A stretch of DNA of 64,000 nt from Chloroflexota bacterium (GCA_022561385.1 JADFRG010000009.1:9051-73050); one strand, 5' to 3'; positions 1-64,000 are shown, counted from the stretch's first letter. The notes: generated from the sequence alone by a model not told the origin. Numbers and translations are program-made.

Positions 1-2
1 CG

Positions 3-488
3 GCCTATGTAATCGAGTTAGTGGACCGCTTCGGGGTGCAAGAGGCCGATTCACAAGCTCTCTACCAGCTCGCCACCCATACACTTGAGCGGCTCGATCG
101 CGAAGCCGAAACCGCCGCTTCGCTCCGTTATTTCCAGGTGCGGCTCCTGGACCTTTCCGGCTACCGACCCGAACTTCATCGGTGCGTCAATTGCTTAGAA
201 GCGGCCCAACCGCAAGACCAATTCTTTTCCGCCAACGAAGGTGGCCTACTCTGCCCGAACTGCGGACCCAGGGATCCTTACGCCCGGGCGCTCTCCCTGG
301 GAGCGCTCAAAGTGCTTCGACACTACCAGCGCAACGGGTATCCCGAGGCCTCCCGCCCGAGAGTCAGCGGAAACGTGGCCCTTGAAATAGAAGTCCTTAT
401 GGAGAGCTACCTCAACCATTTGGTTGAGCGCGATCTTCGTGTCCCGGCCTTCGTGCGGCAGGTGCGCAGGGTGCGGGAGGCAGGTTAG
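3..488 (+). CDS. recO: DNA repair protein RecO, C-terminal part (5' end outside window)
   Basis: G-Y-R-P-E-L-H-R-C-x-x-C ... GG-L-L-C-x-x-C zinc-finger of RecO_C; frame open back to window edge; lies upstream of glyQS as in the common recO-glyQS-dnaG-rpoD order. Confidence 0.88.
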   Translation, partial: AYVIELVDRFGVQEADSQALYQLATHTLERLDREAETAASLRYFQVRLLDLSGYRPELHRCVNCLEAAQPQDQFFSANEGGLLCPNCGPRDPYARALSLGALKVLRHYQRNGYPEASRPRVSGNVALEIEVLMESYLNHLVERDLRVPAFVRQVRRVREAG

Positions 489-636
489 GTACCCTCGGAC
501 GCCGATGCGGGCTGGCTCGCTCCACGCGTCGGCCCACGCAGTGCGGAAACCCGAATCCGGCAGGTAATCAATTAGCGGACCCTATCATGAGCAGTTCTCC
601 GCTGCAGACAGAACTATTGACGCGGACGGCCGATCC

Positions 637-3615
<2,979 letters not shown>

Positions 3616-3708
3616 ACCCACAACGGCCTCACAGACCTAGCGGCAGCTGCACGGAAGGATAAAGGTACTAACGAATGAGCCAGCAGACCAGAATAAACGT
3701 AGGTATTA

Positions 3709-3737
3709 TTGCAACCCCACGGGTGCAAGGCTTTAAT
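3709..3737 (+). promoter_or_regulatory. Putative sigma70 promoter for dnaG-rpoD
   Basis: TTGCAA(3709-3714)-N17-TTTAAT(3732-3737), 47 nt upstream of dnaG ATG. Confidence 0.45.
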
Positions 3738-3784
3738 CGTCGCCCATTTCTTGCGCATCAATCACGACAAGAGCAGCCAACCAA

Positions 3785-5641
3785 ATGACCGTAGTGGAAG
3801 AAATTAAAGATCGGGTCGATATCGCCGAATTGATCGGCGAGTCGATGCAGTTGAAAAAATCCGGGAAAAACTTCACCGGCTTTTGCCCTTTCCATGCCAA
3901 CACGCGGACGCCGGCGTTTGTCGTGTTTCCCGACACGGGGACCTGGCGCTGCTTCGGAGCATGCAACGAGGGTGGCGACGTTTACAAGTATGTGATGAAA
4001 AAGGAAGGCTGGGATTTCCCGCAGGCGCTGCAGAACCTTGCGGAGCGCGCGGGGGTTGAACTCCGGCCGCGGACCCCCGAACAAGAAGAACAAGAAGAGG
4101 CGCAGGTAGGCCTGCGAGGTCTCCTGGAGTCGGCGGTTACCTTCTATCGCAACAATCTTCTTCACAGTGATCAGGTCCTGGGGTACCTGCAGGGTCGAGG
4201 GTTCTCGTCGGAGGCTCTAGAGAGTTTCGGCGTTGGGTACGCCCCGGATTCTTGGGACGCACTCCAGGCTTTCCTGCTGGAGAAGGGGCACAAACACGAG
4301 CAGCTGGTTGAGGCAGGACTGATCGCCAAGCGCGAAAACGGAGGATTCTACGACCGCTTCCGAAACAGGATTATGTTCCCGATTCGTGACGGGCGCGGTC
4401 GGATGGCAGGTTTTGGCGCTCGCATCTCCGATCCGAAGGATCAACCAAAATTCATCAACTCGCCTCAGACCGTTTTGTTCGATAAAGGGCGACTTCTGTT
4501 TGGACTGGACGGGGCACGCAAGGCCATCCGGGCGGCGGACCAAGCGGTGGTGGTGGAAGGGTATTTTGATGTGATCGCCCTGCACCAGGCCGGCCATGGA
4601 AACGCGGTGTCGCCTATGGGCACGGCGCTGACCTCGCATCAACTGCGAAGCCTGAAGCGCTACAGCCGGAATATCGTCCTGGCGCTCGACGCAGATGCGG
4701 CAGGAAACCAGGCTACGCTGCGGGGACTTAACGTCGCGCGGGAAGCTCTCGATCGCGAGCCGGACCCGGTTTTCGACGCCCGCGGACTGGTTCGACATGA
4801 AGGCCGCCTGGACGCGGAAATTCGGATTGTGGGTCTACCGGAGGGGAAGGACCCGGACGAGGTTGCTCTTGAAGATCCCGAGGCGTGGACCGACTTGCTA
4901 CGTAAGGCAAGCCCGGTGGTGGAGTATGTGATGGACTTGCTGATCGGTCCGAGCGACTCGCAGGACGCTAAGCAAAAGGCTGCGATCGCCCGTCAGGTCC
5001 TGCCGCTTATCGAAGATGTGGCGGATCCCGTCGAGCGAGAAGCCTACCGTCAGGGTCTTGCACGCCGCCTGAAGGTGGATGAGCGCGCGATGATGGGATG
5101 GCGTCCGAAACGCACCACTCGAACCCAGGCGTCCGCACCGGACTTGCAACAAGTTGACTCCATGGCCACCGAAGGCTTCTGCCTGGGCCTGTTATTGAGA
5201 GATCCGGAGCTTACCTACTGGATTGACCGTCAATTACATGCTCTGGAACTGGAAGGACTGTCCAGCCAGGATTTCATCGGGACCGATTCGCAAGTAATTT
5301 TCAAGGCAGTGCAGTCCTCTCTCGGCCAGGTTGACGAGGAGCCGACCGAGCGTTGGAAGGCGTTGTTGGATGGAACGGCGCTTGATCAGGCGATTGCTTT
5401 CGCAAGCAAGGCAGAAGAAGTAGACTTCGCCCGACCCAAGGTAGCCGACGCCGTTTCGGCTGATTTTTTCCGCTTGCGCATGCGCCGTGTGGAAGGGCTG
5501 CTTGAGCAACTGAGCTTCCAACAGCAGGCCGTCCAGGAGTTGGAAACGGTTGAACAGGAGATGATCAGCTTGGCGAAGAAGGCCCAAAATCTGGTCACGC
5601 AGAAGCGCCGACTGGATGTGGCACTGGCGGGGCGAAAGTAG
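3785..5641 (+). CDS. dnaG: DNA primase
   Basis: Zinc-binding CPFH...C-FGAC, DRFRNRIMFPI, TOPRIM VEGYFDVI and DADAAG motifs. Confidence 0.97.
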   Translation: MTVVEEIKDRVDIAELIGESMQLKKSGKNFTGFCPFHANTRTPAFVVFPDTGTWRCFGACNEGGDVYKYVMKKEGWDFPQALQNLAERAGVELRPRTPEQEEQEEAQVGLRGLLESAVTFYRNNLLHSDQVLGYLQGRGFSSEALESFGVGYAPDSWDALQAFLLEKGHKHEQLVEAGLIAKRENGGFYDRFRNRIMFPIRDGRGRMAGFGARISDPKDQPKFINSPQTVLFDKGRLLFGLDGARKAIRAADQAVVVEGYFDVIALHQAGHGNAVSPMGTALTSHQLRSLKRYSRNIVLALDADAAGNQATLRGLNVAREALDREPDPVFDARGLVRHEGRLDAEIRIVGLPEGKDPDEVALEDPEAWTDLLRKASPVVEYVMDLLIGPSDSQDAKQKAAIARQVLPLIEDVADPVEREAYRQGLARRLKVDERAMMGWRPKRTTRTQASAPDLQQVDSMATEGFCLGLLLRDPELTYWIDRQLHALELEGLSSQDFIGTDSQVIFKAVQSSLGQVDEEPTERWKALLDGTALDQAIAFASKAEEVDFARPKVADAVSADFFRLRMRRVEGLLEQLSFQQQAVQELETVEQEMISLAKKAQNLVTQKRRLDVALAGRK

Positions 5642-5647
5642 ATCCAC

Positions 5648-7180
5648 ATGGCAAATCAAAAAAACTCGAAATCCAGGGAGCTTGCTCCGGAGCCAGTAGA
5701 TGTAATTGATGGCGAGATCCTGGACGTTGAACCGGATTTTGATGGGGACCAGAAGGATGAGGCAAAGAAGGTGCTCGCGGACTTACCGGAGACCGGTCCG
5801 CTTGCACTGCCGGACGATTCTGGCGACGATCCGGTGCGGCTCTACCTCAGAGAGATAGGCAGAGTTAAGCTGCTTAAGTCGGCTCAGGAACTCTGGCTGG
5901 CGGTGCGAATGGCTGCCCGCCTGCGCCTGGATGGATTAAGAGAAGGCCGCGGGAAGAAGTCCGGGGAAGATTCCCTGTTCGAGGCCCATCTCGCCCTTTT
6001 CGATGATCTCCGCACTTCCTGGAAACGCCTGCTAGAAGATGCGAAGCGCATGAAGGAATCCGAGCCGGAATTAAGCTCGTTTCTTGAGGAATCGATCCAA
6101 TTACGGAACACCTGGTCTGCTGAGAATCATTCATACATTCGCAACTGGTTAAACAACGGTCTGTGGGGGACCGATCCCGCCTGGGAGGGGGTCGCAAGAA
6201 CGGCGCTGGAAGCCATGCAGGGACTCTATGCTATGCCGAGGGAGCTTCAAGCAAAACTCCTAAGCCGATTGACCAAGGTCAAGGGCTTTCCCAGCAAACA
6301 AACCTATCAAAGCTGGTTGCCAGAACCGAAGGAGCTGGATGAGGAGTATTCTGATATTTCGGCGCTCGCGGACGAGGGGCAAAAGGCCCTCATTCGGGCC
6401 AATCTCCGACTGGTCGTCAGCGTAGCCAAGCGCTACATGGGGAGAGGGATCGCCTTCCTGGATCTGATTCAGGAAGGGAACATCGGACTCCTACGGGCAG
6501 TCGAGAAGTTTGATCCCGCAAAGGGTTACAAATTCAGTACTTATGCCACGTGGTGGATTCGCCAGGCAATCAGCCGCGCCATCGCGGACCAGGCCCGCAC
6601 GATCCGTATCCCGGTGCACATGGTCGAGACGATCAACCGTTTGATGCGGGCGCAGCGCAGAATGGTGCAGGAACTGGGAAGGGAACCCACTTCGGATGAA
6701 CTGGCGCTGGAACTCGAGATTCTAGAGCCTGAAGACGTTGCTGCCATCCGCCAGGCATACTCGGCCGAAGAACCGCTCGATCCCACGCTCGAGCGTAAAT
6801 TGAGGCGGGGAGCGGAGAAGGTTCGAAGCATCATCCGCATCGCTCAAGAGCCGATGTCGCTCGAGACGCCGGTTGGATCGGAAGATTCGAGCGAACTGGC
6901 AGACTTTATCGAGGATGATTCGATGCCTGAACCTGCGGATGAAGCCGCTAAGTCGCTCCTCAAAGAGCAGGTCCAGAACGCACTGTCCGTCTTGACTGAA
7001 AGAGAGCGCCAGGTATTGGAAATGCGCTTCGGGCTCCAGGACGGTAGAGACTACACTCTCGAAGAGGTTGGAAAGTACTTCCAGGTCACGCGGGAGCGGA
7101 TTCGTCAGATTGAAGCCAAAGCCCTGCGTAAGCTGCGTCATCCAACCCGCAGTCGCCATCTCCGCGATTATCTGTCTTAA
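5648..7180 (+). CDS. rpoD: RNA polymerase primary sigma factor (sigma70 family)
   Basis: [11 protein letters not shown] (1.2), [56 protein letters not shown]; follows dnaG. Confidence 0.97.
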
Positions 7181-7324
7181 ATCTCAGTCTTTTCTGGCGA
7201 CACCACCCTATTCACCGGTGAGAACGATCGTTTTTAACGCCCGAGGAGGCTGGCCTCCCCCCACCCTTCACGGGATGTCTTAGAATCACCCCACGCATTT
7301 CAATCTAATCTGGAGGACTTCCGT

Positions 7325-9808
7325 ATGCCAGTAAAAGCCCTGGAGCCTGCGCAGTTATGTCAACGTTGCGATCCAACCCAATTCGATTTTGAAACAACTG
7401 CAGAGCTCGATCACCTCACAGACTTCATTGGCCAGCCCCGAGCTATTGAGGCCCTGGATTTTGCAGTGGGGATTCGCCAGAAGGGCTATAACATTTTCGC
7501 CTTCGGACCGGAAGGCATCGGCAAGGGTAACCTCGTTCGGAAGACATTCGAAGCCGCAGCTGCCGGCGACCCTCTGCCTTCCGACTGGTGTTATTTGCAA
7601 GATTTCGAGCGACCCCACCGTCCGTGGGCACTCGAGCTGCCCGCCGGGAAAGGTATTGAGTTCAAGCGTGATATGGAGCAGTTTGTAGAGGACCTGCAGA
7701 ACGTTCTCCCGGTCACCTTTGAAAGCGAAGAGTACCAAAATCGAATGCAGGAGGTTCGGGAAGCACTCAACGACCGGCAGGAAGCGGCCCTGGGTGAACT
7801 GCGGGCGCAGGCAGAGCAGGTGGAATTGGCCGTGCTTCGCACACCGGCTGGCCTGGCGATCGCCCCCGTCAGTGATGGCGAAGTTATATCGCCGGAAGAG
7901 TTCCAAAATATGCCGCCCGAGAAGCGAGAAAGTCTCGAAAAGAACATTTCCGATCTTCAAGAGCAGCTCGAAAAGATGTTAATCAACCTCCCGGGTTGGC
8001 AGCGTGAGCTCAGGGAACAAGTCACCGATCTGAACCGGGAGATGGCGGATATCGCGGTCGGAGGACTGATCCGAGAACTCATGGAGAAATACGCGGAACA
8101 TGAGCAGATTGTGGAGCACCTGAAGGCGGTTCAGGCCGATGTTGTTCGAAACGTACGGGAGATCACCGAGGAGGGCGACCCCGCTGAATATCCGGACCTG
8201 CCCGGCTCCCGGGGAACGCGTGCGGCTCTGTCGGACGGAGGCGCGCGCTCCACTCTCCGGCGCTACCAAGTCAACTTGCTGGTCGATAACGCCTCAACAG
8301 AGAGCGCGCCGGTAGTTTACGAAGATAATCCGACTTTCCAAAATTTATTAGGGCGCGTCGAATATACGGCCCGTATGGGTGCGCTCAGTACGGACTTCAA
8401 TCTGATCAAGCCGGGGGCGCTGCATCGCGCCAACGGTGGCTATCTGATCCTGGATGCGCGCAAACTGTTCCAGGAGCCCCTTGCCTGGGAGGGGCTAAAA
8501 CGCGCCCTTCGATCGGAGCAGCTTAAGATGGAGATGCAGGGACAAGTCCAGAGCTTTATCAGCACCGTCACTTTGGACCCCGAACCGATTCCACTGAAGC
8601 TGAAAATCGCGCTTCTGGGGGAACCCCATCTTTACTATCTGCTCATGGAATACGACCCGGAATCTCGCGAGTTATTCCGGGTGGCCTCGGATTTTGACGA
8701 TCAAATGGATCGCGATTCAGATTCGCAAATGCTCTATGCCCGGCTGATCGGAAGCCTTTCCACCGTGCACGACCTCAGGCCGCTTGATCCGGGAGGAGTG
8801 GCGCGCGTGATCGAACAAAGCTCTCGCATGGTCTCGGATGGCAAGAAGCTCTCTATTCAGATGAATTACATCACCGATTTGATGCGCGAGGCGGATTACT
8901 GGGCTGGGGAAGCGGGTCACGAGGTTGTGACGGCGGAAGATGTGTCGAAGGCCCTCGACGCTCAGATTTATCGTTCAGACCGGATCCGGGAGCGTTTTCA
9001 AGAAGAGATCCACCGGGAAACCGTGTTAATCGACACCGAAGGGTCGCAGGTAGGCCAGGTGAACGGCCTCGCGGTTTACCAGTTTGGTGAATTTGCCTTC
9101 GGGCGACCAAGCCGTATCACCGCTCGTGTGCGGGTAGGGAAGGGTGAGGTTTTGGACATCGAGCGAGAAGTTGAACTTGGCGGCCCCATCCATTCCAAAG
9201 GTGTGCTTATCTTGAGCTCCTTTCTCGGCTCGCGTTATTCGGCGGATCGCCAGCTCTCGCTCAGTGCAAGTCTTGTTTTTGAGCAGTCCTACGGCGGCAT
9301 TGAAGGGGACAGTGCTTCCTCCGCCGAGCTCTACGCGCTGCTCTCCGCGATTGCGGACGTGCCGCTGAAGCAATCGCTGGCTGTCACCGGATCCGTCAAT
9401 CAGTACGGCAGGGTGCAGGCGATTGGTGGCGTGAATGAGAAGATAGAAGGTTTCTTTGATATTTGTCAGTCGCGCGGGCTCGATGGCAATCACGGGGTCT
9501 TGATCCCTGACTCTAACGTGCAGCACCTCATGTTACGCGAAGATGTCGTTCAAGCCGTGGAAGAAGGGAAATTCCATGTCTACCCGATCGAAACTATCGA
9601 CCAGGGTATCGAGCTGCTGACCGGCATAACCGCCGGCGAGCCGGACGAAGAGGGGGAGTATCCAGAGGACACCCTAAACGGGAAGGTCCAGGCCCGATTG
9701 GCAAGATTTGCCGAAGAGGGGGAAGGCGACAAATCCAAGCACCAGGATGAGAATGCCGAAAAGCAAGAAGGTGGCCAAAACACCCAGGAGCAGAAGGACG
9801 AATCGTGA
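7325..9808 (+). CDS. Lon-like AAA protease (AAA_32 / LonC-like, Ser-Lys dyad)
   Basis: IGQPRA, IKPGALHRANGGYLIL, EGDSASSAE catalytic Ser, GGVNEKIEGF catalytic Lys; Walker A degenerate (GPEGIGKG). Confidence 0.88.
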   Translation: MPVKALEPAQLCQRCDPTQFDFETTAELDHLTDFIGQPRAIEALDFAVGIRQKGYNIFAFGPEGIGKGNLVRKTFEAAAAGDPLPSDWCYLQDFERPHRPWALELPAGKGIEFKRDMEQFVEDLQNVLPVTFESEEYQNRMQEVREALNDRQEAALGELRAQAEQVELAVLRTPAGLAIAPVSDGEVISPEEFQNMPPEKRESLEKNISDLQEQLEKMLINLPGWQRELREQVTDLNREMADIAVGGLIRELMEKYAEHEQIVEHLKAVQADVVRNVREITEEGDPAEYPDLPGSRGTRAALSDGGARSTLRRYQVNLLVDNASTESAPVVYEDNPTFQNLLGRVEYTARMGALSTDFNLIKPGALHRANGGYLILDARKLFQEPLAWEGLKRALRSEQLKMEMQGQVQSFISTVTLDPEPIPLKLKIALLGEPHLYYLLMEYDPESRELFRVASDFDDQMDRDSDSQMLYARLIGSLSTVHDLRPLDPGGVARVIEQSSRMVSDGKKLSIQMNYITDLMREADYWAGEAGHEVVTAEDVSKALDAQIYRSDRIRERFQEEIHRETVLIDTEGSQVGQVNGLAVYQFGEFAFGRPSRITARVRVGKGEVLDIEREVELGGPIHSKGVLILSSFLGSRYSADRQLSLSASLVFEQSYGGIEGDSASSAELYALLSAIADVPLKQSLAVTGSVNQYGRVQAIGGVNEKIEGFFDICQSRGLDGNHGVLIPDSNVQHLMLREDVVQAVEEGKFHVYPIETIDQGIELLTGITAGEPDEEGEYPEDTLNGKVQARLARFAEEGEGDKSKHQDENAEKQEGGQNTQEQKDES

Positions 9809-10626
9809 GCGATTCGGAAAAGATCCGCCGCATTCTCGTCGCCATCGACGCTTCCGCTCAAAGCCTGGCCGCGCTGGAAATAGCGGCTCAACTCGCCGCC
9901 GACCTGGGGGCCGAGTTGGCGGGGTTATACGTGGAGGACATCAATCTAATACGGCTGGCGGCATTGCCCGCGGTCCTGGAAATCGGTGGGGTATCCGCCC
10001 GGTCTCGGCGGTTGGATGAACACCGCATGTCCAGGCAACTGCGCAGTCAGGCCGCCCGCGCGGCAAAGGCGATGGCCGATGTCGCCGGCCGCAGCAAAAT
10101 TCGATGGTCTTTCACCGTCGCGCGCGGGTCAATCGAAACCGAATTGCTCCAGGCGGCAACGGAAGCGGATCTGCTTATCCTTGGACGGGCGGGCTGGTCG
10201 GGGAAGCGCAAGCTCGGCTCTACGGCTCGTAAGCTGATTGCCGCGGGGCCCAAACGGACTCTGGTCATCGAACGGGGAGAGCGGCGGTTCCCCACCCTCA
10301 TGACGGTCTACGACGGATCCGAGCTATCTCAGCGCGCGCTGGACACCGCGATAGGCATCGGTGGTTATCTGGCGGTTGGTATCGTGGCAGACGATGAAGA
10401 ACATGCCAAAACGCTGCAAAGGGAAGTCGCGGCCAAATTGAAATCGATGGGGCTGAAGGCTCGTTATCGCTGGCTTGTGCGCGCCGACACGCGCGAATTA
10501 GCAGATATGCTGTATGCCCAGGAAAAGTGCATTCTAATTCTTCCCGGGGGGAGCCCCTTGCTTAAAGGGAGGAGCCTGACGGAGGCTCTGGAGCAACTCA
10601 AGTGTCCGGTGTTATTAATTCAGTGA
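9805..10626 (+). CDS. Universal stress protein family protein
   Basis: RILVAIDAS N-terminus, ADLLILGRAG, C-terminal CPVLLI; GTGA overlap with protease stop. Confidence 0.82.
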   Translation: MSDSEKIRRILVAIDASAQSLAALEIAAQLAADLGAELAGLYVEDINLIRLAALPAVLEIGGVSARSRRLDEHRMSRQLRSQAARAAKAMADVAGRSKIRWSFTVARGSIETELLQAATEADLLILGRAGWSGKRKLGSTARKLIAAGPKRTLVIERGERRFPTLMTVYDGSELSQRALDTAIGIGGYLAVGIVADDEEHAKTLQREVAAKLKSMGLKARYRWLVRADTRELADMLYAQEKCILILPGGSPLLKGRSLTEALEQLKCPVLLIQ

Positions 10627-10696
10627 GAGGCCTGTTCCTATGCAGGCGGCCCCTCGCAGACCTGAGCAGGCGCCCGACAGCCGGCGCTGGCAGATA

Positions 10697-11614
10697 TTAA
10701 AGTATGGCTTTGGCGAGAGCTTCTAGACCGTCCAGGTCATCAAGGTCAAGCCACTGCAGCATCACTCGCTGCGCGCCCGCTTCTTCGTACTCTCCGATTC
10801 GATCCGCGATTTCCTGCCCCGTGCCTACGATCATTCCAAATTTCTTGATTCCATCCTCTGAATAGTCGGATTCCTCGATCTTTCGTTTTACTTCTCGGTC
10901 ATCTCTGCCGAAAAATATCGTGTTTGCAATGGTGCGCCGGATTTCCTCAGGCCGCCGACCTTCGGACACCAATAGTTCATCCAGGTAGGTGTTTAGCGCT
11001 GCGAAGGTTTCGGCGGGTCGGAAGCCCATATTCCACTCATCCGCGAGCCGGGCGATGAGCGGCAGGGTTCGCTTCCGACCCCGGCCACCGATCAAGATCG
11101 GAGGACCTCCCTTTCGTTGCGGTCTTGGTAGGAGCTCAGCTTCATTCAGATGGAAATATTTGCCCGAGAAACTTGCCGGCCCTTCGCCCTTTAGCAAACG
11201 GTGCACCACCTCCACCCCCTCCTCGAAGCGATCGAATCGCGGCCCGATTTTTAGTAGATCGAAACCAAATTTCTCGTGCTCGTGTTCTTGCCAACCTGCA
11301 CCGAGTCCGAGAATGAAACGGCCCCCGGAGAGATCGTCCAGGTCTTTGGCCATCCGCGCGGCAAATATCGGATTCCTGAACGATATCGGCGAAACCAGCT
11401 GACCGAACTCCATGCGACTCGTATTGTCCGCCAACCAGGCCAACGAAATCCACAGCTCCAGTGAGTCAATATCCGGTGGGCGCATGTTGGTGAAGTGATC
11501 GGATCGATACAGTGCCGCAAAACCCAGGTCTTCGACCGATCGAACGATGCGCTTCCAATTGCCCCAATTCAGGCCGTTTTGACCTTCCAGAAAGATGGCG
11601 ACGTCGACGGACAT
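10697..11614 (-). CDS. LLM-class (probably F420-dependent) oxidoreductase
   Basis: SDHF, DLSGGRFILGLGAGWQEHEH, PPILIGGRGRKRTL motifs. Confidence 0.88.
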   Translation of the reverse strand: MSVDVAIFLEGQNGLNWGNWKRIVRSVEDLGFAALYRSDHFTNMRPPDIDSLELWISLAWLADNTSRMEFGQLVSPISFRNPIFAARMAKDLDDLSGGRFILGLGAGWQEHEHEKFGFDLLKIGPRFDRFEEGVEVVHRLLKGEGPASFSGKYFHLNEAELLPRPQRKGGPPILIGGRGRKRTLPLIARLADEWNMGFRPAETFAALNTYLDELLVSEGRRPEEIRRTIANTIFFGRDDREVKRKIEESDYSEDGIKKFGMIVGTGQEIADRIGEYEEAGAQRVMLQWLDLDDLDGLEALAKAIL

Positions 11615-11631
11615 GGCTCCTCCCGGGCTCC

Positions 11632-12396
11632 CTAGAACTTGTGAATATCGAGGATTTTGTGTTCTTCGCCTTCCAGGTGGGCCACCACCTCGACATAGGG
11701 AGCCAGCGTGGAATTGGCGAGCTTGCGTTTGAGCAGCTCGTCTACCTGAAAAATTCCAGCAGAGTTATTGAGCAGGATGTCCAACCGAACGGGGAGTTCC
11801 TCACCTTTCTCAATTTTCACCGCTTCGATGGCCTGGGCCGACACGGAATGAATATTGACCGCCCCCGATTCGAATGGGATGCGAGAGCGTCCCTGCGTCA
11901 TGTCCAGCGCATCCGCGACTTTCAGCACGCCGGCTTCCAGGCTCAACGGTTGAACGTCCCGGCGATGGGCGATGATGGCGTGAAGCACCTCAGACACAAC
12001 CGTTGTCAGGTTCGGCTCGTCATATAAACCGGCTAGAAGCTGACGCGCCTTCGGATAACCCAACATCAGGCTGAAATTTTCGTGATTGTCCCGATGGACG
12101 GCCATCCCAATATCGTGAAGACATGCAGCCAGCACGACGATGACCTCCGCATCCTCATTCGTGAGGCCATGCTCAGAAACCGCACTTGTCTCAACGCCCG
12201 CCTCCACAAGGAGTCGGAGTATCTTTACGCAGCCATTAGCAACGATCTGAATATGAACCGGACCATGGTCGCTCATACCAAGGCGCCGGACGGCATTGAT
12301 ATTGGCCGCCTCCCAGAGCTGCTGGAGCTCAAGGTCGCCATTTATCCCTTCCAGGAGCGCCGCGAGTTTCTTATTGCCCTTGGTGCTGACTTTCAA
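11632..12396 (-). CDS. HD-domain metal-dependent phosphohydrolase
   Basis: DHGPVH, LHDIG and VADALD motifs. Confidence 0.82.
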   Translation of the reverse strand: MKVSTKGNKKLAALLEGINGDLELQQLWEAANINAVRRLGMSDHGPVHIQIVANGCVKILRLLVEAGVETSAVSEHGLTNEDAEVIVVLAACLHDIGMAVHRDNHENFSLMLGYPKARQLLAGLYDEPNLTTVVSEVLHAIIAHRRDVQPLSLEAGVLKVADALDMTQGRSRIPFESGAVNIHSVSAQAIEAVKIEKGEELPVRLDILLNNSAGIFQVDELLKRKLANSTLAPYVEVVAHLEGEEHKILDIHKF

Positions 12397-12539
12397 TGCG
12401 GTGGCCTCAAACGCGGGATGGGTTATTGTACGGCCCTTTTCTGGGATGGACGGTGGCCGGATGCCCGACCCAGGTTCGTCGAGCGGACTTCAGGCGTAAA
12501 TCCGAAGCAGCGCCGAAACGCCGGGTCGAATCCCGATTG

Positions 12540-12548
12540 TGATAGAAT
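12540..12548 (+). promoter_or_regulatory. Putative extended -10 promoter of nuo operon
   Basis: TG-A-TAGAAT, 51 nt upstream of nuoA ATG. Confidence 0.4.
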
Positions 12549-12599
12549 GAACATATACGTTTAAATTCGGCTTGGTTCCCCTCATAGAGCCTACAAAAG

Positions 12600-12956
12600 A
12601 TGCCTTCTGACTACCTGCCCATCGCTGTGCTTACATTTTTCGCGGTTGGTGCTGCGGTCTCGATTGTTGGAATCGGACACCTGCTTGGACCCCGCAAGAA
12701 AAATCCTAGGAAGGGTCAACCGTACGAATCAGGCATGGTTCCCTATGGGCCGGGCAGGCGCCGTGTGCCGGTTCACTTCTATCTCATCGCCGTGTTATTC
12801 ATCCTTTTTGACATCGAAATCGTTTTCATGCTACCGTGGGCAGTGGTGCTCCGCGACCTCGGGCTTTTCGGACTGATCGAGATGGTCATTTTTGTCCTGG
12901 TCCTGGCGGTCGGCCTCATCTACGCCTGGAAAAAAGGGGCGCTTGAGTGGGAATAG
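12600..12956 (+). CDS. nuoA: NADH-quinone oxidoreductase subunit A
   Basis: [26 protein letters not shown]. Confidence 0.97.
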
Positions 12957-13420
12957 AAACCAAACTCGGCAACCTGGGCGCCGTGACTACCTCCCTTCAG
13001 AAGGCCGTAGGCTGGAGCCGGACGCGTGCCATGTGGCCGCTCCTGACCGGCCTGGCCTGCTGCGCAATAGAGATGATGGCCTCCCAGGCCGCGGATTACG
13101 ATATGAGCCGTTTTGGTATGGAGCTCATGCGGGCCAGTCCTCGGCAGAGTGACTTGCTGATCGTGGCCGGCCGGGTATCGCGCAAGATGGCGCCGGTATT
13201 GCGCAGGCTCTATGATCAGATGCCGGAGCCCAAGTGGGTGATAGCCATGGGGGACTGCTGCTCCTGCGGCGGGGTCTTCAATAACTACGCCATCGTGCCC
13301 GGAGTAGACGAAATTATGCCGGTGGACGTTTATATCGCCGGATGCCCGCCGCGCCCCGAGGGACTCATCCACGGAATCCTCACGCTCCACGACAAGGTGA
13401 TGGCCGAGAAATTGGCTTGA
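12947..13420 (+). CDS. nuoB: NADH-quinone oxidoreductase subunit B
   Basis: [27 protein letters not shown]. Confidence 0.97.
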
Positions 13421-13929
13421 GCGAAGCCGAAGCCACTCTATCCGCGTTGAAACAGGAACTTGAGCAACGAGTCCTTGACTCGATCGAGTTTCGGGATCAA
13501 CTGACGGCCGTGCTCCCACCCGAGGCCGTCGTTGAAGCCTGTCAATTTCTAAAACAGCGCGGTTACGACCTCCTGATCGGGCTGACCGCCTCGGATCACT
13601 GGCCCGAGCTGCCTCGTTTCGAGATGCTCTACCAGCTCTTTTCTACAGAAAAAAATTCACTGATTGGCCTGAGCGTCCGCCTCGAGGGGGAGGAGCCGAA
13701 GGTTCCGAGCATCGAATCGGTCTATCGCAATGCCAATTGGCACGAGCGAGAGGTCTTCGACATGTTTGGGATCGACTTCCCCGGACACTCCGACCTGAGA
13801 CGGATCCTGATGCCTATGGATTGGGAAGGCCATCCGTTGCGCAGGGACTATCCGTTGGGTTACGAAGAGGTGCAGTTCACCTTCAACTTCGATGAGATCG
13901 AAAAGCGCAAGAAGTACGCGCAGGAGTAA
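13417..13929 (+). CDS. nuoC: NADH-quinone oxidoreductase subunit C (start revised to TTG 13417)
   Basis: [28 protein letters not shown]; TTGA overlap with nuoB stop. Confidence 0.93.
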
Positions 13930-13946
13930 ATAGAAACGACGGATCG

Positions 13947-14015
13947 GTGAACTACAAGCAGTTCACCTTCAACTTCGATGAGATCGAAAAGCGCAAGAAG
14001 TACGCGCAGGAGTAA
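13947..14015 (+). CDS. 22-aa mini-ORF (V/M)[21 protein letters not shown], copy of NuoC tail
   Basis: GTG start, TAA stop, within repeat; no strong RBS seen. Confidence 0.3.
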   Translation: MNYKQFTFNFDEIEKRKKYAQE

Positions 14016-14032
14016 ATAGAAACGACGGATCG

Positions 14033-14101
14033 GTGAACTACAAGCAGTTCACCTTCAACTACGATGAGATTGAAAAACGCAAGAAGTACGCCAAGGACTA
14101 A
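14033..14101 (+). CDS. 22-aa mini-ORF (V/M)[21 protein letters not shown], diverged copy of NuoC tail
   Basis: GTG start, TAA stop 11 nt before nuoD ATG; differences from NuoC tail are synonymous or conservative. Confidence 0.4.
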   Translation: MNYKQFTFNYDEIEKRKKYAKD

Positions 14102-14112
14102 TATCGCCGCGC

Positions 14113-15345
14113 ATGTCTGAAGTTCAAATGGAAATATCGGTCGACGAATTAAGGGGTCTCGTTTCAGACCGCGCGCTCGAAGGCGAAACGATGATCCTGA
14201 ACATGGGGCCACAACATCCCAGCACCCATGGAGTGCTCCGGCTGATCCTGGAGCTGGATGGCGAGACCGTCGTCAATTGTGTGCCAGACATTGGTTTCCT
14301 TCATACCGGCATCGAAAAGAACATGGAAGCCCTGACCTTTGAAAAGGCCTTGGTCATGACGGACCGCATGGATTACTTGAACAACCTGGGCAACAACCTC
14401 TGTTATTGCTTGGCGGTCGAAAAGCTCGTCGATCTGGACGTCCCGCCTCGGGCCCAGGTGGCGCGGGTGCTGCTCACTGAACTTACGAGAATCGCCTCCC
14501 ACCTGCTGTGGTTGGGAACCCACGCGCTCGACCTGGCGGCCATGTCCGTGTTTTTGTACACCTTCCGCGAGCGGGAGATCCTGTTGGATATCTTCGAAAT
14601 GTGCTCCGGGCAGAGGATGATGACCTCCTATTTCCGGCCGGGAGGTTTATGGCGAGATCTTCCGCAGGGTTTCGAGCAAGCCGTCACGCAATTTCTGGAA
14701 CTATTTCCAAAGCGGATCAGGGAATACGAAAGCCTGCTGACGGAAAATCCCATCTATATCGAACGCACAAAAGGGATCGGGGTCATTTCCTCGGAAGAAG
14801 CGTTGGAGATCGGACTCACGGGCCCGAATTTGCGAGCGACCGGAATTCCTTTTGACATGCGCAAGGCGAGGCCCTACAGCGGGTATGAGCAGTTCGAGTT
14901 TGAGGTGCCTACGGAGACCCACGGGGATGTGTATGACCGGTACCTGGTGCGCATGGAAGAAATGCGACAGTCGCTCCGCATCGTGCGGCAAGCGCTGGAC
15001 AAACTGCCGGACGGGCCGACCCGCAGCAACAACCGCAAGTTTGTCCCTCCGCCGCGATCAGAATTGGGGCACAGCATGGAGGCCGTCATTCACCACTTCA
15101 AATTGTGGACGGAGGGCTTTTCCGCTCCAGAAGGCACGGTCTACGTACCGGTCGAATCGCCGCGCGGCGTATTGGGATGTTTTCTGGTGGGAGATGGTGG
15201 GCCCAAACCACGACGGGTGCACTTTCGTACGCCCAGCTTTGCCAACCTGCAGGCGCTTCCCATGCTATCGCGGGGCCACCTGGTTGCAGACATTGTCGCC
15301 ATCATCAGCAGCCTGGATCCCATAATAGGCGATGTAGATCGGTAG
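14113..15345 (+). CDS. nuoD: NADH-quinone oxidoreductase subunit D
   Basis: NMGPQHPSTHGVLR, GFLHTGIEK, DRMDY, ESPRG, GDVDR end. Confidence 0.97.
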   Translation: MSEVQMEISVDELRGLVSDRALEGETMILNMGPQHPSTHGVLRLILELDGETVVNCVPDIGFLHTGIEKNMEALTFEKALVMTDRMDYLNNLGNNLCYCLAVEKLVDLDVPPRAQVARVLLTELTRIASHLLWLGTHALDLAAMSVFLYTFREREILLDIFEMCSGQRMMTSYFRPGGLWRDLPQGFEQAVTQFLELFPKRIREYESLLTENPIYIERTKGIGVISSEEALEIGLTGPNLRATGIPFDMRKARPYSGYEQFEFEVPTETHGDVYDRYLVRMEEMRQSLRIVRQALDKLPDGPTRSNNRKFVPPPRSELGHSMEAVIHHFKLWTEGFSAPEGTVYVPVESPRGVLGCFLVGDGGPKPRRVHFRTPSFANLQALPMLSRGHLVADIVAIISSLDPIIGDVDR

Positions 15346-15349
15346 AGCG

Positions 15350-15874
15350 GTGCTGGCAGAAAACTACACCCAGGAGATCGAAGCCATTCTGGCCAAATAT
15401 CCCTCCGACCAGAAACGATCGGCGGTTATGCCACTCTTGTTTCTGGCACAACGAGAGTATGGAACTCTGACCAATGAAGCGATTACCGAAGTGGGTGAAT
15501 TGATCGGACTCCAGACTACGGAAGTTGCCTCGCTGGTGGGTTTTTATTCCCTTTATCACGATCGACCGGGCGGCAAGTATCGCATCCAAGTCTGTACCGA
15601 TTTACCCTGTGCCCTGAAGGGCGCGCAAGCATTTGCAGATGAACTGTGTGAGAAATTGGATATCGAGATGGGAGAGACCACACCTGACGGCCAGGTCACC
15701 ATCGAGCAGGTGATGTGCCTGGCAGCGTGCGACCGCGCACCGCTGTTCCAGCTCCAGGGGCCGAACGGGTTTCGCTATCACGAGGATCAATCGATTGGCT
15801 CAGCCATGGCATTGATCGAGTCCCTCCGAGTAAGAGGCCAGGTTGACCGAGCACATCGTCTTACGGCATCGTGA
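15350..15874 (+). CDS. nuoE: NADH-quinone oxidoreductase subunit E
   Basis: VCTDLPC and CLAAC 2Fe-2S ligands. Confidence 0.93.
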   Translation: MLAENYTQEIEAILAKYPSDQKRSAVMPLLFLAQREYGTLTNEAITEVGELIGLQTTEVASLVGFYSLYHDRPGGKYRIQVCTDLPCALKGAQAFADELCEKLDIEMGETTPDGQVTIEQVMCLAACDRAPLFQLQGPNGFRYHEDQSIGSAMALIESLRVRGQVDRAHRLTAS

Positions 15875-17111
15875 TATAGAGCGGATCGACCAGCTCGAGG
15901 TCTACCTCGAGAACGGTGGCTTCAGAGCATTCGAGTCGATAGTCAGGAAGAAGTCACCTGAGCAGGTCATTGATATCGTCAAGAAGTCTGGACTACGAGG
16001 GCGAGGTGGGGCCGGGTTCCCTACCGGAGTTAAATGGAGCTTCCTCACCCCCGATGTCTACCCACGGTACGTTGTGGCTAACGCCGATGAGTCGGAGCCC
16101 GGTACCTTCAAGGACCGCGAGATCATGGAGCGCAACCCCTTCCAGTTTCTGGAAGGGGTTGCGATCTGCGCCTACGCGGCACAGGCCGAGGTGGCTTACA
16201 TCTATTGCCGGGCCGAGTTCTGGGATCTAACGCTCGAGCTAGATCGGAAAATCGAGCAGCTCAAGGAGGGTGGGCTGTTGGGTAAGAAACTCTTCGGGAG
16301 CGACTTCTCGCTGGAGATGTACACACACCTGGGGGCGGGCGCTTATATCTGCGGCGAAGAGACCGCGTTACTTGAATCGCTCGAGGGCAAGTTGGGGCAA
16401 CCGAGATTGCGCCCCCCGTTCCCCGCCGCGGAAGGTCTTTACGGAAAACCCACGGTGGTGAATAACGTTGAAACGCTCACAAATCTGCCTCTAATCATTG
16501 ACCGCGGCGTCGACTGGTATCGCAAGATCGGTACCGAAAAAAGCACCGGAACGAAGGTATTTTCGGTGTCCGGAAATATCGAACTCCCAGGAAACTACGA
16601 ATTGCCCCTCGGGACAACTTTTAGGGAACTGATCTTCGAACACGCGGGTGGCATCCCAAACGGCCACGCGATCAAGGCCATATTGCCGGCGGGCGCCTCG
16701 GCCCCGATTCTGCCCGCCTCCGACGAAGTTTTGGACACCAAGATGGACTATGAGTCGGTGCCGGAAGTTGGATCTTCGCTTGGGTCTGCCTCCATTATCG
16801 TGATCGACGAGACGGTGGATATCGCCTGGGTGGAATCCAAAATCACGGACTTCTTCGAGCACGAATCTTGTGGGAAGTGCACCCCCTGCCGAGACGGCAC
16901 CTATTGGATGAAGCACATCTTTGAGCGCATCATGGACGATACGGCCCAGGCCCACGAGATCGACCTGCTGCACACGGTGGGGATCGGGATTCAAGGCAAA
17001 TGTTTGTGTGCGTTGGGAGATTTCGCGGCGTTGGCGGTCACCACGGCGGTTGAGCGTTTCAGGCCGGATTTTGACCTTCACGTCCAGGGCAAGTCGAGCA
17101 AGGCCGCATGA
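15843..17111 (+). CDS. nuoF: NADH-quinone oxidoreductase subunit F
   Basis: GLRGRGGAGFPTG, NADESEPG, GAYICGEETALLESLEG, ESCGKCTPCR...CLC. Confidence 0.97.
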   Translation: MTEHIVLRHRDIERIDQLEVYLENGGFRAFESIVRKKSPEQVIDIVKKSGLRGRGGAGFPTGVKWSFLTPDVYPRYVVANADESEPGTFKDREIMERNPFQFLEGVAICAYAAQAEVAYIYCRAEFWDLTLELDRKIEQLKEGGLLGKKLFGSDFSLEMYTHLGAGAYICGEETALLESLEGKLGQPRLRPPFPAAEGLYGKPTVVNNVETLTNLPLIIDRGVDWYRKIGTEKSTGTKVFSVSGNIELPGNYELPLGTTFRELIFEHAGGIPNGHAIKAILPAGASAPILPASDEVLDTKMDYESVPEVGSSLGSASIIVIDETVDIAWVESKITDFFEHESCGKCTPCRDGTYWMKHIFERIMDDTAQAHEIDLLHTVGIGIQGKCLCALGDFAALAVTTAVERFRPDFDLHVQGKSSKAA

Positions 17112-19603
17112 GCGTCACTCTCACGATAGATGGCACCGAAGTGACCGTACCCGAAGGTACGCTGCTGGTGGACGCCGCCAAGCGGCGGGGCACGGACGTA
17201 CCGGTTTTCTGCTACCACCCCAAGATGAAGCCGGTAGGAATGTGCCGCGTTTGCCTGGTTGAGATCGGGCGCCCGGCTCGTGACCGGGCAACCGGCGAGT
17301 CGCTTCTGGATGAATCCGGCGACCCGTTGATCCAGTTTGGCCCGAACCTCGAGACGGCTTGTACGATTACCGTCGGACAAGGTTGGCAAGTACGGGTTTC
17401 GAGTGAGAAAGCGATTCAGGGACGCAAAGAGATCGTTGAATACTTGCTGACCTCCCACCCGCTCGACTGCCCGATTTGCGACAAGGGTGGAGAGTGCCCG
17501 CTCCAAGATCTGACGATGGGGCACGGTTCGGGCGAAAGTCGGTTCCTCTTCGACGACAAAATTCGTCTCGCCAAGCGCTACCCCCTCGGCGAGCTGATCT
17601 TCCTTGATCGGGAGCGATGCATCCAATGCGCCCGATGTACTCGCTTCCAGGACGAGATCGTGGGCGACCCGGTTATTGGCTTCTATGAGCGCGGGCGTCG
17701 GCTCGAAATCGTCACCTATTCGGATCCGGGATTTGACTCCTATTTCTCCGGCAATACCACCGACATTTGCCCGGTGGGTGCGCTGACGACCGCCGACTTC
17801 CGATTTGGGGCACGCCCCTGGGAGCTCAATTCAGCGGCCTCGATCTGCCCACATTGTCCGGTCGGTTGTAATCTGACCTTGAGCACCCGTCGCGAGGCGA
17901 GCAATGCTGGGCGGGATGTTGTAAAGCGGGTCATGCCGCGCCAAAACGAGCAGGTCAACGAGATATGGATATGTGACAAAGGCCGCTTCGTCCACCACTA
18001 CGCGCGCAGCCCGGAGCGTTTGACTAGCCCGCGGGTACGAAAGAATGGGAAGCTGGTCAAGGCCTCATGGAATGAGGCGCTGACGCGCGCGGCCGAAGGA
18101 CTGAAAGGTGCCGCCTCGAGTGCGGTGGGCATTGCCAGCGGCCGCCTGATGAATGAAGACTTATTTAACTTGAAGGAGCTGATGGCGGCATTGGGCGGCA
18201 GAGCCATCCTTGTAGATTCCATGGCGGGTGGCAACCTCATTCAACGCTACGGTGTTGGGGTGGGGAGTAATCTCGGATCGCTTGGCAAAAGAGACGCGGT
18301 CCTGGTGATCGCCGCAGATCTGCATGAGGAGGCCCCCATTTGGTGGTTGCGGCTCAAGCAGGCCGCGGAACGAGGCACCACCCTAATCGTGGCGAATGCC
18401 CGGGCGACCCGCCTCGACGATTACGCTAAGCACCGCGTGCGATATGGCCCGGGTGAGGCCGTACAGGCGGCCCTGGGTTTACTTCATCTCAATGGAGGAG
18501 ATCCGGAGCTGGCGCGTTTCGAAGGGGATCGTGCCCTGAAATCGGCGGCAAGGGCGATCAAGCGGGCGCGGAATGTAACCATATTTTTCGGTCAGGAGGG
18601 CTTGAACTACGCGGGGACCGAGGCGCTGGCCCGCGCCTGCGCGCTGATCACCGAATCTAAGGGGCGTGTGGGAAAGTCGAACAACGGGCTCGTGGCCGTG
18701 TGGCCGCGCGCGAACACTCAAGGTGCATGGGATATGGGGTTGCGCCCTGAGCCGGCGGGTTTGCACCGTGCTCTCGCTGGTGCGGTAGCGGCATACATCG
18801 TGGCGGCAGATCCAGTCGGCGACGACCCGGCCGCCGCGGCGCCATTCGAGAAGCTTTCGACGCTCATTGTGCAGGACCTATTCCTGACCGCCACCGCGGA
18901 GCTGGCAGACGTGGTCCTTCCCGCGCAAGCCTTCGTGGAGCGAGCGGGCACATTTACCAGCGGTGAGCGCAGAGTACAGCGACTATATCCTGCGGTCGGC
19001 GCCCTTGCGGGGAGCCTCCCGGACTGGAAGATCGTGGCGAATTTGGCTCACCGGCTGGAAGTGGATCTAGAAGATAAGGCGGCCCCGCTGGTGTTTGAGC
19101 GCATCGCGGCTGCGGTCCCAGACTACTTGGGGCTTAGCTACGATGATCTGGCGGCGGTCGAGCCGCAGTGGCCGGAAGTGGGCGGAGCGGACCTTTACTT
19201 CGGCGGGACGGCCTATGCCAACAAACAAGGGCTGGGAGTCCAACTCGCTCCGCGCGGCGCCGGCCGACCTTTGAAGTGGAAGGCGCCCCCAAGGGCAAGC
19301 GCCGGTAAAGATCTGCTGTTAACGCCGGTCACGGTGCTTTACGATCGAGGCAGCGCGCTGCGACACTCCCGTTTGCTGGAGGGCCGGATCGCTCCTCTTC
19401 AATTGATTTTGCATCCTGATGAAATTGAGCGGCTGGGGCTCTCCGAGGCGGGCGAGGTGGAGATCAGTTGGGATGGACGATCGGAGCGGCTGAAATTTGC
19501 GGCCAGCACCGACGTCCCGCCTGGTTCCGCGCTCGTTCCACGTGGCGCCGGGCTGGCACTGTCGGATCCGACCCCGGTAACGGTAAGGCGCTCGAATTCA
19601 TGA
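17108..19603 (+). CDS. nuoG: NADH-quinone oxidoreductase subunit G
   Basis: FCYH..GMCRVC (N1b), HPLDCPICDKGGEC (N5), CIQCARC (N4), CPHCPVGC...C (N7). Confidence 0.96.
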   Translation: MSVTLTIDGTEVTVPEGTLLVDAAKRRGTDVPVFCYHPKMKPVGMCRVCLVEIGRPARDRATGESLLDESGDPLIQFGPNLETACTITVGQGWQVRVSSEKAIQGRKEIVEYLLTSHPLDCPICDKGGECPLQDLTMGHGSGESRFLFDDKIRLAKRYPLGELIFLDRERCIQCARCTRFQDEIVGDPVIGFYERGRRLEIVTYSDPGFDSYFSGNTTDICPVGALTTADFRFGARPWELNSAASICPHCPVGCNLTLSTRREASNAGRDVVKRVMPRQNEQVNEIWICDKGRFVHHYARSPERLTSPRVRKNGKLVKASWNEALTRAAEGLKGAASSAVGIASGRLMNEDLFNLKELMAALGGRAILVDSMAGGNLIQRYGVGVGSNLGSLGKRDAVLVIAADLHEEAPIWWLRLKQAAERGTTLIVANARATRLDDYAKHRVRYGPGEAVQAALGLLHLNGGDPELARFEGDRALKSAARAIKRARNVTIFFGQEGLNYAGTEALARACALITESKGRVGKSNNGLVAVWPRANTQGAWDMGLRPEPAGLHRALAGAVAAYIVAADPVGDDPAAAAPFEKLSTLIVQDLFLTATAELADVVLPAQAFVERAGTFTSGERRVQRLYPAVGALAGSLPDWKIVANLAHRLEVDLEDKAAPLVFERIAAAVPDYLGLSYDDLAAVEPQWPEVGGADLYFGGTAYANKQGLGVQLAPRGAGRPLKWKAPPRASAGKDLLLTPVTVLYDRGSALRHSRLLEGRIAPLQLILHPDEIERLGLSEAGEVEISWDGRSERLKFAASTDVPPGSALVPRGAGLALSDPTPVTVRRSNS

Positions 19604-20610
19604 TTTCGATAGTTTCTGTAGCGGAGTGGATCATAAAGTCCCTTGTGCTCATAACCATCATCCTGGGCGGCTTCGCCTATCTGACGTTGTTTGAACGGCG
19701 CGCATTGGCGCGGATGCAAGCTCGCATCGGCCCTAACCGAGCCGGGCCGGCCGGCCTGCTTCAGCCAGTTGCTGACGGCATCAAGCTGATGTTCAAAGAG
19801 GAGCTGATCCCGGACCGGGCGGACAAGGTGTTATTTGTTCTGGCTCCCATTATTACCGTGGTGCCGGTGCTGCTGCTTCTGGCCGTTATTCCGCTGGGTC
19901 CCGACATCGAAATATTCGGTCAGCAATTTAGCCTGGGGTTGGCCTCCGAGATCGATGTGGGTGTGCTCTTCATACTCGCGGTTGCCTCAATCGCCGTTTA
20001 CGGCATCGTGATTGCCGGCTGGTCGTCTTACAGTAAGTATTCGCTCCTGGGCGCGCTGCGCGCTTCGGCCCAGATGATCAGCTACGAGCTTGCGCTGGGA
20101 TTGGCGATTATCGGGCCGATCTTGCTCGCGGGATCTCTAAGCGTGGCGGATATCGTGGCCGATCAACAACGACTCTGGTACGTGGTCTTGCAACCGATCG
20201 GGTTCTTGATCTTCCTGATCGCTTCAATGGCGGAGATCAATCGTGCGCCTTTCGACATGTCGGAGGCGGAACAGGAGCTGACCGGCGGCTACCACACCGA
20301 ATATTCGGGCATGAAATTTGCGGTTTTCTTCATGGCCGAGTATGGGAAGATGATCGCGGTCAGCTTTGTGGCGGCTACCCTGTTCCTCGGGGGCTACTGG
20401 GGACCGTTTGTTGATCGAATCGCCTTGCTGGGACCGATATATCTGTTTGCGAAGGTGGTGGCGATATTGTTCTTAATGATTTGGATACGAGCGACCTGGC
20501 CGCGGCTGCGTTACGATCGGCTGATGGCATTCGGATGGAAGATCCTTCTTCCAGTTGGACTGCTTAACGTCGTGATCACGGGCGGCCTCATCGTGGTGTT
20601 GAACTTATGA
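19600..20610 (+). CDS. nuoH: NADH-quinone oxidoreductase subunit H (start revised to ATG 19600)
   Basis: ERR..ARMQARIGPN, QPVADGIKL, AQMISYE, RAPFD..EAEQEL, RLRYD; ATGA-type overlap with nuoG. Confidence 0.96.
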   Translation: MISIVSVAEWIIKSLVLITIILGGFAYLTLFERRALARMQARIGPNRAGPAGLLQPVADGIKLMFKEELIPDRADKVLFVLAPIITVVPVLLLLAVIPLGPDIEIFGQQFSLGLASEIDVGVLFILAVASIAVYGIVIAGWSSYSKYSLLGALRASAQMISYELALGLAIIGPILLAGSLSVADIVADQQRLWYVVLQPIGFLIFLIASMAEINRAPFDMSEAEQELTGGYHTEYSGMKFAVFFMAEYGKMIAVSFVAATLFLGGYWGPFVDRIALLGPIYLFAKVVAILFLMIWIRATWPRLRYDRLMAFGWKILLPVGLLNVVITGGLIVVLNL

Positions 20611-21110
20611 ATCCGCTCGAGCTCTTGCGTGGATTAGCTACCACGTTGTCCATGATGTTCGAGCGGCCCGTCACTTACCAGTACCCTGAGATCAAGCGCC
20701 CGGTCCGCGAGCGGTTCAAGGGACGGCACGAGCTGAAGCGCTACGACAATGGACTCGAGAAATGTATCGGTTGCTCGCTTTGCGCGGCCGCCTGCCCGGC
20801 AGACGCCATTTTCGTGGAGTCGGCAGAAAACACCGACGAGGAGCGATATTCCCCCGGCGAGCGCTACGCGAGCACATATGAGATCAACATGCTGCGCTGC
20901 ATCTTTTGCGGGTACTGCGAAGATGCATGCCCAACCGAGGCCATCGTCCTGGAACATAACTACGAGCTTTCATTTACAAATCGCCGAGATGCCATCTACA
21001 CGCGGGACATGTTGCTCGTGCCGGCGCCCGAGCATGGACGTCCGACGCCGATGGTAACTGCGCCCCGAGAATTTGACCGTTCCATCCCAGAGATGGCCGA
21101 TCCACAGTAA
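20607..21110 (+). CDS. nuoI: NADH-quinone oxidoreductase subunit I
   Basis: CIGCSLCAAACP and CIFCGYCEDACP. Confidence 0.97.
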   Translation: MNPLELLRGLATTLSMMFERPVTYQYPEIKRPVRERFKGRHELKRYDNGLEKCIGCSLCAAACPADAIFVESAENTDEERYSPGERYASTYEINMLRCIFCGYCEDACPTEAIVLEHNYELSFTNRRDAIYTRDMLLVPAPEHGRPTPMVTAPREFDRSIPEMADPQ

Positions 21111-21184
21111 GAGCCAGGTATTTAAACGACAGCTTAGGAAGGGTCGGAGAAGGGCCTGCGCGGCCCGAGCCATCGAAGTAACGC

Positions 21185-21697
21185 ATGACCGTTGAATTAG
21201 CGATCTTCCTGGGCCTGGCCGTTGTCGCGGTGGGTGCTTCTATCGCCATGCTGGTCAGCCGGAACGCAGTTTATTCGGCGCTCTTCTTGGTCATCGTATT
21301 GTTCGCCATCGCGGTGCTCTACTTGCTGCTGTCGGCGGCTTTCATAGCCATGGTTCAGGTAGCAGTTTATGCCGGCGCCATCATGGTCCTTTTCCTTTTT
21401 GTAATCATGCTGCTGGGTACGGAAAACGTAGAATCCGAGTCACGCCGCCCCTGGCAATTCGCAGCCGCGCTGGTGCTCAGTTATGTTCTCATCATCCAAT
21501 TCCTGGTCGTCGCAATTGTCCTGCCCGGCGATTTTGGGGGCGAATTTGGCGCGCTGGTGGATGGCTTTGGCGGTCCTGCGAGTATAGGAATCCTGCTCTT
21601 CAAGGAGTATCTGGTTCCATTTGAAGTGACCTCGCTCTTGCTGTTGGCCGCCATGGTGGGCGCCATTGTCCTGACTCGTCGGGAGAGTTCGAGATGA
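21185..21697 (+). CDS. nuoJ: NADH-quinone oxidoreductase subunit J
   Basis: [30 protein letters not shown]. Confidence 0.96.
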
Positions 21698-22005
21698 TCC
21701 CGGGAGTATCGATGATCCATATCCTGATCCTTTCGGGGGTGCTCTTCACGCTCGGGGCTCTGGGAGTGCTTATTCGGCGAAATGCGATTGTGATGTTTAT
21801 GTCTATCGAGCTGATGCTGAATGCCGCCAATCTGGCCTTTGTAGGCTTTGCGAGATCCATGGGCGCCCTGAGCGGCCAGGTATTTGTGTTTTTTGTCATC
21901 GCGGTGGCCGCCGCGGAGGTGGCGATTGGACTGGCGCTGATTGTCGCGGTCTACCGCAACCGAGGCAGCATCGATGTTGACATGGTGAGCGATCTCAAAG
22001 GATGA
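21694..22005 (+). CDS. nuoK: NADH-quinone oxidoreductase subunit K
   Basis: [21 protein letters not shown]. Confidence 0.96.
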
Positions 22006-24047
22006 CCGCAGATACTCTTTTCAGCCTGGCTCCGCTTGTAATCCTATTCCCGCTCCTGGGTTTTGTCTTCAACCTGGTCGCCGGACGCCGCATCAGCGAA
22101 CGTGGGGCGGGAATCGTGGCCAGCGCGGCGGTGGGGCTTGCGTTTGTGATTGCCATACTGCAGTTCGTCGCGTTGGGATTGGATCCGGCCGGCGCCACGA
22201 TACACATCGCAGAATGGATCGCGATCGGGGAGCTCGAAGTCGATTGGGCGCTCCAAATTGACACACTGTCCGTGACCATGCTGCTTATGGTCACGGGAGT
22301 GGGCGGGCTCATCCACATCTATGCCATTGGCTACATGCACGACGATGTCCGCTTTCAGGGCGACCCCTCCCGCTTCCCACGGTTCTTCGTCTACTTCAGT
22401 CTTTTCATGACCGCCATGCTGATTCTGGTCACGGGAAACAGCTATCTGACTATGTTCGTGGGCTGGGAAGGCGTGGGGTTGAGCTCCTACCTGCTGATCA
22501 GTTTCTGGTATGAGAAGGGCGAGAACGGGATCGGGAACGCGCTGGCTGGCAAAAAAGCCTTTATCGTCAATCGTGTCGGAGATCTGGGTTTCATCATCGC
22601 TATGTTGATCACCTTCTGGTTTTTCGGCACGCTGACATTTGAAGAGGTCTTCAGTGAAGCGGAGGCTATGGGGGCCGCCGCGGTGACCGCCGCCACCGCC
22701 ATTACGCTCTTTCTTTTCGTTGGCGCGGCCGGAAAGTCGGCCCAGATTCCGCTTTTTGTATGGTTGCCCGACGCCATGGCCGGACCGACTCCAGTTTCGG
22801 CCCTTATCCACGCCGCAACGATGGTTACGGCGGGCATCTACATGCTCGTACGTAATGCACCGCTGCTCGAGCTGGCGACCGTGACGCCGAACGTCATCGC
22901 AATTGTCGGAGCCGCTACCGCGCTGCTTGCGGCCAGCATCGCGGTCGCTCGTTTTGACATCAAGCGCGTGCTCGCTTATTCCACGATCAGTCAACTGGGG
23001 TTCATGATCGCGGCGGTGGGGATCGGAGCCTATGTAGCCGCTATCTTCCACCTTGTAGCGCATGCCTTCTTCAAAGCGCTGCTGTTTCTCTCGGCTGGTT
23101 CAGTGATCCAGGGAGTAGAACACGGCCACCACCACGCGGATTCGGCCGAGGAGGACTTCAATCCAAACGACATGCGAGTCATGGGTGGCTTGCGAACGCG
23201 GATGAAGGTCACTTTTTGGGTGTATCTGATCGGTGCGCTGGCGCTGGCGGGCATTCCGCCGCTGGCAGGTTTCTTCTCCAAGGATGAGATTCTTGCGGAC
23301 GCCTCGCATGTGAATCCGGCCGTTTATTGGGTGCTTGTACTGGCCGCATTTCTGACCGCATTTTATATGGGGCGACAGGTCCTGATGGTTTTCTTCGGTA
23401 AGCCGCGCTCGAAGGCCGCCGAGGCCACCAAGGAAAGCCCCGCCACTATGGTGGCCCCGCTCGTAGCGCTTGCGGTCCTGGCCGTGGGCGGCGGCCTGAT
23501 CAACGCGCCCGGCCTGCTCCCGCTCACGCGCTTCCTTCAAGAGACCCTGGCCGGCATCGAGGAGCCGGAGTTCATCGCCGCGATCGCGATTTTAACCACG
23601 CTTCTAGCATTGGCCTCAATTGGCCTGGCCTGGTTGCTGTATGGCCGCCGCCCCATAAAATCCCGCGCGCCCGATCCGCTGCAATCCAGGCTCGGACCGG
23701 TGTGGATTGCGATCCGCCATCGGTGGTGGGTCGATGAGTTTTACGATTGGTTGATCGTCAGACGTTATGTTTCTATGGCGCGCTGGTTGGCTGAGGTGGC
23801 GGACGAGAGATTTTTACATGATTGGGTCCACGATAGGGTGATCGCGCTCGGCTACGTTCGGGCCACCCATTGGCTGGCCAGCGTACTCGATCTCAGGTTT
23901 ATCGATCGTGGATTCGATGGCCTGGGGGCGCTTACGCGCAGGGGCGCCAGTGGGTTAGGAGTGCTGCAAACCGGATACGTGCGCAATTATGCTGCCGCGG
24001 TGTTCATCGGACTGGTGCTTGTGGTGAGTTACTTGCTCCTGAGCTAG
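22002..24047 (+). CDS. nuoL: NADH-quinone oxidoreductase subunit L
   Basis: [64 protein letters not shown]. Confidence 0.97.
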
Positions 24048-24063
24048 AGATTAAGGAAACCAT

Positions 24064-25566
24064 ATGGAAGCTTGGATCCTCAGCCTCGTTACGTTTTTTC
24101 CAGTTGTTGGCGCAATGCTCTTGCTTTTTATTCGCAAGGAGCGCGAGGCGGCCATACGCTGGGCGGCCTTGATGACGGCCGTGGTCACCTTCCTGCTCTC
24201 GCTGCTGATGCTGTCCGGCTTCGACTCGAGCGACCCGGATCTTCAGATGGTGGTCCGCTTGCCTTGGTTCAGCATCGGTGACCTGCAGATCGAATATTTT
24301 CTTGGTGTGGACGGGCTCAGCATACTCCTGGTTTTACTTACGACGTTTCTAACCGTGCTCTCCATTATCTCGACCTGGACCGCAATTGTGGAGCGGGTCC
24401 GGGAGTTCATGATCTTCTTCCTGTTGTTGGAAACCGGGATGGTGGGCGTCTTCCTCGGTATGGACTTATTCCTTTTCTACGTCTTCTGGGAATTCACGCT
24501 GGTGCCGATGTATTTCTTGATCGGTGTGTGGGGCGGCGAGCGCCGGATGTATGCGGCCATCAAATTTTTCCTGTACACGATGGCGGGTTCTATCTTCATG
24601 TTGCTGGCCATTATCTGGCTCGGTCTGGAGGGTGGAACCTTCTCGGTCCCAGATTTGATCGAAGCTCAGGCCATCCCGGGCAACCTGCAATTTTGGCTGT
24701 TCCTGGCCTTCGCCGCAGCGTTCGCGATCAAGGTGCCGATGTGGCCCCTGCACTCCTGGTTGCCCGACGCGCATGTGGAGGCACCTACCGCGGGCTCGGT
24801 GATCCTGGCGGGGGTATTGCTCAAGATGGGCACCTACGGTTTTCTGCGCTTCAACCTCGGATTGTTCCCTGAGGCCTCGATTCGATTGGCGCCGTGGGTC
24901 GCGCTTTTTGCCGTGATCGGAATTATTTACGGCGCGGCCGTCGCCTATGCCCAGAAAGATGTCAAAAAATTGGTGGCCTACTCTTCCGTGAGCCACCTCG
25001 GTTTTGTGATGCTGGGATTGTTTGCGCTCAATATCCAGGGCCTGCAGGGCGGCATCGTGCAGATGATCAATCACGGTCTCAGTACGGGGGCACTCTTCTT
25101 GATTGTCGGAATGCTGTACGAGAGGCGCCACACGCGGGATATGGATGCCTTTGGCGGTCTCTGGAGGGTTATGCCGATTTATGCCGGTCTCACCCTGATC
25201 GTTGTACTTTCCTCGATGGGCCTGCCTGGCCTCAACGGATTCGTGGGTGAATTCACGATCCTGATCGGATCATTTGGTTCGGAGGCCATCGGATCCGTGT
25301 GGTTCACCATTGTGGCGGTGGTAGGGGTGATCCTGGCCGCGGTTTATATGTTGTACATGTTCCAGAAGTTATTCCTCGGCCCACTGGATAACGACAAGAA
25401 TAAGGTACTTCTAGACATAAACCGACGAGAGATCTTTACATTGGTGCCGATCGTGATCCTCATCTTCTGGATCGGGCTGTATCCGCGGCCATTCTTCGGG
25501 CTCACTGAGGCCTCGGTTGCGAAGGTGGTTGAACTGGTGAGTTCGGCAGCCATAACGATGCGATGA
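24064..25566 (+). CDS. nuoM: NADH-quinone oxidoreductase subunit M
   Basis: FWEFTLVPM, KVPMWPLHSWLPDAHVEAP, LVAYSSVSH, NGFVGE. Confidence 0.97.
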   Translation: MEAWILSLVTFFPVVGAMLLLFIRKEREAAIRWAALMTAVVTFLLSLLMLSGFDSSDPDLQMVVRLPWFSIGDLQIEYFLGVDGLSILLVLLTTFLTVLSIISTWTAIVERVREFMIFFLLLETGMVGVFLGMDLFLFYVFWEFTLVPMYFLIGVWGGERRMYAAIKFFLYTMAGSIFMLLAIIWLGLEGGTFSVPDLIEAQAIPGNLQFWLFLAFAAAFAIKVPMWPLHSWLPDAHVEAPTAGSVILAGVLLKMGTYGFLRFNLGLFPEASIRLAPWVALFAVIGIIYGAAVAYAQKDVKKLVAYSSVSHLGFVMLGLFALNIQGLQGGIVQMINHGLSTGALFLIVGMLYERRHTRDMDAFGGLWRVMPIYAGLTLIVVLSSMGLPGLNGFVGEFTILIGSFGSEAIGSVWFTIVAVVGVILAAVYMLYMFQKLFLGPLDNDKNKVLLDINRREIFTLVPIVILIFWIGLYPRPFFGLTEASVAKVVELVSSAAITMR

Positions 25567-27002
25567 GCTCCTCAGACCTGCTCTCGGTTGCTCCCGTACT
25601 GATCATCTCCGTGTGGGCGATTCTGCTCCTGCTGCTCGACCTATTCATTAAGAATAAGGGCCTCACCGCGAGTTTGGCGGCGGCGGGCGTTGCAGCCGCG
25701 CTGGTGGTGGTTATCGTACGCTTCGGAAGCGATCAAGTGGCGTTCAGTGGAATGATCGTAGCCGACACGTTTTCCGATTTCCTTCAGATCGTGATTCTGA
25801 TTACCGCACTGTTAGGGATAGCCGTGGCCTATGACTACCTGCGCCGAATGAACATGGAGCGCGGCGAGTACTACACGCTGATGCTTTTCACGGTAGCCGG
25901 AATGTTGCTCATGAGCCTGGCGGGAGATTTGATTCTTATTTTTCTGGCTATCGAGCTGCTTTCGGTGCCGCTCTACGTCCTGTCCGGCTTTGCACGCCCG
26001 GAGAAGGGTTCCGAAGAAGCGGCCATGAAATACTTCATACTGGGCGCATTCTCATCCGCCTTTCTGGTGTATGGGATCGCGCTCATATTTGGCTCGACGG
26101 GAACCACCAACATGGCCGGTGTGGCGGCCTCCATTGCCGGCAACCACGCGAACCTAACGCTGCTGACGATTGCAATTCCCATGCTGCTGGTGGGCCTGGG
26201 TTTTAAAGTCGCGGCGGTCCCATTCCATATGTGGACGCCGGATGTTTATCAGGGCGCCCCTTCGGCGGCGGTGGCTTTTATGTCCGTGGGAGCGAAGGTG
26301 GCCGGCTTCGCGGCGCTGCTACGGATATTCGTTTCGGCGCTTCCGGAGCTCTCTCAGACTTGGGGTCCGGTGGTAGTCGCGATTTCCGCAGCCACGATGA
26401 TTTGGGGCAACGTAGCGGCCATCGCTCAATCCAACATCAAACGTATGCTGGCCTACTCGAGTATTGCGCATGCAGGCTACATCCTGATGGCGCTCGCCGC
26501 CGCCGCGGATCCAAGCGTGTCGGAAGAGGCGGTAAGCGCGGCGCTGTTTTATTTGTTCGCTTATCTGTTTTCCAATCTGGGAGCGTGGACCGTGGTTCTA
26601 GCGCTGGAGCGATCGGAAGGGCGCGGACTCTTGATCGAAGATTATGCCGGCCTCGGACGACGCCGCCCGGCGCTGGCGCTCGCGATGGCGATATTCATGT
26701 TGTCTCTTATTGGTGTACCCCCGACGGTAGGGCTCATCGGCAAGTTCCTGCTATTCAGGGTAACTATCGACGCAGGCCTGACGGGCCTGGCGATTGTGGG
26801 GGTCGTAACCTCGCTCATCTCTGCCTACTTCTACCTGGGGGTGGTGATCAAAATGTACATGGGCACCGGGGAGCCCGAGTCTCGATCCGAGGGCTGGCTC
26901 AACCGCTCCGCGGGCCTAACGGCCCTGGTGACGTTCCTTCTTGGAGTGTTGCCCGGACCGATATTGATCCTGGCCAGGAGCTCGGGGTTCTTGACGCCTT
27001 AG
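25563..27002 (+). CDS. nuoN: NADH-quinone oxidoreductase subunit N
   Basis: EAAMKYFILG, FKVAAVPFHMWTPDVYQGAP, KRMLAYSSIAH. Confidence 0.97.
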   Translation: MSSSDLLSVAPVLIISVWAILLLLLDLFIKNKGLTASLAAAGVAAALVVVIVRFGSDQVAFSGMIVADTFSDFLQIVILITALLGIAVAYDYLRRMNMERGEYYTLMLFTVAGMLLMSLAGDLILIFLAIELLSVPLYVLSGFARPEKGSEEAAMKYFILGAFSSAFLVYGIALIFGSTGTTNMAGVAASIAGNHANLTLLTIAIPMLLVGLGFKVAAVPFHMWTPDVYQGAPSAAVAFMSVGAKVAGFAALLRIFVSALPELSQTWGPVVVAISAATMIWGNVAAIAQSNIKRMLAYSSIAHAGYILMALAAAADPSVSEEAVSAALFYLFAYLFSNLGAWTVVLALERSEGRGLLIEDYAGLGRRRPALALAMAIFMLSLIGVPPTVGLIGKFLLFRVTIDAGLTGLAIVGVVTSLISAYFYLGVVIKMYMGTGEPESRSEGWLNRSAGLTALVTFLLGVLPGPILILARSSGFLTP

Positions 27003-27043
27003 GACCCGACGGATCGCAAGGCACAATAGTGGAGGGGGAGGGC

Positions 27044-27346
27044 ATGGCTGACAACCGGGCGCACGCTTATATCTCTGGCAGAGTGCAGGGAGTTAGCTTT
27101 CGTTACTACACCTATCACGAAGCGCTCAAAGGCGGCCTGCGGGGCTGGGTTCGCAACCTCCCGGACGGTCGAGTGGAGGCCGTTTTCGAGGGCAAGAAGG
27201 CCGCCATCGAGAAAGTCCTGGAATGGTCCCAGACCGGCCCGCCCGCAGCCCGCGTGGACCGCGTGGAGGTCGAGTGGGGAGAGCCTGACGATTCGTTGAA
27301 TGGCTTCAAGGTGCGGGCGACGGCAGGCCCGGGGGATTTGGAATAA
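27044..27346 (+). CDS. acyP: Acylphosphatase (true start ATG 27044; longer ORF in track is spurious extension)
   Basis: ISGRVQGVSFR, GWVRNLPDGRVE, GPPAARV; GGAGG RBS upstream. Confidence 0.92.
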   Translation: MADNRAHAYISGRVQGVSFRYYTYHEALKGGLRGWVRNLPDGRVEAVFEGKKAAIEKVLEWSQTGPPAARVDRVEVEWGEPDDSLNGFKVRATAGPGDLE

Positions 27347-27376
27347 AAAGCACCGGCCATCGCTCGCCGGCGCTTC
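27345..27376 (-). terminator. Intrinsic terminator for convergent rnz/FmdB transcript (possibly bidirectional)
   Basis: Minus strand GAAGCGCCGG-loop-CCGGTGCTT followed by T run. Confidence 0.6.
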
Positions 27377-27396
27377 GTGTTCGGGGGCTGGTAGAC

Positions 27397-27621
27397 CTAG
27401 TTGAGGCTAGCGCAGGAGCACGATCCGCCGCAGGCGCAGCCACCCCCATTACTTTGGGTCAGCGATCGTCCGTCCGCTTGTGCGAAGAATACAGAGATCA
27501 TGCGCGAGGTGTGCTCGCTCTCGCAGGTCTGGCAGACGATAGGGGAATCAGCTTGTGACATGGGGCGCAGCGAGTCGAAAACGTCGTTGCATTCCAAACA
27601 AAGGTACTCGTATATGGGCAT
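27397..27621 (-). CDS. FmdB-family zinc-ribbon protein
   Basis: MPIYEYLCLEC...CQTC, Cys/Gly-rich tail GGGCACGGSCSC. Confidence 0.88.
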   Translation of the reverse strand: MPIYEYLCLECNDVFDSLRPMSQADSPIVCQTCESEHTSRMISVFFAQADGRSLTQSNGGGCACGGSCSCASLN

Positions 27622-27653
27622 GGCGCGAATTCTACCTTTCCGCTCGGCGGAGG

Positions 27654-28592
27654 TCAACCCGAGCCCTGCGGCAAGGTATGCCGCCGGATTTGAAACCGGT
27701 CAAAGTCGCGCGCTACGGTGACGTTTGGAAAGATGGCCTCCGCTTCCCTCCGGACATCCTTCTCCCGGTACCGCCGCGATATGTGGGTCAGGTACAGGTG
27801 GCCTACCTCCGCTTGCTTGGCGAGTTCCGCCGCCCGACGGGCCGTGAGGTGACCGAAGTTCTTGGCCATTTCTGCCTCTGATTCAAGATAGGTGGCCTCG
27901 ATCACCAGTCCATCCGCACCGGCGATGTGTTCGAGAAGGCCCTCCGTGTTACCGCAATCCCCCACGTGAATAAGTCGGGCGCCGCGGCGAGCGGGACCGA
28001 GCACCTGCTCCGGCTCGATCACCGTACCATCCGATAGTTTGACACTTTGACCCCGAACGAGTTCGCGGCGAACCGGCCCAACGGGCACCCCGAGCTCCGT
28101 GGCGCGCTGCGGGAGGAAAGGGCGGTGGGCAGTCTGCTCAAACGCGAATCCGAACGCGCCATGCCCACGGTGCTCCACCGGAAACGCCGATAGCTGAAAA
28201 TGATCGTCCTTCATCAGGACGCCCGGCTCGATGGGTATCAGCTCGATTTCCACCGCGGAACGCGCTCCCCTAAGGACGACCCCAAAAAGTAAGTCGTGAA
28301 TGCGCTCTAGCGCCCAGGCACTGCCCCAAATCTGAAGTTCTTCAACGGCCTCCCATCGCGCAAAAGTGGATAACAGCCCAGCCAGGCCCAAAATGTGATC
28401 CAGGTGACCGTGGGTTATGAGAATTCGATTGAGCCGCCGAAAACCGATGCCCGACCGGAGGATCTGGCGTTGTGTGCCCTCGCCGCAGTCGATGAGGATG
28501 CGGTACTCACGGAAGCTAACGATGTGGGCGCTGAGCCCGCGGTGAACAGACGGGGCCGAGGCCGATGTGCCAAGGAAGATGAACTCGAACAA
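27654..28592 (-). CDS. rnz: Ribonuclease Z
   Basis: FLGTSASAP, DCGEGTQRQ, THGHLDH, GVPVGP exosite, EATY, GHLTA, THISRRY. Confidence 0.94.
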   Translation of the reverse strand: MFEFIFLGTSASAPSVHRGLSAHIVSFREYRILIDCGEGTQRQILRSGIGFRRLNRILITHGHLDHILGLAGLLSTFARWEAVEELQIWGSAWALERIHDLLFGVVLRGARSAVEIELIPIEPGVLMKDDHFQLSAFPVEHRGHGAFGFAFEQTAHRPFLPQRATELGVPVGPVRRELVRGQSVKLSDGTVIEPEQVLGPARRGARLIHVGDCGNTEGLLEHIAGADGLVIEATYLESEAEMAKNFGHLTARRAAELAKQAEVGHLYLTHISRRYREKDVRREAEAIFPNVTVARDFDRFQIRRHTLPQGSG

Positions 28593-28683
28593 GAGCTACC
28601 TTGAATTTCCGCGGGGAGAATGGGCGAATCATTGTACCCCACCCAAATTAGGCAGCTCGAAGGGGAGGAATACGGGAGCGTGA

Positions 28684-29145
28684 CTAACTCGCGTCGATCG
28701 AGGGCGTTTTCAGAGCGGTGCCGGACGAGGCCGCCGCAGCGGCGATTGCCGAGATAGAAATCAGCAGGGGCGCCGCGACCGATCCTGCCAGGGCCTGGCT
28801 GATTCCCCAGAGTGCGGCCACGGCCATCGCGCCGGCCATGTAACGATGGGTGAATTTCCTTCTCCAGATGAGTTTGGGTATCCAGCTCGGTTGGGTATAG
28901 GCCAGCCAAACTGCCGCGGAAGCAATCGCCAGGAGCAAGAATCGGAAGGTAGTTGGCCAGTCAGCTTTGGCCAACACCAGGGCCGTAGCTGGAAGGAACA
29001 GCGCGATGGAATAGGCCGCGGCCAACATTCGATCGCGCGCGCCGGGAACCTCCGAAATCGCCTGCCGCGAGAAAATACCCACCGCTCCCGCGATCCCCAA
29101 ATAGAGCGTCACGATCCCGACCCCTAACGAAACTTGCAATATCAT
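28684..29145 (-). CDS. Hypothetical multi-pass membrane protein (~153 aa; start revised to ATG 29145)
   Basis: GGAGG RBS 5' of ATG; ~5 hydrophobic segments; the track's N-terminal extension is only the low-complexity repeat. Confidence 0.7.
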   Translation of the reverse strand: MILQVSLGVGIVTLYLGIAGAVGIFSRQAISEVPGARDRMLAAAYSIALFLPATALVLAKADWPTTFRFLLLAIASAAVWLAYTQPSWIPKLIWRRKFTHRYMAGAMAVAALWGISQALAGSVAAPLLISISAIAAAAASSGTALKTPSIDAS

Positions 29146-29190
29146 CTGACCTCCCATAACTCGTGCAGATGGATGCAAGTTGTATGCCCT

Positions 29191-29580
29191 GGCAGGCGGG
29201 CAGGCGGGCAGGCGAGCGCGGGAGCAAGGGAGCGAAGGAGCAGGCGAGCGCGGGAGCAAGGGAGCGAAGGAGCAGGCGAGCGCGGGAGCAAGGGAGCGGG
29301 GAGCAGGGGAGCGAAGGAGCAGCGGAGCGCGGGAGCAAGGGAGCGAAGGAGCAGGCGAGCGCGGGAGCAAGGGAGCGGGGAGCAGGAGAATAAGAGAGCA
29401 AGGGAGCAGGGGAGCGAAGGAGCAGGCGAGCGCGGGAGCAAGGGAGCGAGGGAGCGGGGGGGGGGGGGAGGAAGGGGGCGAGGGAGCGGGGGAGCGAAGG
29501 GGGGGCGGAGCGCGGGAGCTGGGGAGTAAGGGGGCAAGGGGGCAGGGAGCAAGGGGGCAGGGAGAAGAGGGAAAGCGAGT
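29191..29580. repeat. Purine-rich low-complexity repeat, 8-bp base unit GCnnGGGA, 32-bp higher-order unit, 13-G run
   Basis: GCAGGCGAGCGCGGGAGCAAGGGAGCGAAGGA at 29208 and 29240 plus degenerate copies; no T from 29191 to 29390; G13 at 29456-29468. Confidence 0.92.
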
Positions 29581-29662
29581 ATCGGATTTGGGCTAGATGT
29601 AGCTGCGCATGACGGGCGCGTGAATCGAGTGGGCGGTGAGTTGTGGTTGGGGGGAGGGGGGT

Positions 29663-30148
29663 TCAGGCGGTCCGGGCCAGCGCCGTGAGCCCGAGCACGA
29701 TAATTCCAATCGCCAGGCTCACACGATTCAGGCGAGAAATCTCACCCGCTACCCGGTCGGAAGCGTCTGCCTCCTGCTTCATCGCCAGGCGAGACAATCG
29801 GGGATTCAGCACCCAGGTCTGGTAGGCGGCAACCAGCAACATCAGCCCTATCGCGATGTGTTTGCTCAGGATCGCACGCGACCAGGGATTGCTGAAGGCG
29901 AAAAGCCCCACGTAGTTTGGATTTCCCGACATCTGGAGCAAGCCGGTGCCGAACAGCACCGCGAGGCTCAACCAGGCCAACGGCTGAAATCTACGCCGCA
30001 TGGCCTCCGCCAGGCGGCCGCGCTCGGCGGGCAACCGTTCGAGCGCCGGATTTACGACGACCGCCTGGTAGAACAGCCCGCCGATCCAGACGATCGTAGC
30101 CGCCATGTGCAGCCAGAAGGCGACAGTCAGAGCGATTATTTCCAGCAT
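29663..30148 (-). CDS. CopD/DUF4149-like membrane protein
   Basis: WLHMAATIVWIGG, TGLLQM, LSKH; 4 TM segments. Confidence 0.72.
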   Translation of the reverse strand: MLEIIALTVAFWLHMAATIVWIGGLFYQAVVVNPALERLPAERGRLAEAMRRRFQPLAWLSLAVLFGTGLLQMSGNPNYVGLFAFSNPWSRAILSKHIAIGLMLLVAAYQTWVLNPRLSRLAMKQEADASDRVAGEISRLNRVSLAIGIIVLGLTALARTA

Positions 30149-31140
30149 TAGGCTTCCGGCGTGCCGGTACCAGCTGGGGTCGCGGCACCCGTCGCTTCGA
30201 GCGTGGCGGTTGGCGGCGGGGCTGGAGGTGGGGCGGTCGCCGTCCGGCAGGCGTTACGGACGGCCGTAGCGGTGGGGACCAGATCCTCGTTTAAAATCAC
30301 TTCCAACGACACATCCATTTGCTCTTCCGCGGCGCACGGATCTCCGCTGTTGGCCAGCAACATGGCGTACATGGACTTCGCTTGGGCATATTTCCACGCC
30401 ACGTCATTGCGGATACCCGGTGCGACAGAGTAGACCACCTCAAAATAGAAAGCGGCCCGTTCCCAGTTCAGGCCGTAGAAGCTGTTCGCCGTCAAATAGA
30501 GCTGCGCCCAGCTTCGCCAATTGTTGGCATCCTGGTCCAGAGGTGCGAAGCTCTCCGCCAGGCTCAGGTCATAAATTCCCTCTTCCAACAATTTGTCCTG
30601 GGATATCCGTCGAATTCCGCGATTGCGCAGCGCCCCATACATCAAGCCATCGACCTCAACGGCTCGAAATGCACTGTCCTTGGAGCGCAGGGCAAGCAGA
30701 TGCGCGATAGTCGCCTCCCAGTCGCCCTGTTTAAACGCCCCCTGCGCCTGATCGAAGATCTCCAGAACCGGAGCGAGGTTAGGAGTGGGCGCGACCGAGG
30801 GCGTCGTCGCGCGGGGGAGTGGCTCGTTTAGGCCGAGGAGCGCCTCCGCCAGGCGCTCGGGAGCTTCGGGAAAGCTCGGGTCCAACCGGATTATGTACTC
30901 AAATCGCTGCCGGGCGATGTCGTAGCGCGCCTCCTCCAGATCGACCAAACCCCGGGCAAACTGGTCCTGGACAACGGAGGTCAACTGCTTCTGTTCCGCC
31001 TGGTCCCGCTCCGACCGCCCAACCCAATACCCGACAGCGGCCGCAAATCCGAGCAGCAGCAAAGTGATCGGGAGGACCCACAGCAACGGGCGCCAGGATG
31101 AGCGGGAGCTGGAATCCTCTTCCGATAACACGGGCGGCAT
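30148..31140 (-). CDS. Membrane-anchored TPR-like helical protein with Pro/Thr-rich tail
   Basis: Single N-terminal TM, A/Y/L helical repeats, PPAPPPTATL tail. Confidence 0.7.
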   Translation of the reverse strand: MPPVLSEEDSSSRSSWRPLLWVLPITLLLLGFAAAVGYWVGRSERDQAEQKQLTSVVQDQFARGLVDLEEARYDIARQRFEYIIRLDPSFPEAPERLAEALLGLNEPLPRATTPSVAPTPNLAPVLEIFDQAQGAFKQGDWEATIAHLLALRSKDSAFRAVEVDGLMYGALRNRGIRRISQDKLLEEGIYDLSLAESFAPLDQDANNWRSWAQLYLTANSFYGLNWERAAFYFEVVYSVAPGIRNDVAWKYAQAKSMYAMLLANSGDPCAAEEQMDVSLEVILNEDLVPTATAVRNACRTATAPPPAPPPTATLEATGAATPAGTGTPEA

Positions 31141-31325
31141 TATACCGTGGGGGCCGTTCCAGCCCGGAATCAGGCGGTCTGGGGGCTCAATCGCCCAATT
31201 CCCTCGTACCTGTGTACCGATGTGATTCGCCGTTTGGGCGCTTGATAAGCCCCCTCAAACTCGCATATTTACGGTGCGCGATGGGAGCCTACAAGGGTCC
31301 TTGACGCCGAATTTTTTGGGATGGT

Positions 31326-32588
31326 ATGATGCACCGCCCCCCTATGTATTTAAGCGGAAGCAAGTGGAACACCCGCAAGCGACGCCGCCGGTCAAACCCC
31401 GGGCGCATCCTCTTCTTGTTGCTGTTGATAGCGGGAGTGATTTATGTGGAGCGCGTAGTTGTGCCTCAGACCCCCCCTCTTTTCGTGGTTACGCCCATTC
31501 CGACCCGAAGCCCCGCCAACATCATTCTGGAAGCGGACAGTCTCTTCCAGGCTGGCAAGCTGGCGCAGGCTGAGCAGGCCTACCAGGAGGCCATCTTCAT
31601 CGATCCGCAGGAAGCGGATTATTACACTGAGCTGGCCCGCATTCAGGTATTCGCCGGGAAGTACTCAGAGGCCGTCACAAACGCCAGCAACGCGATCCTA
31701 CTCGATCCTGATTATGCGATTGCCAACGCAGTTCTGGGCTGGGCGCTCATTTTTCAGTCGGAAATCGAACCCGAATCCGCCGACATCCTGGAGGCGCTCC
31801 GAAAAATCGAAAAGGCAGTAGAGCTCAATCCGAACTCGGCACTGGTTCGAGCCTACTATGCGGAGGTCATCATCGATGAAAACGTGGCCGCTTTCCAGCA
31901 GGCGGGGGAGCAGGCGCAGCTGGCGGTTCAGATGGATCCAAACCTGCTCGAAGCACAGCGCGCGGTAGGGTACGTATGGGAGAGAACCGGGAACTACGAC
32001 CGGGCTTTCGAAGCCTATCAAAACGCACTGCGCATCAATCCGAACCTGGCAATGATACACATCGCGCTCGGGAACATGTATTTTAACAACGGGGAATCCC
32101 GATCGGCCATCGACAGCTACATTCGTGCAAGCACTCTAGCCCCGCAGGACGTGATTCCGCTCAGGCTGATCGCCCAGGCTTATGCCCGCGACGGGGAGTT
32201 TGGAAAGGCCAGCCAGTATGCGCAAAGCGCCGTGGACCTGAAGCCGGCAAGTCCCCGCCTACACGGCGATTTAGGGAGAATGTATTACAAGAATACGGAC
32301 TACGACTCTGCCATAGAGTCCCTGGCGCTGGCCATTCACGGAGGCCCGTACCAGCAGGGGGTTCAGGTAGCGGGTCTGCCGTTGGATCCCGGCGATCCAG
32401 TGCTGGTCGAGTTTTACTACATGTATGGATTGGCGCTGGCCAAACAGGGCCAATGTGACCTGGCCGCCGACCTCTCCGAAGCCTTAATCACCGGCGTTCC
32501 CGACAATGAGATCGCCACCTTCAACGCTCAGGAGATCCTGATCCTGTGCGGTCTGATCGATCCTCCTGAAGAACCAGAGACGACCTAG
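31326..32588 (+). CDS. Tetratricopeptide repeat protein
   Basis: Basic N-terminus, TM, TPIPT linker, multiple TPR repeats (A...Y..A...DP). Confidence 0.85.
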   Translation: MMHRPPMYLSGSKWNTRKRRRRSNPGRILFLLLLIAGVIYVERVVVPQTPPLFVVTPIPTRSPANIILEADSLFQAGKLAQAEQAYQEAIFIDPQEADYYTELARIQVFAGKYSEAVTNASNAILLDPDYAIANAVLGWALIFQSEIEPESADILEALRKIEKAVELNPNSALVRAYYAEVIIDENVAAFQQAGEQAQLAVQMDPNLLEAQRAVGYVWERTGNYDRAFEAYQNALRINPNLAMIHIALGNMYFNNGESRSAIDSYIRASTLAPQDVIPLRLIAQAYARDGEFGKASQYAQSAVDLKPASPRLHGDLGRMYYKNTDYDSAIESLALAIHGGPYQQGVQVAGLPLDPGDPVLVEFYYMYGLALAKQGQCDLAADLSEALITGVPDNEIATFNAQEILILCGLIDPPEEPETT

Positions 32589-32603
32589 CTCAGGCATACC
32601 ACT

Positions 32604-33929
32604 ATGCAGCTGAAAGGCGACCGGATGGCGTTTGGGGACACGGGGAGAAGATCCCGCCCCTGGCGGATCTTGATTCTTGTGACACTTATCGTTGGTGGCA
32701 TCCTCCTGACTCGGCTGGTTGAGGCCGGGAGGGTGGAGCCATTGTTCTTGCCTACGCCGACGCCCACGCGCAACGCGCGGTCCCATCAGGAAGAAGGCCA
32801 GGCTCACTTCGCGTCCGGAGATCTGGAGCGATCCATCAAGGCTTATACGGAGGCGGTACGCTTGCGACCCGAAGATGCCGAACTTCTGGCCGAATTGGCC
32901 AGGATTCAGACCTACTCGAGCGCGTTGATTGCCACCCAAGAAGAAGGTAGTGATCGGCTTCAGCAGGCTCGAATATCGATCGATCGGGCGGTCGCGCTCG
33001 ATGAAGACAGCGCCTATGCCTGGGCGATTCGCATTTTCGTCTACGATTGGCTCGCAGCGGACGCGGAGGATTTGCGCCAGCAACAGGAATATTTCACGGC
33101 CGCAGAAGCCTCCGCCAGCCGGGCCTTATTGCTTGATCCAGAGAACGTGCTGGCCCTGGCTTATGACGCGGAGGTCGATGTGGACCAGCTGCGATATGCC
33201 GAGGCATTGGACAAGATCCAGAGCGCACTGAATTTGGATCCCTCCAGCATGGATGTCCACCGTGTCTATGGGACCGTGCTTGAAAGCAGCGGGGACTATG
33301 AAGGTGCGATCGCGGCCTATTCGAGGGCGGCGCAGATCAACCCGAATCTGACCTTCATATACCTTCGAATGGGCGCCAACTACAGGCGTCTGCGTCAAAT
33401 GGACAAGGCGCTGGAATACTTCTCCAGAGCCGCGACCATCAACAGTCAACTCGGCATCGCGAATCCGATTCCTTATTGGTCGATCGGCCGCACGTACCTT
33501 CAGGACGGAGAATTTTTTATCGCGGCCAGGAATCTCGAAACTGCGGTCGTAATCTCGCCCGGCAATCCCGAGCTACTAGGTTATCTGGGCATCATCTATT
33601 TCAAGGCCAGAAATTACCAGAACGCCATCGCAACCCTCAAATGCGCGGTGGACGGGTGTACGGACGCAGAACATGCGCGCCTGCTCTGCGACACGCTTGC
33701 AATCCTGGACTGTGAGGACGAAGAACAGGTTTTCAGGGCCAGCGGAGTGGCCGGCCTTGAGCTGGGAGCGGAAAGCCTGGAGTATTACTACACGTACGGA
33801 TCAGCGCTCACGCTTGACAAGGCTTCCTGCCCCGAGGCGGAGCGCGTATTTCTGCATCTGGACCGCAGCTACGGGACAGACCCGATCGTTTCGGCCATCA
33901 TCTCGGAGGGTCGGGCGTTGTGTGAGTGA
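32604..33929 (+). CDS. Tetratricopeptide repeat protein (paralogue of upstream gene)
   Basis: Same architecture; shared C-terminal EF/YYY(M/T)YG-ALA...C motif. Confidence 0.85.
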   Translation: MQLKGDRMAFGDTGRRSRPWRILILVTLIVGGILLTRLVEAGRVEPLFLPTPTPTRNARSHQEEGQAHFASGDLERSIKAYTEAVRLRPEDAELLAELARIQTYSSALIATQEEGSDRLQQARISIDRAVALDEDSAYAWAIRIFVYDWLAADAEDLRQQQEYFTAAEASASRALLLDPENVLALAYDAEVDVDQLRYAEALDKIQSALNLDPSSMDVHRVYGTVLESSGDYEGAIAAYSRAAQINPNLTFIYLRMGANYRRLRQMDKALEYFSRAATINSQLGIANPIPYWSIGRTYLQDGEFFIAARNLETAVVISPGNPELLGYLGIIYFKARNYQNAIATLKCAVDGCTDAEHARLLCDTLAILDCEDEEQVFRASGVAGLELGAESLEYYYTYGSALTLDKASCPEAERVFLHLDRSYGTDPIVSAIISEGRALCE

Positions 33930-34044
33930 AATGCCGCAAGTTCGGACCCCGAGCTGCACAAGAGTCCTTGGCTAGGCGAGATCCGCACCATGCGGACGGC
34001 CGGCCCTCCAACAGCCGGCCTCGGGGTCAATTTCAGCTCACTTC

Positions 34045-34073
34045 TTGACAACCCCATTTGATGGGGTTAGACT
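34045..34073 (+). promoter_or_regulatory. sigma70 promoter of groESL
   Basis: TTGACA(34045-34050)-N17-TAGACT(34068-34073). Confidence 0.75.
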
Positions 34074-34084
34074 AGCGCAGCTAG

Positions 34085-34111
34085 TTGGCACTCAGACGTC
34101 GAGAGTGCTAA
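34085..34111 (+). promoter_or_regulatory. CIRCE element (HrcA operator)
   Basis: TTGGCACTC-N9-GAGTGCTAA, one mismatch to TTAGCACTC-N9-GAGTGCTAA consensus, upstream of groES. Confidence 0.93.
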
Positions 34112-34168
34112 CTAGCGAATGTTGTGTCTGGGATCAGTTAGAGCATCATAATCAATAGGAGAGTTCAT

Positions 34169-34465
34169 ATGTCGCTTAATCTCAAACCCTTGGGTGACCG
34201 CCTGGTTGTCAAGCCTCTGGAAGAAGAAGAGGTGACACCCAGCGGCATCGTACTCCCGGAGACCGCAAAGGAGAAACCCCAGAAGGGGGAGGTATTGGCG
34301 GTGGGCCCAGGTGCCCGCGACGACGACGGCAAACGCATCGAGATGGACGTTTCGGTCGGCGATAAAGTGCTTTTTGCTAAATATGGTGGTACTGAAATCA
34401 AGATGGATACTGAGAAGCTCTTAATTCTTCGTGAGAGCGACATTCTGGCAATCCTCGACGAATAA
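34169..34465 (+). CDS. groES: Co-chaperonin GroES
   Basis: [28 protein letters not shown]. Confidence 0.98.
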
Positions 34466-34498
34466 TCCTGAACAACCTTTAGGAGGGTAACAACAAAG

Positions 34499-36133
34499 AT
34501 GACGGCTAAACAGTTAGCATTCGCGGAGGACGCCCGGCGCCGACTCAAGGACGGCATTGACGTCTTGGCCAACGCAGTGGCCACCACCCTTGGCCCCAAG
34601 GGGCGCAATGTCGCCCTGGATCGTAAGTTCGGATCACCGACCATCACACACGACGGCGTGACCGTTGCAAAAGAAGTCGAACTGGAAGATCCCTATGAAA
34701 ACATGGGGGCCCAGCTGCTCAAGGAAGCGGCAACCAAAACCAACGATATCGCGGGCGACGGCACGACCACTTCCACCGTCCTCGCGCATGCGATGGTCAG
34801 CGACGGCCTGAAGAACCTGTCGGCCGGCGCCGATCCTATGATGCTCAAACGCGGCATCGAGCGCGCGGCAAAGGAAGTTGCCGACGCTCTCACCGATATG
34901 GCCATTGACGTCACCACCAAGGAAGAGATCGCCTCGGTGGCGGCCATTTCGGCCCAGGACACCGACATCGGCGACTTGATCGCCGAAGTGATGGACAAGG
35001 TCGGCAAGGACGGCGTGATCACGGTCGAAGAATCCAAAGGCCTGGAATTTGAGACCGAGTACGTAGAAGGTATGCAGTTCGATCGCGGGTACATTTCGCC
35101 TTACTTCGTTACCGATCCCGAAAACATGGAGGCGATGGTAGAGGAGCCTTATGTACTGATTCACGACAAGAAGATCTCCGCGGCCACCGACATCGTTCCG
35201 CTGTTGGAAAAGTTGGTCCAGGTGGGCAAGCGGGACCTGGTTGTGATAGCCGAAGACATCGACGGTGAGGCATTGGCCACGCTGGTGCTCAACAAGCTGC
35301 GCGGCATGCTGAACGTCTTGGCGGTCAAGGCACCCGGATTCGGCGATCGCCGCAAGGCGATGCTGCAGGATATTGCGGTGTTGACCGGCGGGACCGTGAT
35401 CACCGAAGAGTTAGGGCGGAAGCTGGAGTCGGTCACCATCAACGACTTGGGCCAGGCCGGGAAAGTGTCTGCCACGAAGGACGACACCACCGTGATCGAA
35501 GGCAAGGGCGACAGCGACAAGATCAAGGGGCGCATCGAGGAGATCAAGGTTGAAATCGATCGCTCGACCAGTGACTACGACAAGGAGAAGCTGCAGGAGC
35601 GGCTCGCCAAACTTTCCGGCGGCGTAGCGGTCATTCGCGTCGGCGCGGCTACCGAGACGGAACTTAAGGAAAAGAAACATCGTGTCGAAGATGCACTGTC
35701 CGCAACCCGCGCCGCGGTGGAGGAAGGTATCGTTCCGGGCGGCGGGGTGGCGCTGATCAATGCCTTGAAGTCAATCGAGAAGCTCTCGGACGATGACCCC
35801 GATATCAACACCGGCATCAAAGTTGTGCGAAGCGCGCTTGAGACGCCGCTCAGGGGTATCACGCGCAATGCCGGGAAGGAAGGCGCGGTCATCGTAGAAG
35901 GCGTGCGGCGAAAGCAGGAAGAGGCCAAGAACGACAAGATCGGCTACGACGTGCTCACCGGGGAGTACGTGGATATGGTGGAGGCCGGCATCATCGACCC
36001 GGCCAAGGTCACGAAGGGCGCGCTTGAAAATGCGGCCTCGATCGCGGCCATGATCCTCACCACCGAAGCCCTGATCACCGATATTCCGGAAGACGACAAG
36101 ATGCCGGCCGCACCCCCGATGCCGGATTATTAG
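34499..36133 (+). CDS. groEL: Chaperonin GroEL
   Basis: [33 protein letters not shown]. Confidence 0.98.
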
Positions 36134-36163
36134 ACCGCTGCGGACGAACTCCCAACGGGAAGC

Positions 36164-36196
36164 AACAGCCCCTTCCATTGGAAGGGGCTGTTTTCT
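36164..36196 (+). terminator. Intrinsic terminator after groEL
   Basis: AACAGCCCCTTCC-ATT-GGAAGGGGCTGTT perfect 13-bp stem followed by TTCT. Confidence 0.9.
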
Positions 36197-36291
36197 GTAG
36201 GAGGTCGATGTGTTGGCCGAGAAATTGACCTCCTGAACCAAGATAGTTTGGCTTAGCCGGGCGACAAGTCCTCCGACGAACTACAACTGGC

Positions 36292-36468
36292 CTAGGTCAG
36301 CCAGGTAACAAGTCCTCCTATAACAACCAGAACCGCGAGCGCCGCACAACCCAGAGTAAACAGGCGCACCGTAAACCTCAGCGCCACCCGCAGCACCATC
36401 CATGTTACGACTGCGCCCACAATCACGATCACCGCTTTGATCGCGGCAGGTAATTCAAAAAATTCCAT
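36292..36468 (-). CDS. Small 58-aa two-TM membrane protein absent from ORF track
   Basis: GGAGG RBS, ATG, MEFFELPAAIKAVIVIVGAVVTWMVLRVALRFTVRLFTLGCAALAVLVVIGGLVTWLT, TAG. Confidence 0.7.
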   Translation of the reverse strand: MEFFELPAAIKAVIVIVGAVVTWMVLRVALRFTVRLFTLGCAALAVLVVIGGLVTWLT

Positions 36469-36617
36469 ATCGCCTCCGACCCACGAAGAACCGGCCCACT
36501 TGGTATCAGAAGGTACAAGGTTCGTGCCAGATTGTCAGTCCAGATGGCGATTGGGGTGCACCTTCGGGATCAGCGGATCGGGGCGGGAGGTCGAACGAAT
36601 AATGCTAGTTTTTCACG

Positions 36618-37781
36618 TTATGGCGCCACGGCCACTCGCTCGCCTCGTTCTCGAACAAAGGCCAGCAGGAGCCCAAGCGCCAGTAAATTGAGTATCGCAC
36701 TGACCGCTCCGTTTGCGCCCAGCCCGATGCTGAACAACGGTCCCCCCGCCAGCGCGCCCAGACTACGACCCAGCGAGAACGCGGCGATGTTGGTTGCCAT
36801 CAGTGTCGCGCGCGAGCTGGGGGTCTGCTCGGTCATCAGAGGCAGCGAGCTCACGATCGTAAATTCGAAAAAAAGATAGAAAAAGAAAACTCCCACCAAA
36901 GCGCCGGGCAGCGTCCTGCCAAGGATCGGGAGCGCCAAGGCGGCGAATGTAGTTAACAGGAGACCGATCGCCACCGATCGCTTCTTTCCGATTCGATCCG
37001 CGATGCCAGCTACGAGCCCTTCGCCGCCAAGTTCTGCCAACCCGATAATGGCACTCGCCGCGCCCAGGGCTGCGACGGAAAGGGCAAACGCCTCCTCAAA
37101 CCAGAGGCCAAAAACAATGCTCACGACCTCGTTGCCGGCGGCCATGAGCAAACTGACCCCGAGGAGCACCACGGCCGATCTGCGTGCGAGAATAGACTTG
37201 AACCGGTCAAGTAGTTTAGGTCCGGACGACTCGGGAGGGCGGTCTGCGGGAAGAGATCGCCACAGCCATACACCTCCCAGGACTGCCAGGCCGGCCAATA
37301 TTGGAAACGGTGATTGCCACCCCCAGGCCGCAATGGCCAGACCGACCAGGGGTATGCCTACCAGGAAGGCAACCGACCAGCTCAACTCGACGAGTGCCAT
37401 GGGTTTGCCCCTGCGCTCGAAGGGCACGCGGTCCCCGAGATACGCATATTGGGCCGGATCCATTATGATTTTCGAGAGCCCGGTGGCAAGGATGGCAATG
37501 AACAATGCCACGTAAATGGGCCAGATTCCCACCAACACCATTCCCCCCGCGAATATGCAAACCCCCCCCAGAATCGCCAGTCTGCGACCGCGCAGGTCGC
37601 CCAACGAGCCCAGTATCGGGCTTGCGAGGCCCAGGCCAGATCTTGCGGTTATCGCCAACACAATCGCCTGCGGCTCCACACCCACGCCTCGAGCCAGTAC
37701 CGGCAAAAACGGATAAACCATCCGGGCCCCGGTATTGATAACCGTGCGCGTGAGGGTGATTGCGAACAGCTGCAGGCGCAT
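36618..37781 (-). CDS. MFS transporter
   Basis: ~12 TM; GSLGDLRGRR and ADRIGKK MFS loop motifs. Confidence 0.9.
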   Translation of the reverse strand: MRLQLFAITLTRTVINTGARMVYPFLPVLARGVGVEPQAIVLAITARSGLGLASPILGSLGDLRGRRLAILGGVCIFAGGMVLVGIWPIYVALFIAILATGLSKIIMDPAQYAYLGDRVPFERRGKPMALVELSWSVAFLVGIPLVGLAIAAWGWQSPFPILAGLAVLGGVWLWRSLPADRPPESSGPKLLDRFKSILARRSAVVLLGVSLLMAAGNEVVSIVFGLWFEEAFALSVAALGAASAIIGLAELGGEGLVAGIADRIGKKRSVAIGLLLTTFAALALPILGRTLPGALVGVFFFYLFFEFTIVSSLPLMTEQTPSSRATLMATNIAAFSLGRSLGALAGGPLFSIGLGANGAVSAILNLLALGLLLAFVRERGERVAVAP

Positions 37782-37784
37782 GGG

Positions 37785-38303
37785 TTAACTTCCCCAGCGT
37801 TCGTAGGAACTGACTTCGGAAAGCGATTTTCGCCCCCCGGCATGAGGCGTGGCGGTCAGAGTGCTGGAATCTTCAGGGTAGCCGAGAGAAAGGACGGCCC
37901 GAGCATGTAGGTCGGCAGGGAAGCCCAACAAATCGCGGGCCCGTTCGGGCTCGTAGAGCGTCACCGGGCAGGAGCCGATGCCCAGGTCCCAGGCCGTGAG
38001 CTGCATGTATGCCGCAGCTTGACCGGCGTCGAACATGATCGACCAACGTTCCGCGGGGTCGGGAGTGAGGATGACAATTGCGGCCGCCGCCCCGGCGAGC
38101 TGTTTGGCGAATCGACCCAACTGCGAAAGCTCGGCCAGGATTTCCCGGTCGCGCACAACGATAAAGTGCCATGCCTGCCGATTCTTTGCAGACTGAGCGC
38201 GACGCCCCGCATTGATGACCTGCGCTAGCTGCTCCTCAGGTATTGGTTCGTCCGAGAACTCTCTCACGGCCCGTTTCATTTTGATGACCTGACTGACTTC
38301 CAT
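37785..38303 (-). CDS. Nitroreductase family protein (start revised to ATG 38303)
   Basis: RAVREFSDEPI, QSAKNRQAWHF, AWDLGIGSC, SLGYP. Confidence 0.88.
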   Translation of the reverse strand: MEVSQVIKMKRAVREFSDEPIPEEQLAQVINAGRRAQSAKNRQAWHFIVVRDREILAELSQLGRFAKQLAGAAAAIVILTPDPAERWSIMFDAGQAAAYMQLTAWDLGIGSCPVTLYEPERARDLLGFPADLHARAVLSLGYPEDSSTLTATPHAGGRKSLSEVSSYERWGS

Positions 38304-38419
38304 AGGTATTTCCCTCGCGTCGGCGCGATGGATTTTACTCTCCCGCTCGCGGCCGGAGCTGGTAAAAGAAGGCATGGTATCATTGCCCCCTTTCACAGAA
38401 TCCTGACGAAAGGAGCACC

Positions 38420-39778
38420 TTGAAGAACCTGACGGTCGTCGGAGTGGGTCATGTGGGCCTCGTAACCGGGGCCTGTTTTGCGGACCTTGGAAATAGGGTC
38501 ATCGCCCTGGACACGGATCAGGCGCGCGTCGAGGGGCTCCAGAGGGGCCAGATGCCGATTTATGAGCCTGGATTGGAGGAACTGGTCTCGCGCAACGTAT
38601 CCGCGGGGCGGCTGACCTTCACCAGTTCATATGACGAAGCCATTCGAGACGCCGAGTTCGTCTTCATTTCCGTGGGCACCCCGGGCGGCGTGGAGGGCGA
38701 GGCCGACATGAAATACGTCCGCCAAGCCGCAGAATCCATTGCGGAAGCGATGATTGCCCCTCTGATTATTGTCAACAAGTCAACCGTCCCCGTCGGCACC
38801 GGCGATTGGGTAGCGGATATTATCCAATCCCATCAGAAGGTCTCGATCCCCTTTTCTGTGGTTTCCAATCCTGAATTCCTGCGTGAGGGAGCGGCAATAT
38901 CCGACTTCATGAGCCCCGCCCGCACCGTGCTTGGGTCCACCGATGCTCGGGCAGCTGAAAAGGTGGCCCAACTGCATCTTCCGCTTCGCGCACCGATCGT
39001 GATCACGGATCTGCGAACGGCGGAAATGATCAAATACGCCTCGAACGCTTTTTTGGCCACCAAGATCTCTTTTATCAATGAGATCGCCAATATCTGCGAG
39101 GCGCTCGGGGCCGACATTAAGGAAGTGGCTACCGGCATGGGCTACGATCCACGAATCACGCGCTCATTTCTCGACGCGGGTCTCGGATATGGCGGGTCGT
39201 GTTTTCCTAAGGACGTCAAAGCCTTAGCTTACATGGCGGAGGAGAAAGGCCGGCACCCACAACTCCTACATGCGGTTATGGAAATCAACCAGGATCGGCG
39301 CTCCCAGCTGGTTGAAAAAGCGCGCGAGCTCATGGGCGGCCTCGAGGGCAAGAAAGTTGGTTTGCTTGGCCTCACCTTCAAACCCAACACGGATGATCTA
39401 CGAGAAGCACCGGCCCTGGACGTGGCGGAGCTCCTGCTGCAAGAGGGAGCACAGGTGGTGGCCTACGATCCAGTTGGCATGGAGGGTGCAACCCACCTGA
39501 TGCCGGATATCGAAATGGCGGGGGATGCCTACGCCCTGGCCGATCAGGCAGATGCCATTATTGTGTGTACGGAGTGGAACGAATTCATACAGCTTGATCT
39601 GGAACGCATCCGCGATTTGATGCGCGAGCCGGTGATCATCGACGGCCGTAACATCTACGACCCCAAAGAGGTGGTACGGCTGGGATTCAAATACGTTGGG
39701 TTTGGGCAGGGCTACGGCGCCGACGAGTCGGCGGCAGCCCAGACCGAACGCTCAAGGGAAGGTCAACCCAGCCTATGA
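38420..39778 (+). CDS. ugd: UDP-glucose/GDP-mannose 6-dehydrogenase
   Basis: [38 protein letters not shown]. Confidence 0.94.
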
Positions 39779-41064
39779 GCGAGGCCGTCCTACGCACCCG
39801 GCTCCGCAATGGTTTAGAAGTCCGGCTCAAAGAAATCCACACCGCGCCTCTTATCAGCTCTTGGGTCTGGTATCGGGTGGGCGCGCGCAACGAGGTCCCC
39901 GGGATCACCGGAATCTCCCACTGGGTCGAACATATGCAGTTTAAGGGCACTCCGCTCTTTCCAACCGGAACGCTCGACCGCGCCATCTCCCGAGAGGGGG
40001 GTACCTGGAACGCGTTCACCTGGATGGACTGGACCGCCTATTTCGAAACCATGCCTCAAGATCGGATCGAGCTTGCCCTGAGGGTCGAAGCCGACCGCAT
40101 GCAGAACAGTCTATTCGATCCGGCGGAGGTCGAATCTGAGCGCTCTGTGATCATTTCAGAACGCGAAGGCAGCGAAAACGAGCCCACCTTCCGCCTGTCC
40201 GAGGAAGTGCATGCGGCCGCCTTTCGAGTTCACCCCTATCACCACATGACCATAGGGGATATGGCGGATCTACACACCATCTCGCGGGATGACTTGTACG
40301 GACACTACAAGAGGCACTATCTGCCTGGCAACGCCGTGTTGGCCGTTGCCGGCAATTTCAAAACGAGCACCATGCTGCGACGCGTTCGGGAGCTTTTTGG
40401 CTCCATCCCCAGCGGGCCAATACCCGAGTACTCGAATCGGCCGGAACCCGAGCAGCCGGGCGAGCGACGGGTCACCGTCGAGGGGCCGGGCCAGACCTCT
40501 TTTCTCGAACTGGCGTACCAGGGCCCCGAGGCCACTCACGAGGATTTTGTACCGATGGCAGTGCTCGACAGCGCATTGACCGGAGCCTCAAACCTCAATC
40601 TGTTTGGGGGCGGGATTTCGAACAAAACCTCCCGCCTCTACAAGAAGCTCGTGGAGGGTGAGTTGGCGGCCTCCGTCGTAGGGGGTTTGGCGGCCACCGT
40701 CCATCCCTATCTGTATTCAATTATGGTTACGGTGAGACCGGAAAGTTCTCCTGAGAAGGTGTTGACCGCTCTAGACGAAGAGATCGAGAGGATGTTGGAT
40801 AAGGCGGTGACGGTAGAGGAAGTAGCGCGGGCCATCAAGCAGGCCAAAGCTCTGTTCGCATACGCGAGTGAGAGCATAACCAACCAGGGCTTCTGGCTCG
40901 GGTACAGCGAAATGTTTGCGGACTACGCCTGGTTCGAAACCTACCTCGACCGTCTGTCGAAGGTTACCCCAGACCAGGTGCTCGAAGTGGCCAGAAAGCG
41001 ACTGGTTCCCACGAAGCGAGTGGTAGGAGTGTACCGTCCCAATGGGACAGCTGCCGCGGCTTGA
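39775..41064 (+). CDS. M16 family zinc peptidase, catalytic subunit
   Basis: HWVEH inverted zinc motif (HxxEH), [16 protein letters not shown]. Confidence 0.92.
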
Positions 41065-42412
41065 TATCAAGACCCTTCCCGGCCCGGAGACGATCCTTCG
41101 GCGGGAGCTGGGCAACGGCATCACGTTCCTGGCGCGGGAAAACTTCTCCTCCCCCTCGGTAGTGGTCTCCGGATACCTGCGCGCCGGCTCGCTTCAGGAA
41201 GAGCCGGATATGGCCGGGCTGGCCTCGATGACCGCGGCATCTCTGATGCGCGGCACTCAGAAACGCAAGTTTGGCCAGATTTATGAATCCATCGAATCAA
41301 TCGGGGCACGCCTAAATTTCTCCGCCAGCAAACATAGCATTTCCTTCTCCGCAAAGGCCCTGGCAGAGGATCTGGGTGTGCTGCTTGATCTGCTCCATGA
41401 GGTCTTGTTAACTCCGACCTTTCCCAAGGCCCAGGTCGACCGCCTGCGAGCCGAAATGCTTACCGGCCTGGGTATCCGAGATCAGGAGACGAGTGCGCGT
41501 GCGGATCTGGCTTTCAACGAGCTGATTTATAAGGGTCATCCCTATGCCATACCCACGGAAGGAACTAAGGGTACCGTGGCCCAACTGACCGCCACAAACG
41601 TGCGGTCCTTTCACAGAAAGTATTTCCGACCCGCCGGAATGGTCATTTGTATCGTTGGCGGAGTAAAGGCCCGGAAGGCCGCAAATGCCGTCTCCACCCG
41701 CTTCTCAAGTTGGAAGGCGAATGGAAAGGCTCCGGATCTGAGCGTTCCATCGGTCAAACCACCTCGAGGCCTCAAGCGGGTCCGCGTCGGCCTGGAGGGA
41801 AAGAGCCAGGCCGATCTGGTGATGGGCACAGCGGGTCCGTCTCGCTCCGACCCCGATTTTCTGCTGGCCGCACTTGCAAACAACATCCTGGGGCGCTTCG
41901 GCATGTTCGGCAGGATCGGGGATGTCGTCCGCGAGCAGGCCGGCCTGGCCTATTACGCTTACAGCACGCTGGCGGGTGGAGATGGTCCAGGTCCATGGCA
42001 GGTCGTTGCAGGGGTCAATCCAAGCAATCTTGAGCAGGCCATCGAGTTGATCCGCGGGGAGTTGACCAAAATCATCAAAGAGCCCCCGGATGAGGATGAG
42101 TTGGGTGACAACAAGGCAAACTTCATTGGGCGGCTTCCGCTTCAATTAGAATCCAACGAAGGAGTGGCGGGGGCAATTGTGAACGCGGAAAGGCATTCAC
42201 TTGGGATCGACTATTTCCAGAAATACCCAGATCTTGTGGCCCGCGTAACCCGCGACGAAATCTTGCGCGTGGCTCAGCGATTTATCGACCCCGACAACCT
42301 GGCGATCGCCAGCGCGGGGCCGCCCGTCGCGGGTGGAAAACCGGCCGGTCGCAAACCGGGAAAAAAGAAAGGCGCGGGACGAAGGCCAAAGGCCCGCGGG
42401 TCCAAAACATGA
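41042..42412 (+). CDS. M16 family peptidase, non-catalytic partner subunit
   Basis: M16 fold motifs (GLASMTA..L.RGT, REQAGLAY) without HxxEH. Confidence 0.88.
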   Translation: MGQLPRLDIKTLPGPETILRRELGNGITFLARENFSSPSVVVSGYLRAGSLQEEPDMAGLASMTAASLMRGTQKRKFGQIYESIESIGARLNFSASKHSISFSAKALAEDLGVLLDLLHEVLLTPTFPKAQVDRLRAEMLTGLGIRDQETSARADLAFNELIYKGHPYAIPTEGTKGTVAQLTATNVRSFHRKYFRPAGMVICIVGGVKARKAANAVSTRFSSWKANGKAPDLSVPSVKPPRGLKRVRVGLEGKSQADLVMGTAGPSRSDPDFLLAALANNILGRFGMFGRIGDVVREQAGLAYYAYSTLAGGDGPGPWQVVAGVNPSNLEQAIELIRGELTKIIKEPPDEDELGDNKANFIGRLPLQLESNEGVAGAIVNAERHSLGIDYFQKYPDLVARVTRDEILRVAQRFIDPDNLAIASAGPPVAGGKPAGRKPGKKKGAGRRPKARGSKT

Positions 42413-42789
42413 CCTCGCTCCGCTCTGGAGTTGATGTGGTTGAAGTGGACCGTATTGACAAAGCGATCTTGCGGCATGGGCAGCGCTTCTTCGATCGATT
42501 TTATACTCCTCAAGAGCTGATTGATTCGGATGGCCAAACGCCTTCGCTCGCGGCGCGATTTGCAGCCAAAGAAGCCGTGGCCAAGGCGCTGGGCACCGGA
42601 ATCGGCGAGATAGCATGGAAGGATATTGAAGTCGTCACGGGTCCGCGCCGAGAGCCGACCCTCCGACTGCATGGGCCGGCGCGGGAGCTGGCCGACTCCT
42701 TGGGGCTTACGGATTGGGCCATCAGTTTAAGTCATACCGAACAGCACGCGGTCGCAGTCGCGGTCGCCTTTAACGCTTTCATCGACTAA
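42409..42789 (+). CDS. acpS: Holo-[acyl-carrier-protein] synthase
   Basis: [32 protein letters not shown]. Confidence 0.95.
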
Positions 42790-42799
42790 TTAGCGCGTG

Positions 42800-42920
42800 T
42801 GATATACTGCCACGGCTCCCGCCCAAGTCCGTTCGCGGCCTGGCGGGAGTGATTGCGCACGGGGGTAACCTGCCCCGGTCGACGCAACCTACATCTGGAA
42901 CCGGGATTCGAGGAGGATAT
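42800..42920 (+). promoter_or_regulatory. Extended -10 promoter and structured 5' leader of rpsB-tsf
   Basis: TG-A-TATACT at 42800-42808; CTCCCGCC/GGCGGGAG stem; S2 autoregulatory leaders are known in other bacteria but no confident motif match here. Confidence 0.4.
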
Positions 42921-44069
42921 ATGGTCGCCGTGAGTATGAAGGACTTGCTTGAAACTGGGGTTCATTTCGGGCACCGGACTCGAAAGTGGAATCCCAGGAT
43001 GAGGCCCTTTATATTCACGGAACGAAATAACATTCACATCATTGACCTTCAGCAAACTCTTGATTCGCTGATAGAAGCATGTGCCCTGATCCGCGATACT
43101 GTTGCAGGAGGAGGAAATATCCTCTTTTTGGGCACAAAGCGCCAGGCTCAAGAAACGATCGAGCTGGAAGCCAGGCGGTGCGGCATGCCTTATGTCAACA
43201 TGCGCTGGTTGGGCGGCACGCTTACGAATTGGCAGACAATCCGAAGTCGCATCGACGAGCTCACTGAGCTCGAGCGCCGTAAGGACGAAGGCGAATTGGA
43301 CCTGCTTACGAAGAAGGAAGCGCTGACTGTAACGCGCCGAATCGACAAGCTCGAAGAGCGTCTGGGAGGTATTCGCGAAATGAAAACCGTCCCAGACCTT
43401 CTCTACGCAGTTGATGTGCGTCGGGCGGAAACCGCGATCCACGAGGCCAATCTACTCAACATCCCGGTGATTGCGCTGGTGGATACCAATTGCGATCCGA
43501 GCGGTGTGGACTACGTGATCCCCTCCAATGACGACGCAATCCGCGCGATCAAGCTGCTGACCTCCACAATCGCAGACGCGGCGCTCGAGGGCATGGAACT
43601 GCGCAAGGATTCGGATGTGGAGGACGAACAGATCGTGCCGAAGGGCCAAGAGCTCGCTGCCTCGGATATCAGCGACGAAGAGCTGTTGGGAGAAGCGACC
43701 CTGGCCAAGCTGCAGACCGGCGACTTCGATGAGAAGTTGCCTGCCACCGAGGATGAGGCCAAGACCGAAGAGGTAGTTGTGGAGACCTCTACGCCGGCGG
43801 ATGACGAAGATCAGGCCGGTGCGGAAGCCGCTGATATTGTGGCCGAAGATGACTCGGCCGTGGACGCGGTAGAGGCTGCGGCAGAGGTGGAAGAGCCCCA
43901 GGCAGTAGCCGAGGAAGACGCAGAGGCTGAAGAAGCCGAAGATGCCGCGCCTGAGGAAGAGGCCGAGGAGGCTGCGCCCGAGGGAGGGGCGGAAGCTGAG
44001 CAAAGCAGTGAAGCTGGCGAGCAAGGTAAACAAGAAGAAGAAGAAAACTCCAAACCCGAAGACGAATGA
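42921..44069 (+). CDS. rpsB: 30S ribosomal protein S2 with long acidic C-terminal extension (start ATG 42921)
   Basis: [33 protein letters not shown]; GGAGG RBS. Confidence 0.97.
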
Positions 44070-44668
44070 AAATTTCTGCTGAACAGATAAAGGCGCTCCG
44101 CCAGAAGACGGGCGCGGGTGTGCTTAATTGCCAAAAAGCGCTGGAAGAGGCCCAGGGAGATTTGGAGGCCGCCGCGAAAATTCTGCGTGAGAAAGGGATG
44201 GTTAAGGCCGCGGGGCGCTCGGGCCGCGAGGCCCGCGACGGCGTGGTCGACTTGTACAGCCATGGCGAGGGACGGCTGGGCGTCATGATCGAAGTCAGCA
44301 CGGAGACCGATTTCGTGGCGCGCACCCCAGAATTCCGAAAGTTTGCTCATGAAATGGCGCTCCAGGTTGCGGCTACCTCACCCCGCTGGGTGAGCCCGGA
44401 TGACGTTCCGGAAGAGATCCTGGAGCAGCAGCGGAGTGCGTCTCGCGAGGCTGCGCTGGCGGAGGGCAAGCCGGAAAATGTGGTGGAGCGGATTGTCGAG
44501 GGAAAACTGGAGAAATTCCTGAGCGAAGTATGTCTGATGAATCAACCCTATGTCCGAGACGAGGACCGTAAGGTTTCAGAAGTTATGCAGGACCTGATCC
44601 TCGCCACCGGCGAAAACGTTTCGATAAGACGTTTTGAGCGATGGGAGCTGGGCGAGGCGCAGGATTGA
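44066..44668 (+). CDS. tsf: Elongation factor Ts (short form)
   Basis: [28 protein letters not shown]. Confidence 0.96.
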
Positions 44669-44709
44669 AGCTGAGTTATTGCCGATTGCGTTTGGTTTTC
44701 ACACGACGT

Positions 44710-44735
44710 GCCAACCTTCGGTTGGCCGCTTTTTT
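44710..44735 (+). terminator. Possible weak intrinsic terminator between tsf and pyrH
   Basis: GCCAAC-CTTCG-GTTGGC stem followed by CGCTTTTTT. Confidence 0.4.
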
Positions 44736-44758
44736 AGTGGTAAATATGAAGGGATAAA

Positions 44759-45469
44759 GTGGCGGCTTACAAGAGAGTGCTCCTGAAGCTCGGCGGAGCC
44801 TCCATGGCTCCCGCGGATGGATTTGGCGTCGACCCTGATCGCGCCGAAGATGTGGCCCACAAGGTTCAGCAGGTGAGGGACCTGGGGGTCGAGGTGGCGA
44901 TTGTCATCGGGGCTGGCAACATCTGGCGCGGACGAGAGGGAATCGAGCTTGGAATGGAGCGCGCTACTGCGGATTACATGGGCATGCTTGGAACTGTGAT
45001 CAACTCGCTGGCCCTCATGGATGCGCTTGAAAGGATCGGGGTCGACACCCGCGTGATGTCTGCCATCGAAATGCGCGCGGTTGCTGAACCCTATATCCAA
45101 CGTCGTGCGATTCGCCACCTGGAAAAGGGGCGGGTAGTGGTGCTTGGGGCGGGAACTGGAAACCCATATTTCTCGACCGATACCGCGGCCGCCCTGCGGG
45201 CTATGGAGATTGGCGCCGAAATCCTGATCAAGGCCACTAAGGTAGACGGGGTATATGAGGCCGATCCTGAGATTGATCCCAACGCCAAGCGATTCGATCG
45301 CCTGACCTACATTGAGTCTCTGAACATGCGGTTGAACGTCATGGACGCAACCGCCATCTCGCTCTGTATGGATAATGAACTCCCCATTCTGGTGCTCGAC
45401 ATGTGGCAGCCGGACAGCCTCGTCATGGCTGTTCGGGGAGAGCCCATCGGAACGCTGGTCAGCGAATAG
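44759..45469 (+). CDS. pyrH: UMP kinase
   Basis: [37 protein letters not shown]. Confidence 0.97.
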
Positions 45470-45609
45470 ACCCCCCGATTTCAGCCTGTTCGCAAATCGT
45501 CCATTTTGCGCTATCCTATATTAGTAACTCCATTCCCCTGAGCCTGGCCACAAGGGTGGGCCATAGTCTGAGAGTGAGCCCAGTACAAACCGCAGCGAGG
45601 AGAAGCTAA

Positions 45610-46167
45610 ATGATCAAGGACGCCTTAAGCGAGGCGAATTCTCGAATGTCGGGGGCAGTTCGGGCGCTTGAGGACGATCTCGGAGCGATCAGAACCGGAC
45701 GCGCTTCACCCGCGCTCGCGGAGAAGATCATGGTGGATTATTACGGCACCCCCACACCCCTGATTCAGCTGGCAACTATTTCTGCTCCGGAACCGCGACT
45801 GCTCACCATTCGACCCTTCGACCCGGCCAGCATCAAAGATATCGAGCGAGGGATCCTCTCTTCCGATCTTGGCCTCACGCCGAATAACGACGGTAAAATC
45901 ATCCGTCTCAGCATTCCGGCGCTCACCGAGGACCGGCGGCATGAACTCGTAAAACTGGTCAAGGCACGGATGGAAGAGGCACGTGTTTCGGTGCGAAACG
46001 TTCGACGCGACGTTCATAACGATATGCGTGAGTTTGAAGGTGAGAAGCTGGTCTCCGAGGATGAGCTCCATCGCGGCGAGGAAGACCTTCAGAAGGTGAC
46101 GGACGAGATTATTGAGCAGATCAATGCCGTCGGAGAACGCAAGGAGCGGGAAGTCTTAGAGGTTTAG
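45610..46167 (+). CDS. frr: Ribosome recycling factor
   Basis: IRTGRA, LGLTPNNDG, LTEDRR, RNVRRD. Confidence 0.97.
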   Translation: MIKDALSEANSRMSGAVRALEDDLGAIRTGRASPALAEKIMVDYYGTPTPLIQLATISAPEPRLLTIRPFDPASIKDIERGILSSDLGLTPNNDGKIIRLSIPALTEDRRHELVKLVKARMEEARVSVRNVRRDVHNDMREFEGEKLVSEDELHRGEEDLQKVTDEIIEQINAVGERKEREVLEV

Positions 46168-46179
46168 GGCCCGGGCACA

Positions 46180-46908
46180 ATGGACCAATCAGAACAAAAG
46201 CTGCCGGATATCATCCCAACCCACGTTGCCATCATTATGGATGGCAACGGGCGCTGGGCTCGGGAACGGCACCTGCCCAGATTGGCGGGCCACCGCGCGG
46301 GCGTGGAAAAATTACGCCGCGTGTTGCGCGCGGCCGTCGAATTTGGGATCCGCTACCTGACCATCTACGCGTTCTCAACCGAAAATTGGGAGCGACCCTC
46401 CCGCGAAGTGCGGGGCCTGATGAATATTCTCGAGGATGTGATCGATCGCGAACTCGCCGAGATGCACAAGAACGGCGTACAACTCCGCCACATCGGACGC
46501 CTGGAAGGGTTGAGCCCTGAGCTCCAGGAAAAGGTGCGACACGCGATCGAGTTAACGAAAGACAACAAACGGCTGGTTCTAAACGTGGCCTGGAATTATG
46601 GTGGGCGAGACGAAATCATTCATGCCATTCAGGGCATGATTGACGACGGCGTCGATTCGGCAGATGTCGATGAAGATATGGTACATCGATATCTGTTCAC
46701 CTCAGAGAGTCCCGACCCCGACCTCGTGATCCGCACCTCCGGCGAACTACGAGTGAGCAATTTCCTGATCTGGCAGAGCGCGTATTCGGAGTGGGTGTTT
46801 CCTGACACCTATTGGCCAGACTTCGGGCCAGATCAATTACGCGAAGCACTCTGGGACTACGCACGGCGAGAACGGCGTTTCGGCACCGTAACGGCGCCGA
46901 TCGCTTGA
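46180..46908 (+). CDS. uppS: Isoprenyl (undecaprenyl) diphosphate synthase
   Basis: IIMDGNGRWA, AFSTENW, IRTSGELRVSNFLIWQ. Confidence 0.97.
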   Translation: MDQSEQKLPDIIPTHVAIIMDGNGRWARERHLPRLAGHRAGVEKLRRVLRAAVEFGIRYLTIYAFSTENWERPSREVRGLMNILEDVIDRELAEMHKNGVQLRHIGRLEGLSPELQEKVRHAIELTKDNKRLVLNVAWNYGGRDEIIHAIQGMIDDGVDSADVDEDMVHRYLFTSESPDPDLVIRTSGELRVSNFLIWQSAYSEWVFPDTYWPDFGPDQLREALWDYARRERRFGTVTAPIA

Positions 46909-47714
46909 TGCTGCGCCAGCGCATAATCATCACATTCCTTTTTCTTCCGATCATCCTATTCTTGATCGTCAGAGGTGGCTGGTTATATGTGGCCGGAATC
47001 AGCCTGGCGCTCGGATTGGCGGCAGCTGAATTCGGACAGCTTTTTCGCCGCGTGGACCTGAGGCCCTCGATCCCGCTGCTGGTCGCGGGGGTGGTTGGAT
47101 TGGTGATCGCCCGCTTTCAACTGGATTCCGAGAAGACGGAATTGTTGCTCGCCGGCATCGGGCTGCTGAGCATGACCTGGCATCTGGTTGATTACGACCG
47201 AGGGGCGACGCGATCCGGCACCGATTTCGCCGTGACGCTCGCGGGAATCTTCTATCTCGGCTGGATTGGCGCTTACATGGTAGAGCTAAGGTTGCTCCCG
47301 GAAGGACAATGGTGGGTTCTAATCGCCTTGCCGGTTGTGTGGATTTCGGATACCGCGGCCTACCTGGTCGGAAGACGATTTGGCCGGCGTCCGCTGGCTC
47401 GCCGTTTAAGTCCGAACAAGACCTGGGAGGGTTACCTCTCGGGAGTGCTGACGGGCACACTGGCGGGTGCCGGCCTCGCGGACTTGTACGGCAGTTTGGG
47501 CGGGGGGGTGGAAGTCGCGGGGGGCGCCTTTGTGGGTTTCCTGGTAGCAACCGTCGCCCCGCTCGGAGATCTGGGTATCAGCATGTTCAAACGCGAGATG
47601 AACGTGAAAGATACCGGCACGCTGCTCTCCGCGCACGGAGGGGCGCTGGACAGGGTCGACTCCTGGCTGTGGGCGGGTGTGTTGGCTTTTTACGCCGTAA
47701 TCTGGGTAGTCTGA
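46908..47714 (+). CDS. cdsA: Phosphatidate cytidylyltransferase (start ATG 46908)
   Basis: DTAAYLVG, SPNKTWEG, GDL..S.FKR..VKDTG..L..HGG.LDR.DS. Confidence 0.95.
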   Translation: MLRQRIIITFLFLPIILFLIVRGGWLYVAGISLALGLAAAEFGQLFRRVDLRPSIPLLVAGVVGLVIARFQLDSEKTELLLAGIGLLSMTWHLVDYDRGATRSGTDFAVTLAGIFYLGWIGAYMVELRLLPEGQWWVLIALPVVWISDTAAYLVGRRFGRRPLARRLSPNKTWEGYLSGVLTGTLAGAGLADLYGSLGGGVEVAGGAFVGFLVATVAPLGDLGISMFKREMNVKDTGTLLSAHGGALDRVDSWLWAGVLAFYAVIWVV

Positions 47715-47877
47715 ACCGTGGCGGGGGGGGGTAAGAAGCATCCTGGCGCTACCGTTAGAATCGACCCAGGGACGGTAACGAACGCATTATGGCCCCGGAT
47801 GCGCTTGAGGTTAGGCGGGAAGCCCGCTTGTTGGGCAGCGGCCAAGCTAGAGGTCTGCATGTAGGCCGGAGGTCTGC

Positions 47878-47906
47878 TTGCGTGGCCAATATTCAAATGT
47901 TATAAT
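47878..47906 (+). promoter_or_regulatory. Putative sigma70 promoter of rho
   Basis: TTGCGT-N17-TATAAT with TG extension. Confidence 0.6.
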
Positions 47907-48049
47907 CGTCGCGTTAGAACCTTTTCAAGAAATCCCCAACCACGCAAAAGAGCCTGGCTGTCATCTAGCACCTATAAAGTGATTCCTATCCAGCGCACGG
48001 GAGTTTGCCAAATCCGCGGATAGCCTCACTTCCCGCAGGGAGAAAACCT

Positions 48050-49330
48050 ATGAACATTGGGGAACTGGAAGCCTTACCCCTTACCGATCTGCGCGCCAAG
48101 TCCAAGGAAATGGAGATTCAGGGCGCCACCCGCCTGAAGAAGGAGGATCTCATCCTGCGCCTCATGCAGGCCGAGGCCGAGCGCAAAGGCCTTGAGCTTC
48201 GAGGCGGCGTGCTTGAGGTCATGAACGAGGGCATGGGATTCTTGCGCGCCGAACATTATCTTCCCGGCCCGAACGACATCTACGTATCGCAATCTCAGAT
48301 TCGCCGCTTCGGTCTGCGTACGGGCGATATGGTCATCGGCCAGATCCGGCCACCAAAGGATACGGAGAAATACTACGGATTGTTACGGGTCGAATCCATC
48401 AACAATCTGAATCCGGATGAAATCAAGAACCGTCCCAAGTTTGAGAAGCTGACCCCGATCTTTCCGGAGGAGCGTTTCAACCTCGAGACGGATCGACATG
48501 CGCTGGCGAATCGGATGCTGAACCTGGTGGCTCCGATTGGTAAAGGGCAGCGTGGTTTGATCGTTTCGCCTCCGAAGGCCGGTAAAACCACCGTGCTCAA
48601 GGGTATTGCGAATGCCATATCGCAGAACTACCCGCAGGTTCACCTCATGGTGGCGCTCATTGGGGAGCGCCCCGAGGAAGTGACCGATATGGATCGCTCG
48701 GTGGATGCGGAAGTGATTTCCTCCACCTTCGACGATCCCGGCAGCTCGCATGTACGGGTGGCCGAAATGGCTCTCGAGCGCGCGAAGCGGTTGGTGGAAT
48801 GTGGTCGTGACGTCGTAATCCTACTCGACTCCATCACGCGCCTTGCGCGGGCCTATAACTTGATGGTCACGCCCTCCGGCAGGACGTTATCCGGTGGATT
48901 GGATCCGGCTGCGCTTTATCCGCCGAAGCGTTTCTTCGGTGCCGCGCGCAATCTGGAAGACCATGCGTCGCTGACCATTATCGCCACCTGCCTGGTGGAC
49001 ACCGGCTCGCGATTGGACGACGTGGTGTACGAGGAGTTCAAGGGCACCGGCAACATGGAGTTACATCTCTCGCGCCGGCTCCAGGAGCGCCGGGTGTTTC
49101 CTGCGTTCGACATCGATCGATCCTCGACCCGTCGCGAGGAGCTGCTGCTCGGACCGGACATCACGCAGAGGGTATGGCTCATGCGGCGGATGTACTCACA
49201 ATTGACCACCGCCCCACCCAATGGGGCCGGAATGGAGATGGTCAAAGCTACCGAAGCCATCATCGACCGAATTCGGCGCACGGAGAATAACGTAGAGTTC
49301 CTCGAAACGCTGACCGAAGACACAGCCTAG
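48050..49330 (+). CDS. rho: Transcription termination factor Rho (start ATG 48050)
   Basis: DIYVSQSQIRRF, PPKAGKT, LDSITRLARAYN, EEFKGTGNME. Confidence 0.97.
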   Translation: MNIGELEALPLTDLRAKSKEMEIQGATRLKKEDLILRLMQAEAERKGLELRGGVLEVMNEGMGFLRAEHYLPGPNDIYVSQSQIRRFGLRTGDMVIGQIRPPKDTEKYYGLLRVESINNLNPDEIKNRPKFEKLTPIFPEERFNLETDRHALANRMLNLVAPIGKGQRGLIVSPPKAGKTTVLKGIANAISQNYPQVHLMVALIGERPEEVTDMDRSVDAEVISSTFDDPGSSHVRVAEMALERAKRLVECGRDVVILLDSITRLARAYNLMVTPSGRTLSGGLDPAALYPPKRFFGAARNLEDHASLTIIATCLVDTGSRLDDVVYEEFKGTGNMELHLSRRLQERRVFPAFDIDRSSTRREELLLGPDITQRVWLMRRMYSQLTTAPPNGAGMEMVKATEAIIDRIRRTENNVEFLETLTEDTA

Positions 49331-49537
49331 GCAAGCGGGCTGGTCCCGAAATCGTCGAATGGCCGGCTGGGCTCTTGTTGGGACGGTTCGGTCACAATGA
49401 GCGCAGAGACCGTTTCCTACTAGACAAACCATTTTTACTTGACATAAAACACCTAGACCCTGGGCGATCGGGATGTGTTATTATCCGCGCTGTCCCAGGA
49501 ATGCCGGCGTAGGCCGCGCGTATAAGATGTTAGGAGC

Positions 49538-50647
49538 GTGCCCGGCACAACCCGACGAGATGCCTTGAATTCAGACGACTCCCCAAATCGAAAGCGAATT
49601 TGGTTGCCTCGATACGCCGAACATGCCGGATTTCTGCTCATCGCTGCGGTTGGCCTGCTCGTGGCGCGTGCCGGACTAGAGAGTCTTCCCGATCGTCCTG
49701 AAGCGGCTGCCGCGCCGGAGGTATCCGATGCGGAGCCGCTTGTTTTAGAACTTCCTGACTACGTCCAGCCTTCGGATCAATCCCTCCGTCGAATTGCCAG
49801 TGTGCACACGTTGATTCCAACCCGCGAGCGGTTGACCATATTGAAGTACGTGGTTCAGGCGGGTGATACGCTTTTTGGGATCTCCAATCGGTTCGGACTT
49901 CAGCCGGAGACGGTCCTTTGGGGTAATTTCGACACTCTGGAAGACAATCCGCACAGCCTGAAGCCAGGCCAGGACCTCAATATCCTGCCCGTAGACGGCA
50001 CTTTTTATGTGTGGAAAGAGGGCGATGGCCTGATCGGGGTTGCCGATTTCTTTGGAGTGTCTCCACAGGACATTCTGGATTGGCCTGGAAATCAGCTGCC
50101 GCAAGATTTGGATTTTATCAATCCCGATATCGAACCGGGATTTCCAATCGTGATACCGGGTGGGTCGCGGGAGACCGTAGATTGGCGAGCGCCGCGTATC
50201 ACTCGTGCGAATCCGGCTTCGGCCAGGATTCTGGGCCCTGGATTCTGTGGCTCGGTATATGACGGGCCGGTCGGCGCGGGCTATTTCGTGTGGCCGACAC
50301 CAGGGCGCTCAATCTCAGGTTATTCATTCAGCATCAACATTCATCCCGCACTTGACATCGGGGGAGGCGAGGGCAACGCGATCTACGCCGTCGACGCGGG
50401 GGTGGTGGTTTACGCGGGCTGGCACAATGGCGGATATGGCAACGTCGTTGTGATTGATCACGGGAACGGCTGGCAAAGCCTCTATGCTCACATGAGCAGC
50501 GTGTCCGTAGGTTGTGGCGACGGCTTGTTTCAGGGAAACGTAATTGGAGGAATGGGCAGCACCGGAAACAGCTCCGGGACACACCTGCACTATGAGATGC
50601 AGAACGATCAATTCGGGAAGATCAACCCGCTCAATTTCTTACCGTAA
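49538..50647 (+). CDS. LysM + M23 peptidase
   Basis: YVVQAGDTLFGIS LysM; HPALD, HGNGWQSLYAH, HLH M23 motifs. Confidence 0.9.
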   Translation: MPGTTRRDALNSDDSPNRKRIWLPRYAEHAGFLLIAAVGLLVARAGLESLPDRPEAAAAPEVSDAEPLVLELPDYVQPSDQSLRRIASVHTLIPTRERLTILKYVVQAGDTLFGISNRFGLQPETVLWGNFDTLEDNPHSLKPGQDLNILPVDGTFYVWKEGDGLIGVADFFGVSPQDILDWPGNQLPQDLDFINPDIEPGFPIVIPGGSRETVDWRAPRITRANPASARILGPGFCGSVYDGPVGAGYFVWPTPGRSISGYSFSINIHPALDIGGGEGNAIYAVDAGVVVYAGWHNGGYGNVVVIDHGNGWQSLYAHMSSVSVGCGDGLFQGNVIGGMGSTGNSSGTHLHYEMQNDQFGKINPLNFLP

Positions 50648-50669
50648 CCTGAATGTTAAACTCTGATCC

Positions 50670-51749
50670 GTGAACCGGACACGCGCCCTAGCGTTTTTCA
50701 GATCGTCTGTTTTTTGGAGCGCGGCGCTCGCGTTAGCGGTTTTGGGTGTGGCGGCCGCCGGCGTGCGGGCCAGGGCGGTGACCCCCGTGCGTCCGAAAGT
50801 TGACGAGAGCCCCCCGCCAACCTCCGCACCCGCGCTGCTCAACATTGAGGACCTTCCCTCTTTTGTTGTGGCAGAGGAGGCAGGAATCTCCCGGTTATCG
50901 GATGTCCATACCATTATCCCGACCCGCCCCAGGCTCGGCCTGCTCAAGTACCAGGTTCAGCTGGGCGACACGCTATTCGGCATTGCTGATAAATTTGGTC
51001 TGAAGCCCGAGTCAATCTTGTGGGGCAATTGGTACGAATTGGATGGAGATCCCCATTTCATCGCGCCCGGGCAGGATCTCAATATTCTGCCGGTCGACGG
51101 TGCGCTGCACCGGTGGTCGGCGGGCGAAGGATTGAATGGGGTGGCGAGCTTCTACGGGGTCACGGCTCGCGATATTCTCGACTGGCCAGGCAACAATATC
51201 GATCCTGCCATGGATCCTGCCAATCCGGACATAAAAGAGGGCTCAGGTCTGATCGTGCCGGGCGGGAAGCGGCAGCCGCCCAGCTGGCAGCTGGTGCGTA
51301 TCACGCGCTCCAATCCGGGGGTGGCAAGTATCCTGGGGCCGGGCGCGTGCGCCGCGGTCTCAAACGGACCGACCGGCGACGGTGTCTTCGGTTGGCCAAG
51401 TACGACCAAGGCCGTCACGGGAAATCCGTATATTCCGGGTGTGCACGAGGCGATTGATATTGGTGGCGGCGCGGGGAGTGGAATTTTCGCTTCGGACGAC
51501 GGAGTTGTTGTATACGCCGGTTGGAACGACTGGGGTTACGGCTACACCGTCGTGATCGACCATGGGAATGGCTGGCAGACGTTGTACGCCCACAACGGCC
51601 AGATCAAGGTGGGTTGTGGTCAGGCGGTCACTCAGGGGAGTGTAATCGCCGGAATGGGCTGCACCGGCAAGTGCAGCGGTACACACGTACATTTCGAAAT
51701 GCGCAGTGATACATTCGGGCGCGTGAACCCGCTCAATTTCCTCCCGTAG
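50670..51749 (+). CDS. LysM + M23 peptidase (tandem paralogue)
   Basis: YQVQLGDTLFGIA; HEAID, HGNGWQTLYAH, HVH; same INPLNFLP-type ending. Confidence 0.9.
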   Translation: MNRTRALAFFRSSVFWSAALALAVLGVAAAGVRARAVTPVRPKVDESPPPTSAPALLNIEDLPSFVVAEEAGISRLSDVHTIIPTRPRLGLLKYQVQLGDTLFGIADKFGLKPESILWGNWYELDGDPHFIAPGQDLNILPVDGALHRWSAGEGLNGVASFYGVTARDILDWPGNNIDPAMDPANPDIKEGSGLIVPGGKRQPPSWQLVRITRSNPGVASILGPGACAAVSNGPTGDGVFGWPSTTKAVTGNPYIPGVHEAIDIGGGAGSGIFASDDGVVVYAGWNDWGYGYTVVIDHGNGWQTLYAHNGQIKVGCGQAVTQGSVIAGMGCTGKCSGTHVHFEMRSDTFGRVNPLNFLP

Positions 51750-52227
51750 CGCCTCACAAGACGATCGAGCAGAGATACTCCGGCCGGATGGCTCTTATCC
51801 GCGGGCCTAGGCGACTCAGATGTAAATCGTTGTAGGACGGGGATGTTTATGCCGGAGGAGGTCCGGTACAGTCCGGCTGTCTCATCCATTTTTGAGCGGG
51901 TGGGTGGCGGAGATTGACGGGAGGTCAGGCACGAGACGCGCTTCTCGATGCCTAACGAACGGAATCTGCAGTTATCTTTACCGGCATCCGCGGCGCGCCT
52001 GGTTCGGCGTGGGGCCATCAGAGGGTTCTGACCGTGGAAAACGTGCCGTCAGATCTAATCGCGATCGCGCACGAGGTTTTGTAGAGAACACTCTTTGCTC
52101 GCAATTCTGCACATATCGATTCTCAAGATTAGACGGCAATCACTCGCATATACTCGATAATCCAATCGTATATGGGCCGCCTCGATCTAAATTATGGAAA
52201 TGGATGGGCATTGTCCATCCAATAATA

Positions 52228-52234
52228 GTTAGGC
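52228..52234 (+). mobile_element. First cassette core site GTTAGGC (attI-like or remnant attC R' box)
   Basis: GTTRRRY match, complementary to GCCTAAC at 53085; preceded by TGGATGG/CCATCCA hairpin. Confidence 0.45.
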
Positions 52235-52370
52235 GAATTACCATCTATACGCAGGCAGCGTGCGCAAATGTCGGTTTTGTTCCATTCAATTCCAAATGCT
52301 ACATTTTCGGTAAAGTCACTCCAATCAGAAATGAAAGGAATGAAAAATCAAGGCGCGAAAAAAGTCACTC

Positions 52371-52994
52371 TTGAACCAAATTGCTGACTTTGTTGAATCG
52401 CTTGGAGAAAGTCCGAAAACGACGAGACAGCACCAACCCCTGATTCAAGTGGTACAGCGTCTTAGAGAAGGGGTTGTCATTGACAAGTATACATACGTGG
52501 CCGTTTCTATTCTGCTGATGGCCCTCATCCTGGGTGCTTGTCAGGGTGCAGCATCCCCCATTGTTTTCCAGGACGCGCCTGTGCCGCCATTGCCGGTAAT
52601 ACATCTACACCACGGTGGACAGGTCTACGATGGGAAGGAAGGCAGTCGCTGTTGGCCGGCAGAAACGGGGGTCAGCCTATGCGCGGATGAAGGACCATTT
52701 CCTTGGAAGGTTCTTGATACAGCGCTGCCCGTGCCCGTTGCCACAGGAGACAGCATAACCGTAGAAGTTGAGGCTGACGGTCGACCAGATAGTATTCAGG
52801 TTGCTATTTACGACGCGACAGCCGAGCAGGCCTCCGATGCGTGGAGGCAAGTCATTGAGCTGGAGCCTAAACTTGAGCTACCATTTCGCGTTGATCTGCC
52901 AGAAGGTACGTACTTCATCCGTATCTCTGGACGATGGGCAGTTGGAGATGTCGCCTACAAGTTCAAATTGGCCGTCAGCTCTCCCTCGGAATGA
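52371..52994 (+). CDS. Hypothetical lipoprotein, cassette 1 (real start probably near 52479)
   Basis: Hydrophobic stretch ending in lipobox LGAC; ends just before attC. Confidence 0.65.
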   Translation: MNQIADFVESLGESPKTTRQHQPLIQVVQRLREGVVIDKYTYVAVSILLMALILGACQGAASPIVFQDAPVPPLPVIHLHHGGQVYDGKEGSRCWPAETGVSLCADEGPFPWKVLDTALPVPVATGDSITVEVEADGRPDSIQVAIYDATAEQASDAWRQVIELEPKLELPFRVDLPEGTYFIRISGRWAVGDVAYKFKLAVSSPSE

Positions 52995-53084
52995 AGAAGC
53001 CGTTGCGTGTGCGCAGTCGGCATGCGTCAACTCCGGTTGAGCGGGAAGCAGTCGAGGGACTGGCTTTCCATGGGGAGCGGGGCG

Positions 53085-53202
53085 GCCTAACACCCGCTGC
53101 ACCCGACGCGGCGGCAATTGAAAGTCCTGGAGCGAACGACGGCAACGGTCAGAGAAACTGGTATTCCAAAGTCCGCCGCGCGGGTGAGCTTCTCCGTTAG
53201 CT
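53085..53202 (+). mobile_element. attC site (118 bp, intact)
   Basis: GCCTAAC-acccg-CTGCACCCGACGCGGCGG ... CCGCCGCGCGGGTGAGC-ttctcc-GTTAGCT; extrahelical G positions conserved. Confidence 0.9.
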
Positions 53203-53307
53203 CGCATTACCTTGGTCTGTTCATCAGATACTTAGTGTCAAAGGCAAAACGGACTGTGTTCGAACCGATGATATGCTAAGAACTCGACTTCACGGAAGGA
53301 GCAAATA

Positions 53308-54090
53308 ATGGAAAGCAACACGTTTCGCTGGGAAGATGCGCGCCAGTTCAATTGGTGGCAGCTACTGTTGGCCACCTTTATCCCCAGTGGGATTGCCTTC
53401 TTCCTGTTTCATATTGTACTGCCGCGCCTGGTCGCCAATGGCGGGGGACGCCTTTCAAGTTGGGCCACAGTGGCCAGCATTGGCCTGTTTGCCTTTTCAT
53501 TGGGTGGGCTTTTTCTGCTGAACAAAGAGGCCAAAGAACTCGGAGTTTCCATCTGGAAGCGCATGAGCCTCCGGGGTCTCTCCTTACGACAATGGGGGCT
53601 ATATATTGTGCTGCTAGTCGTAGCGCTTCTACTGGCGTTCCTCATCCAACCGGTGACTGTCGGCTTTATGGAAGCGCTCGACTTCTTCCCACCAGACTAT
53701 TTTCCCTTCATACTCGACCCGCGCATCGACCCACTCAGTGCGCCAGAGAGCGTGATTTCCCCCAACTTGGCCATTCGCGGCAATTACAGTCTCATCCCGT
53801 TAATGTTGGTGGCCCTGGCACTGAACATCCTCACCGAGGAACTATATTTCCGTGCTTGGATGCTGCCGAAGATGGTCAAGTGGGGGAACTTGGGCTGGGT
53901 GCTGAACGGCGTTTTATTTGCGTTCTATCACAGCTTCCAGCTGTGGCTGCTACCTACTCTGCTTGTCGCCAGCCTGTCCTTCGCTTTTCTCTTCTATCGC
54001 AGCCGCAGTTTATGGGTGGTATTTGTTGGCCACCTAGTCGGCAATTTTCTTCTGACTGCACTTGGGCTTGTTGCTTTGATCGCGAGCTAG
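53308..54090 (+). CDS. CPBP/Abi (type II CAAX) intramembrane metalloprotease, cassette 2
   Basis: EELYFR, F..YH and H..GN motifs; multi-TM. Confidence 0.88.
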   Translation: MESNTFRWEDARQFNWWQLLLATFIPSGIAFFLFHIVLPRLVANGGGRLSSWATVASIGLFAFSLGGLFLLNKEAKELGVSIWKRMSLRGLSLRQWGLYIVLLVVALLLAFLIQPVTVGFMEALDFFPPDYFPFILDPRIDPLSAPESVISPNLAIRGNYSLIPLMLVALALNILTEELYFRAWMLPKMVKWGNLGWVLNGVLFAFYHSFQLWLLPTLLVASLSFAFLFYRSRSLWVVFVGHLVGNFLLTALGLVALIAS

Positions 54091-54291
54091 CCAGTCGCGT
54101 AGAGGAATACTGAAAAGACCTCGACCCATGCAATGGGTCAAAGTAGCGAAGCTTGGACCTCTAGCCCAGAGTTCTAGGCCCACTCGAAATAGTCAAACTC
54201 GCAACTGTTCGAATCGAAGAAACTAAGGCCGCCGCGCCATTTCATCATGATTATTGAGTGTTCTTTGGCTCCTATCTTCAGGATGAATGCG

Positions 54292-54494
54292 AGCTAACAA
54301 CTCACTGGAGCGGACCCGGCATCCAATTTCATCTGCTGGGGTTGTAAACAGGTAATCCCATCGTCGCTGTGGGGTGACACTCCAACTTATCATCGCAGCC
54401 AGGCCGACTTCGCAGGAGGTCGGGTATTGTCGTCTACGTCGGGCCGCTCCCCGCATAAGAACGCGGGATCTTCGACAGCTCGCAGTCGTTAGGT
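54292..54494 (+). mobile_element. attC site with 27-nt insertion in L' box
   Basis: AGCTAAC-aactc-ACTGGAGCGGACCCGG ... CGGGCCGCTC[54450-54476]AGCTC-gcagtc-GTTAGGT. Confidence 0.85.
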
Positions 54495-54546
54495 TTTACA
54501 AACCTAGCGAATAGATTGTAGTGGACTATAAGGAGATAATTGAATT

Positions 54547-54966
54547 ATGGTAGATGTGAAGATAAAGCTTTCAGCATTATGGGCAGCTCGAATGTTAACT
54601 GGTTTGCAGGGGGATACGCTGCGATCTAGTGATGCGGTATCTTTAAAGGAATTAATAGCGGGAGAAACCGCTGTACCAGTAACTCGTGAATTGTTGTTGG
54701 TATTCGCGATATTATTCGTGATTCCGATTTTTATGGTTTTCCTGTCAGTGGCGTTGAAGGATAAAGCGAATCGCCGAGCAAACATCATCTTAGGCATATT
54801 CTTTGTTGGGTTTGATCTCCTGTTTTTGATCTTGCTCTTATTTGTTCTTCCGGCATCTCCCGCTTATGACATATTTTTGGCATTTGTATACCCTGTGTTT
54901 ACTGGACTAGTTGTCTGGCATGCATGGAAGTGGCCTAAACAGGAAAGAGTGGAAGTCACACCATAG
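54547..54966 (+). CDS. DUF6326-like membrane protein
   Basis: VKIKLSALWAARML...P..M..LS..L....NR.ANI...WHAWKWP pattern. Confidence 0.72.
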   Translation: MVDVKIKLSALWAARMLTGLQGDTLRSSDAVSLKELIAGETAVPVTRELLLVFAILFVIPIFMVFLSVALKDKANRRANIILGIFFVGFDLLFLILLLFVLPASPAYDIFLAFVYPVFTGLVVWHAWKWPKQERVEVTP

Positions 54967-55073
54967 ATAGACGCTATCCGTTGGAACAGATAGCTGCGGC
55001 GCATAGCTGTGTTGAAAAAGGACACATAAAGTGAAATGTAGTCATAATTTTGGAACATAACAACAAACCCTAA
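54963..55073 (+). pseudogene. C-terminal remnant of MDR-family alcohol dehydrogenase
   Basis: [35 protein letters not shown], homologous to the end of 58303..59298. Confidence 0.82.
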
Positions 55074-55084
55074 CAAATTAGGAG
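55068..55084 (+). mobile_element. Collapsed attC (R'' and R' boxes fused)
   Basis: CCCTAAC-aaa-TTAGGAG, versus ACCTAACaaag[...]GTTAGGAG at the homologous junction 59293-59391. Confidence 0.65.
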
Positions 55085-55092
55085 GAATTCAA

Positions 55093-55809
55093 ATGACAAA
55101 TCGTATTGCCGAAACATCGCCACTTGTTTATGCAAGAGTTGCAGGGGGCTTGTGGCTAATTCTCGCCATATTCGGTGGCTTCGCATTTGTTTCTGTTTCA
55201 AGTCTTCTTGTGCCCGGAGAGGCCGCTGCAACAGTCAGTAATATCATGGCTTCTGAATCGCTATTCCGTATCGCCATTTTGAGCGATCTATTCAGCCAGA
55301 CGGTCTTTATAGTGTTGGTTCTAGTTTTGTACAAGTTACTCAAACCAGTGAACAATTTCGCTGCTTTGCTTATGGTTGTGTTCGTTATAGTCAGTGTCTC
55401 GCTACAGTCCATCAGTGCGCTTAACCAAATTGCTGTCCTGTTTCTATTGAGCGGTGCTGACTACTTGAGAGCTTTCCCCACAGATCAGTTGCCTGCTCTG
55501 GTGTTGTTATTTCTCAATATGCGCGAAGCTGGATTTGAGATTATCGCCCAGATATATTTTGGCCTTTGGCTCCTTCCCCTTGGTTATCTAGTTTACAAGT
55601 CGGGTTTCCTTCCCAGAATTCTGGCCGTCTTGTTGATAATTGCAGGTTTTGGCTATCTGATAAGTGTTGTTACATTCTTTCTTTTTCCCAACTTCGATAC
55701 GGATATTTCCCAGTTTACGTTTATTGGGGAAGTCACAATGCTCTTGTGGCTTTTGATTAAGGGTGTAAACGTCGAAAAGTGGGAAAAACGTGCTCTTGAA
55801 TCTGCCTGA
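55093..55809 (+). CDS. DUF4386 family membrane protein
   Basis: ARVAGGLWLI, LYKLLKPVN, FGLWLLPLGYLVYKSGFLPRILA, GE..MLLWLLIKG. Confidence 0.85.
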   Translation: MTNRIAETSPLVYARVAGGLWLILAIFGGFAFVSVSSLLVPGEAAATVSNIMASESLFRIAILSDLFSQTVFIVLVLVLYKLLKPVNNFAALLMVVFVIVSVSLQSISALNQIAVLFLLSGADYLRAFPTDQLPALVLLFLNMREAGFEIIAQIYFGLWLLPLGYLVYKSGFLPRILAVLLIIAGFGYLISVVTFFLFPNFDTDISQFTFIGEVTMLLWLLIKGVNVEKWEKRALESA

Positions 55810-55861
55810 ATATAACCCATGCCGAAGGGATAGGGACTTCGCTTTCGAGCCACTCCCCGGC

Positions 55862-55987
55862 GGACAACTTCTCCAAGACTCAAAGCGACGCGGATTTGGC
55901 CTGTGAGCAGGAGGGGCGGCATGGGTAGGGGCCGCGACGGACGCCGCAGGCAGAAGCTTCGTCACTCCGGCCGCGCCGGTATGGGCG
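55862..55987 (+). mobile_element. Possible heavily degenerate attC
   Basis: GGACAAC...ACTCAAAGCGACGCGG ... CCGCGCCG-GTATGGGCGG; the GGCGG matches the complement of the 56810 flank (GCCGCCTAAC). Confidence 0.3.
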
Positions 55988-56014
55988 GACAGAATCAATC
56001 ACACGGACTCGGAG

Positions 56015-56683
56015 GTGCTTATGGCTATTGAACCCGCGGGCTACGCTGCCCGTCTGGAGGTCGACTACCCGGAAAAGCTGGACCGGCTGACAACGTTCTT
56101 CCGAATAATCTGGATCATTCCGATCGCCATCATCCTGAGCCTCATCTCGGATGCTGGCCAGACGGTCACCAACACGGTTTTCCTCAATGAAGCCGGTGAG
56201 GTTACAAGGACAACTCAGCGGACGGCGGGTGGGCTGGCGAGTGGTCTCTCTGCAGTCACGGCCTTGATGATCCTATTCCGACAGCGTTATCCGCGCTGGT
56301 GGTTCGACTTTTCTCGCGAGCTGACCCGCTTCGGGGCCAGAGTCAACGCCTACGCGGCCCTGCTCACCGACCAGTACCCCTCGACCGTCGAAGAGCAGTC
56401 TGTCCACCTGGAGATCGACTACCCGGACGTGAAACGCGACCTGAATCGGTGGCTGCCACTGGTCAAGTGGTTCCTGGCGATCCCTCACTACATCGTTCTG
56501 CTAATTCTGGTGCCGCTAGCTGTCTTCGCCGTGCTTTTCGCTTGGTTCGCGATACTCTTCACCGGCCGATACCCGAGAGGTCTGTTCGACTTTGTCGTGG
56601 GAGTGGGCAGGTGGGGCCTGCGCGTCGGGGCGTACGCCTTCCTGCTCGTCACAGATCAATATCCGCCGTTCAGCATGCGCTAG
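56015..56683 (+). CDS. DUF4389 family membrane protein
   Basis: Two repeats of LxRxxxFFR/LNRWLPLVKWFLAIPH ... YPR.LFDF ... TDQYP. Confidence 0.85.
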   Translation: MLMAIEPAGYAARLEVDYPEKLDRLTTFFRIIWIIPIAIILSLISDAGQTVTNTVFLNEAGEVTRTTQRTAGGLASGLSAVTALMILFRQRYPRWWFDFSRELTRFGARVNAYAALLTDQYPSTVEEQSVHLEIDYPDVKRDLNRWLPLVKWFLAIPHYIVLLILVPLAVFAVLFAWFAILFTGRYPRGLFDFVVGVGRWGLRVGAYAFLLVTDQYPPFSMR

Positions 56684-56809
56684 CACCCATCGTAGCTAAG
56701 CTCAAGGACCTCTGTCGGCCGGTAGCTGCCTCTGCGTCGGCTGCGGGGCAGCCATACTCCAGGCTCATCAAACTTCGATAGATCAGCCTTCGAGGTAACC
56801 CCAAATGCC

Positions 56810-56881
56810 GCCTAACCAATCAATGCTGCGGACCCCAAAAAGGATGACGCTTTTCGTGGCCGCTGATCTCAAACGTTAGGC
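56810..56881 (+). mobile_element. attC site (72 bp, intact)
   Basis: GCCTAAC-caatc-AATGCTGCGGACC ... GGCCGCTGAT-ctcaaac-GTTAGGC; R boxes perfectly complementary, EHB G and A. Confidence 0.92.
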
Positions 56882-56917
56882 AGCGTTGCTGACAATCGTC
56901 CAAAGCCTGCGCATTAT

Positions 56918-57286
56918 TTGCCGAAGCCTAAGGATATTCACCACTGGCAAGACAGAGAGTCGTTGATATTGCCTGGAGGATCTGACATAAAGAAACTGTT
57001 CGGCGTGTTTATTGTTTTGATGATGATGTTTGCGATTTCCGGGTGTGCGGCTGGTCCTAATGAATTGAGGGATCTTCCTGATGATGAAGGAAAGGTCGCC
57101 GGCTTTTGGCAGGGCCTAGGGCATGGAGTTATCTCTCCTTTTGCATTCTTGATTTCACTATTTTCCGATGCTGTGCATATCTATGAAGCCCATAACAATG
57201 GAGGCTGGTACAACTTCGGCTTCCTACTCGAGGCATCGATTATCTTTGGAGGAAGTGGACGCGGAGATGCAAGACGTTGGCGCTGA
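56918..57286 (+). CDS. Hypothetical lipoprotein cassette (likely start ATA 56987 behind GGAGGA)
   Basis: (M)KKLFGVFIVLMMMFAISGC signal/lipobox; AGFWQGLGHG...NNGGWYNFGF. Confidence 0.65.
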   Translation: MPKPKDIHHWQDRESLILPGGSDIKKLFGVFIVLMMMFAISGCAAGPNELRDLPDDEGKVAGFWQGLGHGVISPFAFLISLFSDAVHIYEAHNNGGWYNFGFLLEASIIFGGSGRGDARRWR

Positions 57287-57299
57287 TACGATGAACGCT

Positions 57300-57461
57300 G
57301 CCTACCGATGAGCTCGAGCACTCTCCGAGTGGATCCGGACCCGGGATGGGCTGACTTATGCAGGAGAAGGTGACCAATCGGACTGCTAGAAGGGTCTCTG
57401 AAGGTTCCATTTCCGGCCGCTTACCCAGAAAATGGGCATAGGCAGCTCGTGGCCGTTAGGG
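57300..57461 (+). mobile_element. Degenerate attC with two insertions (17 nt and 21 nt)
   Basis: GCCTACC-gatga-GCTCGAGC[57320-57336]GGACCCGG ... CCGGCCGCT[57422-57442]CAGCTC-gtggcc-GTTAGGG; core matches the 54292 site. Confidence 0.75.
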
Positions 57462-57549
57462 CGGCGCTCGCATTCGTATTGCGGGGATTTGCCACAAATA
57501 TCCCTATGAGACCAACACTGCCTCTCGCTTTAGTCTGGAGGATGACAAG

Positions 57550-58221
57550 ATGAGCATAGATATGAATATCGTCAGGCTTTTGGGCGCAGCACAATTGACT
57601 ATTTTTGTAGCCAGCATCCTCCATGAACGCCTGCTCGCATCAGTAGTTGGATCCGGGAGCATATCCGACTTCCTTGTGAATATTTCAAAAAACGTCACCC
57701 GGATGCGGATCAGTAATCTTCTTGCACTGGTTGACAGCATTGGAATCGTTGTCCTGGGAGTCCTGTTTTATAGCGTCTTCAGCAATAAGTACCCGATCAT
57801 CGCGCTTGTAGCCCTGGGATTCTACTTGGCTGAATCAATAACTCTGGCCGTGAGCAAGATTGGGGGCTTTGCTCTGATTCCTTTAAGCCAGGAATTCGTA
57901 GAGGCGGGCGCTCCAGAACCCTCCTACTTTCAAACGCTGGGTGACTTCTTGTATTACGGCGTTGATAGACAGGGAGACCGCATACATAATCTATTCTTCT
58001 GCCTGGGCGGAATACTGTGGTACTACCTACTTCTCATATCGGGGGGCATCCCACAGGCATTATCTCTCTGGGGCCTTGTAGCGGTCAGCCTGCTATTAAT
58101 ACCTGTCCTGTTGCTGCTCTATGATCGTGATTTCAGTCACCCCGTAATGGCAGTCGGACTTCTAAACCTTCCATTCGAACTCGTTCTAGGGCTATGGCTG
58201 ATCGTTAAGGGATTCAATTAA
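57550..58221 (+). CDS. DUF4386 family membrane protein (C-terminus probably shortened by nonsense mutation)
   Basis: FFCLGGILWYYLLLIS..IPQALSLWGL ... PFELVLGLWLIVKGFN. Confidence 0.82.
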   Translation: MSIDMNIVRLLGAAQLTIFVASILHERLLASVVGSGSISDFLVNISKNVTRMRISNLLALVDSIGIVVLGVLFYSVFSNKYPIIALVALGFYLAESITLAVSKIGGFALIPLSQEFVEAGAPEPSYFQTLGDFLYYGVDRQGDRIHNLFFCLGGILWYYLLLISGGIPQALSLWGLVAVSLLLIPVLLLLYDRDFSHPVMAVGLLNLPFELVLGLWLIVKGFN

Positions 58222-58302
58222 TCTGCAATCTTTTCCGAGTCTGCTAAAACTAATATGGCCGAAGATAGAATTACCGGATCAAAGTAAATTTGGAGGAATC
58301 TC

Positions 58303-59298
58303 ATGAAGGCGATTGTATACACAGAATACGGCCCACCGGATGTTCTTCAGCTCAAAGAGGTAGGTAAACCTTCTCCCAATGACAATGAAGTACTGATAAA
58401 AGTTCATGCGGCATCCGTAAATCCACTTGACTGGCATTTACTGAGAGCTACACCGTTCCTGGTCCGCCTAACGGAGGGGCTTCTAAAACCAAAAAAAGAG
58501 ATACTCGGAGCCGACGTAGCGGGGCGGGTTGAAGAGGTTGGAAAAAATGTAAAGCAGTTTCAAACAGGTGATGAGGTACTTGGGGACTTTTTCGTGGACG
58601 GTTTAGGCGGTTTTGCCGAGTATGTATGTGTTCCTGAAGATGCAGCATTAGTACAAAAACCGACCAATCTGACATTCGAGGAAGCAGCGGCCGTACCTGT
58701 AGCGGCAGTCACCGCCCTGCAGGGTCTTCGCGATAAAGGACAGGTTCAGCCCGGGCAAAAGGTTTTGATCAATGGTGCGTCTGGGGGTGTGGGTACGTTT
58801 GCGGTGCAGATTGCCAAATCGTTCGGGGCTGAGGTTACTGGAGTGTGCAGTACGAGGAATTTGGACATGGTGCGCTCAATTGGTGCAGACCATGTCATTG
58901 ATTACACACAAGAGGATTTCACCCAAAACGGGCAGCGTTATGACCTCATTGCCGATGCTGTGGGAAATCGTTCGGTTTCAGATTATGGGCGTGCATTAGG
59001 TCCCAAGGGAATCTGCGTCATCATCGGATATTCTTCCCCGGTTCTCTTGTTCCAACATACGTTCCAAGGAGCATGGATTTCAATGACCGGGAGTAAGAGA
59101 ATCGGTCTCATGGGGACGATGAAACCAAACAAGAAAGATTTGGTTTTTATGAAAGGGCTTCTTGAAGCGGGCAAAGTAGTGCCTGTTATCGATCGACGTT
59201 ACCCGTTAAGTGAGGTTGCTGAAGCTATCCGGTATCTTGAAGGTGGACACGCCCAAGGAAAAGTAGTCATAACCGTGGGACATAACGACAAAACCTAA
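58303..59298 (+). CDS. NAD(P)-dependent MDR-family (quinone-reductase-like) alcohol dehydrogenase
   Basis: VHAASVNPLDW, G.DVAG, INGASGGVGTFAVQIAK, PVIDRRYPL; lacks GHE zinc motif; stop overlaps attC R''. Confidence 0.9.
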   Translation: MKAIVYTEYGPPDVLQLKEVGKPSPNDNEVLIKVHAASVNPLDWHLLRATPFLVRLTEGLLKPKKEILGADVAGRVEEVGKNVKQFQTGDEVLGDFFVDGLGGFAEYVCVPEDAALVQKPTNLTFEEAAAVPVAAVTALQGLRDKGQVQPGQKVLINGASGGVGTFAVQIAKSFGAEVTGVCSTRNLDMVRSIGADHVIDYTQEDFTQNGQRYDLIADAVGNRSVSDYGRALGPKGICVIIGYSSPVLLFQHTFQGAWISMTGSKRIGLMGTMKPNKKDLVFMKGLLEAGKVVPVIDRRYPLSEVAEAIRYLEGGHAQGKVVITVGHNDKT

Positions 59299-59390
59299 CA
59301 AAGCGCTGCCCCGCCAAGAACGCGGGATCCTCGACACCCGACCGCTATTCCGCTGCGCTTCATAGCGGTAGGTGAGCTTGGTCGTTAGGA
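59293..59390 (+). mobile_element. attC site with 26-nt insertion in L'' box
   Basis: ACCTAAC-aaagc-GCTGC[59310-59335]ACCCGACCGCTAT...ATAGCGGTAGGTGAGC-ttggtc-GTTAGGA; removal gives a canonical 72-bp attC. Confidence 0.88.
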
Positions 59391-59399
59391 GCAATTCAA

Positions 59400-60137
59400 A
59401 TGACAAACCGTATCGCCGATATGTCACTACGCAAAGCTGCAAGAGTCGCAGGGTTCGGGTATCTAATCATTTTTTTACTCGGTCCCTTCACTAATTCTAT
59501 TTCTCGCGAGAATCTTATTGTGGCGGGAGATGCAGCAACAACAGCCAGTAATATTCTGGCTTCTGAGTCGCTATTTCGCATGGGCATTGCTGGAGGGGTA
59601 ATCTTGCTTGTGGCTGATGCGGTAGTGGCTTGGGCACTCTATATTTTACTCAAGCCGGTAAATAAGAGCCTCTCGTTGCTTGCGGCGTGGTTTAGGTTGC
59701 TGTTTGTCGCTTTTGCTGGAATCGCTGTTCTGAATTTATTCTTTGTTTTGCTACTTTTAAGTGGTGCGGACTACCTGACAGTATTTGAAACAGGCCAGTT
59801 GCAAGCTCAGGTGATGATGTTTCTCGGTGCGCATGAATTTGGAATTAATTTTTCGTTTGTATTTTTTGGCCTTCATATATTTCTCCTTGGTTACCTAATT
59901 TTCAAGTCTGGTTACATTCCCAGAATTTTGGGCATCTTGCTGATAATTGCGGCTGTGGGCTATCAGATAGATAGTTTTGCAAGTTTTCTTTCATCCACCT
60001 ACGCCGATAACGAAGCTTTATTTATCCTGTTTGTTGCCGTGCCTGCAATTATTTCGGAATTTTCACTTACCTTGTGGCTCTTGATTAGAGGTGGAAAGAT
60101 CCAACAGCAGGATAACCCTGCTCCTGCATCTGCCTGA
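59400..60137 (+). CDS. DUF4386 family membrane protein (paralogue of 55093..55809)
   Basis: MTNRIAD..LRKAARVAG, LASESLFR, LYILLKPVN, FKSGYIPRILG; RBS supplied by attC GTTAGGAG. Confidence 0.86.
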   Translation: MTNRIADMSLRKAARVAGFGYLIIFLLGPFTNSISRENLIVAGDAATTASNILASESLFRMGIAGGVILLVADAVVAWALYILLKPVNKSLSLLAAWFRLLFVAFAGIAVLNLFFVLLLLSGADYLTVFETGQLQAQVMMFLGAHEFGINFSFVFFGLHIFLLGYLIFKSGYIPRILGILLIIAAVGYQIDSFASFLSSTYADNEALFILFVAVPAIISEFSLTLWLLIRGGKIQQQDNPAPASA

Positions 60138-60193
60138 ATGTAACCCTTGCCGTTGGATCGATTTTAGACCAATCGGTCTCAAATCTTAGTAAA
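60138..60193 (+). mobile_element. Possible degenerate attC
   Basis: ATGTAAC...CCGTTGG / CCAATCGG-TCTCAAATCTTAG resembling TCTCAAACGTTAG of the 56810 site. Confidence 0.3.
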
Positions 60194-60210
60194 GAAAGGG
60201 AGCGAGTCGG

Positions 60211-61107
60211 ATGACCAGTACGAATGGTCGACAAGGAGAACGGGGCTATCCCAACTCAAGTGCCCTCCAAACCGCGGGGAAGATTGTGCGCGGGTTGGAC
60301 TCGATTCATCCTGCCCTTGCCAGCGCAGTCGTCAACACGCTATTCCGCATGCCATTCTCCAAGTCTCCAACCCCTGCAGAGCGAGCCGCACTCGACGGCG
60401 CAGACCGAATGGACCTACCGTTCCGGAGTCGTTCGCTGGCCGCATATGCATGGGGGACGGGACCCACGGTGCTGCTGATTCACGGTTGGGCTTCCAACGC
60501 AGGCGCTATGCGGCATCTGGTGGAGCCCCTAGTAAAGAAAGGTTTTCGGGTGGTTGCCTTCGATGCCCCAGCGCACGGATCTTCGCCAGGGAGGACAAGC
60601 GATGCGGTGGAGTATGGATCGGCCATCCGCGAGGCGATTCAGTTCTTCGCCCCGGTGCATGGTATCTTCGCCCACTCCTTCGGGGCCACATCCACCCTGC
60701 TGATGCTCTCCGAAAGTGACGACCTGCCGATCGCAGCAGTTGTAGTAAACAACCCCCCTTTGGAGCTGGAGATGCTGCTTCGCATCTTTGCTGCCTCGTT
60801 GGCCCTTCCAGAACATCTCGTACACAGGATCTACGACCACGTAAAGAAGAGGTTTGGAAAGCCGGTTGAGTACTTCAGTTTGAGGGAGCGCATAAGATCG
60901 GTTCGGATTCCGGGGCTTCTCATCGCCGACCGGGACGATCGCCTGGCGACATTCGAAGACTCCGAACTCATCGCCTCCCGTTGGGCGCGGGGTCAGCTGT
61001 TTACGACCGAAGGCCTCGGCCATCAGGGTGCCCTGCGCGACGGAGAAGTCATCGAAGAGATAGCCTCTTACTTTAAGGAACGGCTACAATCGCGAACAGT
61101 CGCGTAG
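60211..61107 (+). CDS. Alpha/beta hydrolase
   Basis: LLIHGW, FDAPAHG.S, AHSFG nucleophile elbow, D and GLGH catalytic positions. Confidence 0.88.
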   Translation: MTSTNGRQGERGYPNSSALQTAGKIVRGLDSIHPALASAVVNTLFRMPFSKSPTPAERAALDGADRMDLPFRSRSLAAYAWGTGPTVLLIHGWASNAGAMRHLVEPLVKKGFRVVAFDAPAHGSSPGRTSDAVEYGSAIREAIQFFAPVHGIFAHSFGATSTLLMLSESDDLPIAAVVVNNPPLELEMLLRIFAASLALPEHLVHRIYDHVKKRFGKPVEYFSLRERIRSVRIPGLLIADRDDRLATFEDSELIASRWARGQLFTTEGLGHQGALRDGEVIEEIASYFKERLQSRTVA

Positions 61108-61241
61108 GTTGTCCCGATCAGAACGGACTCACCAAAGCGACAGGGTTCTCACTGAGTACAGCACGTGGTGGTTGGGCCTGCTCCTCGGCGACCGATCGCT
61201 CAAGCCTCAACAGATACGGCCTCTACCTTAATCCGCCAAGT

Positions 61242-61412
61242 GGAGCCCCATTGATTTTGGCGGCAGGGTCGTTAATTATGTTCGGCCTTCCTCGTCTCTC
61301 GCCGATCTCGCTCTTATTGGCTCTTCCAATAGCTTTGTTTGAAATGGTTCTCGCGGTATGGCTTATAGTCAAGCGATTCAATTCATCTGCAATCGATTCC
61401 GAGCCTGCCTAA
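61242..61412 (+). pseudogene. C-terminal remnant of a fourth DUF4386 gene
   Basis: GAPLILAAGSLIMFG...LALPIALFEMVLAVWLIVKRFNSSAIDSEPA*; no start, upstream part eroded. Confidence 0.8.
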
Positions 61413-61546
61413 ACAGATATAAACGAGAAAGTATGAGCACCAGCCTCACTACTATTAAATAGTTTCTTCGCCCCACTTCTCATCCTAGCCACTGGCTCTT
61501 AGAAGAAAAAGCCCCGCGCAGAAACGTTATTAGAAGTGCCCCTAAA

Positions 61547-61725
61547 GGAGGCTCAGCTCCTCGTCTTGTGTAGTACGCGGAACCTAAAGTCAGCAAAAAT
61601 CAAGTATCAAGATCCCCGGTGACCTGGAATTGCGCATTCAGGTCGCCTTTGTTTTTGCGGTTTCAAGATGTTGTCATTTGAGGCTTTGCATGGAGACAAT
61701 ATCGGCCTCAAAAACTCGCTGGAAC
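61547..61725. repeat. Dispersed repeat A, copy 1 (~180 bp, contains hairpin + T-tract)
   Basis: Shares 21-nt and 23-nt identical blocks with 63373..63549. Confidence 0.88.
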
Positions 61726-61883
61726 GGCCAAAAGGCGCAATCTGGGGGTCGGAAGTATTTAACTTTTCTACTTGGTAAATTAGGGCGACTGTTTACCGCT
61801 ACACTCAAACAGGTTTAAATATTGAGTCATCATGATGAATAAAAAAGTGATTGTAATTTCAAATTAGAAGGATAATTACCCAT

Positions 61884-62291
61884 ATGAACAAAAGAGTGAA
61901 AATTGTGTTGTTGGGATTGATGATATGGGGAATAACATTCATCGCAGGCGCCTTCATTTTTATCGTTTTTGGTGCCGAGGCCGGCGGCCCCTTGGTTGAG
62001 ACGGAGTGGATCAATGGGATCCGTGCATTTTTCCTGGCGATTGGTTTAGCCACGGCGTTATTTCTAGTTTATAGAGGTAATGGACAAGACTACAAACGTA
62101 CGGCTTGGGAAGCTGGAATAGCATGGTACGTAATCATTTTGTTGATGAACTTGATTGTTCTAATCGGACTTATTGGCCTGGAATTAGAGCTTTGGTTCCC
62201 ATTGATTCTGATTGATTCCTCCGTTGCAATAATCCCTATCGTGGTCGGCTATCTCCTGGCTGGGACTAAAGAAAAGAGTTTAGATGATTAG
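61884..62291 (+). CDS. Hypothetical 4-TM membrane protein
   Basis: GAAGGA RBS, ATG, four hydrophobic segments. Confidence 0.72.
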   Translation: MNKRVKIVLLGLMIWGITFIAGAFIFIVFGAEAGGPLVETEWINGIRAFFLAIGLATALFLVYRGNGQDYKRTAWEAGIAWYVIILLMNLIVLIGLIGLELELWFPLILIDSSVAIIPIVVGYLLAGTKEKSLDD

Positions 62292-62346
62292 CGAACAAAA
62301 ATCTTTTATTATGGAAGTTTAGTTCAAACCCCCTTAAGACAAGACC

Positions 62347-62395
62347 GGCACCTTCTCAAAGTTCACAGATCCGGTTCAATCCTGGGCCCGCAAAC
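62347..62395. repeat. Direct repeat B, copy 1 (49 bp)
   Basis: 46/49 identical to 63152..63200. Confidence 0.92.
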
Positions 62396-62439
62396 ATCTG
62401 GCTTTTTCTGAAGAATGTGTGATTCGGAGGGCATTGACA

Positions 62440-63135
62440 ATGAAGATTCGACAAGGAAGAGTCCTCGCCACTGGTTTTATATCTATTGGCTTGATGGTGG
62501 TCACCGCATGTGGATCGGCCACGATCGAGACCGTCGCGGCGCCCCCAACTGCGCCTCCCGCGGCCGAGACCGTCGCGGCGCCCCCAACTGCGCCTCCCGC
62601 GGCCGAGGAGGGTGAGGCTGCTCTTCAATGGTCCTCCCCGCCGAGGATGGAGATCGATCGCTCCAAATCTTATGAGGCTGTATTCGTGACGGAGATCGGC
62701 GACATCAGGGTGCGGCTTTATGCTGATCAAGCTCCGGTGACGGTCAATAATTTTGTATTTCTGGCCAGGCAAGGCTACTACGACAACACAACCTTTCATC
62801 GTGTCCTACCTGGTTTCATGGCCCAGGGCGGCGATCCGACCGGTACAGGGGCCGGAGGGCCGGGTTACACGTTTGAAGATGAATTCGATCCGGATCTTCA
62901 GTTTGACCGGGGCGGTTTGTTGGCGATGGCCAACCGCGGGCCAAATACCAACGGCGCGCAGTTCTTCATCACGTTGGCACCAACGCCTCACCTCAACGGC
63001 CTTCACACCATCTTTGGCGAAGTGGTTGAAGGTGCTGACGTCCTCAGCAGCCTGAGGCTGCGGGATCCAGCGGCCAACCCCGATTACGAGGGAGATGGTC
63101 TGGTTTCAATCGAGATCATCGAGATCGATGATTAA
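62440..63135 (+). CDS. Cyclophilin-type peptidyl-prolyl isomerase lipoprotein (start ATG 62440)
   Basis: Lipobox VTAC; [42 protein letters not shown]. Confidence 0.92.
62527..62604 (+). repeat. Perfect 39-bp in-frame tandem duplication ([13 protein letters not shown] x2)
   Basis: GAGACCGTCGCGGCGCCCCCAACTGCGCCTCCCGCGGCC twice. Confidence 0.95.
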
Positions 63136-63151
63136 TTTCCCACAAAGCGGA

Positions 63152-63200
63152 GGCACCCTCTCAAAGTTCACAGATCCGTTTCAAGCCTGGGCCCGCAAAC
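63152..63200. repeat. Direct repeat B, copy 2
   Basis: GGCACCCTCTCAAAGTTCACAGATCCGTTTCAAGCCTGGGCCCGCAAAC, 16 nt after PPIase stop. Confidence 0.92.
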
Positions 63201-63372
63201 TGGAAATTGAAGTCGCCTTCTCCGCCGCACTAAGTTGATTTACCAAACGCAAAAACCGACTTAGACGAGAAGGGAGCAGATCTGAAACTGGTTGTGCGAT
63301 ACCCCTGCGGGGACGACTCTCCCAGAGAGCGCATATGATCCGGACAAGAAGTGTTATTGGAAGTAGCCTCGC

Positions 63373-63549
63373 GGAGGCTCAGCCTCTCGGCTCGCGTAGG
63401 ACGCGGAACTAAGATTCAGCACAATAAGAATCAAGGTCCCCGGTGACCTTGAATGGCACATTCAGGTCGTCTTTGTTTTTGCGGTTTCAAGCGGTCTTCA
63501 TGAGATGCTTCGCATGGAGACAATATCGGCCTCATACACTCCCTGGAGC
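63373..63549. repeat. Dispersed repeat A, copy 2
   Basis: See 61547..61725. Confidence 0.88.
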
Positions 63550-63840
63550 ACTCTGCGAGTGGAGCCGGGCCCGGCATCACCCCACAAGATTGGCTGATCT
63601 ACCAACCGATCCGGCTGCGACCAGGGTCTGGAACTAAATCGATACTTGGAAAGTTATTGACAGTGACGAGGTAACGATAGGCCGCCTGAAATCGGAATTA
63701 TAGGCAATCGGATTCGCAGATTGGTTTTCAGAACAGACCTTCTCATAATCAATCGGGGTTAGGCCGTTATGGTCTGGAGCGGCCGAAGAAATCTAGCCCC
63801 TTGCGGTTCATATGAAGAAGGCGGTCACATGGAATTGGCG

Positions 63841-63999
63841 TTACGCTTCCCGACTGGGCTGGCGCAACAGCCAGACCAGCACGCCCCCTGTAATAGTCCC
63901 GTAAACGACTAGGCCCAAGACCACGGCCACGGCCACGGCAGAAGCCACGGCAAAGCCCACGGCCTCGAGCATGGCCTCTACCACGGCCTCGCCCACGCC
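63841..63999 (-). CDS. Partial hydrophobic (membrane) protein, 3' end only
   Basis: Open frame from window edge GVGEAVVEAMLEAVGFAVASAVAVAVVLGLVVYGTITGGVLVWLLRQPSREA*. Confidence 0.55.
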   Translation of the reverse strand, partial: GVGEAVVEAMLEAVGFAVASAVAVAVVLGLVVYGTITGGVLVWLLRQPSREA

Positions 64000-64000
64000 A

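Follow-up and report, generated by a model that had tools for sequence, protein, structure and literature searches.

The locus lies in a 64,000-nucleotide stretch of DNA (the window) on an 81-kb contig, C1, of a marine-sediment Anaerolineales (Chloroflexota) MAG. A congener in the same GTDB genus (G008) matches contigs of 'Anaerolineales bacterium FS_3_bin.17' letter for letter. An integron-type gene-cassette array in a probable Chloroflexota chromosome had been proposed in a preliminary description, and the assignment of the MAG, together with the rho and M23 peptidase genes found upstream on the array's contig, agrees with this location. The array consists of at least eight cassettes, eight of them between 52229 and 60200, preceded by an attI-type region and a relic of an integron-integrase gene (intI). 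As described before, the cassette ORFs are all on the plus strand and the array is AT-richer than the upstream DNA (GC 0.46-0.57 versus ~0.58-0.60). The cassettes are promoterless, and a promoter search upstream of the array found none.

Cassette 1 (52229-53196) contains an ORF at 52371-52994 (207 aa at most) with a lipobox-like LGAC motif, for which no Pfam family was found, and ends in the attC site s1 (53085-53202). Cassette 2 (53197-54488) encodes a CPBP/Rce1-like membrane protease (53308-54090; PF02517, E 1e-14) and ends in s2 (54292-54494), a 203-nt attC with a conserved long loop and a homologue at C61:44080-44336. Cassette 3 (54489-55075) encodes a DUF6326 protein (54547-54966; Pfam PF19851). 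Where a weaker attC had been suspected at ~55068, direct comparison with 59190-59400 revealed remains of a zinc-dehydrogenase gene (3' end, ~54967-55065) followed by a collapsed attC, CCCTAACAAA|TTAGGAG (55062-55082). Cassette 4 (55076-55935) encodes a DUF4386 protein (55093-55809; PF14329, E 2e-49). Its site (55812-55935), also listed as a weaker attC (~55862), is atypical and palindromic, TAACCCATGCCG...CGGCATGGGTA, with a perfect 11-bp palindrome; it has no GTT core and reaches a non-significant 8 bits with the covariance model R1 described below. Cassette 5 (55936-56875) encodes a DUF4389 protein (56015-56683; PF14333), carries the 72-nt site s3 (56810-56881) and has a paralogue on C61 behind an s2-like attC. 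Cassette 6 (56876-57455) contains a small lipoprotein-like ORF (56918-57286 at most) and s4 (57300-57461); the 3' arm of s4 is ~90% identical to the attC at C14:1114-1279, and its 5' arm resembles C51:11436, which has the same hairpin module. By Pfam, cassette 7 (57456-59384) holds two genes, for a DUF4386 protein (57550-58221) and a zinc-type/MDR dehydrogenase (58303-59298), and it ends in s5 (59293-59390). Cassette 8 (59385-60200) encodes a DUF4386 protein (59400-60137; PF14329, E 1e-55), and the last of the weaker sites, at ~60138, is an attC-like 5' arm only (60138-60160). This arm is homologous to that at 55812-55824, and by blastn 60110-60152 matches 55782-55824.

The array had been taken to end at 60200, but cassette-like remains reach ~63650. 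Using Pfam, blastn against the genome, a module scan and comparison with C61 and C39, we traced a decayed continuation on the plus strand from 60211 to 63650. It contains an alpha/beta hydrolase gene (60211-61107) whose paralogue on C7 abuts an attC, a C-terminal fragment of a DUF4386 gene (61251-61412), an ORF (61884-62291) and a cyclophilin gene (62419-63135) flanked by 49-nt direct repeats. A ~200-nt repeat is present twice (61503-61730 and 63347-63590), and both copies lead into an attC-like 5' arm; module M5 is present in the second. R1 found nothing significant in 60211-63650.

The five sites first described as strong attCs, s1 to s5, were all recovered at the coordinates given above, with the G of R' at 53196, 54488, 56875, 57455 and 59384, respectively. 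R'' and R' cores had been reported for every site. Both cores are present in s1, s2, s3 and s5. Departures from the consensus are R' of s1, GTTAGCT, and R'' of s4, GCCTACC, one change (a point mutation) from RYYYAAC. The complementarity reported between cassette ends holds exactly as stated, with 13 of 13 positions for GTTAGCTCGCATT (53196) and AATGCGAGCTAAC (54286) and 12 of 13 for GTTAGGCAGCGTT (56875) and AACGCTGCCTACC (57294). These are the matches of the starts of cassettes 2 and 6, after G|TT, with their own R''; in cassette 1 the match is 7/8. The stop codon said to overlap R'' is the TAA at 59296-59298, inside ACCTAAC (59293-59299) of s5. The 'long cores' of 118-176 bp are accounted for by the conserved long loop in s2 and by hairpin modules in the arms of s2, s4 and s5.

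When bottom strands were folded as ssDNA, the minimum-energy folds were attC-shaped, but the energies were barely beyond those of shuffles (z-scores -1.2 to -2.9, with s3 at -2.9). The folds of s1 and s3 show an R stem, an unpaired spacer and an L stem, with a T bulged on the '' arm and, in s1, a C bulged in addition. The fold of s5 takes the attC shape once its inserted module is discounted, pairing GCT[G]CACC..ACCGCTAT with ATAGCGGT..GGTGAGC as s1 does.

We trained the covariance model R1 on 15 attCs, all of them outside the window on other contigs of the genome; the set includes attCs beside intact integron-integrase genes. R1 matched s1 (32.1 bits, E 6.4e-7), s3 (29.1 bits, E 5e-6) and s2 (20 bits, E 0.0024), each on the plus strand with exact ends, and the next-best match in the 64 kb reached 10.3 bits (E 1.8). 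Sites s4 and s5 were not found in this search, and this genome-derived model recognises three of the five sites. The arms of s4 and s5 have homologues among the genome's other attCs and are interrupted by 20-26-nt hairpin modules; judged by sequence, both sites belong to the genome's attC families. In the R1 training alignment 88% of cells are paired, versus 22-45% when partner columns are slid, and compensatory changes are present. At least 38 further attCs of the family lie on 14 other contigs of the genome, and the family is found in 12 of 14 congeners.

Might the repeats be other intergenic palindromes, such as REP-like elements or terminators, with AAC and GTT ends by chance? The weak energy z-scores point in that direction. 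An Rfam search also gave no match, although none is expected because attCs are DNA recombination sites rather than RNAs. This explanation is already contradicted, and we regard it as extremely improbable: the same family directly follows attI beside intact intI on C25 and C12, the helices covary, each gene has one site and all sites keep to the same strand, the start of a cassette is complementary to the R'' of that cassette, and junctions fall at G|TT. The earlier claim of an integron-type cassette array is supported by attC identity, attI homology, G|TT junctions and the covariance model.

The intI relic (51822-51961, minus strand, 140 bases) aligns with the intact IntI of this genome at residues 261-277 and 279-307. 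It spans the C-terminal catalytic region; codons 1-260 are deleted, and the ~47 codons left contain one frameshift and one in-frame stop. A tblastn search with IntI (C11/C25) aligned the relic as RSLGIEKRVSCLTSRQS / ATHPLKNG*DSRTVPDLLRHKHPRPTTIY (E 2e-7), and blastn matched it at 72% identity to C11:25848-25966, a part of intI that has the same orientation. A TIGR02249 profile search (cut-off 265 bits) of the whole 81-kb contig gave no match. The genome has only two intact intI genes, both on other contigs. One is on C12 (458 bits). The other is divided between C11 (389 bits, residues 65-313) and C25 (residues 1-106), whose overlap of 127 identical bases joins them into one intact gene. The array was originally described as lacking an integrase; there is indeed no working intI nearby, but a 47-codon relic survives. 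The intact adjacent intI of a complete integron is absent from the locus.

The attI-type region (52100-52234, plus strand) ends in a simple site, CCATCCAATAATA-GTTAGGC (52216-52234), with the crossover between G52228 and T52229. It shares ~130 nt of homology with the attI regions of C85 (blastn 72%, E 2.6e-10) and C25. The C25 attI adjoins the intact intI, and its 29-nt core matches at a score of 38 versus a shuffle maximum of 24. In metagenome unitigs the sequence context changes at its GTT, which also speaks for an attI. The region is the putative attI of this integron, a role that would not be exclusive because the core recurs in at least eight places in the genome. Simple sites of the attI type also recur inside arrays, where they resemble cassette boundaries.

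We conclude that the element is very probably a decayed chromosomal integron composed of an intI relic, attI and a cassette array, a judgement that concerns its identity and not its present-day activity. The stretch would be the head of this integron, with a dead integrase gene, then attI, then at least eight co-oriented cassettes; a recognisable attC hairpin lies at the end of five, and the other three have collapsed, atypical or truncated sites. Under IntegronFinder rules the locus would be classed as a CALIN, with no functional integrase nearby. However, because the array is headed by an intI relic and an attI-type site, the locus is very probably a complete integron that has lost its integrase, and an orphan cluster is the less fitting description. 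Cury et al. 2016 (PMC4889954) list two other routes to a CALIN, rearrangement from an intact integron and secondary-site cassette insertion, by either of which the array would never have had an integrase of its own, and the genome is fragmented (94 contigs). Such an origin is very unlikely here, since the relic is correctly oriented and lies ~270 nt from the attI-type region, a spacing similar to that of the intact integron.

We also considered that assembly or binning had joined a foreign array to neighbouring housekeeping genes. The MAG is 92% complete with 2% contamination, and repeats break assembly. Against this, unitigs from several metagenomes of different studies give unbroken coverage of 50835-51730, 51750-51884 and 51855-52251, separate metagenome contigs from independent assemblies reproduce the cassette order from 52734 to 58090, and the contig bears the rho and M23 peptidase genes upstream. 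There is therefore hardly any chance that the array is such an artefact.

For a decayed integron, any present-day movement must be catalysed in trans because the local integrase is gone. Integron integrases excise and insert such cassettes; the enzyme binds attC as a folded bottom strand and cuts GTTRRRY between G and TT. The C12 and C11+C25 integrases would be candidates for any movement in trans; the arrays of both integrons have the same attC family, and C11+C25 also has a homologous attI. There is roughly an even chance that trans-acting integrases made the cassette changes described below and still do so.

We compared the locus with six marine-sediment sequencing runs from at least five studies, using junctions in short unitigs. 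Cassettes 1 and 2 occur in other contexts in these metagenomes, joined to them exactly at the predicted G|TT crossover. Unitigs in each of the four DNA runs examined (X1, X3, X7 and X14) carry other sequence up to 52227 and cassette 1 from 52228, and cassette 1 lies behind a different attC in four metagenomes. In X3, attI continues past 52234 into different sequence. Unitigs of X7 and X14 join other sequence to cassette 2 at 53195/53196; in X7 cassette 2 follows an attI-type site (...CCGAATAATA|GTTAGCT) and in X14 another sequence. With the flanking peptidase gene as reference, cassette 1 had a unitig depth of ~1.2-1.8, cassettes 2-4 of 0.2-0.6 and cassettes 6-7 of 0.6-1.0, with a 2-3.5-fold rise at 56856-56885 (s3). 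This uneven pattern was repeated in the six runs and suggests that array content is variable within the population. The junctions record population history, not activity in this cell.

These observations bear on whether the array, once built by an integrase, is now an immobile fossil, with the population differences left by past events, by deletions and by homologous recombination among strains. This alternative concerns activity only, not identity, and we consider it possible but on balance somewhat improbable. The local intI is destroyed, three of the eight cassette ends are collapsed, atypical or truncated, and R'' of s4 is mutated. In addition, four metagenomes show no variation at the 54488 junction, and no circular cassette junctions were seen in the metagenome unitigs. 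Variant contigs diverge at 55894, inside the noncanonical site of cassette 4 and not at G|TT, so not all of the variation is of the integrase type. On the other hand, two intact IntI genes are present in the genome and are matched in their attC and attI families, several samples have junctions precisely at G52228 and G53196, and the cassette-wise depth steps recur across studies.

In three other species of the genus (G006, G010 and G004) the site is empty, with the M23 peptidase gene followed directly by a homologue of G000:C7:15651-3612; the array therefore belongs to an insertion that measures at least 33 kb. Five co-oriented attCs on C7 adjoin the point homologous to the empty site. Sedentary chromosomal integrons have lineage-specific attC families, such as the Vibrio cholerae repeats. 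The present array is like them in being chromosomal, with many cassettes of unknown function and an attC family that is lineage-wide in the congeners and in its copies across the genome. It is unlike them in belonging to another phylum, in sharing its genome with several integron platforms, and in the heterogeneity of the window's attCs, which range from 72 to 203 nt, fall into at least two sequence classes and contain hairpin modules. The attC count is 5-8 in the window, plus 5 on C7 if that is the same island, compared with the sedentary criterion of >19 or species-wide presence of Cury et al. 2016.

The element type is already known, with integrons, CALINs and intI decay each described before; the locus is well preserved and adds one member. 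Loss of intI has been proposed as one origin of CALINs, and an intI pseudogene was reported near 15 of 279 of them (Cury et al. 2016, PMC4889954). As in those CALINs, at least two attCs share one strand, the surroundings lack a functional intI, another part of the genome encodes IntI, and the cargo is mostly of unknown function with no resistance genes. In contrast, the intI relic and attI-type site are still recognisable here, and the relic would escape the pseudogene criterion of that study because it covers <50% of the profile. In Xanthomonas, intI decays in some lineages and cassettes are mostly of unknown function (Colombi et al. 2025, 10.1101/2025.06.18.660453). The Xanthomonas integrons with inactivated intI likewise occupy a fixed chromosomal locus beside a housekeeping gene. 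However, that platform is ancestral to its genus, whereas three congeners of the present MAG have an empty site and the MAG itself holds two other intact integrases.

Hairpin modules in attC arms and repeated attI-type sites are unusual side features of this system. Five hairpin modules of 20-26 nt recur within the arms of many attCs, always at bulge or extrahelical positions. M1 occurs in the same orientation in the 3' arm of s2 (54451-54476) and the 5' arm of s5 (59310-59335), and s4 contains M5 (57315-57334) and M2 (57421-57443). We tentatively raise the idea, which we think rather unlikely, that attCs are modular in this Anaerolineales genus and that the modules or the attI-type repeats are a new feature. 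Candidates would be a very small element whose target is folded attC DNA and a second type of integrase site. In that case attC recognition by the enzyme and by search programs would change.

The cassette array lies in a 2.9-Mb genome of 94 contigs (G000) that is 92% complete and belongs to an Anaerolineales (Chloroflexota) bacterium, the window being G000:C1:9051-73050. A preliminary description presented it as a CALIN-like array without an integrase. Integron integrases (TIGR02249, cut-off 265 bits) were sought throughout the genome. Contig C12 encodes an intact intI (1770-2705; 458 bits). The two parts of a second intact gene are at C11:25778-26524 and C25:2-319, on two contigs sharing an overlap of 127 identical bases. 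On C25, the integrase gene is followed by an attI-like site and then by five repeats of 124 nt, each bounded by RYYYAAC and GTTRRRY. A single repeat of this attC kind is present on C12, and many other contigs carry the same repeat family.

When the genome's IntI was used as a tblastn query, an intI relic was found in the window at 51961-51822 on the minus strand. The relic matches residues 261-277 and 279-307, is disrupted by an in-frame stop as well as a frameshift, and has entirely lost residues 1-260. By blastn, it shares 72% identity with the corresponding segment of the intact gene and is oriented alike. Approximately 270 nt to the right of the relic, CCATCCAATAATAGTTAGGC (GTT at 52228-52230) has 18 bases identical to the site before the intact C25 intI, and the window, C25 and C85 share homology over ~130 nt upstream. 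Because an intI relic and attI homology are present at the array head, the locus is, judging from its sequence, a former complete integron consisting of intI relic, attI and cassettes. The CALIN-like interpretation is therefore supported, amended by an intI relic and an attI-type site at the head. A promoter and terminator scan of 51700-52500 found no sigma-70-like promoter at the array head and no terminator.

The simple attI-type site, CCAATAATA followed directly by GTTAGGC, occurs in at least eight places in the genome: window 52216-52234, C25:585, C85:1044, C51:1898, C61:33468, 36006 and 36706, and C7:19445. Such repetition of attI-type sites is unusual. The three C61 copies stand between units of co-oriented ORFs, as cassette boundaries would. 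Of all these places, only the window, C25 and C85 have the longer attI region of ~130 nt in common, and C85 yielded no intI relic. Elsewhere in the genus, an intI at G004:C18:43227-43788, a locus with no relation to the window, has an internal deletion that leaves residues 1-128 and 251-313, and also has a TAG stop. Therefore, intI decay recurs in the genus. We rejected this pseudogene as a syntenic intermediate, as it has no DNA in common with the window.

The site is empty in three genomes of the same genus (G006, G010 and G004). In these, the M23 peptidase gene, which ends at 51749 in the window, is followed within 80-140 nt by a homologue of G000:C7:15651-3612. Five co-oriented attCs adjoin that junction point on C7. 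This arrangement indicates that all of C1 beyond window 51753, together with C7:28714-15651, is probably extra relative to the congeners; it comprises 33 kb or more and has a cassette array at each end. Just past the peptidase gene is an imperfect hairpin, CCGGATGGCTCTTATCCG (51784-51801), with an inverted near-copy at the other island end (C7 ~15700); the pair could be chance or could mark the island end.

Five strong attC sites had been proposed, and all are present: s1 (53085-53202), s2 (54292-54494), s3 (56810-56881), s4 (57300-57461) and s5 (59293-59390). A first scan by regular expression plus duplex was too noisy and was dropped in favor of a covariance model, R1. To avoid circularity, R1 was trained on 15 attC-family sites of the genome, none from the window. 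In the training alignment, 88% of cells pair in the proposed helices, compared to 22-45% when partner columns are slid, and the L stem shows compensatory changes. Searching the 64 kb with filters off, R1 recovered three plus-strand sites with exact ends: s1 (32.1 bits, E 6.4e-7), s3 (29.1 bits, E 5e-6) and s2 (20 bits, E 0.0024). The best further match had an E of 1.8; s4 and s5 were missed.

R1 misses s4 and s5 because hairpin modules are inserted in their arms. By direct comparison, s4 is ~90% identical to C14:1114-1279 in the 3' arm and similar to C51:11436 in the 5' arm; small hairpins are inserted in both arms, and R'' is GCCTACC. The 5' arm of s5 is of the s1 type, with a 26-nt hairpin interrupting it between GCTG and CACCCGACC. 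Standard attC models may likewise under-call sites in Anaerolineales because of inserted hairpins. Rfam returned no match in the whole window at gathering thresholds or in 51.5-64 kb at E<=1. Single-stranded folding reproduced the attC shape, including the bulged bases of the '' arm, but energies barely beat those of shuffles (z -1.2 to -2.9), which is too weak to be sufficient evidence by itself. Cassette starts are complementary to their own R'' at 13/13 and 12/13 positions, exactly as had been claimed, and one stop codon does lie inside R''.

Recurring hairpin modules within attC arms are an unusual feature, and a literature search found nothing specific on such insertions. Five modules of 20-26 nt recur at bulge or extrahelical positions, in the window at 54451-54476, 57315-57334, 57421-57443, 59310-59335 and 63545-63564 and elsewhere on C2, C7, C10, C14, C43, C47, C51, C61 and C75. 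One of them, M1 (CCCGCnAAGAACGCGGGATC...), is in the s2 3' arm and the s5 5' arm in the same orientation.

Eight cassettes can be drawn from 52229 to ~60200. They carry an unknown lipoprotein-like ORF, a CPBP/Rce1-like protease, DUF6326, three DUF4386 genes, DUF4389, a small lipoprotein-like ORF and a zinc-type dehydrogenase; cassette 7 has two genes. A dehydrogenase-attC-DUF4386 unit is present twice (54967-55082 and 59190-59400). Of the dehydrogenase, the first copy keeps a ~100-nt relic; its attC has precisely lost its interior, so that CCCTAACAAA adjoins TTAGGAG. The motif ACCGGATCAAAGTAAA, at 58273-58288 and at C61 ~44375, lies shortly 5' of the RBS of the dehydrogenase gene and of the DUF4389 paralogue on C61, respectively, and may be a leader element common to cassettes.

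More than 0.8 of the window's sampled words are present in ~20 marine-sediment sequencing runs from eight studies. Depth relative to the peptidase gene was compared in Logan contigs of sequencing runs that come from different studies. Depth steps cassette by cassette (cassette 1, 1.2-1.8; cassettes 2-4, 0.2-0.6; cassettes 6-7, 0.6-1.0; hydrolase, 0.3-0.4), and this pattern recurs in six runs. In four of four DNA runs examined at 52228, there is a contig in which cassette 1, starting with G52228, is preceded by other sequence (...GCGCGGTCC) through 52227. Run X3 has a different sequence after attI, from past 52234. In X7, cassette 2 begins at 53196 immediately behind an attI-type site (...CCACCGAATAATA, then GTTAGCT), and in X14 it begins at 53195, preceded by yet another sequence. 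The junctions at 52228 and 53195/53196 coincide with the predicted cutting positions of an integron integrase. Counter to movement, the 54488 junction shows no variation and one variant diverges within an atypical site, at 55894. No circular cassette junction was seen in metagenome contigs, and independent assemblies reproduce the cassette order across 52734-58090.

Apparent deletions in two independent metagenome contigs (L102 and L103) are 100-N scaffold gaps; only their divergence past 55894 is real. Joints 59302>59385 and 55047>61381 were set aside because the mapping, at 90% likeness, of two paralogous stretches (55062-55082, 58174-58256) accounts for them best. Two runs labelled metatranscriptomic (X17 and X18, WGA) were rejected as expression evidence: across 47000-64000 their depth profile is that of the DNA runs, intergenic DNA included, so both behave as DNA.

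Integrons have been reported in Chloroflexi, and CALINs have been defined (Cury et al. 2016, PMC4889954). Loss of intI was proposed as one CALIN origin, with intI pseudogenes near 15 of 279 CALINs (PMC4889954), and lineage-specific intI inactivation is documented in Xanthomonas chromosomal integrons (10.1101/2025.06.18.660453). Compared to these cases, the window locus is a clear further example of intI loss, of a kind already known. It offers a clean example of CALIN origin, dated by synteny and legible in a relic and attI in place, an empty site in sister species, two working integrases elsewhere and cassette content that varies in sediment populations. The known integron mechanism is unaltered. 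Integrons are common in Anaerolineales, with IntI above the TIGR02249 cut-off in 16 of 41 relatives and 392 IntI relatives among GTDB species representatives. Of 14 congeners, 12 carry the attC family.

Cassette-like remains extend from 60200 to ~63650. They include an alpha/beta hydrolase, whose C7 paralogue abuts an attC, and a DUF4386 fragment. A ~200-nt non-coding repeat without Rfam matches always leads into an attC-like 5' arm (GGCCTCAAAAACTCGCTGG...); its two window copies (61503-61723 and 63347-63547) are 80% identical, and others are at C61:37722-37940, 43922-44096 and 33230-33297 and C39:1996-2087. A cyclophilin gene (62419-63135) is flanked by 49-nt direct repeats (62347-62395 and 63152-63200; 46/49 identical). 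As 62351-63168 is 95% identical to C36:32856-33673, this gene is a recent duplicate.

Follow-up and report, generated by a model that had tools for sequence, protein, structure and literature searches.

The window analysed here is a stretch of 64,000 nucleotides from the genome of an Anaerolineales bacterium (Chloroflexota) and holds an integron cassette array (Table 1). Four attC sites, A to D, follow an attI-like array start, and sites A, B, and C are interrupted by short hairpin-forming inserts, here called micro-hairpins. No intI gene was found within the window; IntI genes above the TIGR02249 cut-off lie on contigs C12 and C11, and a fragment lies on C25. The host sites have the hallmarks of canonical attC sites, namely R'' and R' boxes (RYYYAAC and GTTRRRY), paired arms, adjoining cassettes, and an IntI encoded in the genome, and their 5' arm bears the extra bases GAx and A.

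Table 1. Integron features and micro-hairpins in the window (positions counted from its first nucleotide; ^, insertion point)
Feature	Position	Strand	Sequence and context
attI-like array start	52215..52234	+	CCATCCAATAATAGTTAGGC; matches attI beside intI fragment on contig C25
attC site A	54289..54494	+	Long type, ~125 nt between arms; R'' region GCGAGCTAAC, 5' arm CTCACTGGAGCGGACCCGG, 3' arm GGGCCGCT^CAGCTCGCAGTC, R' GTTAGGT
Type I micro-hairpin (insert 1)	54449..54475	+	CCCCGCATAAGAACGCGGGATCTTCGA; 3' arm of site A, flanks GGCCGCT / CAGCTCG
attC site D	56810..56881	+	Short, canonical, insert-free; internal control
attC site B	57290..57461	+	73 nt between arms as in main family; R' GTTAGGG, R'' degenerate (GATGAAC)
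Putative degenerate insert	57301..57317	+	CCTACCGATGAGCTCGA; ends in type I tail CTCGA; first 5'-arm hot spot (after GCTG) of site B
Type IV micro-hairpin (insert 4)	57319..57335	+	CACTCTCCGAGTGGATC; second 5'-arm hot spot of site B, flanks ..GAGC / CGGACC
Type III micro-hairpin (insert 3)	57422..57442	+	TACCCAGAAAATGGGCATAGG; 3' arm of site B, flanks GGCCGCT / CAGCTCG
attC site C	59293..59390	+	ADH (MDR dehydrogenase) cassette; separate short attC family, ACCTAAC AAAGCGCTG^CACCCGACCGCTAT ... GTTAGGA
Type I micro-hairpin (insert 2)	59309..59334	+	CCCCGCCAAGAACGCGGGATCCTCGA; 5' arm of site C, flanks GCGCTG / CACCCG, immediately 3' of extrahelical G
Type IV micro-hairpin	63549..63564	+	CACTCTGCGAGTGGAG; same family as insert 4; attC-like 5' arm 63530-63574

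A preliminary description of this DNA had placed four inserts at 54450-54476, 59310-59335, 57422-57442, and 57320-57336 (inserts 1 to 4), and all four strings were found there to within one ambiguous base; because a C is ambiguous in the alignment to empty sites, insert boundaries shift one base leftward. The motif CCCGC-N5-9-GCGGGATC occurs three times in the window, against 0.09 expected. Each of the four inserts folds into a hairpin of 4-5 bp with a 3' tail (-2.5 to -5.3 kcal/mol, z = -1.6 to -2.3), the hairpin of insert 1 reaching -5.3 kcal/mol, and taken singly these hairpins are weak, with z about -2. At site B, the 5' arm probably starts with GATGAAC at 57290 and not with GCCTACC as proposed. 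Positions 57301-57317 appear to hold a third, degenerate insert within this site, judging from sites on contig C61 that read CTCGCTG[CCCCGC..TTCGA]GAG[CACTCTGCGAGTGGAG]CGGACC. A search for a 3' arm to match the attC-like 5' arm at 63530-63574 found none.

Homologous attC sites without inserts exist, so the inserts are genuine insertions, and empty and filled versions of one cassette family bear out the proposal that they entered pre-existing sites. Among the long-type paralogues aligned with site A, one is empty (C75:15109 in this genome, G000, reading ...GTCGGGCCGCT^CAGCTCGCAGCC) and one, on C61, is filled with another insert. The ADH attC family is represented in public metagenomes by 82 contigs, 73 empty and 9 filled, with two unrelated inserts at one and the same nucleotide. 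Removal of the inserts had been said to restore canonical pairing, and this holds, since the arm left behind is the consensus arm shared by dozens of empty sites. When site C was folded with and without its insert, the R box and distal stem were unchanged and a side hairpin was added. No target duplication was seen at the compared empty/filled junctions. Contigs of four independent marine-sediment runs span all four insert sites gap-free, and an assembly artefact can therefore be dismissed. Recent strain-level presence/absence was not seen in Logan contigs from four runs, which hold only filled alleles at the window sites and, as contigs, mask rare variants. When 61 ADH cassettes were placed on a tree, type I required four changes at best fit, and well-supported branches make at least two of these unavoidable. 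Among empty ADH cassettes, even the nearest have an upstream identity of only 80-87%, and the downstream sequences of two type VI-filled loci (L089 and L093) are 98-99% identical to those of empty loci. Part of the scatter in the tree could be explained by recombination among similar attC sites.

To place these sites in context, we catalogued 43 family-1 attC sites from this genome and 56 from five congeners, 95 of which were left once mis-parsed rows had been removed. Inserts fill 45 of the 95 3' arms (~45%) and 15 of 69 5' arms (~20%). The 5' arms are entered at two points, CTCGCTG^GAx and GAx^CGGACC, which form the extrahelical-base bulge, and the 3' arms at a single point directly opposite, GGCCGCT^CAGCTCG; all three lie in the L-box internal loop, which is unpaired once the strand folds. 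Different sequences have been inserted repeatedly at one identical nucleotide, always with the same polarity, top strand on both arms (60/60). The description of a repeated micro-element family of fixed orientation, lacking target duplication and sitting at the extrahelical-base position of the L box or across from it, is thus borne out. What precedes type I differs, being GGCCGCT for copies in 3' arms, CTCGCTG for those in 5' arms, and GCGCTG for those in the ADH attC family, which is unrelated, and an identical type II-long element of 33-34 nt is found in attC backbones with centres of 73, 71, and 39 nt. Given a target context as loose as (G)CT(G)^C/G, the hot spot may in part reflect survivorship. 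The inserts had been expected to inactivate their sites and freeze cassettes in place. The R' boxes are equally canonical in filled (23/45) and empty (20/50) sites and, together with the high frequency and cross-species conservation of the inserts, they argue against simple decay of filled sites. In this host and its close relatives, hairpins thus occupy nearly half of the integron recombination sites, at the place where the integrase reads folded DNA.

The micro-hairpins fall into several sequence families built on one plan, a single C followed by a G+C stem of 4-7 bp, a loop of 3-8 nt, and a short unpaired 3' tail (ACAGG, ATCTTCGA, or GGAGC). Units measure 17-34 nt and are longer when nested; the hairpins in attC arms span 17-53 nt. 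Type I reads CCCCGC-NAAGAAC-GCGGG-ATCTTCGA, the ACAGG type CCCCC-AAAGAAC-GGGG-ACAGG, and type II CCCTGGCC-TGAC-CGCCAGG-ACAGG; types III, IV, V, and VI are further families. We tallied ~45-50 recognisable copies in this genome. The element of insert 1 recurs on C10 (three copies) and C61 (two copies), with a variant on C67; relatives of insert 4, CACTCTGCGAGTGGAGC and CACCCTATGGGTGGAGC, occupy the identical point on C47, C7, C51, and C61 and in G006; and the position of insert 3 also holds TACCCAGAAAACTGGCACAAG on C14 (three times) and C10. Copies are also nested, with a type V-like hairpin within type II on C43 and a type II within type V on C2. Type II-long differs from type II by an 11-nt piece, of which the first 7 nt reverse-complement the adjacent stem.

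The micro-hairpins had been regarded as an attC-targeting family. Attachment sites do hold ~70% of the copies, in their arms, but the family is not exclusive to them, as others lie in IS110- and IS481-type transposase genes and one sequence family is itself a dispersed repeat. One IS110-family transposase gene, on an array contig (G000:C47), is interrupted by three type II inserts (24, 24, and 25 nt) that its 69% identical homologue in the congener G011 lacks, and the two 24-nt copies leave the reading frame open. A second IS110 gene (C43) also contains copies, and an IS481-like transposase gene (C2) has a micro-hairpin with a nested copy, again with the frame kept open. The few other non-attC locations include several within other palindromes. 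More widely, the type II pattern is present in 52 of 401 Anaerolineae genomes (13%), with up to 59 copies (backwards control, about 0), and there the copies are often flanked by inverted repeats, in the loops of other palindromes. A search for the type I pattern across 185,579 species gave 29 loci, of which ~10 lie in attC arms at the same hot spots; these come almost without exception from MAGs of Anaerolineae or Chloroflexota, and every one has top-strand polarity. Even in distant MAGs, type I keeps its loop and tail sequences. When ten related loci were scanned against Rfam, a tRNA was the sole match.

The preliminary description had also pointed to HUH (Y1) transposases as possible movers, a link for which the gene content offers no support. 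None of the 14 genomes of the genus has a match to the Y1/RAYT domain (PF01797), an absence that is not absolute since these MAGs are 52-92% complete, whereas 36 of 42 other Anaerolineae do. Six Y1 genes in other Anaerolineae have no type I or II copy within 1.5 kb, and a search of this genome for reverse transcriptase (RVT_1) gave no match. An IS110-family element does co-occur, in an attC 5' arm on C47, two bases from one hot spot, and its ends do not resemble the inserts.

The inserts are probably copies of very small, non-autonomous mobile repeats that form hairpins. The copies outside attC, in transposase genes, nested in one another, and in the 52 Anaerolineae genomes, point to REP/SDR-like micro-repeats that colonised attC loops. 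The inserts are neither a parasite dedicated to attC nor the scar of an excision. The target of copying would be single-stranded or folded DNA, because both arms of an inverted repeat take the elements in the same strand polarity, which double-stranded recognition would not give. Insertions would persist chiefly in DNA that tolerates them because it is unpaired or dispensable, and the folded attC sites of this sedentary integron would therefore be the main habitat. Filling would turn a site into a three-way (or four-way) junction at the very place of action of the extrahelical bases and the non-cleaving integrase subunit, which would probably lower or alter recombination without abolishing the site.

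Alternatively, the hairpins might belong to the attC sites of this lineage as an optional structural module, a built-in three-way junction that the cognate IntI, or some accessory factor, uses to adjust, for instance, the choice of strand or the rate of recombination. Such a module would be passed down with the sites and shuffled by recombination. The filling of ~45% of 3' arms across five species would suit such a module, as would the fixed positions at or opposite extrahelical bases, which are known to determine strand selectivity (PMC5027507), the hairpin plan retained despite differing sequences, the equally canonical R' boxes, and the conserved type I loop and tail. We consider it very unlikely, however, because the same elements occur in transposase genes, non-attC DNA, and other palindromes, filled sites are a minority (9/82) in the ADH family, and nested copies resemble clutter rather than design. 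Moreover, the flanks share no homology, and arm shuffling therefore cannot move the elements. A process with no dedicated enzyme also appears quite unlikely. In it, replication through folded DNA would stall, short palindromes would be created and copied into hairpin loops by template switching, of the snap-back and microhomology-mediated kinds, and gene conversion would then spread them among the many similar attC sites. The 7 nt of the type II-long piece that reverse complement the adjacent stem are a signature of snap-back synthesis, the inserts are located at secondary-structure junctions, and neither a transposase candidate nor a target duplication was found. However, the inserts are discrete units whose ends stay the same in sites without homology, across genomes and phyla-level MAGs, with a polarity that is uniform throughout, and such precision and spread are more readily explained by a site- or structure-specific catalyst.

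The suggestion that the inserts are scars from the excision of larger elements that target attC (IS1111-attC-type IS or group IIC-attC introns), or else artefacts of assembly, is hardly credible. It could draw on the IS110-family element near the hot spot and on the scattering of the arrays across numerous small contigs, as is typical when repeats disturb an assembly. However, the inserts are unlike the ends of that IS, are also found far from any IS, and are reproduced by independent runs and genomes. Excision of IS110-family elements is precise, and introns are not excised at the DNA level. Elements that target attC thus excise precisely or not at all, and discrete insert families in many contexts leave the scar idea unsupported. 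Also unlikely is a distinct class of ultra-small mobile DNA, written specifically into the unpaired loops of folded single-stranded DNA by an enzyme other than Y1/RAYT, in which the L-box three-way junction is a switch that immobilises individual cassettes or changes their strand choice. The integrase of the integron might then do the writing, or a recombinase of the IS110 type, or a protein that has escaped recognition, and integron dynamics would have an extra layer of control, or of parasitism.

The inserts had been called far smaller than any REP, which is not the case, as REPs and cyanobacterial SDRs of 20-40 nt belong to the same size class. REPs and REPINs are imperfect palindromes of 20-40 nt mobilised by RAYT (Y1, IS200-like) transposases (Bertels & Rainey 2011, PMC3116915). 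The micro-hairpins are likewise short, repeated imperfect palindromes (4-7-bp hairpins in 17-34-nt units), non-autonomous, predicted to form single-stranded hairpins, inserted into or beside one another, and devoid of target duplication, a feature that also separates them from MITEs, the DDE-transposon derivatives with terminal inverted repeats and target-site duplications. However, no unit contains GTAG, the tetranucleotide (or a similar one) conserved at the base of REP hairpins, the families starting with C(C/A)C and ending with ACAGG, TCGA, or GGAGC; they are singlets, whereas REPINs are inverted doublets; they number tens of copies, roughly 70% in attC arms and others in transposase genes, whereas REPs are mostly extragenic; and no RAYT/Y1 gene was found in the 14 genus genomes or adjoining copies elsewhere. 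SDRs of heterocystous cyanobacteria are reportedly 'very small mobile repeated elements' of 21-27 nt (a description attributed to Elhai et al. 2008, Genome Res 18:1484, cited in PMC3116915). SDRs share with micro-hairpins the size class, several families with one hairpin plan, embedding in other repeats, presence/absence between related genomes, and the lack of a named mobilising enzyme. The behaviour matches, but SDRs are defined descriptively in another phylum and have different sequences, and they are not known to be linked to integrons or to a recombination site.

Larger elements and attC itself offer partial parallels. IS1111-attC elements and group IIC-attC introns are autonomous, measure 1.2-2 kb (1.2-1.5 kb in the IS1111-attC/IS110 case), and encode a DEDD recombinase or a reverse transcriptase. 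They too land in attC in one orientation, and such an IS is present in a 5' arm here (for IS1111/IS110 targeting, see bioRxiv 10.1101/2024.04.26.591405). In contrast, the micro-hairpins are non-coding, 17-34 nt long, and themselves interrupt an IS110 transposase gene; their size excludes the ribozyme domains of an intron, and the genome has no RVT_1 match. Canonical attC sites have unpaired features of their own, namely extrahelical bases, an unpaired central spacer, and a variable terminal structure (VTS) (Nivina et al. 2016, PMC5027507; Bouvier et al. 2009, PMC2727003). The inserts coincide with the first extrahelical-base position of the L box, or face it, in sites whose R''/R' boxes and bulged 5' arm are otherwise canonical. 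However, the known extrahelical elements are single bases on one arm and the known branched structures are apical (VTS), whereas here a whole hairpin enters either arm, in the L box. Rickettsia palindromic elements (RPEs) are in-frame palindromic insertions of 100-150 bp in genes. The two 24-nt copies in the IS110 gene and the nested IS481-like copy resemble them in keeping the frame open, but the genes that host micro-hairpins encode transposases, whereas those that host RPEs are housekeeping genes.

The short hairpins that interrupt attC sites in this window are true insertions and members of a micro-element family. The four inserts proposed in the preliminary description are all present in the window, and the motif common to inserts 1 and 2 occurs there three times, against 0.09 expected. 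The proposed repeated family is borne out by sequence families (micro-hairpin types I, II, II-long, III to VI and the ACAGG type) that recur across sites. The alternative offered at that stage, that they are excision scars, was judged not to apply. For the long attC that holds insert 1, a paralogue on another contig of the focal genome (C75) lacks the insert and reads GTCGGGCCGCT|CAGCTCGCAGCC, and a second paralogue (C61) carries different inserts in both arms. Insert 2 lies in an unrelated, short attC family, found on an ADH cassette common in sediment metagenomes. Here, empty and filled versions of the same cassette family, named earlier as a check, were found: a scan for AACAAAGCGCTG-N0-30-CACCCGACCGC returned 73 empty and 9 filled sites, counts that take in the window and one 'Desulfobacteria' MAG. 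Type I fills six of the nine, and an unrelated 25-nt element, CCCTTCGACTTCGCTCAGGAGGGGC, fills the other three at the identical nucleotide position. On a maximum-likelihood tree of 61 ADH cassette ends, four changes account for five type I copies, at least two of them being forced by well-supported branches, and the copies cluster no more than they do with shuffled labels. In addition, two loci with type VI inserts share with empty loci a downstream neighbour that is 98-99% identical.

Transposase genes provide a second comparison. On an array contig of the focal genome (C47), an IS110-family transposase gene is interrupted by three type II copies that run antisense to it (24, 24, and 25 nt), and exactly these three segments are absent from a 69% identical homolog in a congener (G011). 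Other copies are in another IS110-type gene, on C43, in an IS481-like gene on C2, and in a few more non-attC places. The elements also nest: a type V-like hairpin lies within type II in three attC sites of C43, the reverse arrangement (type II within type V) occurs on C2, and further accretion is seen on C75. None of the junctions has a target duplication, and the flanks of the insertion points share just a loose pattern, (G)CT(G)^C/G. Across samples of several studies the inserts are stable; Logan contigs, which drop rare variants, showed no empty alleles of the window's own sites in four runs.

Most attC sites of the focal genome belong to one family, with the layout R''(GCCTAAC)-NN-CTCGCTG-GAx-CGGACC-[centre]-GGCCGCT-CAGCTCGCAGCC-GTTAGGC and a centre of 73 nt (39, 71, or 143 nt also occur). 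A crude fold-based attC finder and loose regular expressions gave mostly false positives, and anchored parsing was used instead. It recovered 43 main-family sites in the focal genome and 56 in five of its 13 congeners, of which 95 were kept once mis-parsed rows had been removed. In a search of 40 relatives, the 3'-arm pattern was matched exactly within the genus only. As in canonical sites (PMC5027507), it is the 5' arm that carries the extra bases, GAx and A.

Positions and contents of the inserts and associated features (G000, focal genome; C, contig; L, locus from public scans; filled, arm with a micro-hairpin)
Feature	Position	Description
Insert 1	window 54449-54475	type I, in long attC
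Insert 2	window 59309-59334	type I, in short attC of ADH cassette
Insert 3	window 57422-57442	type III
Insert 4	window 57319-57335	type IV
Main-family 3' arm (R'/L')	GGCCGCT^CAGCTCG	filled 45/95: type I 5-6; type II 15; type II-long or nested 13; type III 4; type V 5
Main-family 5' arm (R''/L'')	CTCGCTG^GAx (type I); GAx^CGGACC (ACAGG type, type IV)	filled 15/69: ACAGG type 7; also type I, type IV
attI-like site, kind 1	window 52215-52234; G000:C25:575-600	CCATCCAATAATAGTTAGSC; opens two arrays, that of the window and that of C25 beside an intI fragment
attI-like site, kind 2	G000:C12:1500-1700; G000:C47:1300-1460	three GGAAG(T/A)TCTTCC repeats, then GTTAGGC
IS110-family (IS1111-attC-like) element	G000:C47:2490-3780	within attC 5' arm; AATCAACTCGC at both ends
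ADH (MDR dehydrogenase) cassette with short attC	window 58303-59298; loci L079-L158	at least 82 metagenome contigs, many samples
'Collapsed' attC sites	G000:C51:~4148; L058 (~2174, minus strand)	centre missing; insert-bearing 5' arm joins 3' arm directly
attC-like 5' arm	window 63530-63790	type IV insert; no 3' arm recognised upstream of GTTAGGC at 63758
Tandem repeat, Bacteroidota MAG	L078:970-1400	six to seven identical 55-nt units, hairpin CCCGCGAAAGAACGCGGGAT in each

The three insertion points are fixed and, when the arms are paired, oppose each other across the L-box internal loop. That insert 4 is regular arm sequence, mis-parsed, was considered and rejected, as the catalog shows a recurrent insert at this second 5'-arm hot spot. 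All families follow a common plan, in which a C precedes a G+C stem with its loop and a tail follows on the 3' side. Parts are shared as well: type I has the loop AAGAAC in common with the ACAGG type, which in turn has its ACAGG tail in common with types II, III, and V, and a hybrid occurs at C47:2417. Single units are predicted to fold as small side hairpins (-2.5 to -5.6 kcal/mol), and the filled short ADH attC is predicted to form a three-way junction with its R box and distal stem intact. Variation in type II stems is too low for a formal covariation test. A known RNA family was rejected, the sole Rfam match in ten loci being a tRNA. A likeness of type I to the GGAAG(T/A)TCTTCC repeats of the attI-like sites was too weak to be of use.

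How these elements move can be approached from their orientation. Because the two arms of an attC site are inverted repeats of each other, guidance by a double-stranded target sequence should place an element one way round on the 5' arm and the other way round on the 3' arm. Top-strand polarity was uniform in 60 of 60 copies, whichever arm they occupied. From this polarity, the unpaired positions of the hairpins, and the lack of target duplication, we infer that the elements are copied into single-stranded, folded DNA. Survivorship must play a part too, inserts being visible where they are tolerated, in loops and dispensable IS genes. Replication errors at least remodel the elements, as type II-long bears a snap-back template-switching signature: the first 7 nt of its 11-nt piece are the reverse complement of the adjoining stem. 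Gene conversion between attC arms, which might spread an insert from site to site, was rejected as the sole mechanism because type I has non-homologous flanks in its three settings, the 3' arm, the 5' arm, and the ADH attC family.

Three kinds of enzyme gene had been suggested as partners. Y1/RAYT is the enzyme usually held responsible for REP-like repeats, but Y1_Tnp (IS200/IS605 TnpA or RAYT) was found in none of the 14 genomes of the genus. It was present in 36 of 42 other Anaerolineae genomes, near-ubiquitous with or without type II (11/12 versus 25/30), and no type II copy lay near six Y1 genes; we therefore rejected the association. That the genus has the elements yet lacks this enzyme bears on how REP-like sequences spread. 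Nor was a reverse transcriptase found in the focal genome. The suggested IS110/IS1111 genes do co-occur, one such element lying in an attC 5' arm on C47. Of enzymes directed at hairpins or attC, only IntI and IS110-type recombinases could be placed in the arrays, and no mechanistic tie between them and the inserts was found.

The proposal that the elements target attC holds in part. About 70% of the recognisable copies in the focal genome are in attC arms, which make up about 0.2% of its DNA (approximate tally); with copies also in IS110- and IS481-type genes and in other palindromes, the elements are not attC-specific, yet they are strongly attC-enriched in this genome. Of 401 sampled Anaerolineae genomes, 52 (from 45 of 216 genera) contained the type II pattern, at as many as 59 copies, against five matches in total for the backwards control. 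In 20 sampled places in three of these genomes, type II often sat between short inverted repeats, in the loop of another palindrome. Type I is far rarer: a scan of 185,579 species yielded 29 loci. About ten of these are in attC arms, where hot spots and polarity are as in the focal genome, and nearly all of the ten come from MAGs of Anaerolineae or Chloroflexota. Most of the rest lack the tail and resemble unrelated hairpins or terminators.

In integron recombination the integrase reads attC as a folded strand, and both strand choice and efficiency hinge on the L box's extrahelical bases. Extrahelical bases near L'' aid the integrase's choice of the bottom strand, whose recombination falls when these bases are moved to the other arm (PMC5027507). 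A hairpin at this position, and most of all one on the 3' arm across from it, should thus matter and may block recombination. A canonical R' box is as frequent in filled sites (23 of 45) as in empty ones (20 of 50), and arm flanks have slightly more mismatches in filled sites (1.0 versus 0.4 per 21 nt). These dozens of natural variants of otherwise near-identical attC sites, with the hairpin present or absent on either arm, offer a test of the integrase's structural tolerance and of the possible locking of cassettes in place. Filled sites may be missed or mis-scored by covariance-model attC finders.

Among the closest known kinds, REP/REPIN sequences differ from the micro-hairpins, which have no GTAG and no RAYT, occur as singlets, and are not extragenic. 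Cyanobacterial SDR elements, reportedly 21-27 nt long, are the other close kind by description. The one literature collection searched held no account of attC L boxes with hairpin inserts. The micro-hairpins are very small palindromes and among the smallest apparently mobile DNAs; what is new is their main habitat, the recombination sites of an integron.

The window's contig (C1) is part of a 2.9-Mb MAG of 94 contigs, with cassette arrays spread across many small contigs. The integron integrase genes that pass the TIGR02249 cut-off are on C12 and C11, and C25 has a fragment; the same search found none on C1. The attI-like sites are of two kinds, and the window's and C47 arrays have an attI without an adjoining intI. 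The IS110-family element of C47 recurs with the same bounds in G011 (C241), and its transposase gene on C47 is in two frames through the micro-hairpin inserts. The ADH cassette is widely circulating, with highly varied downstream neighbors and one copy in the Desulfobacteria-labeled MAG (L071). The Bacteroidota locus L078 was considered as a CRISPR repeat and rejected, its spacers being identical, as in a plain tandem repeat. Finally, in Terriglobia and Acidiferrales MAGs (L052, L066, and L070), a hairpin CCCCGCAAAGAACGCGGGATCT lies within a larger repeated palindromic element, which reads …GGCAGGGG … CCCTGCCCTACCC; this Acidobacteriota hairpin could be an unrelated convergence or part of a wider family.
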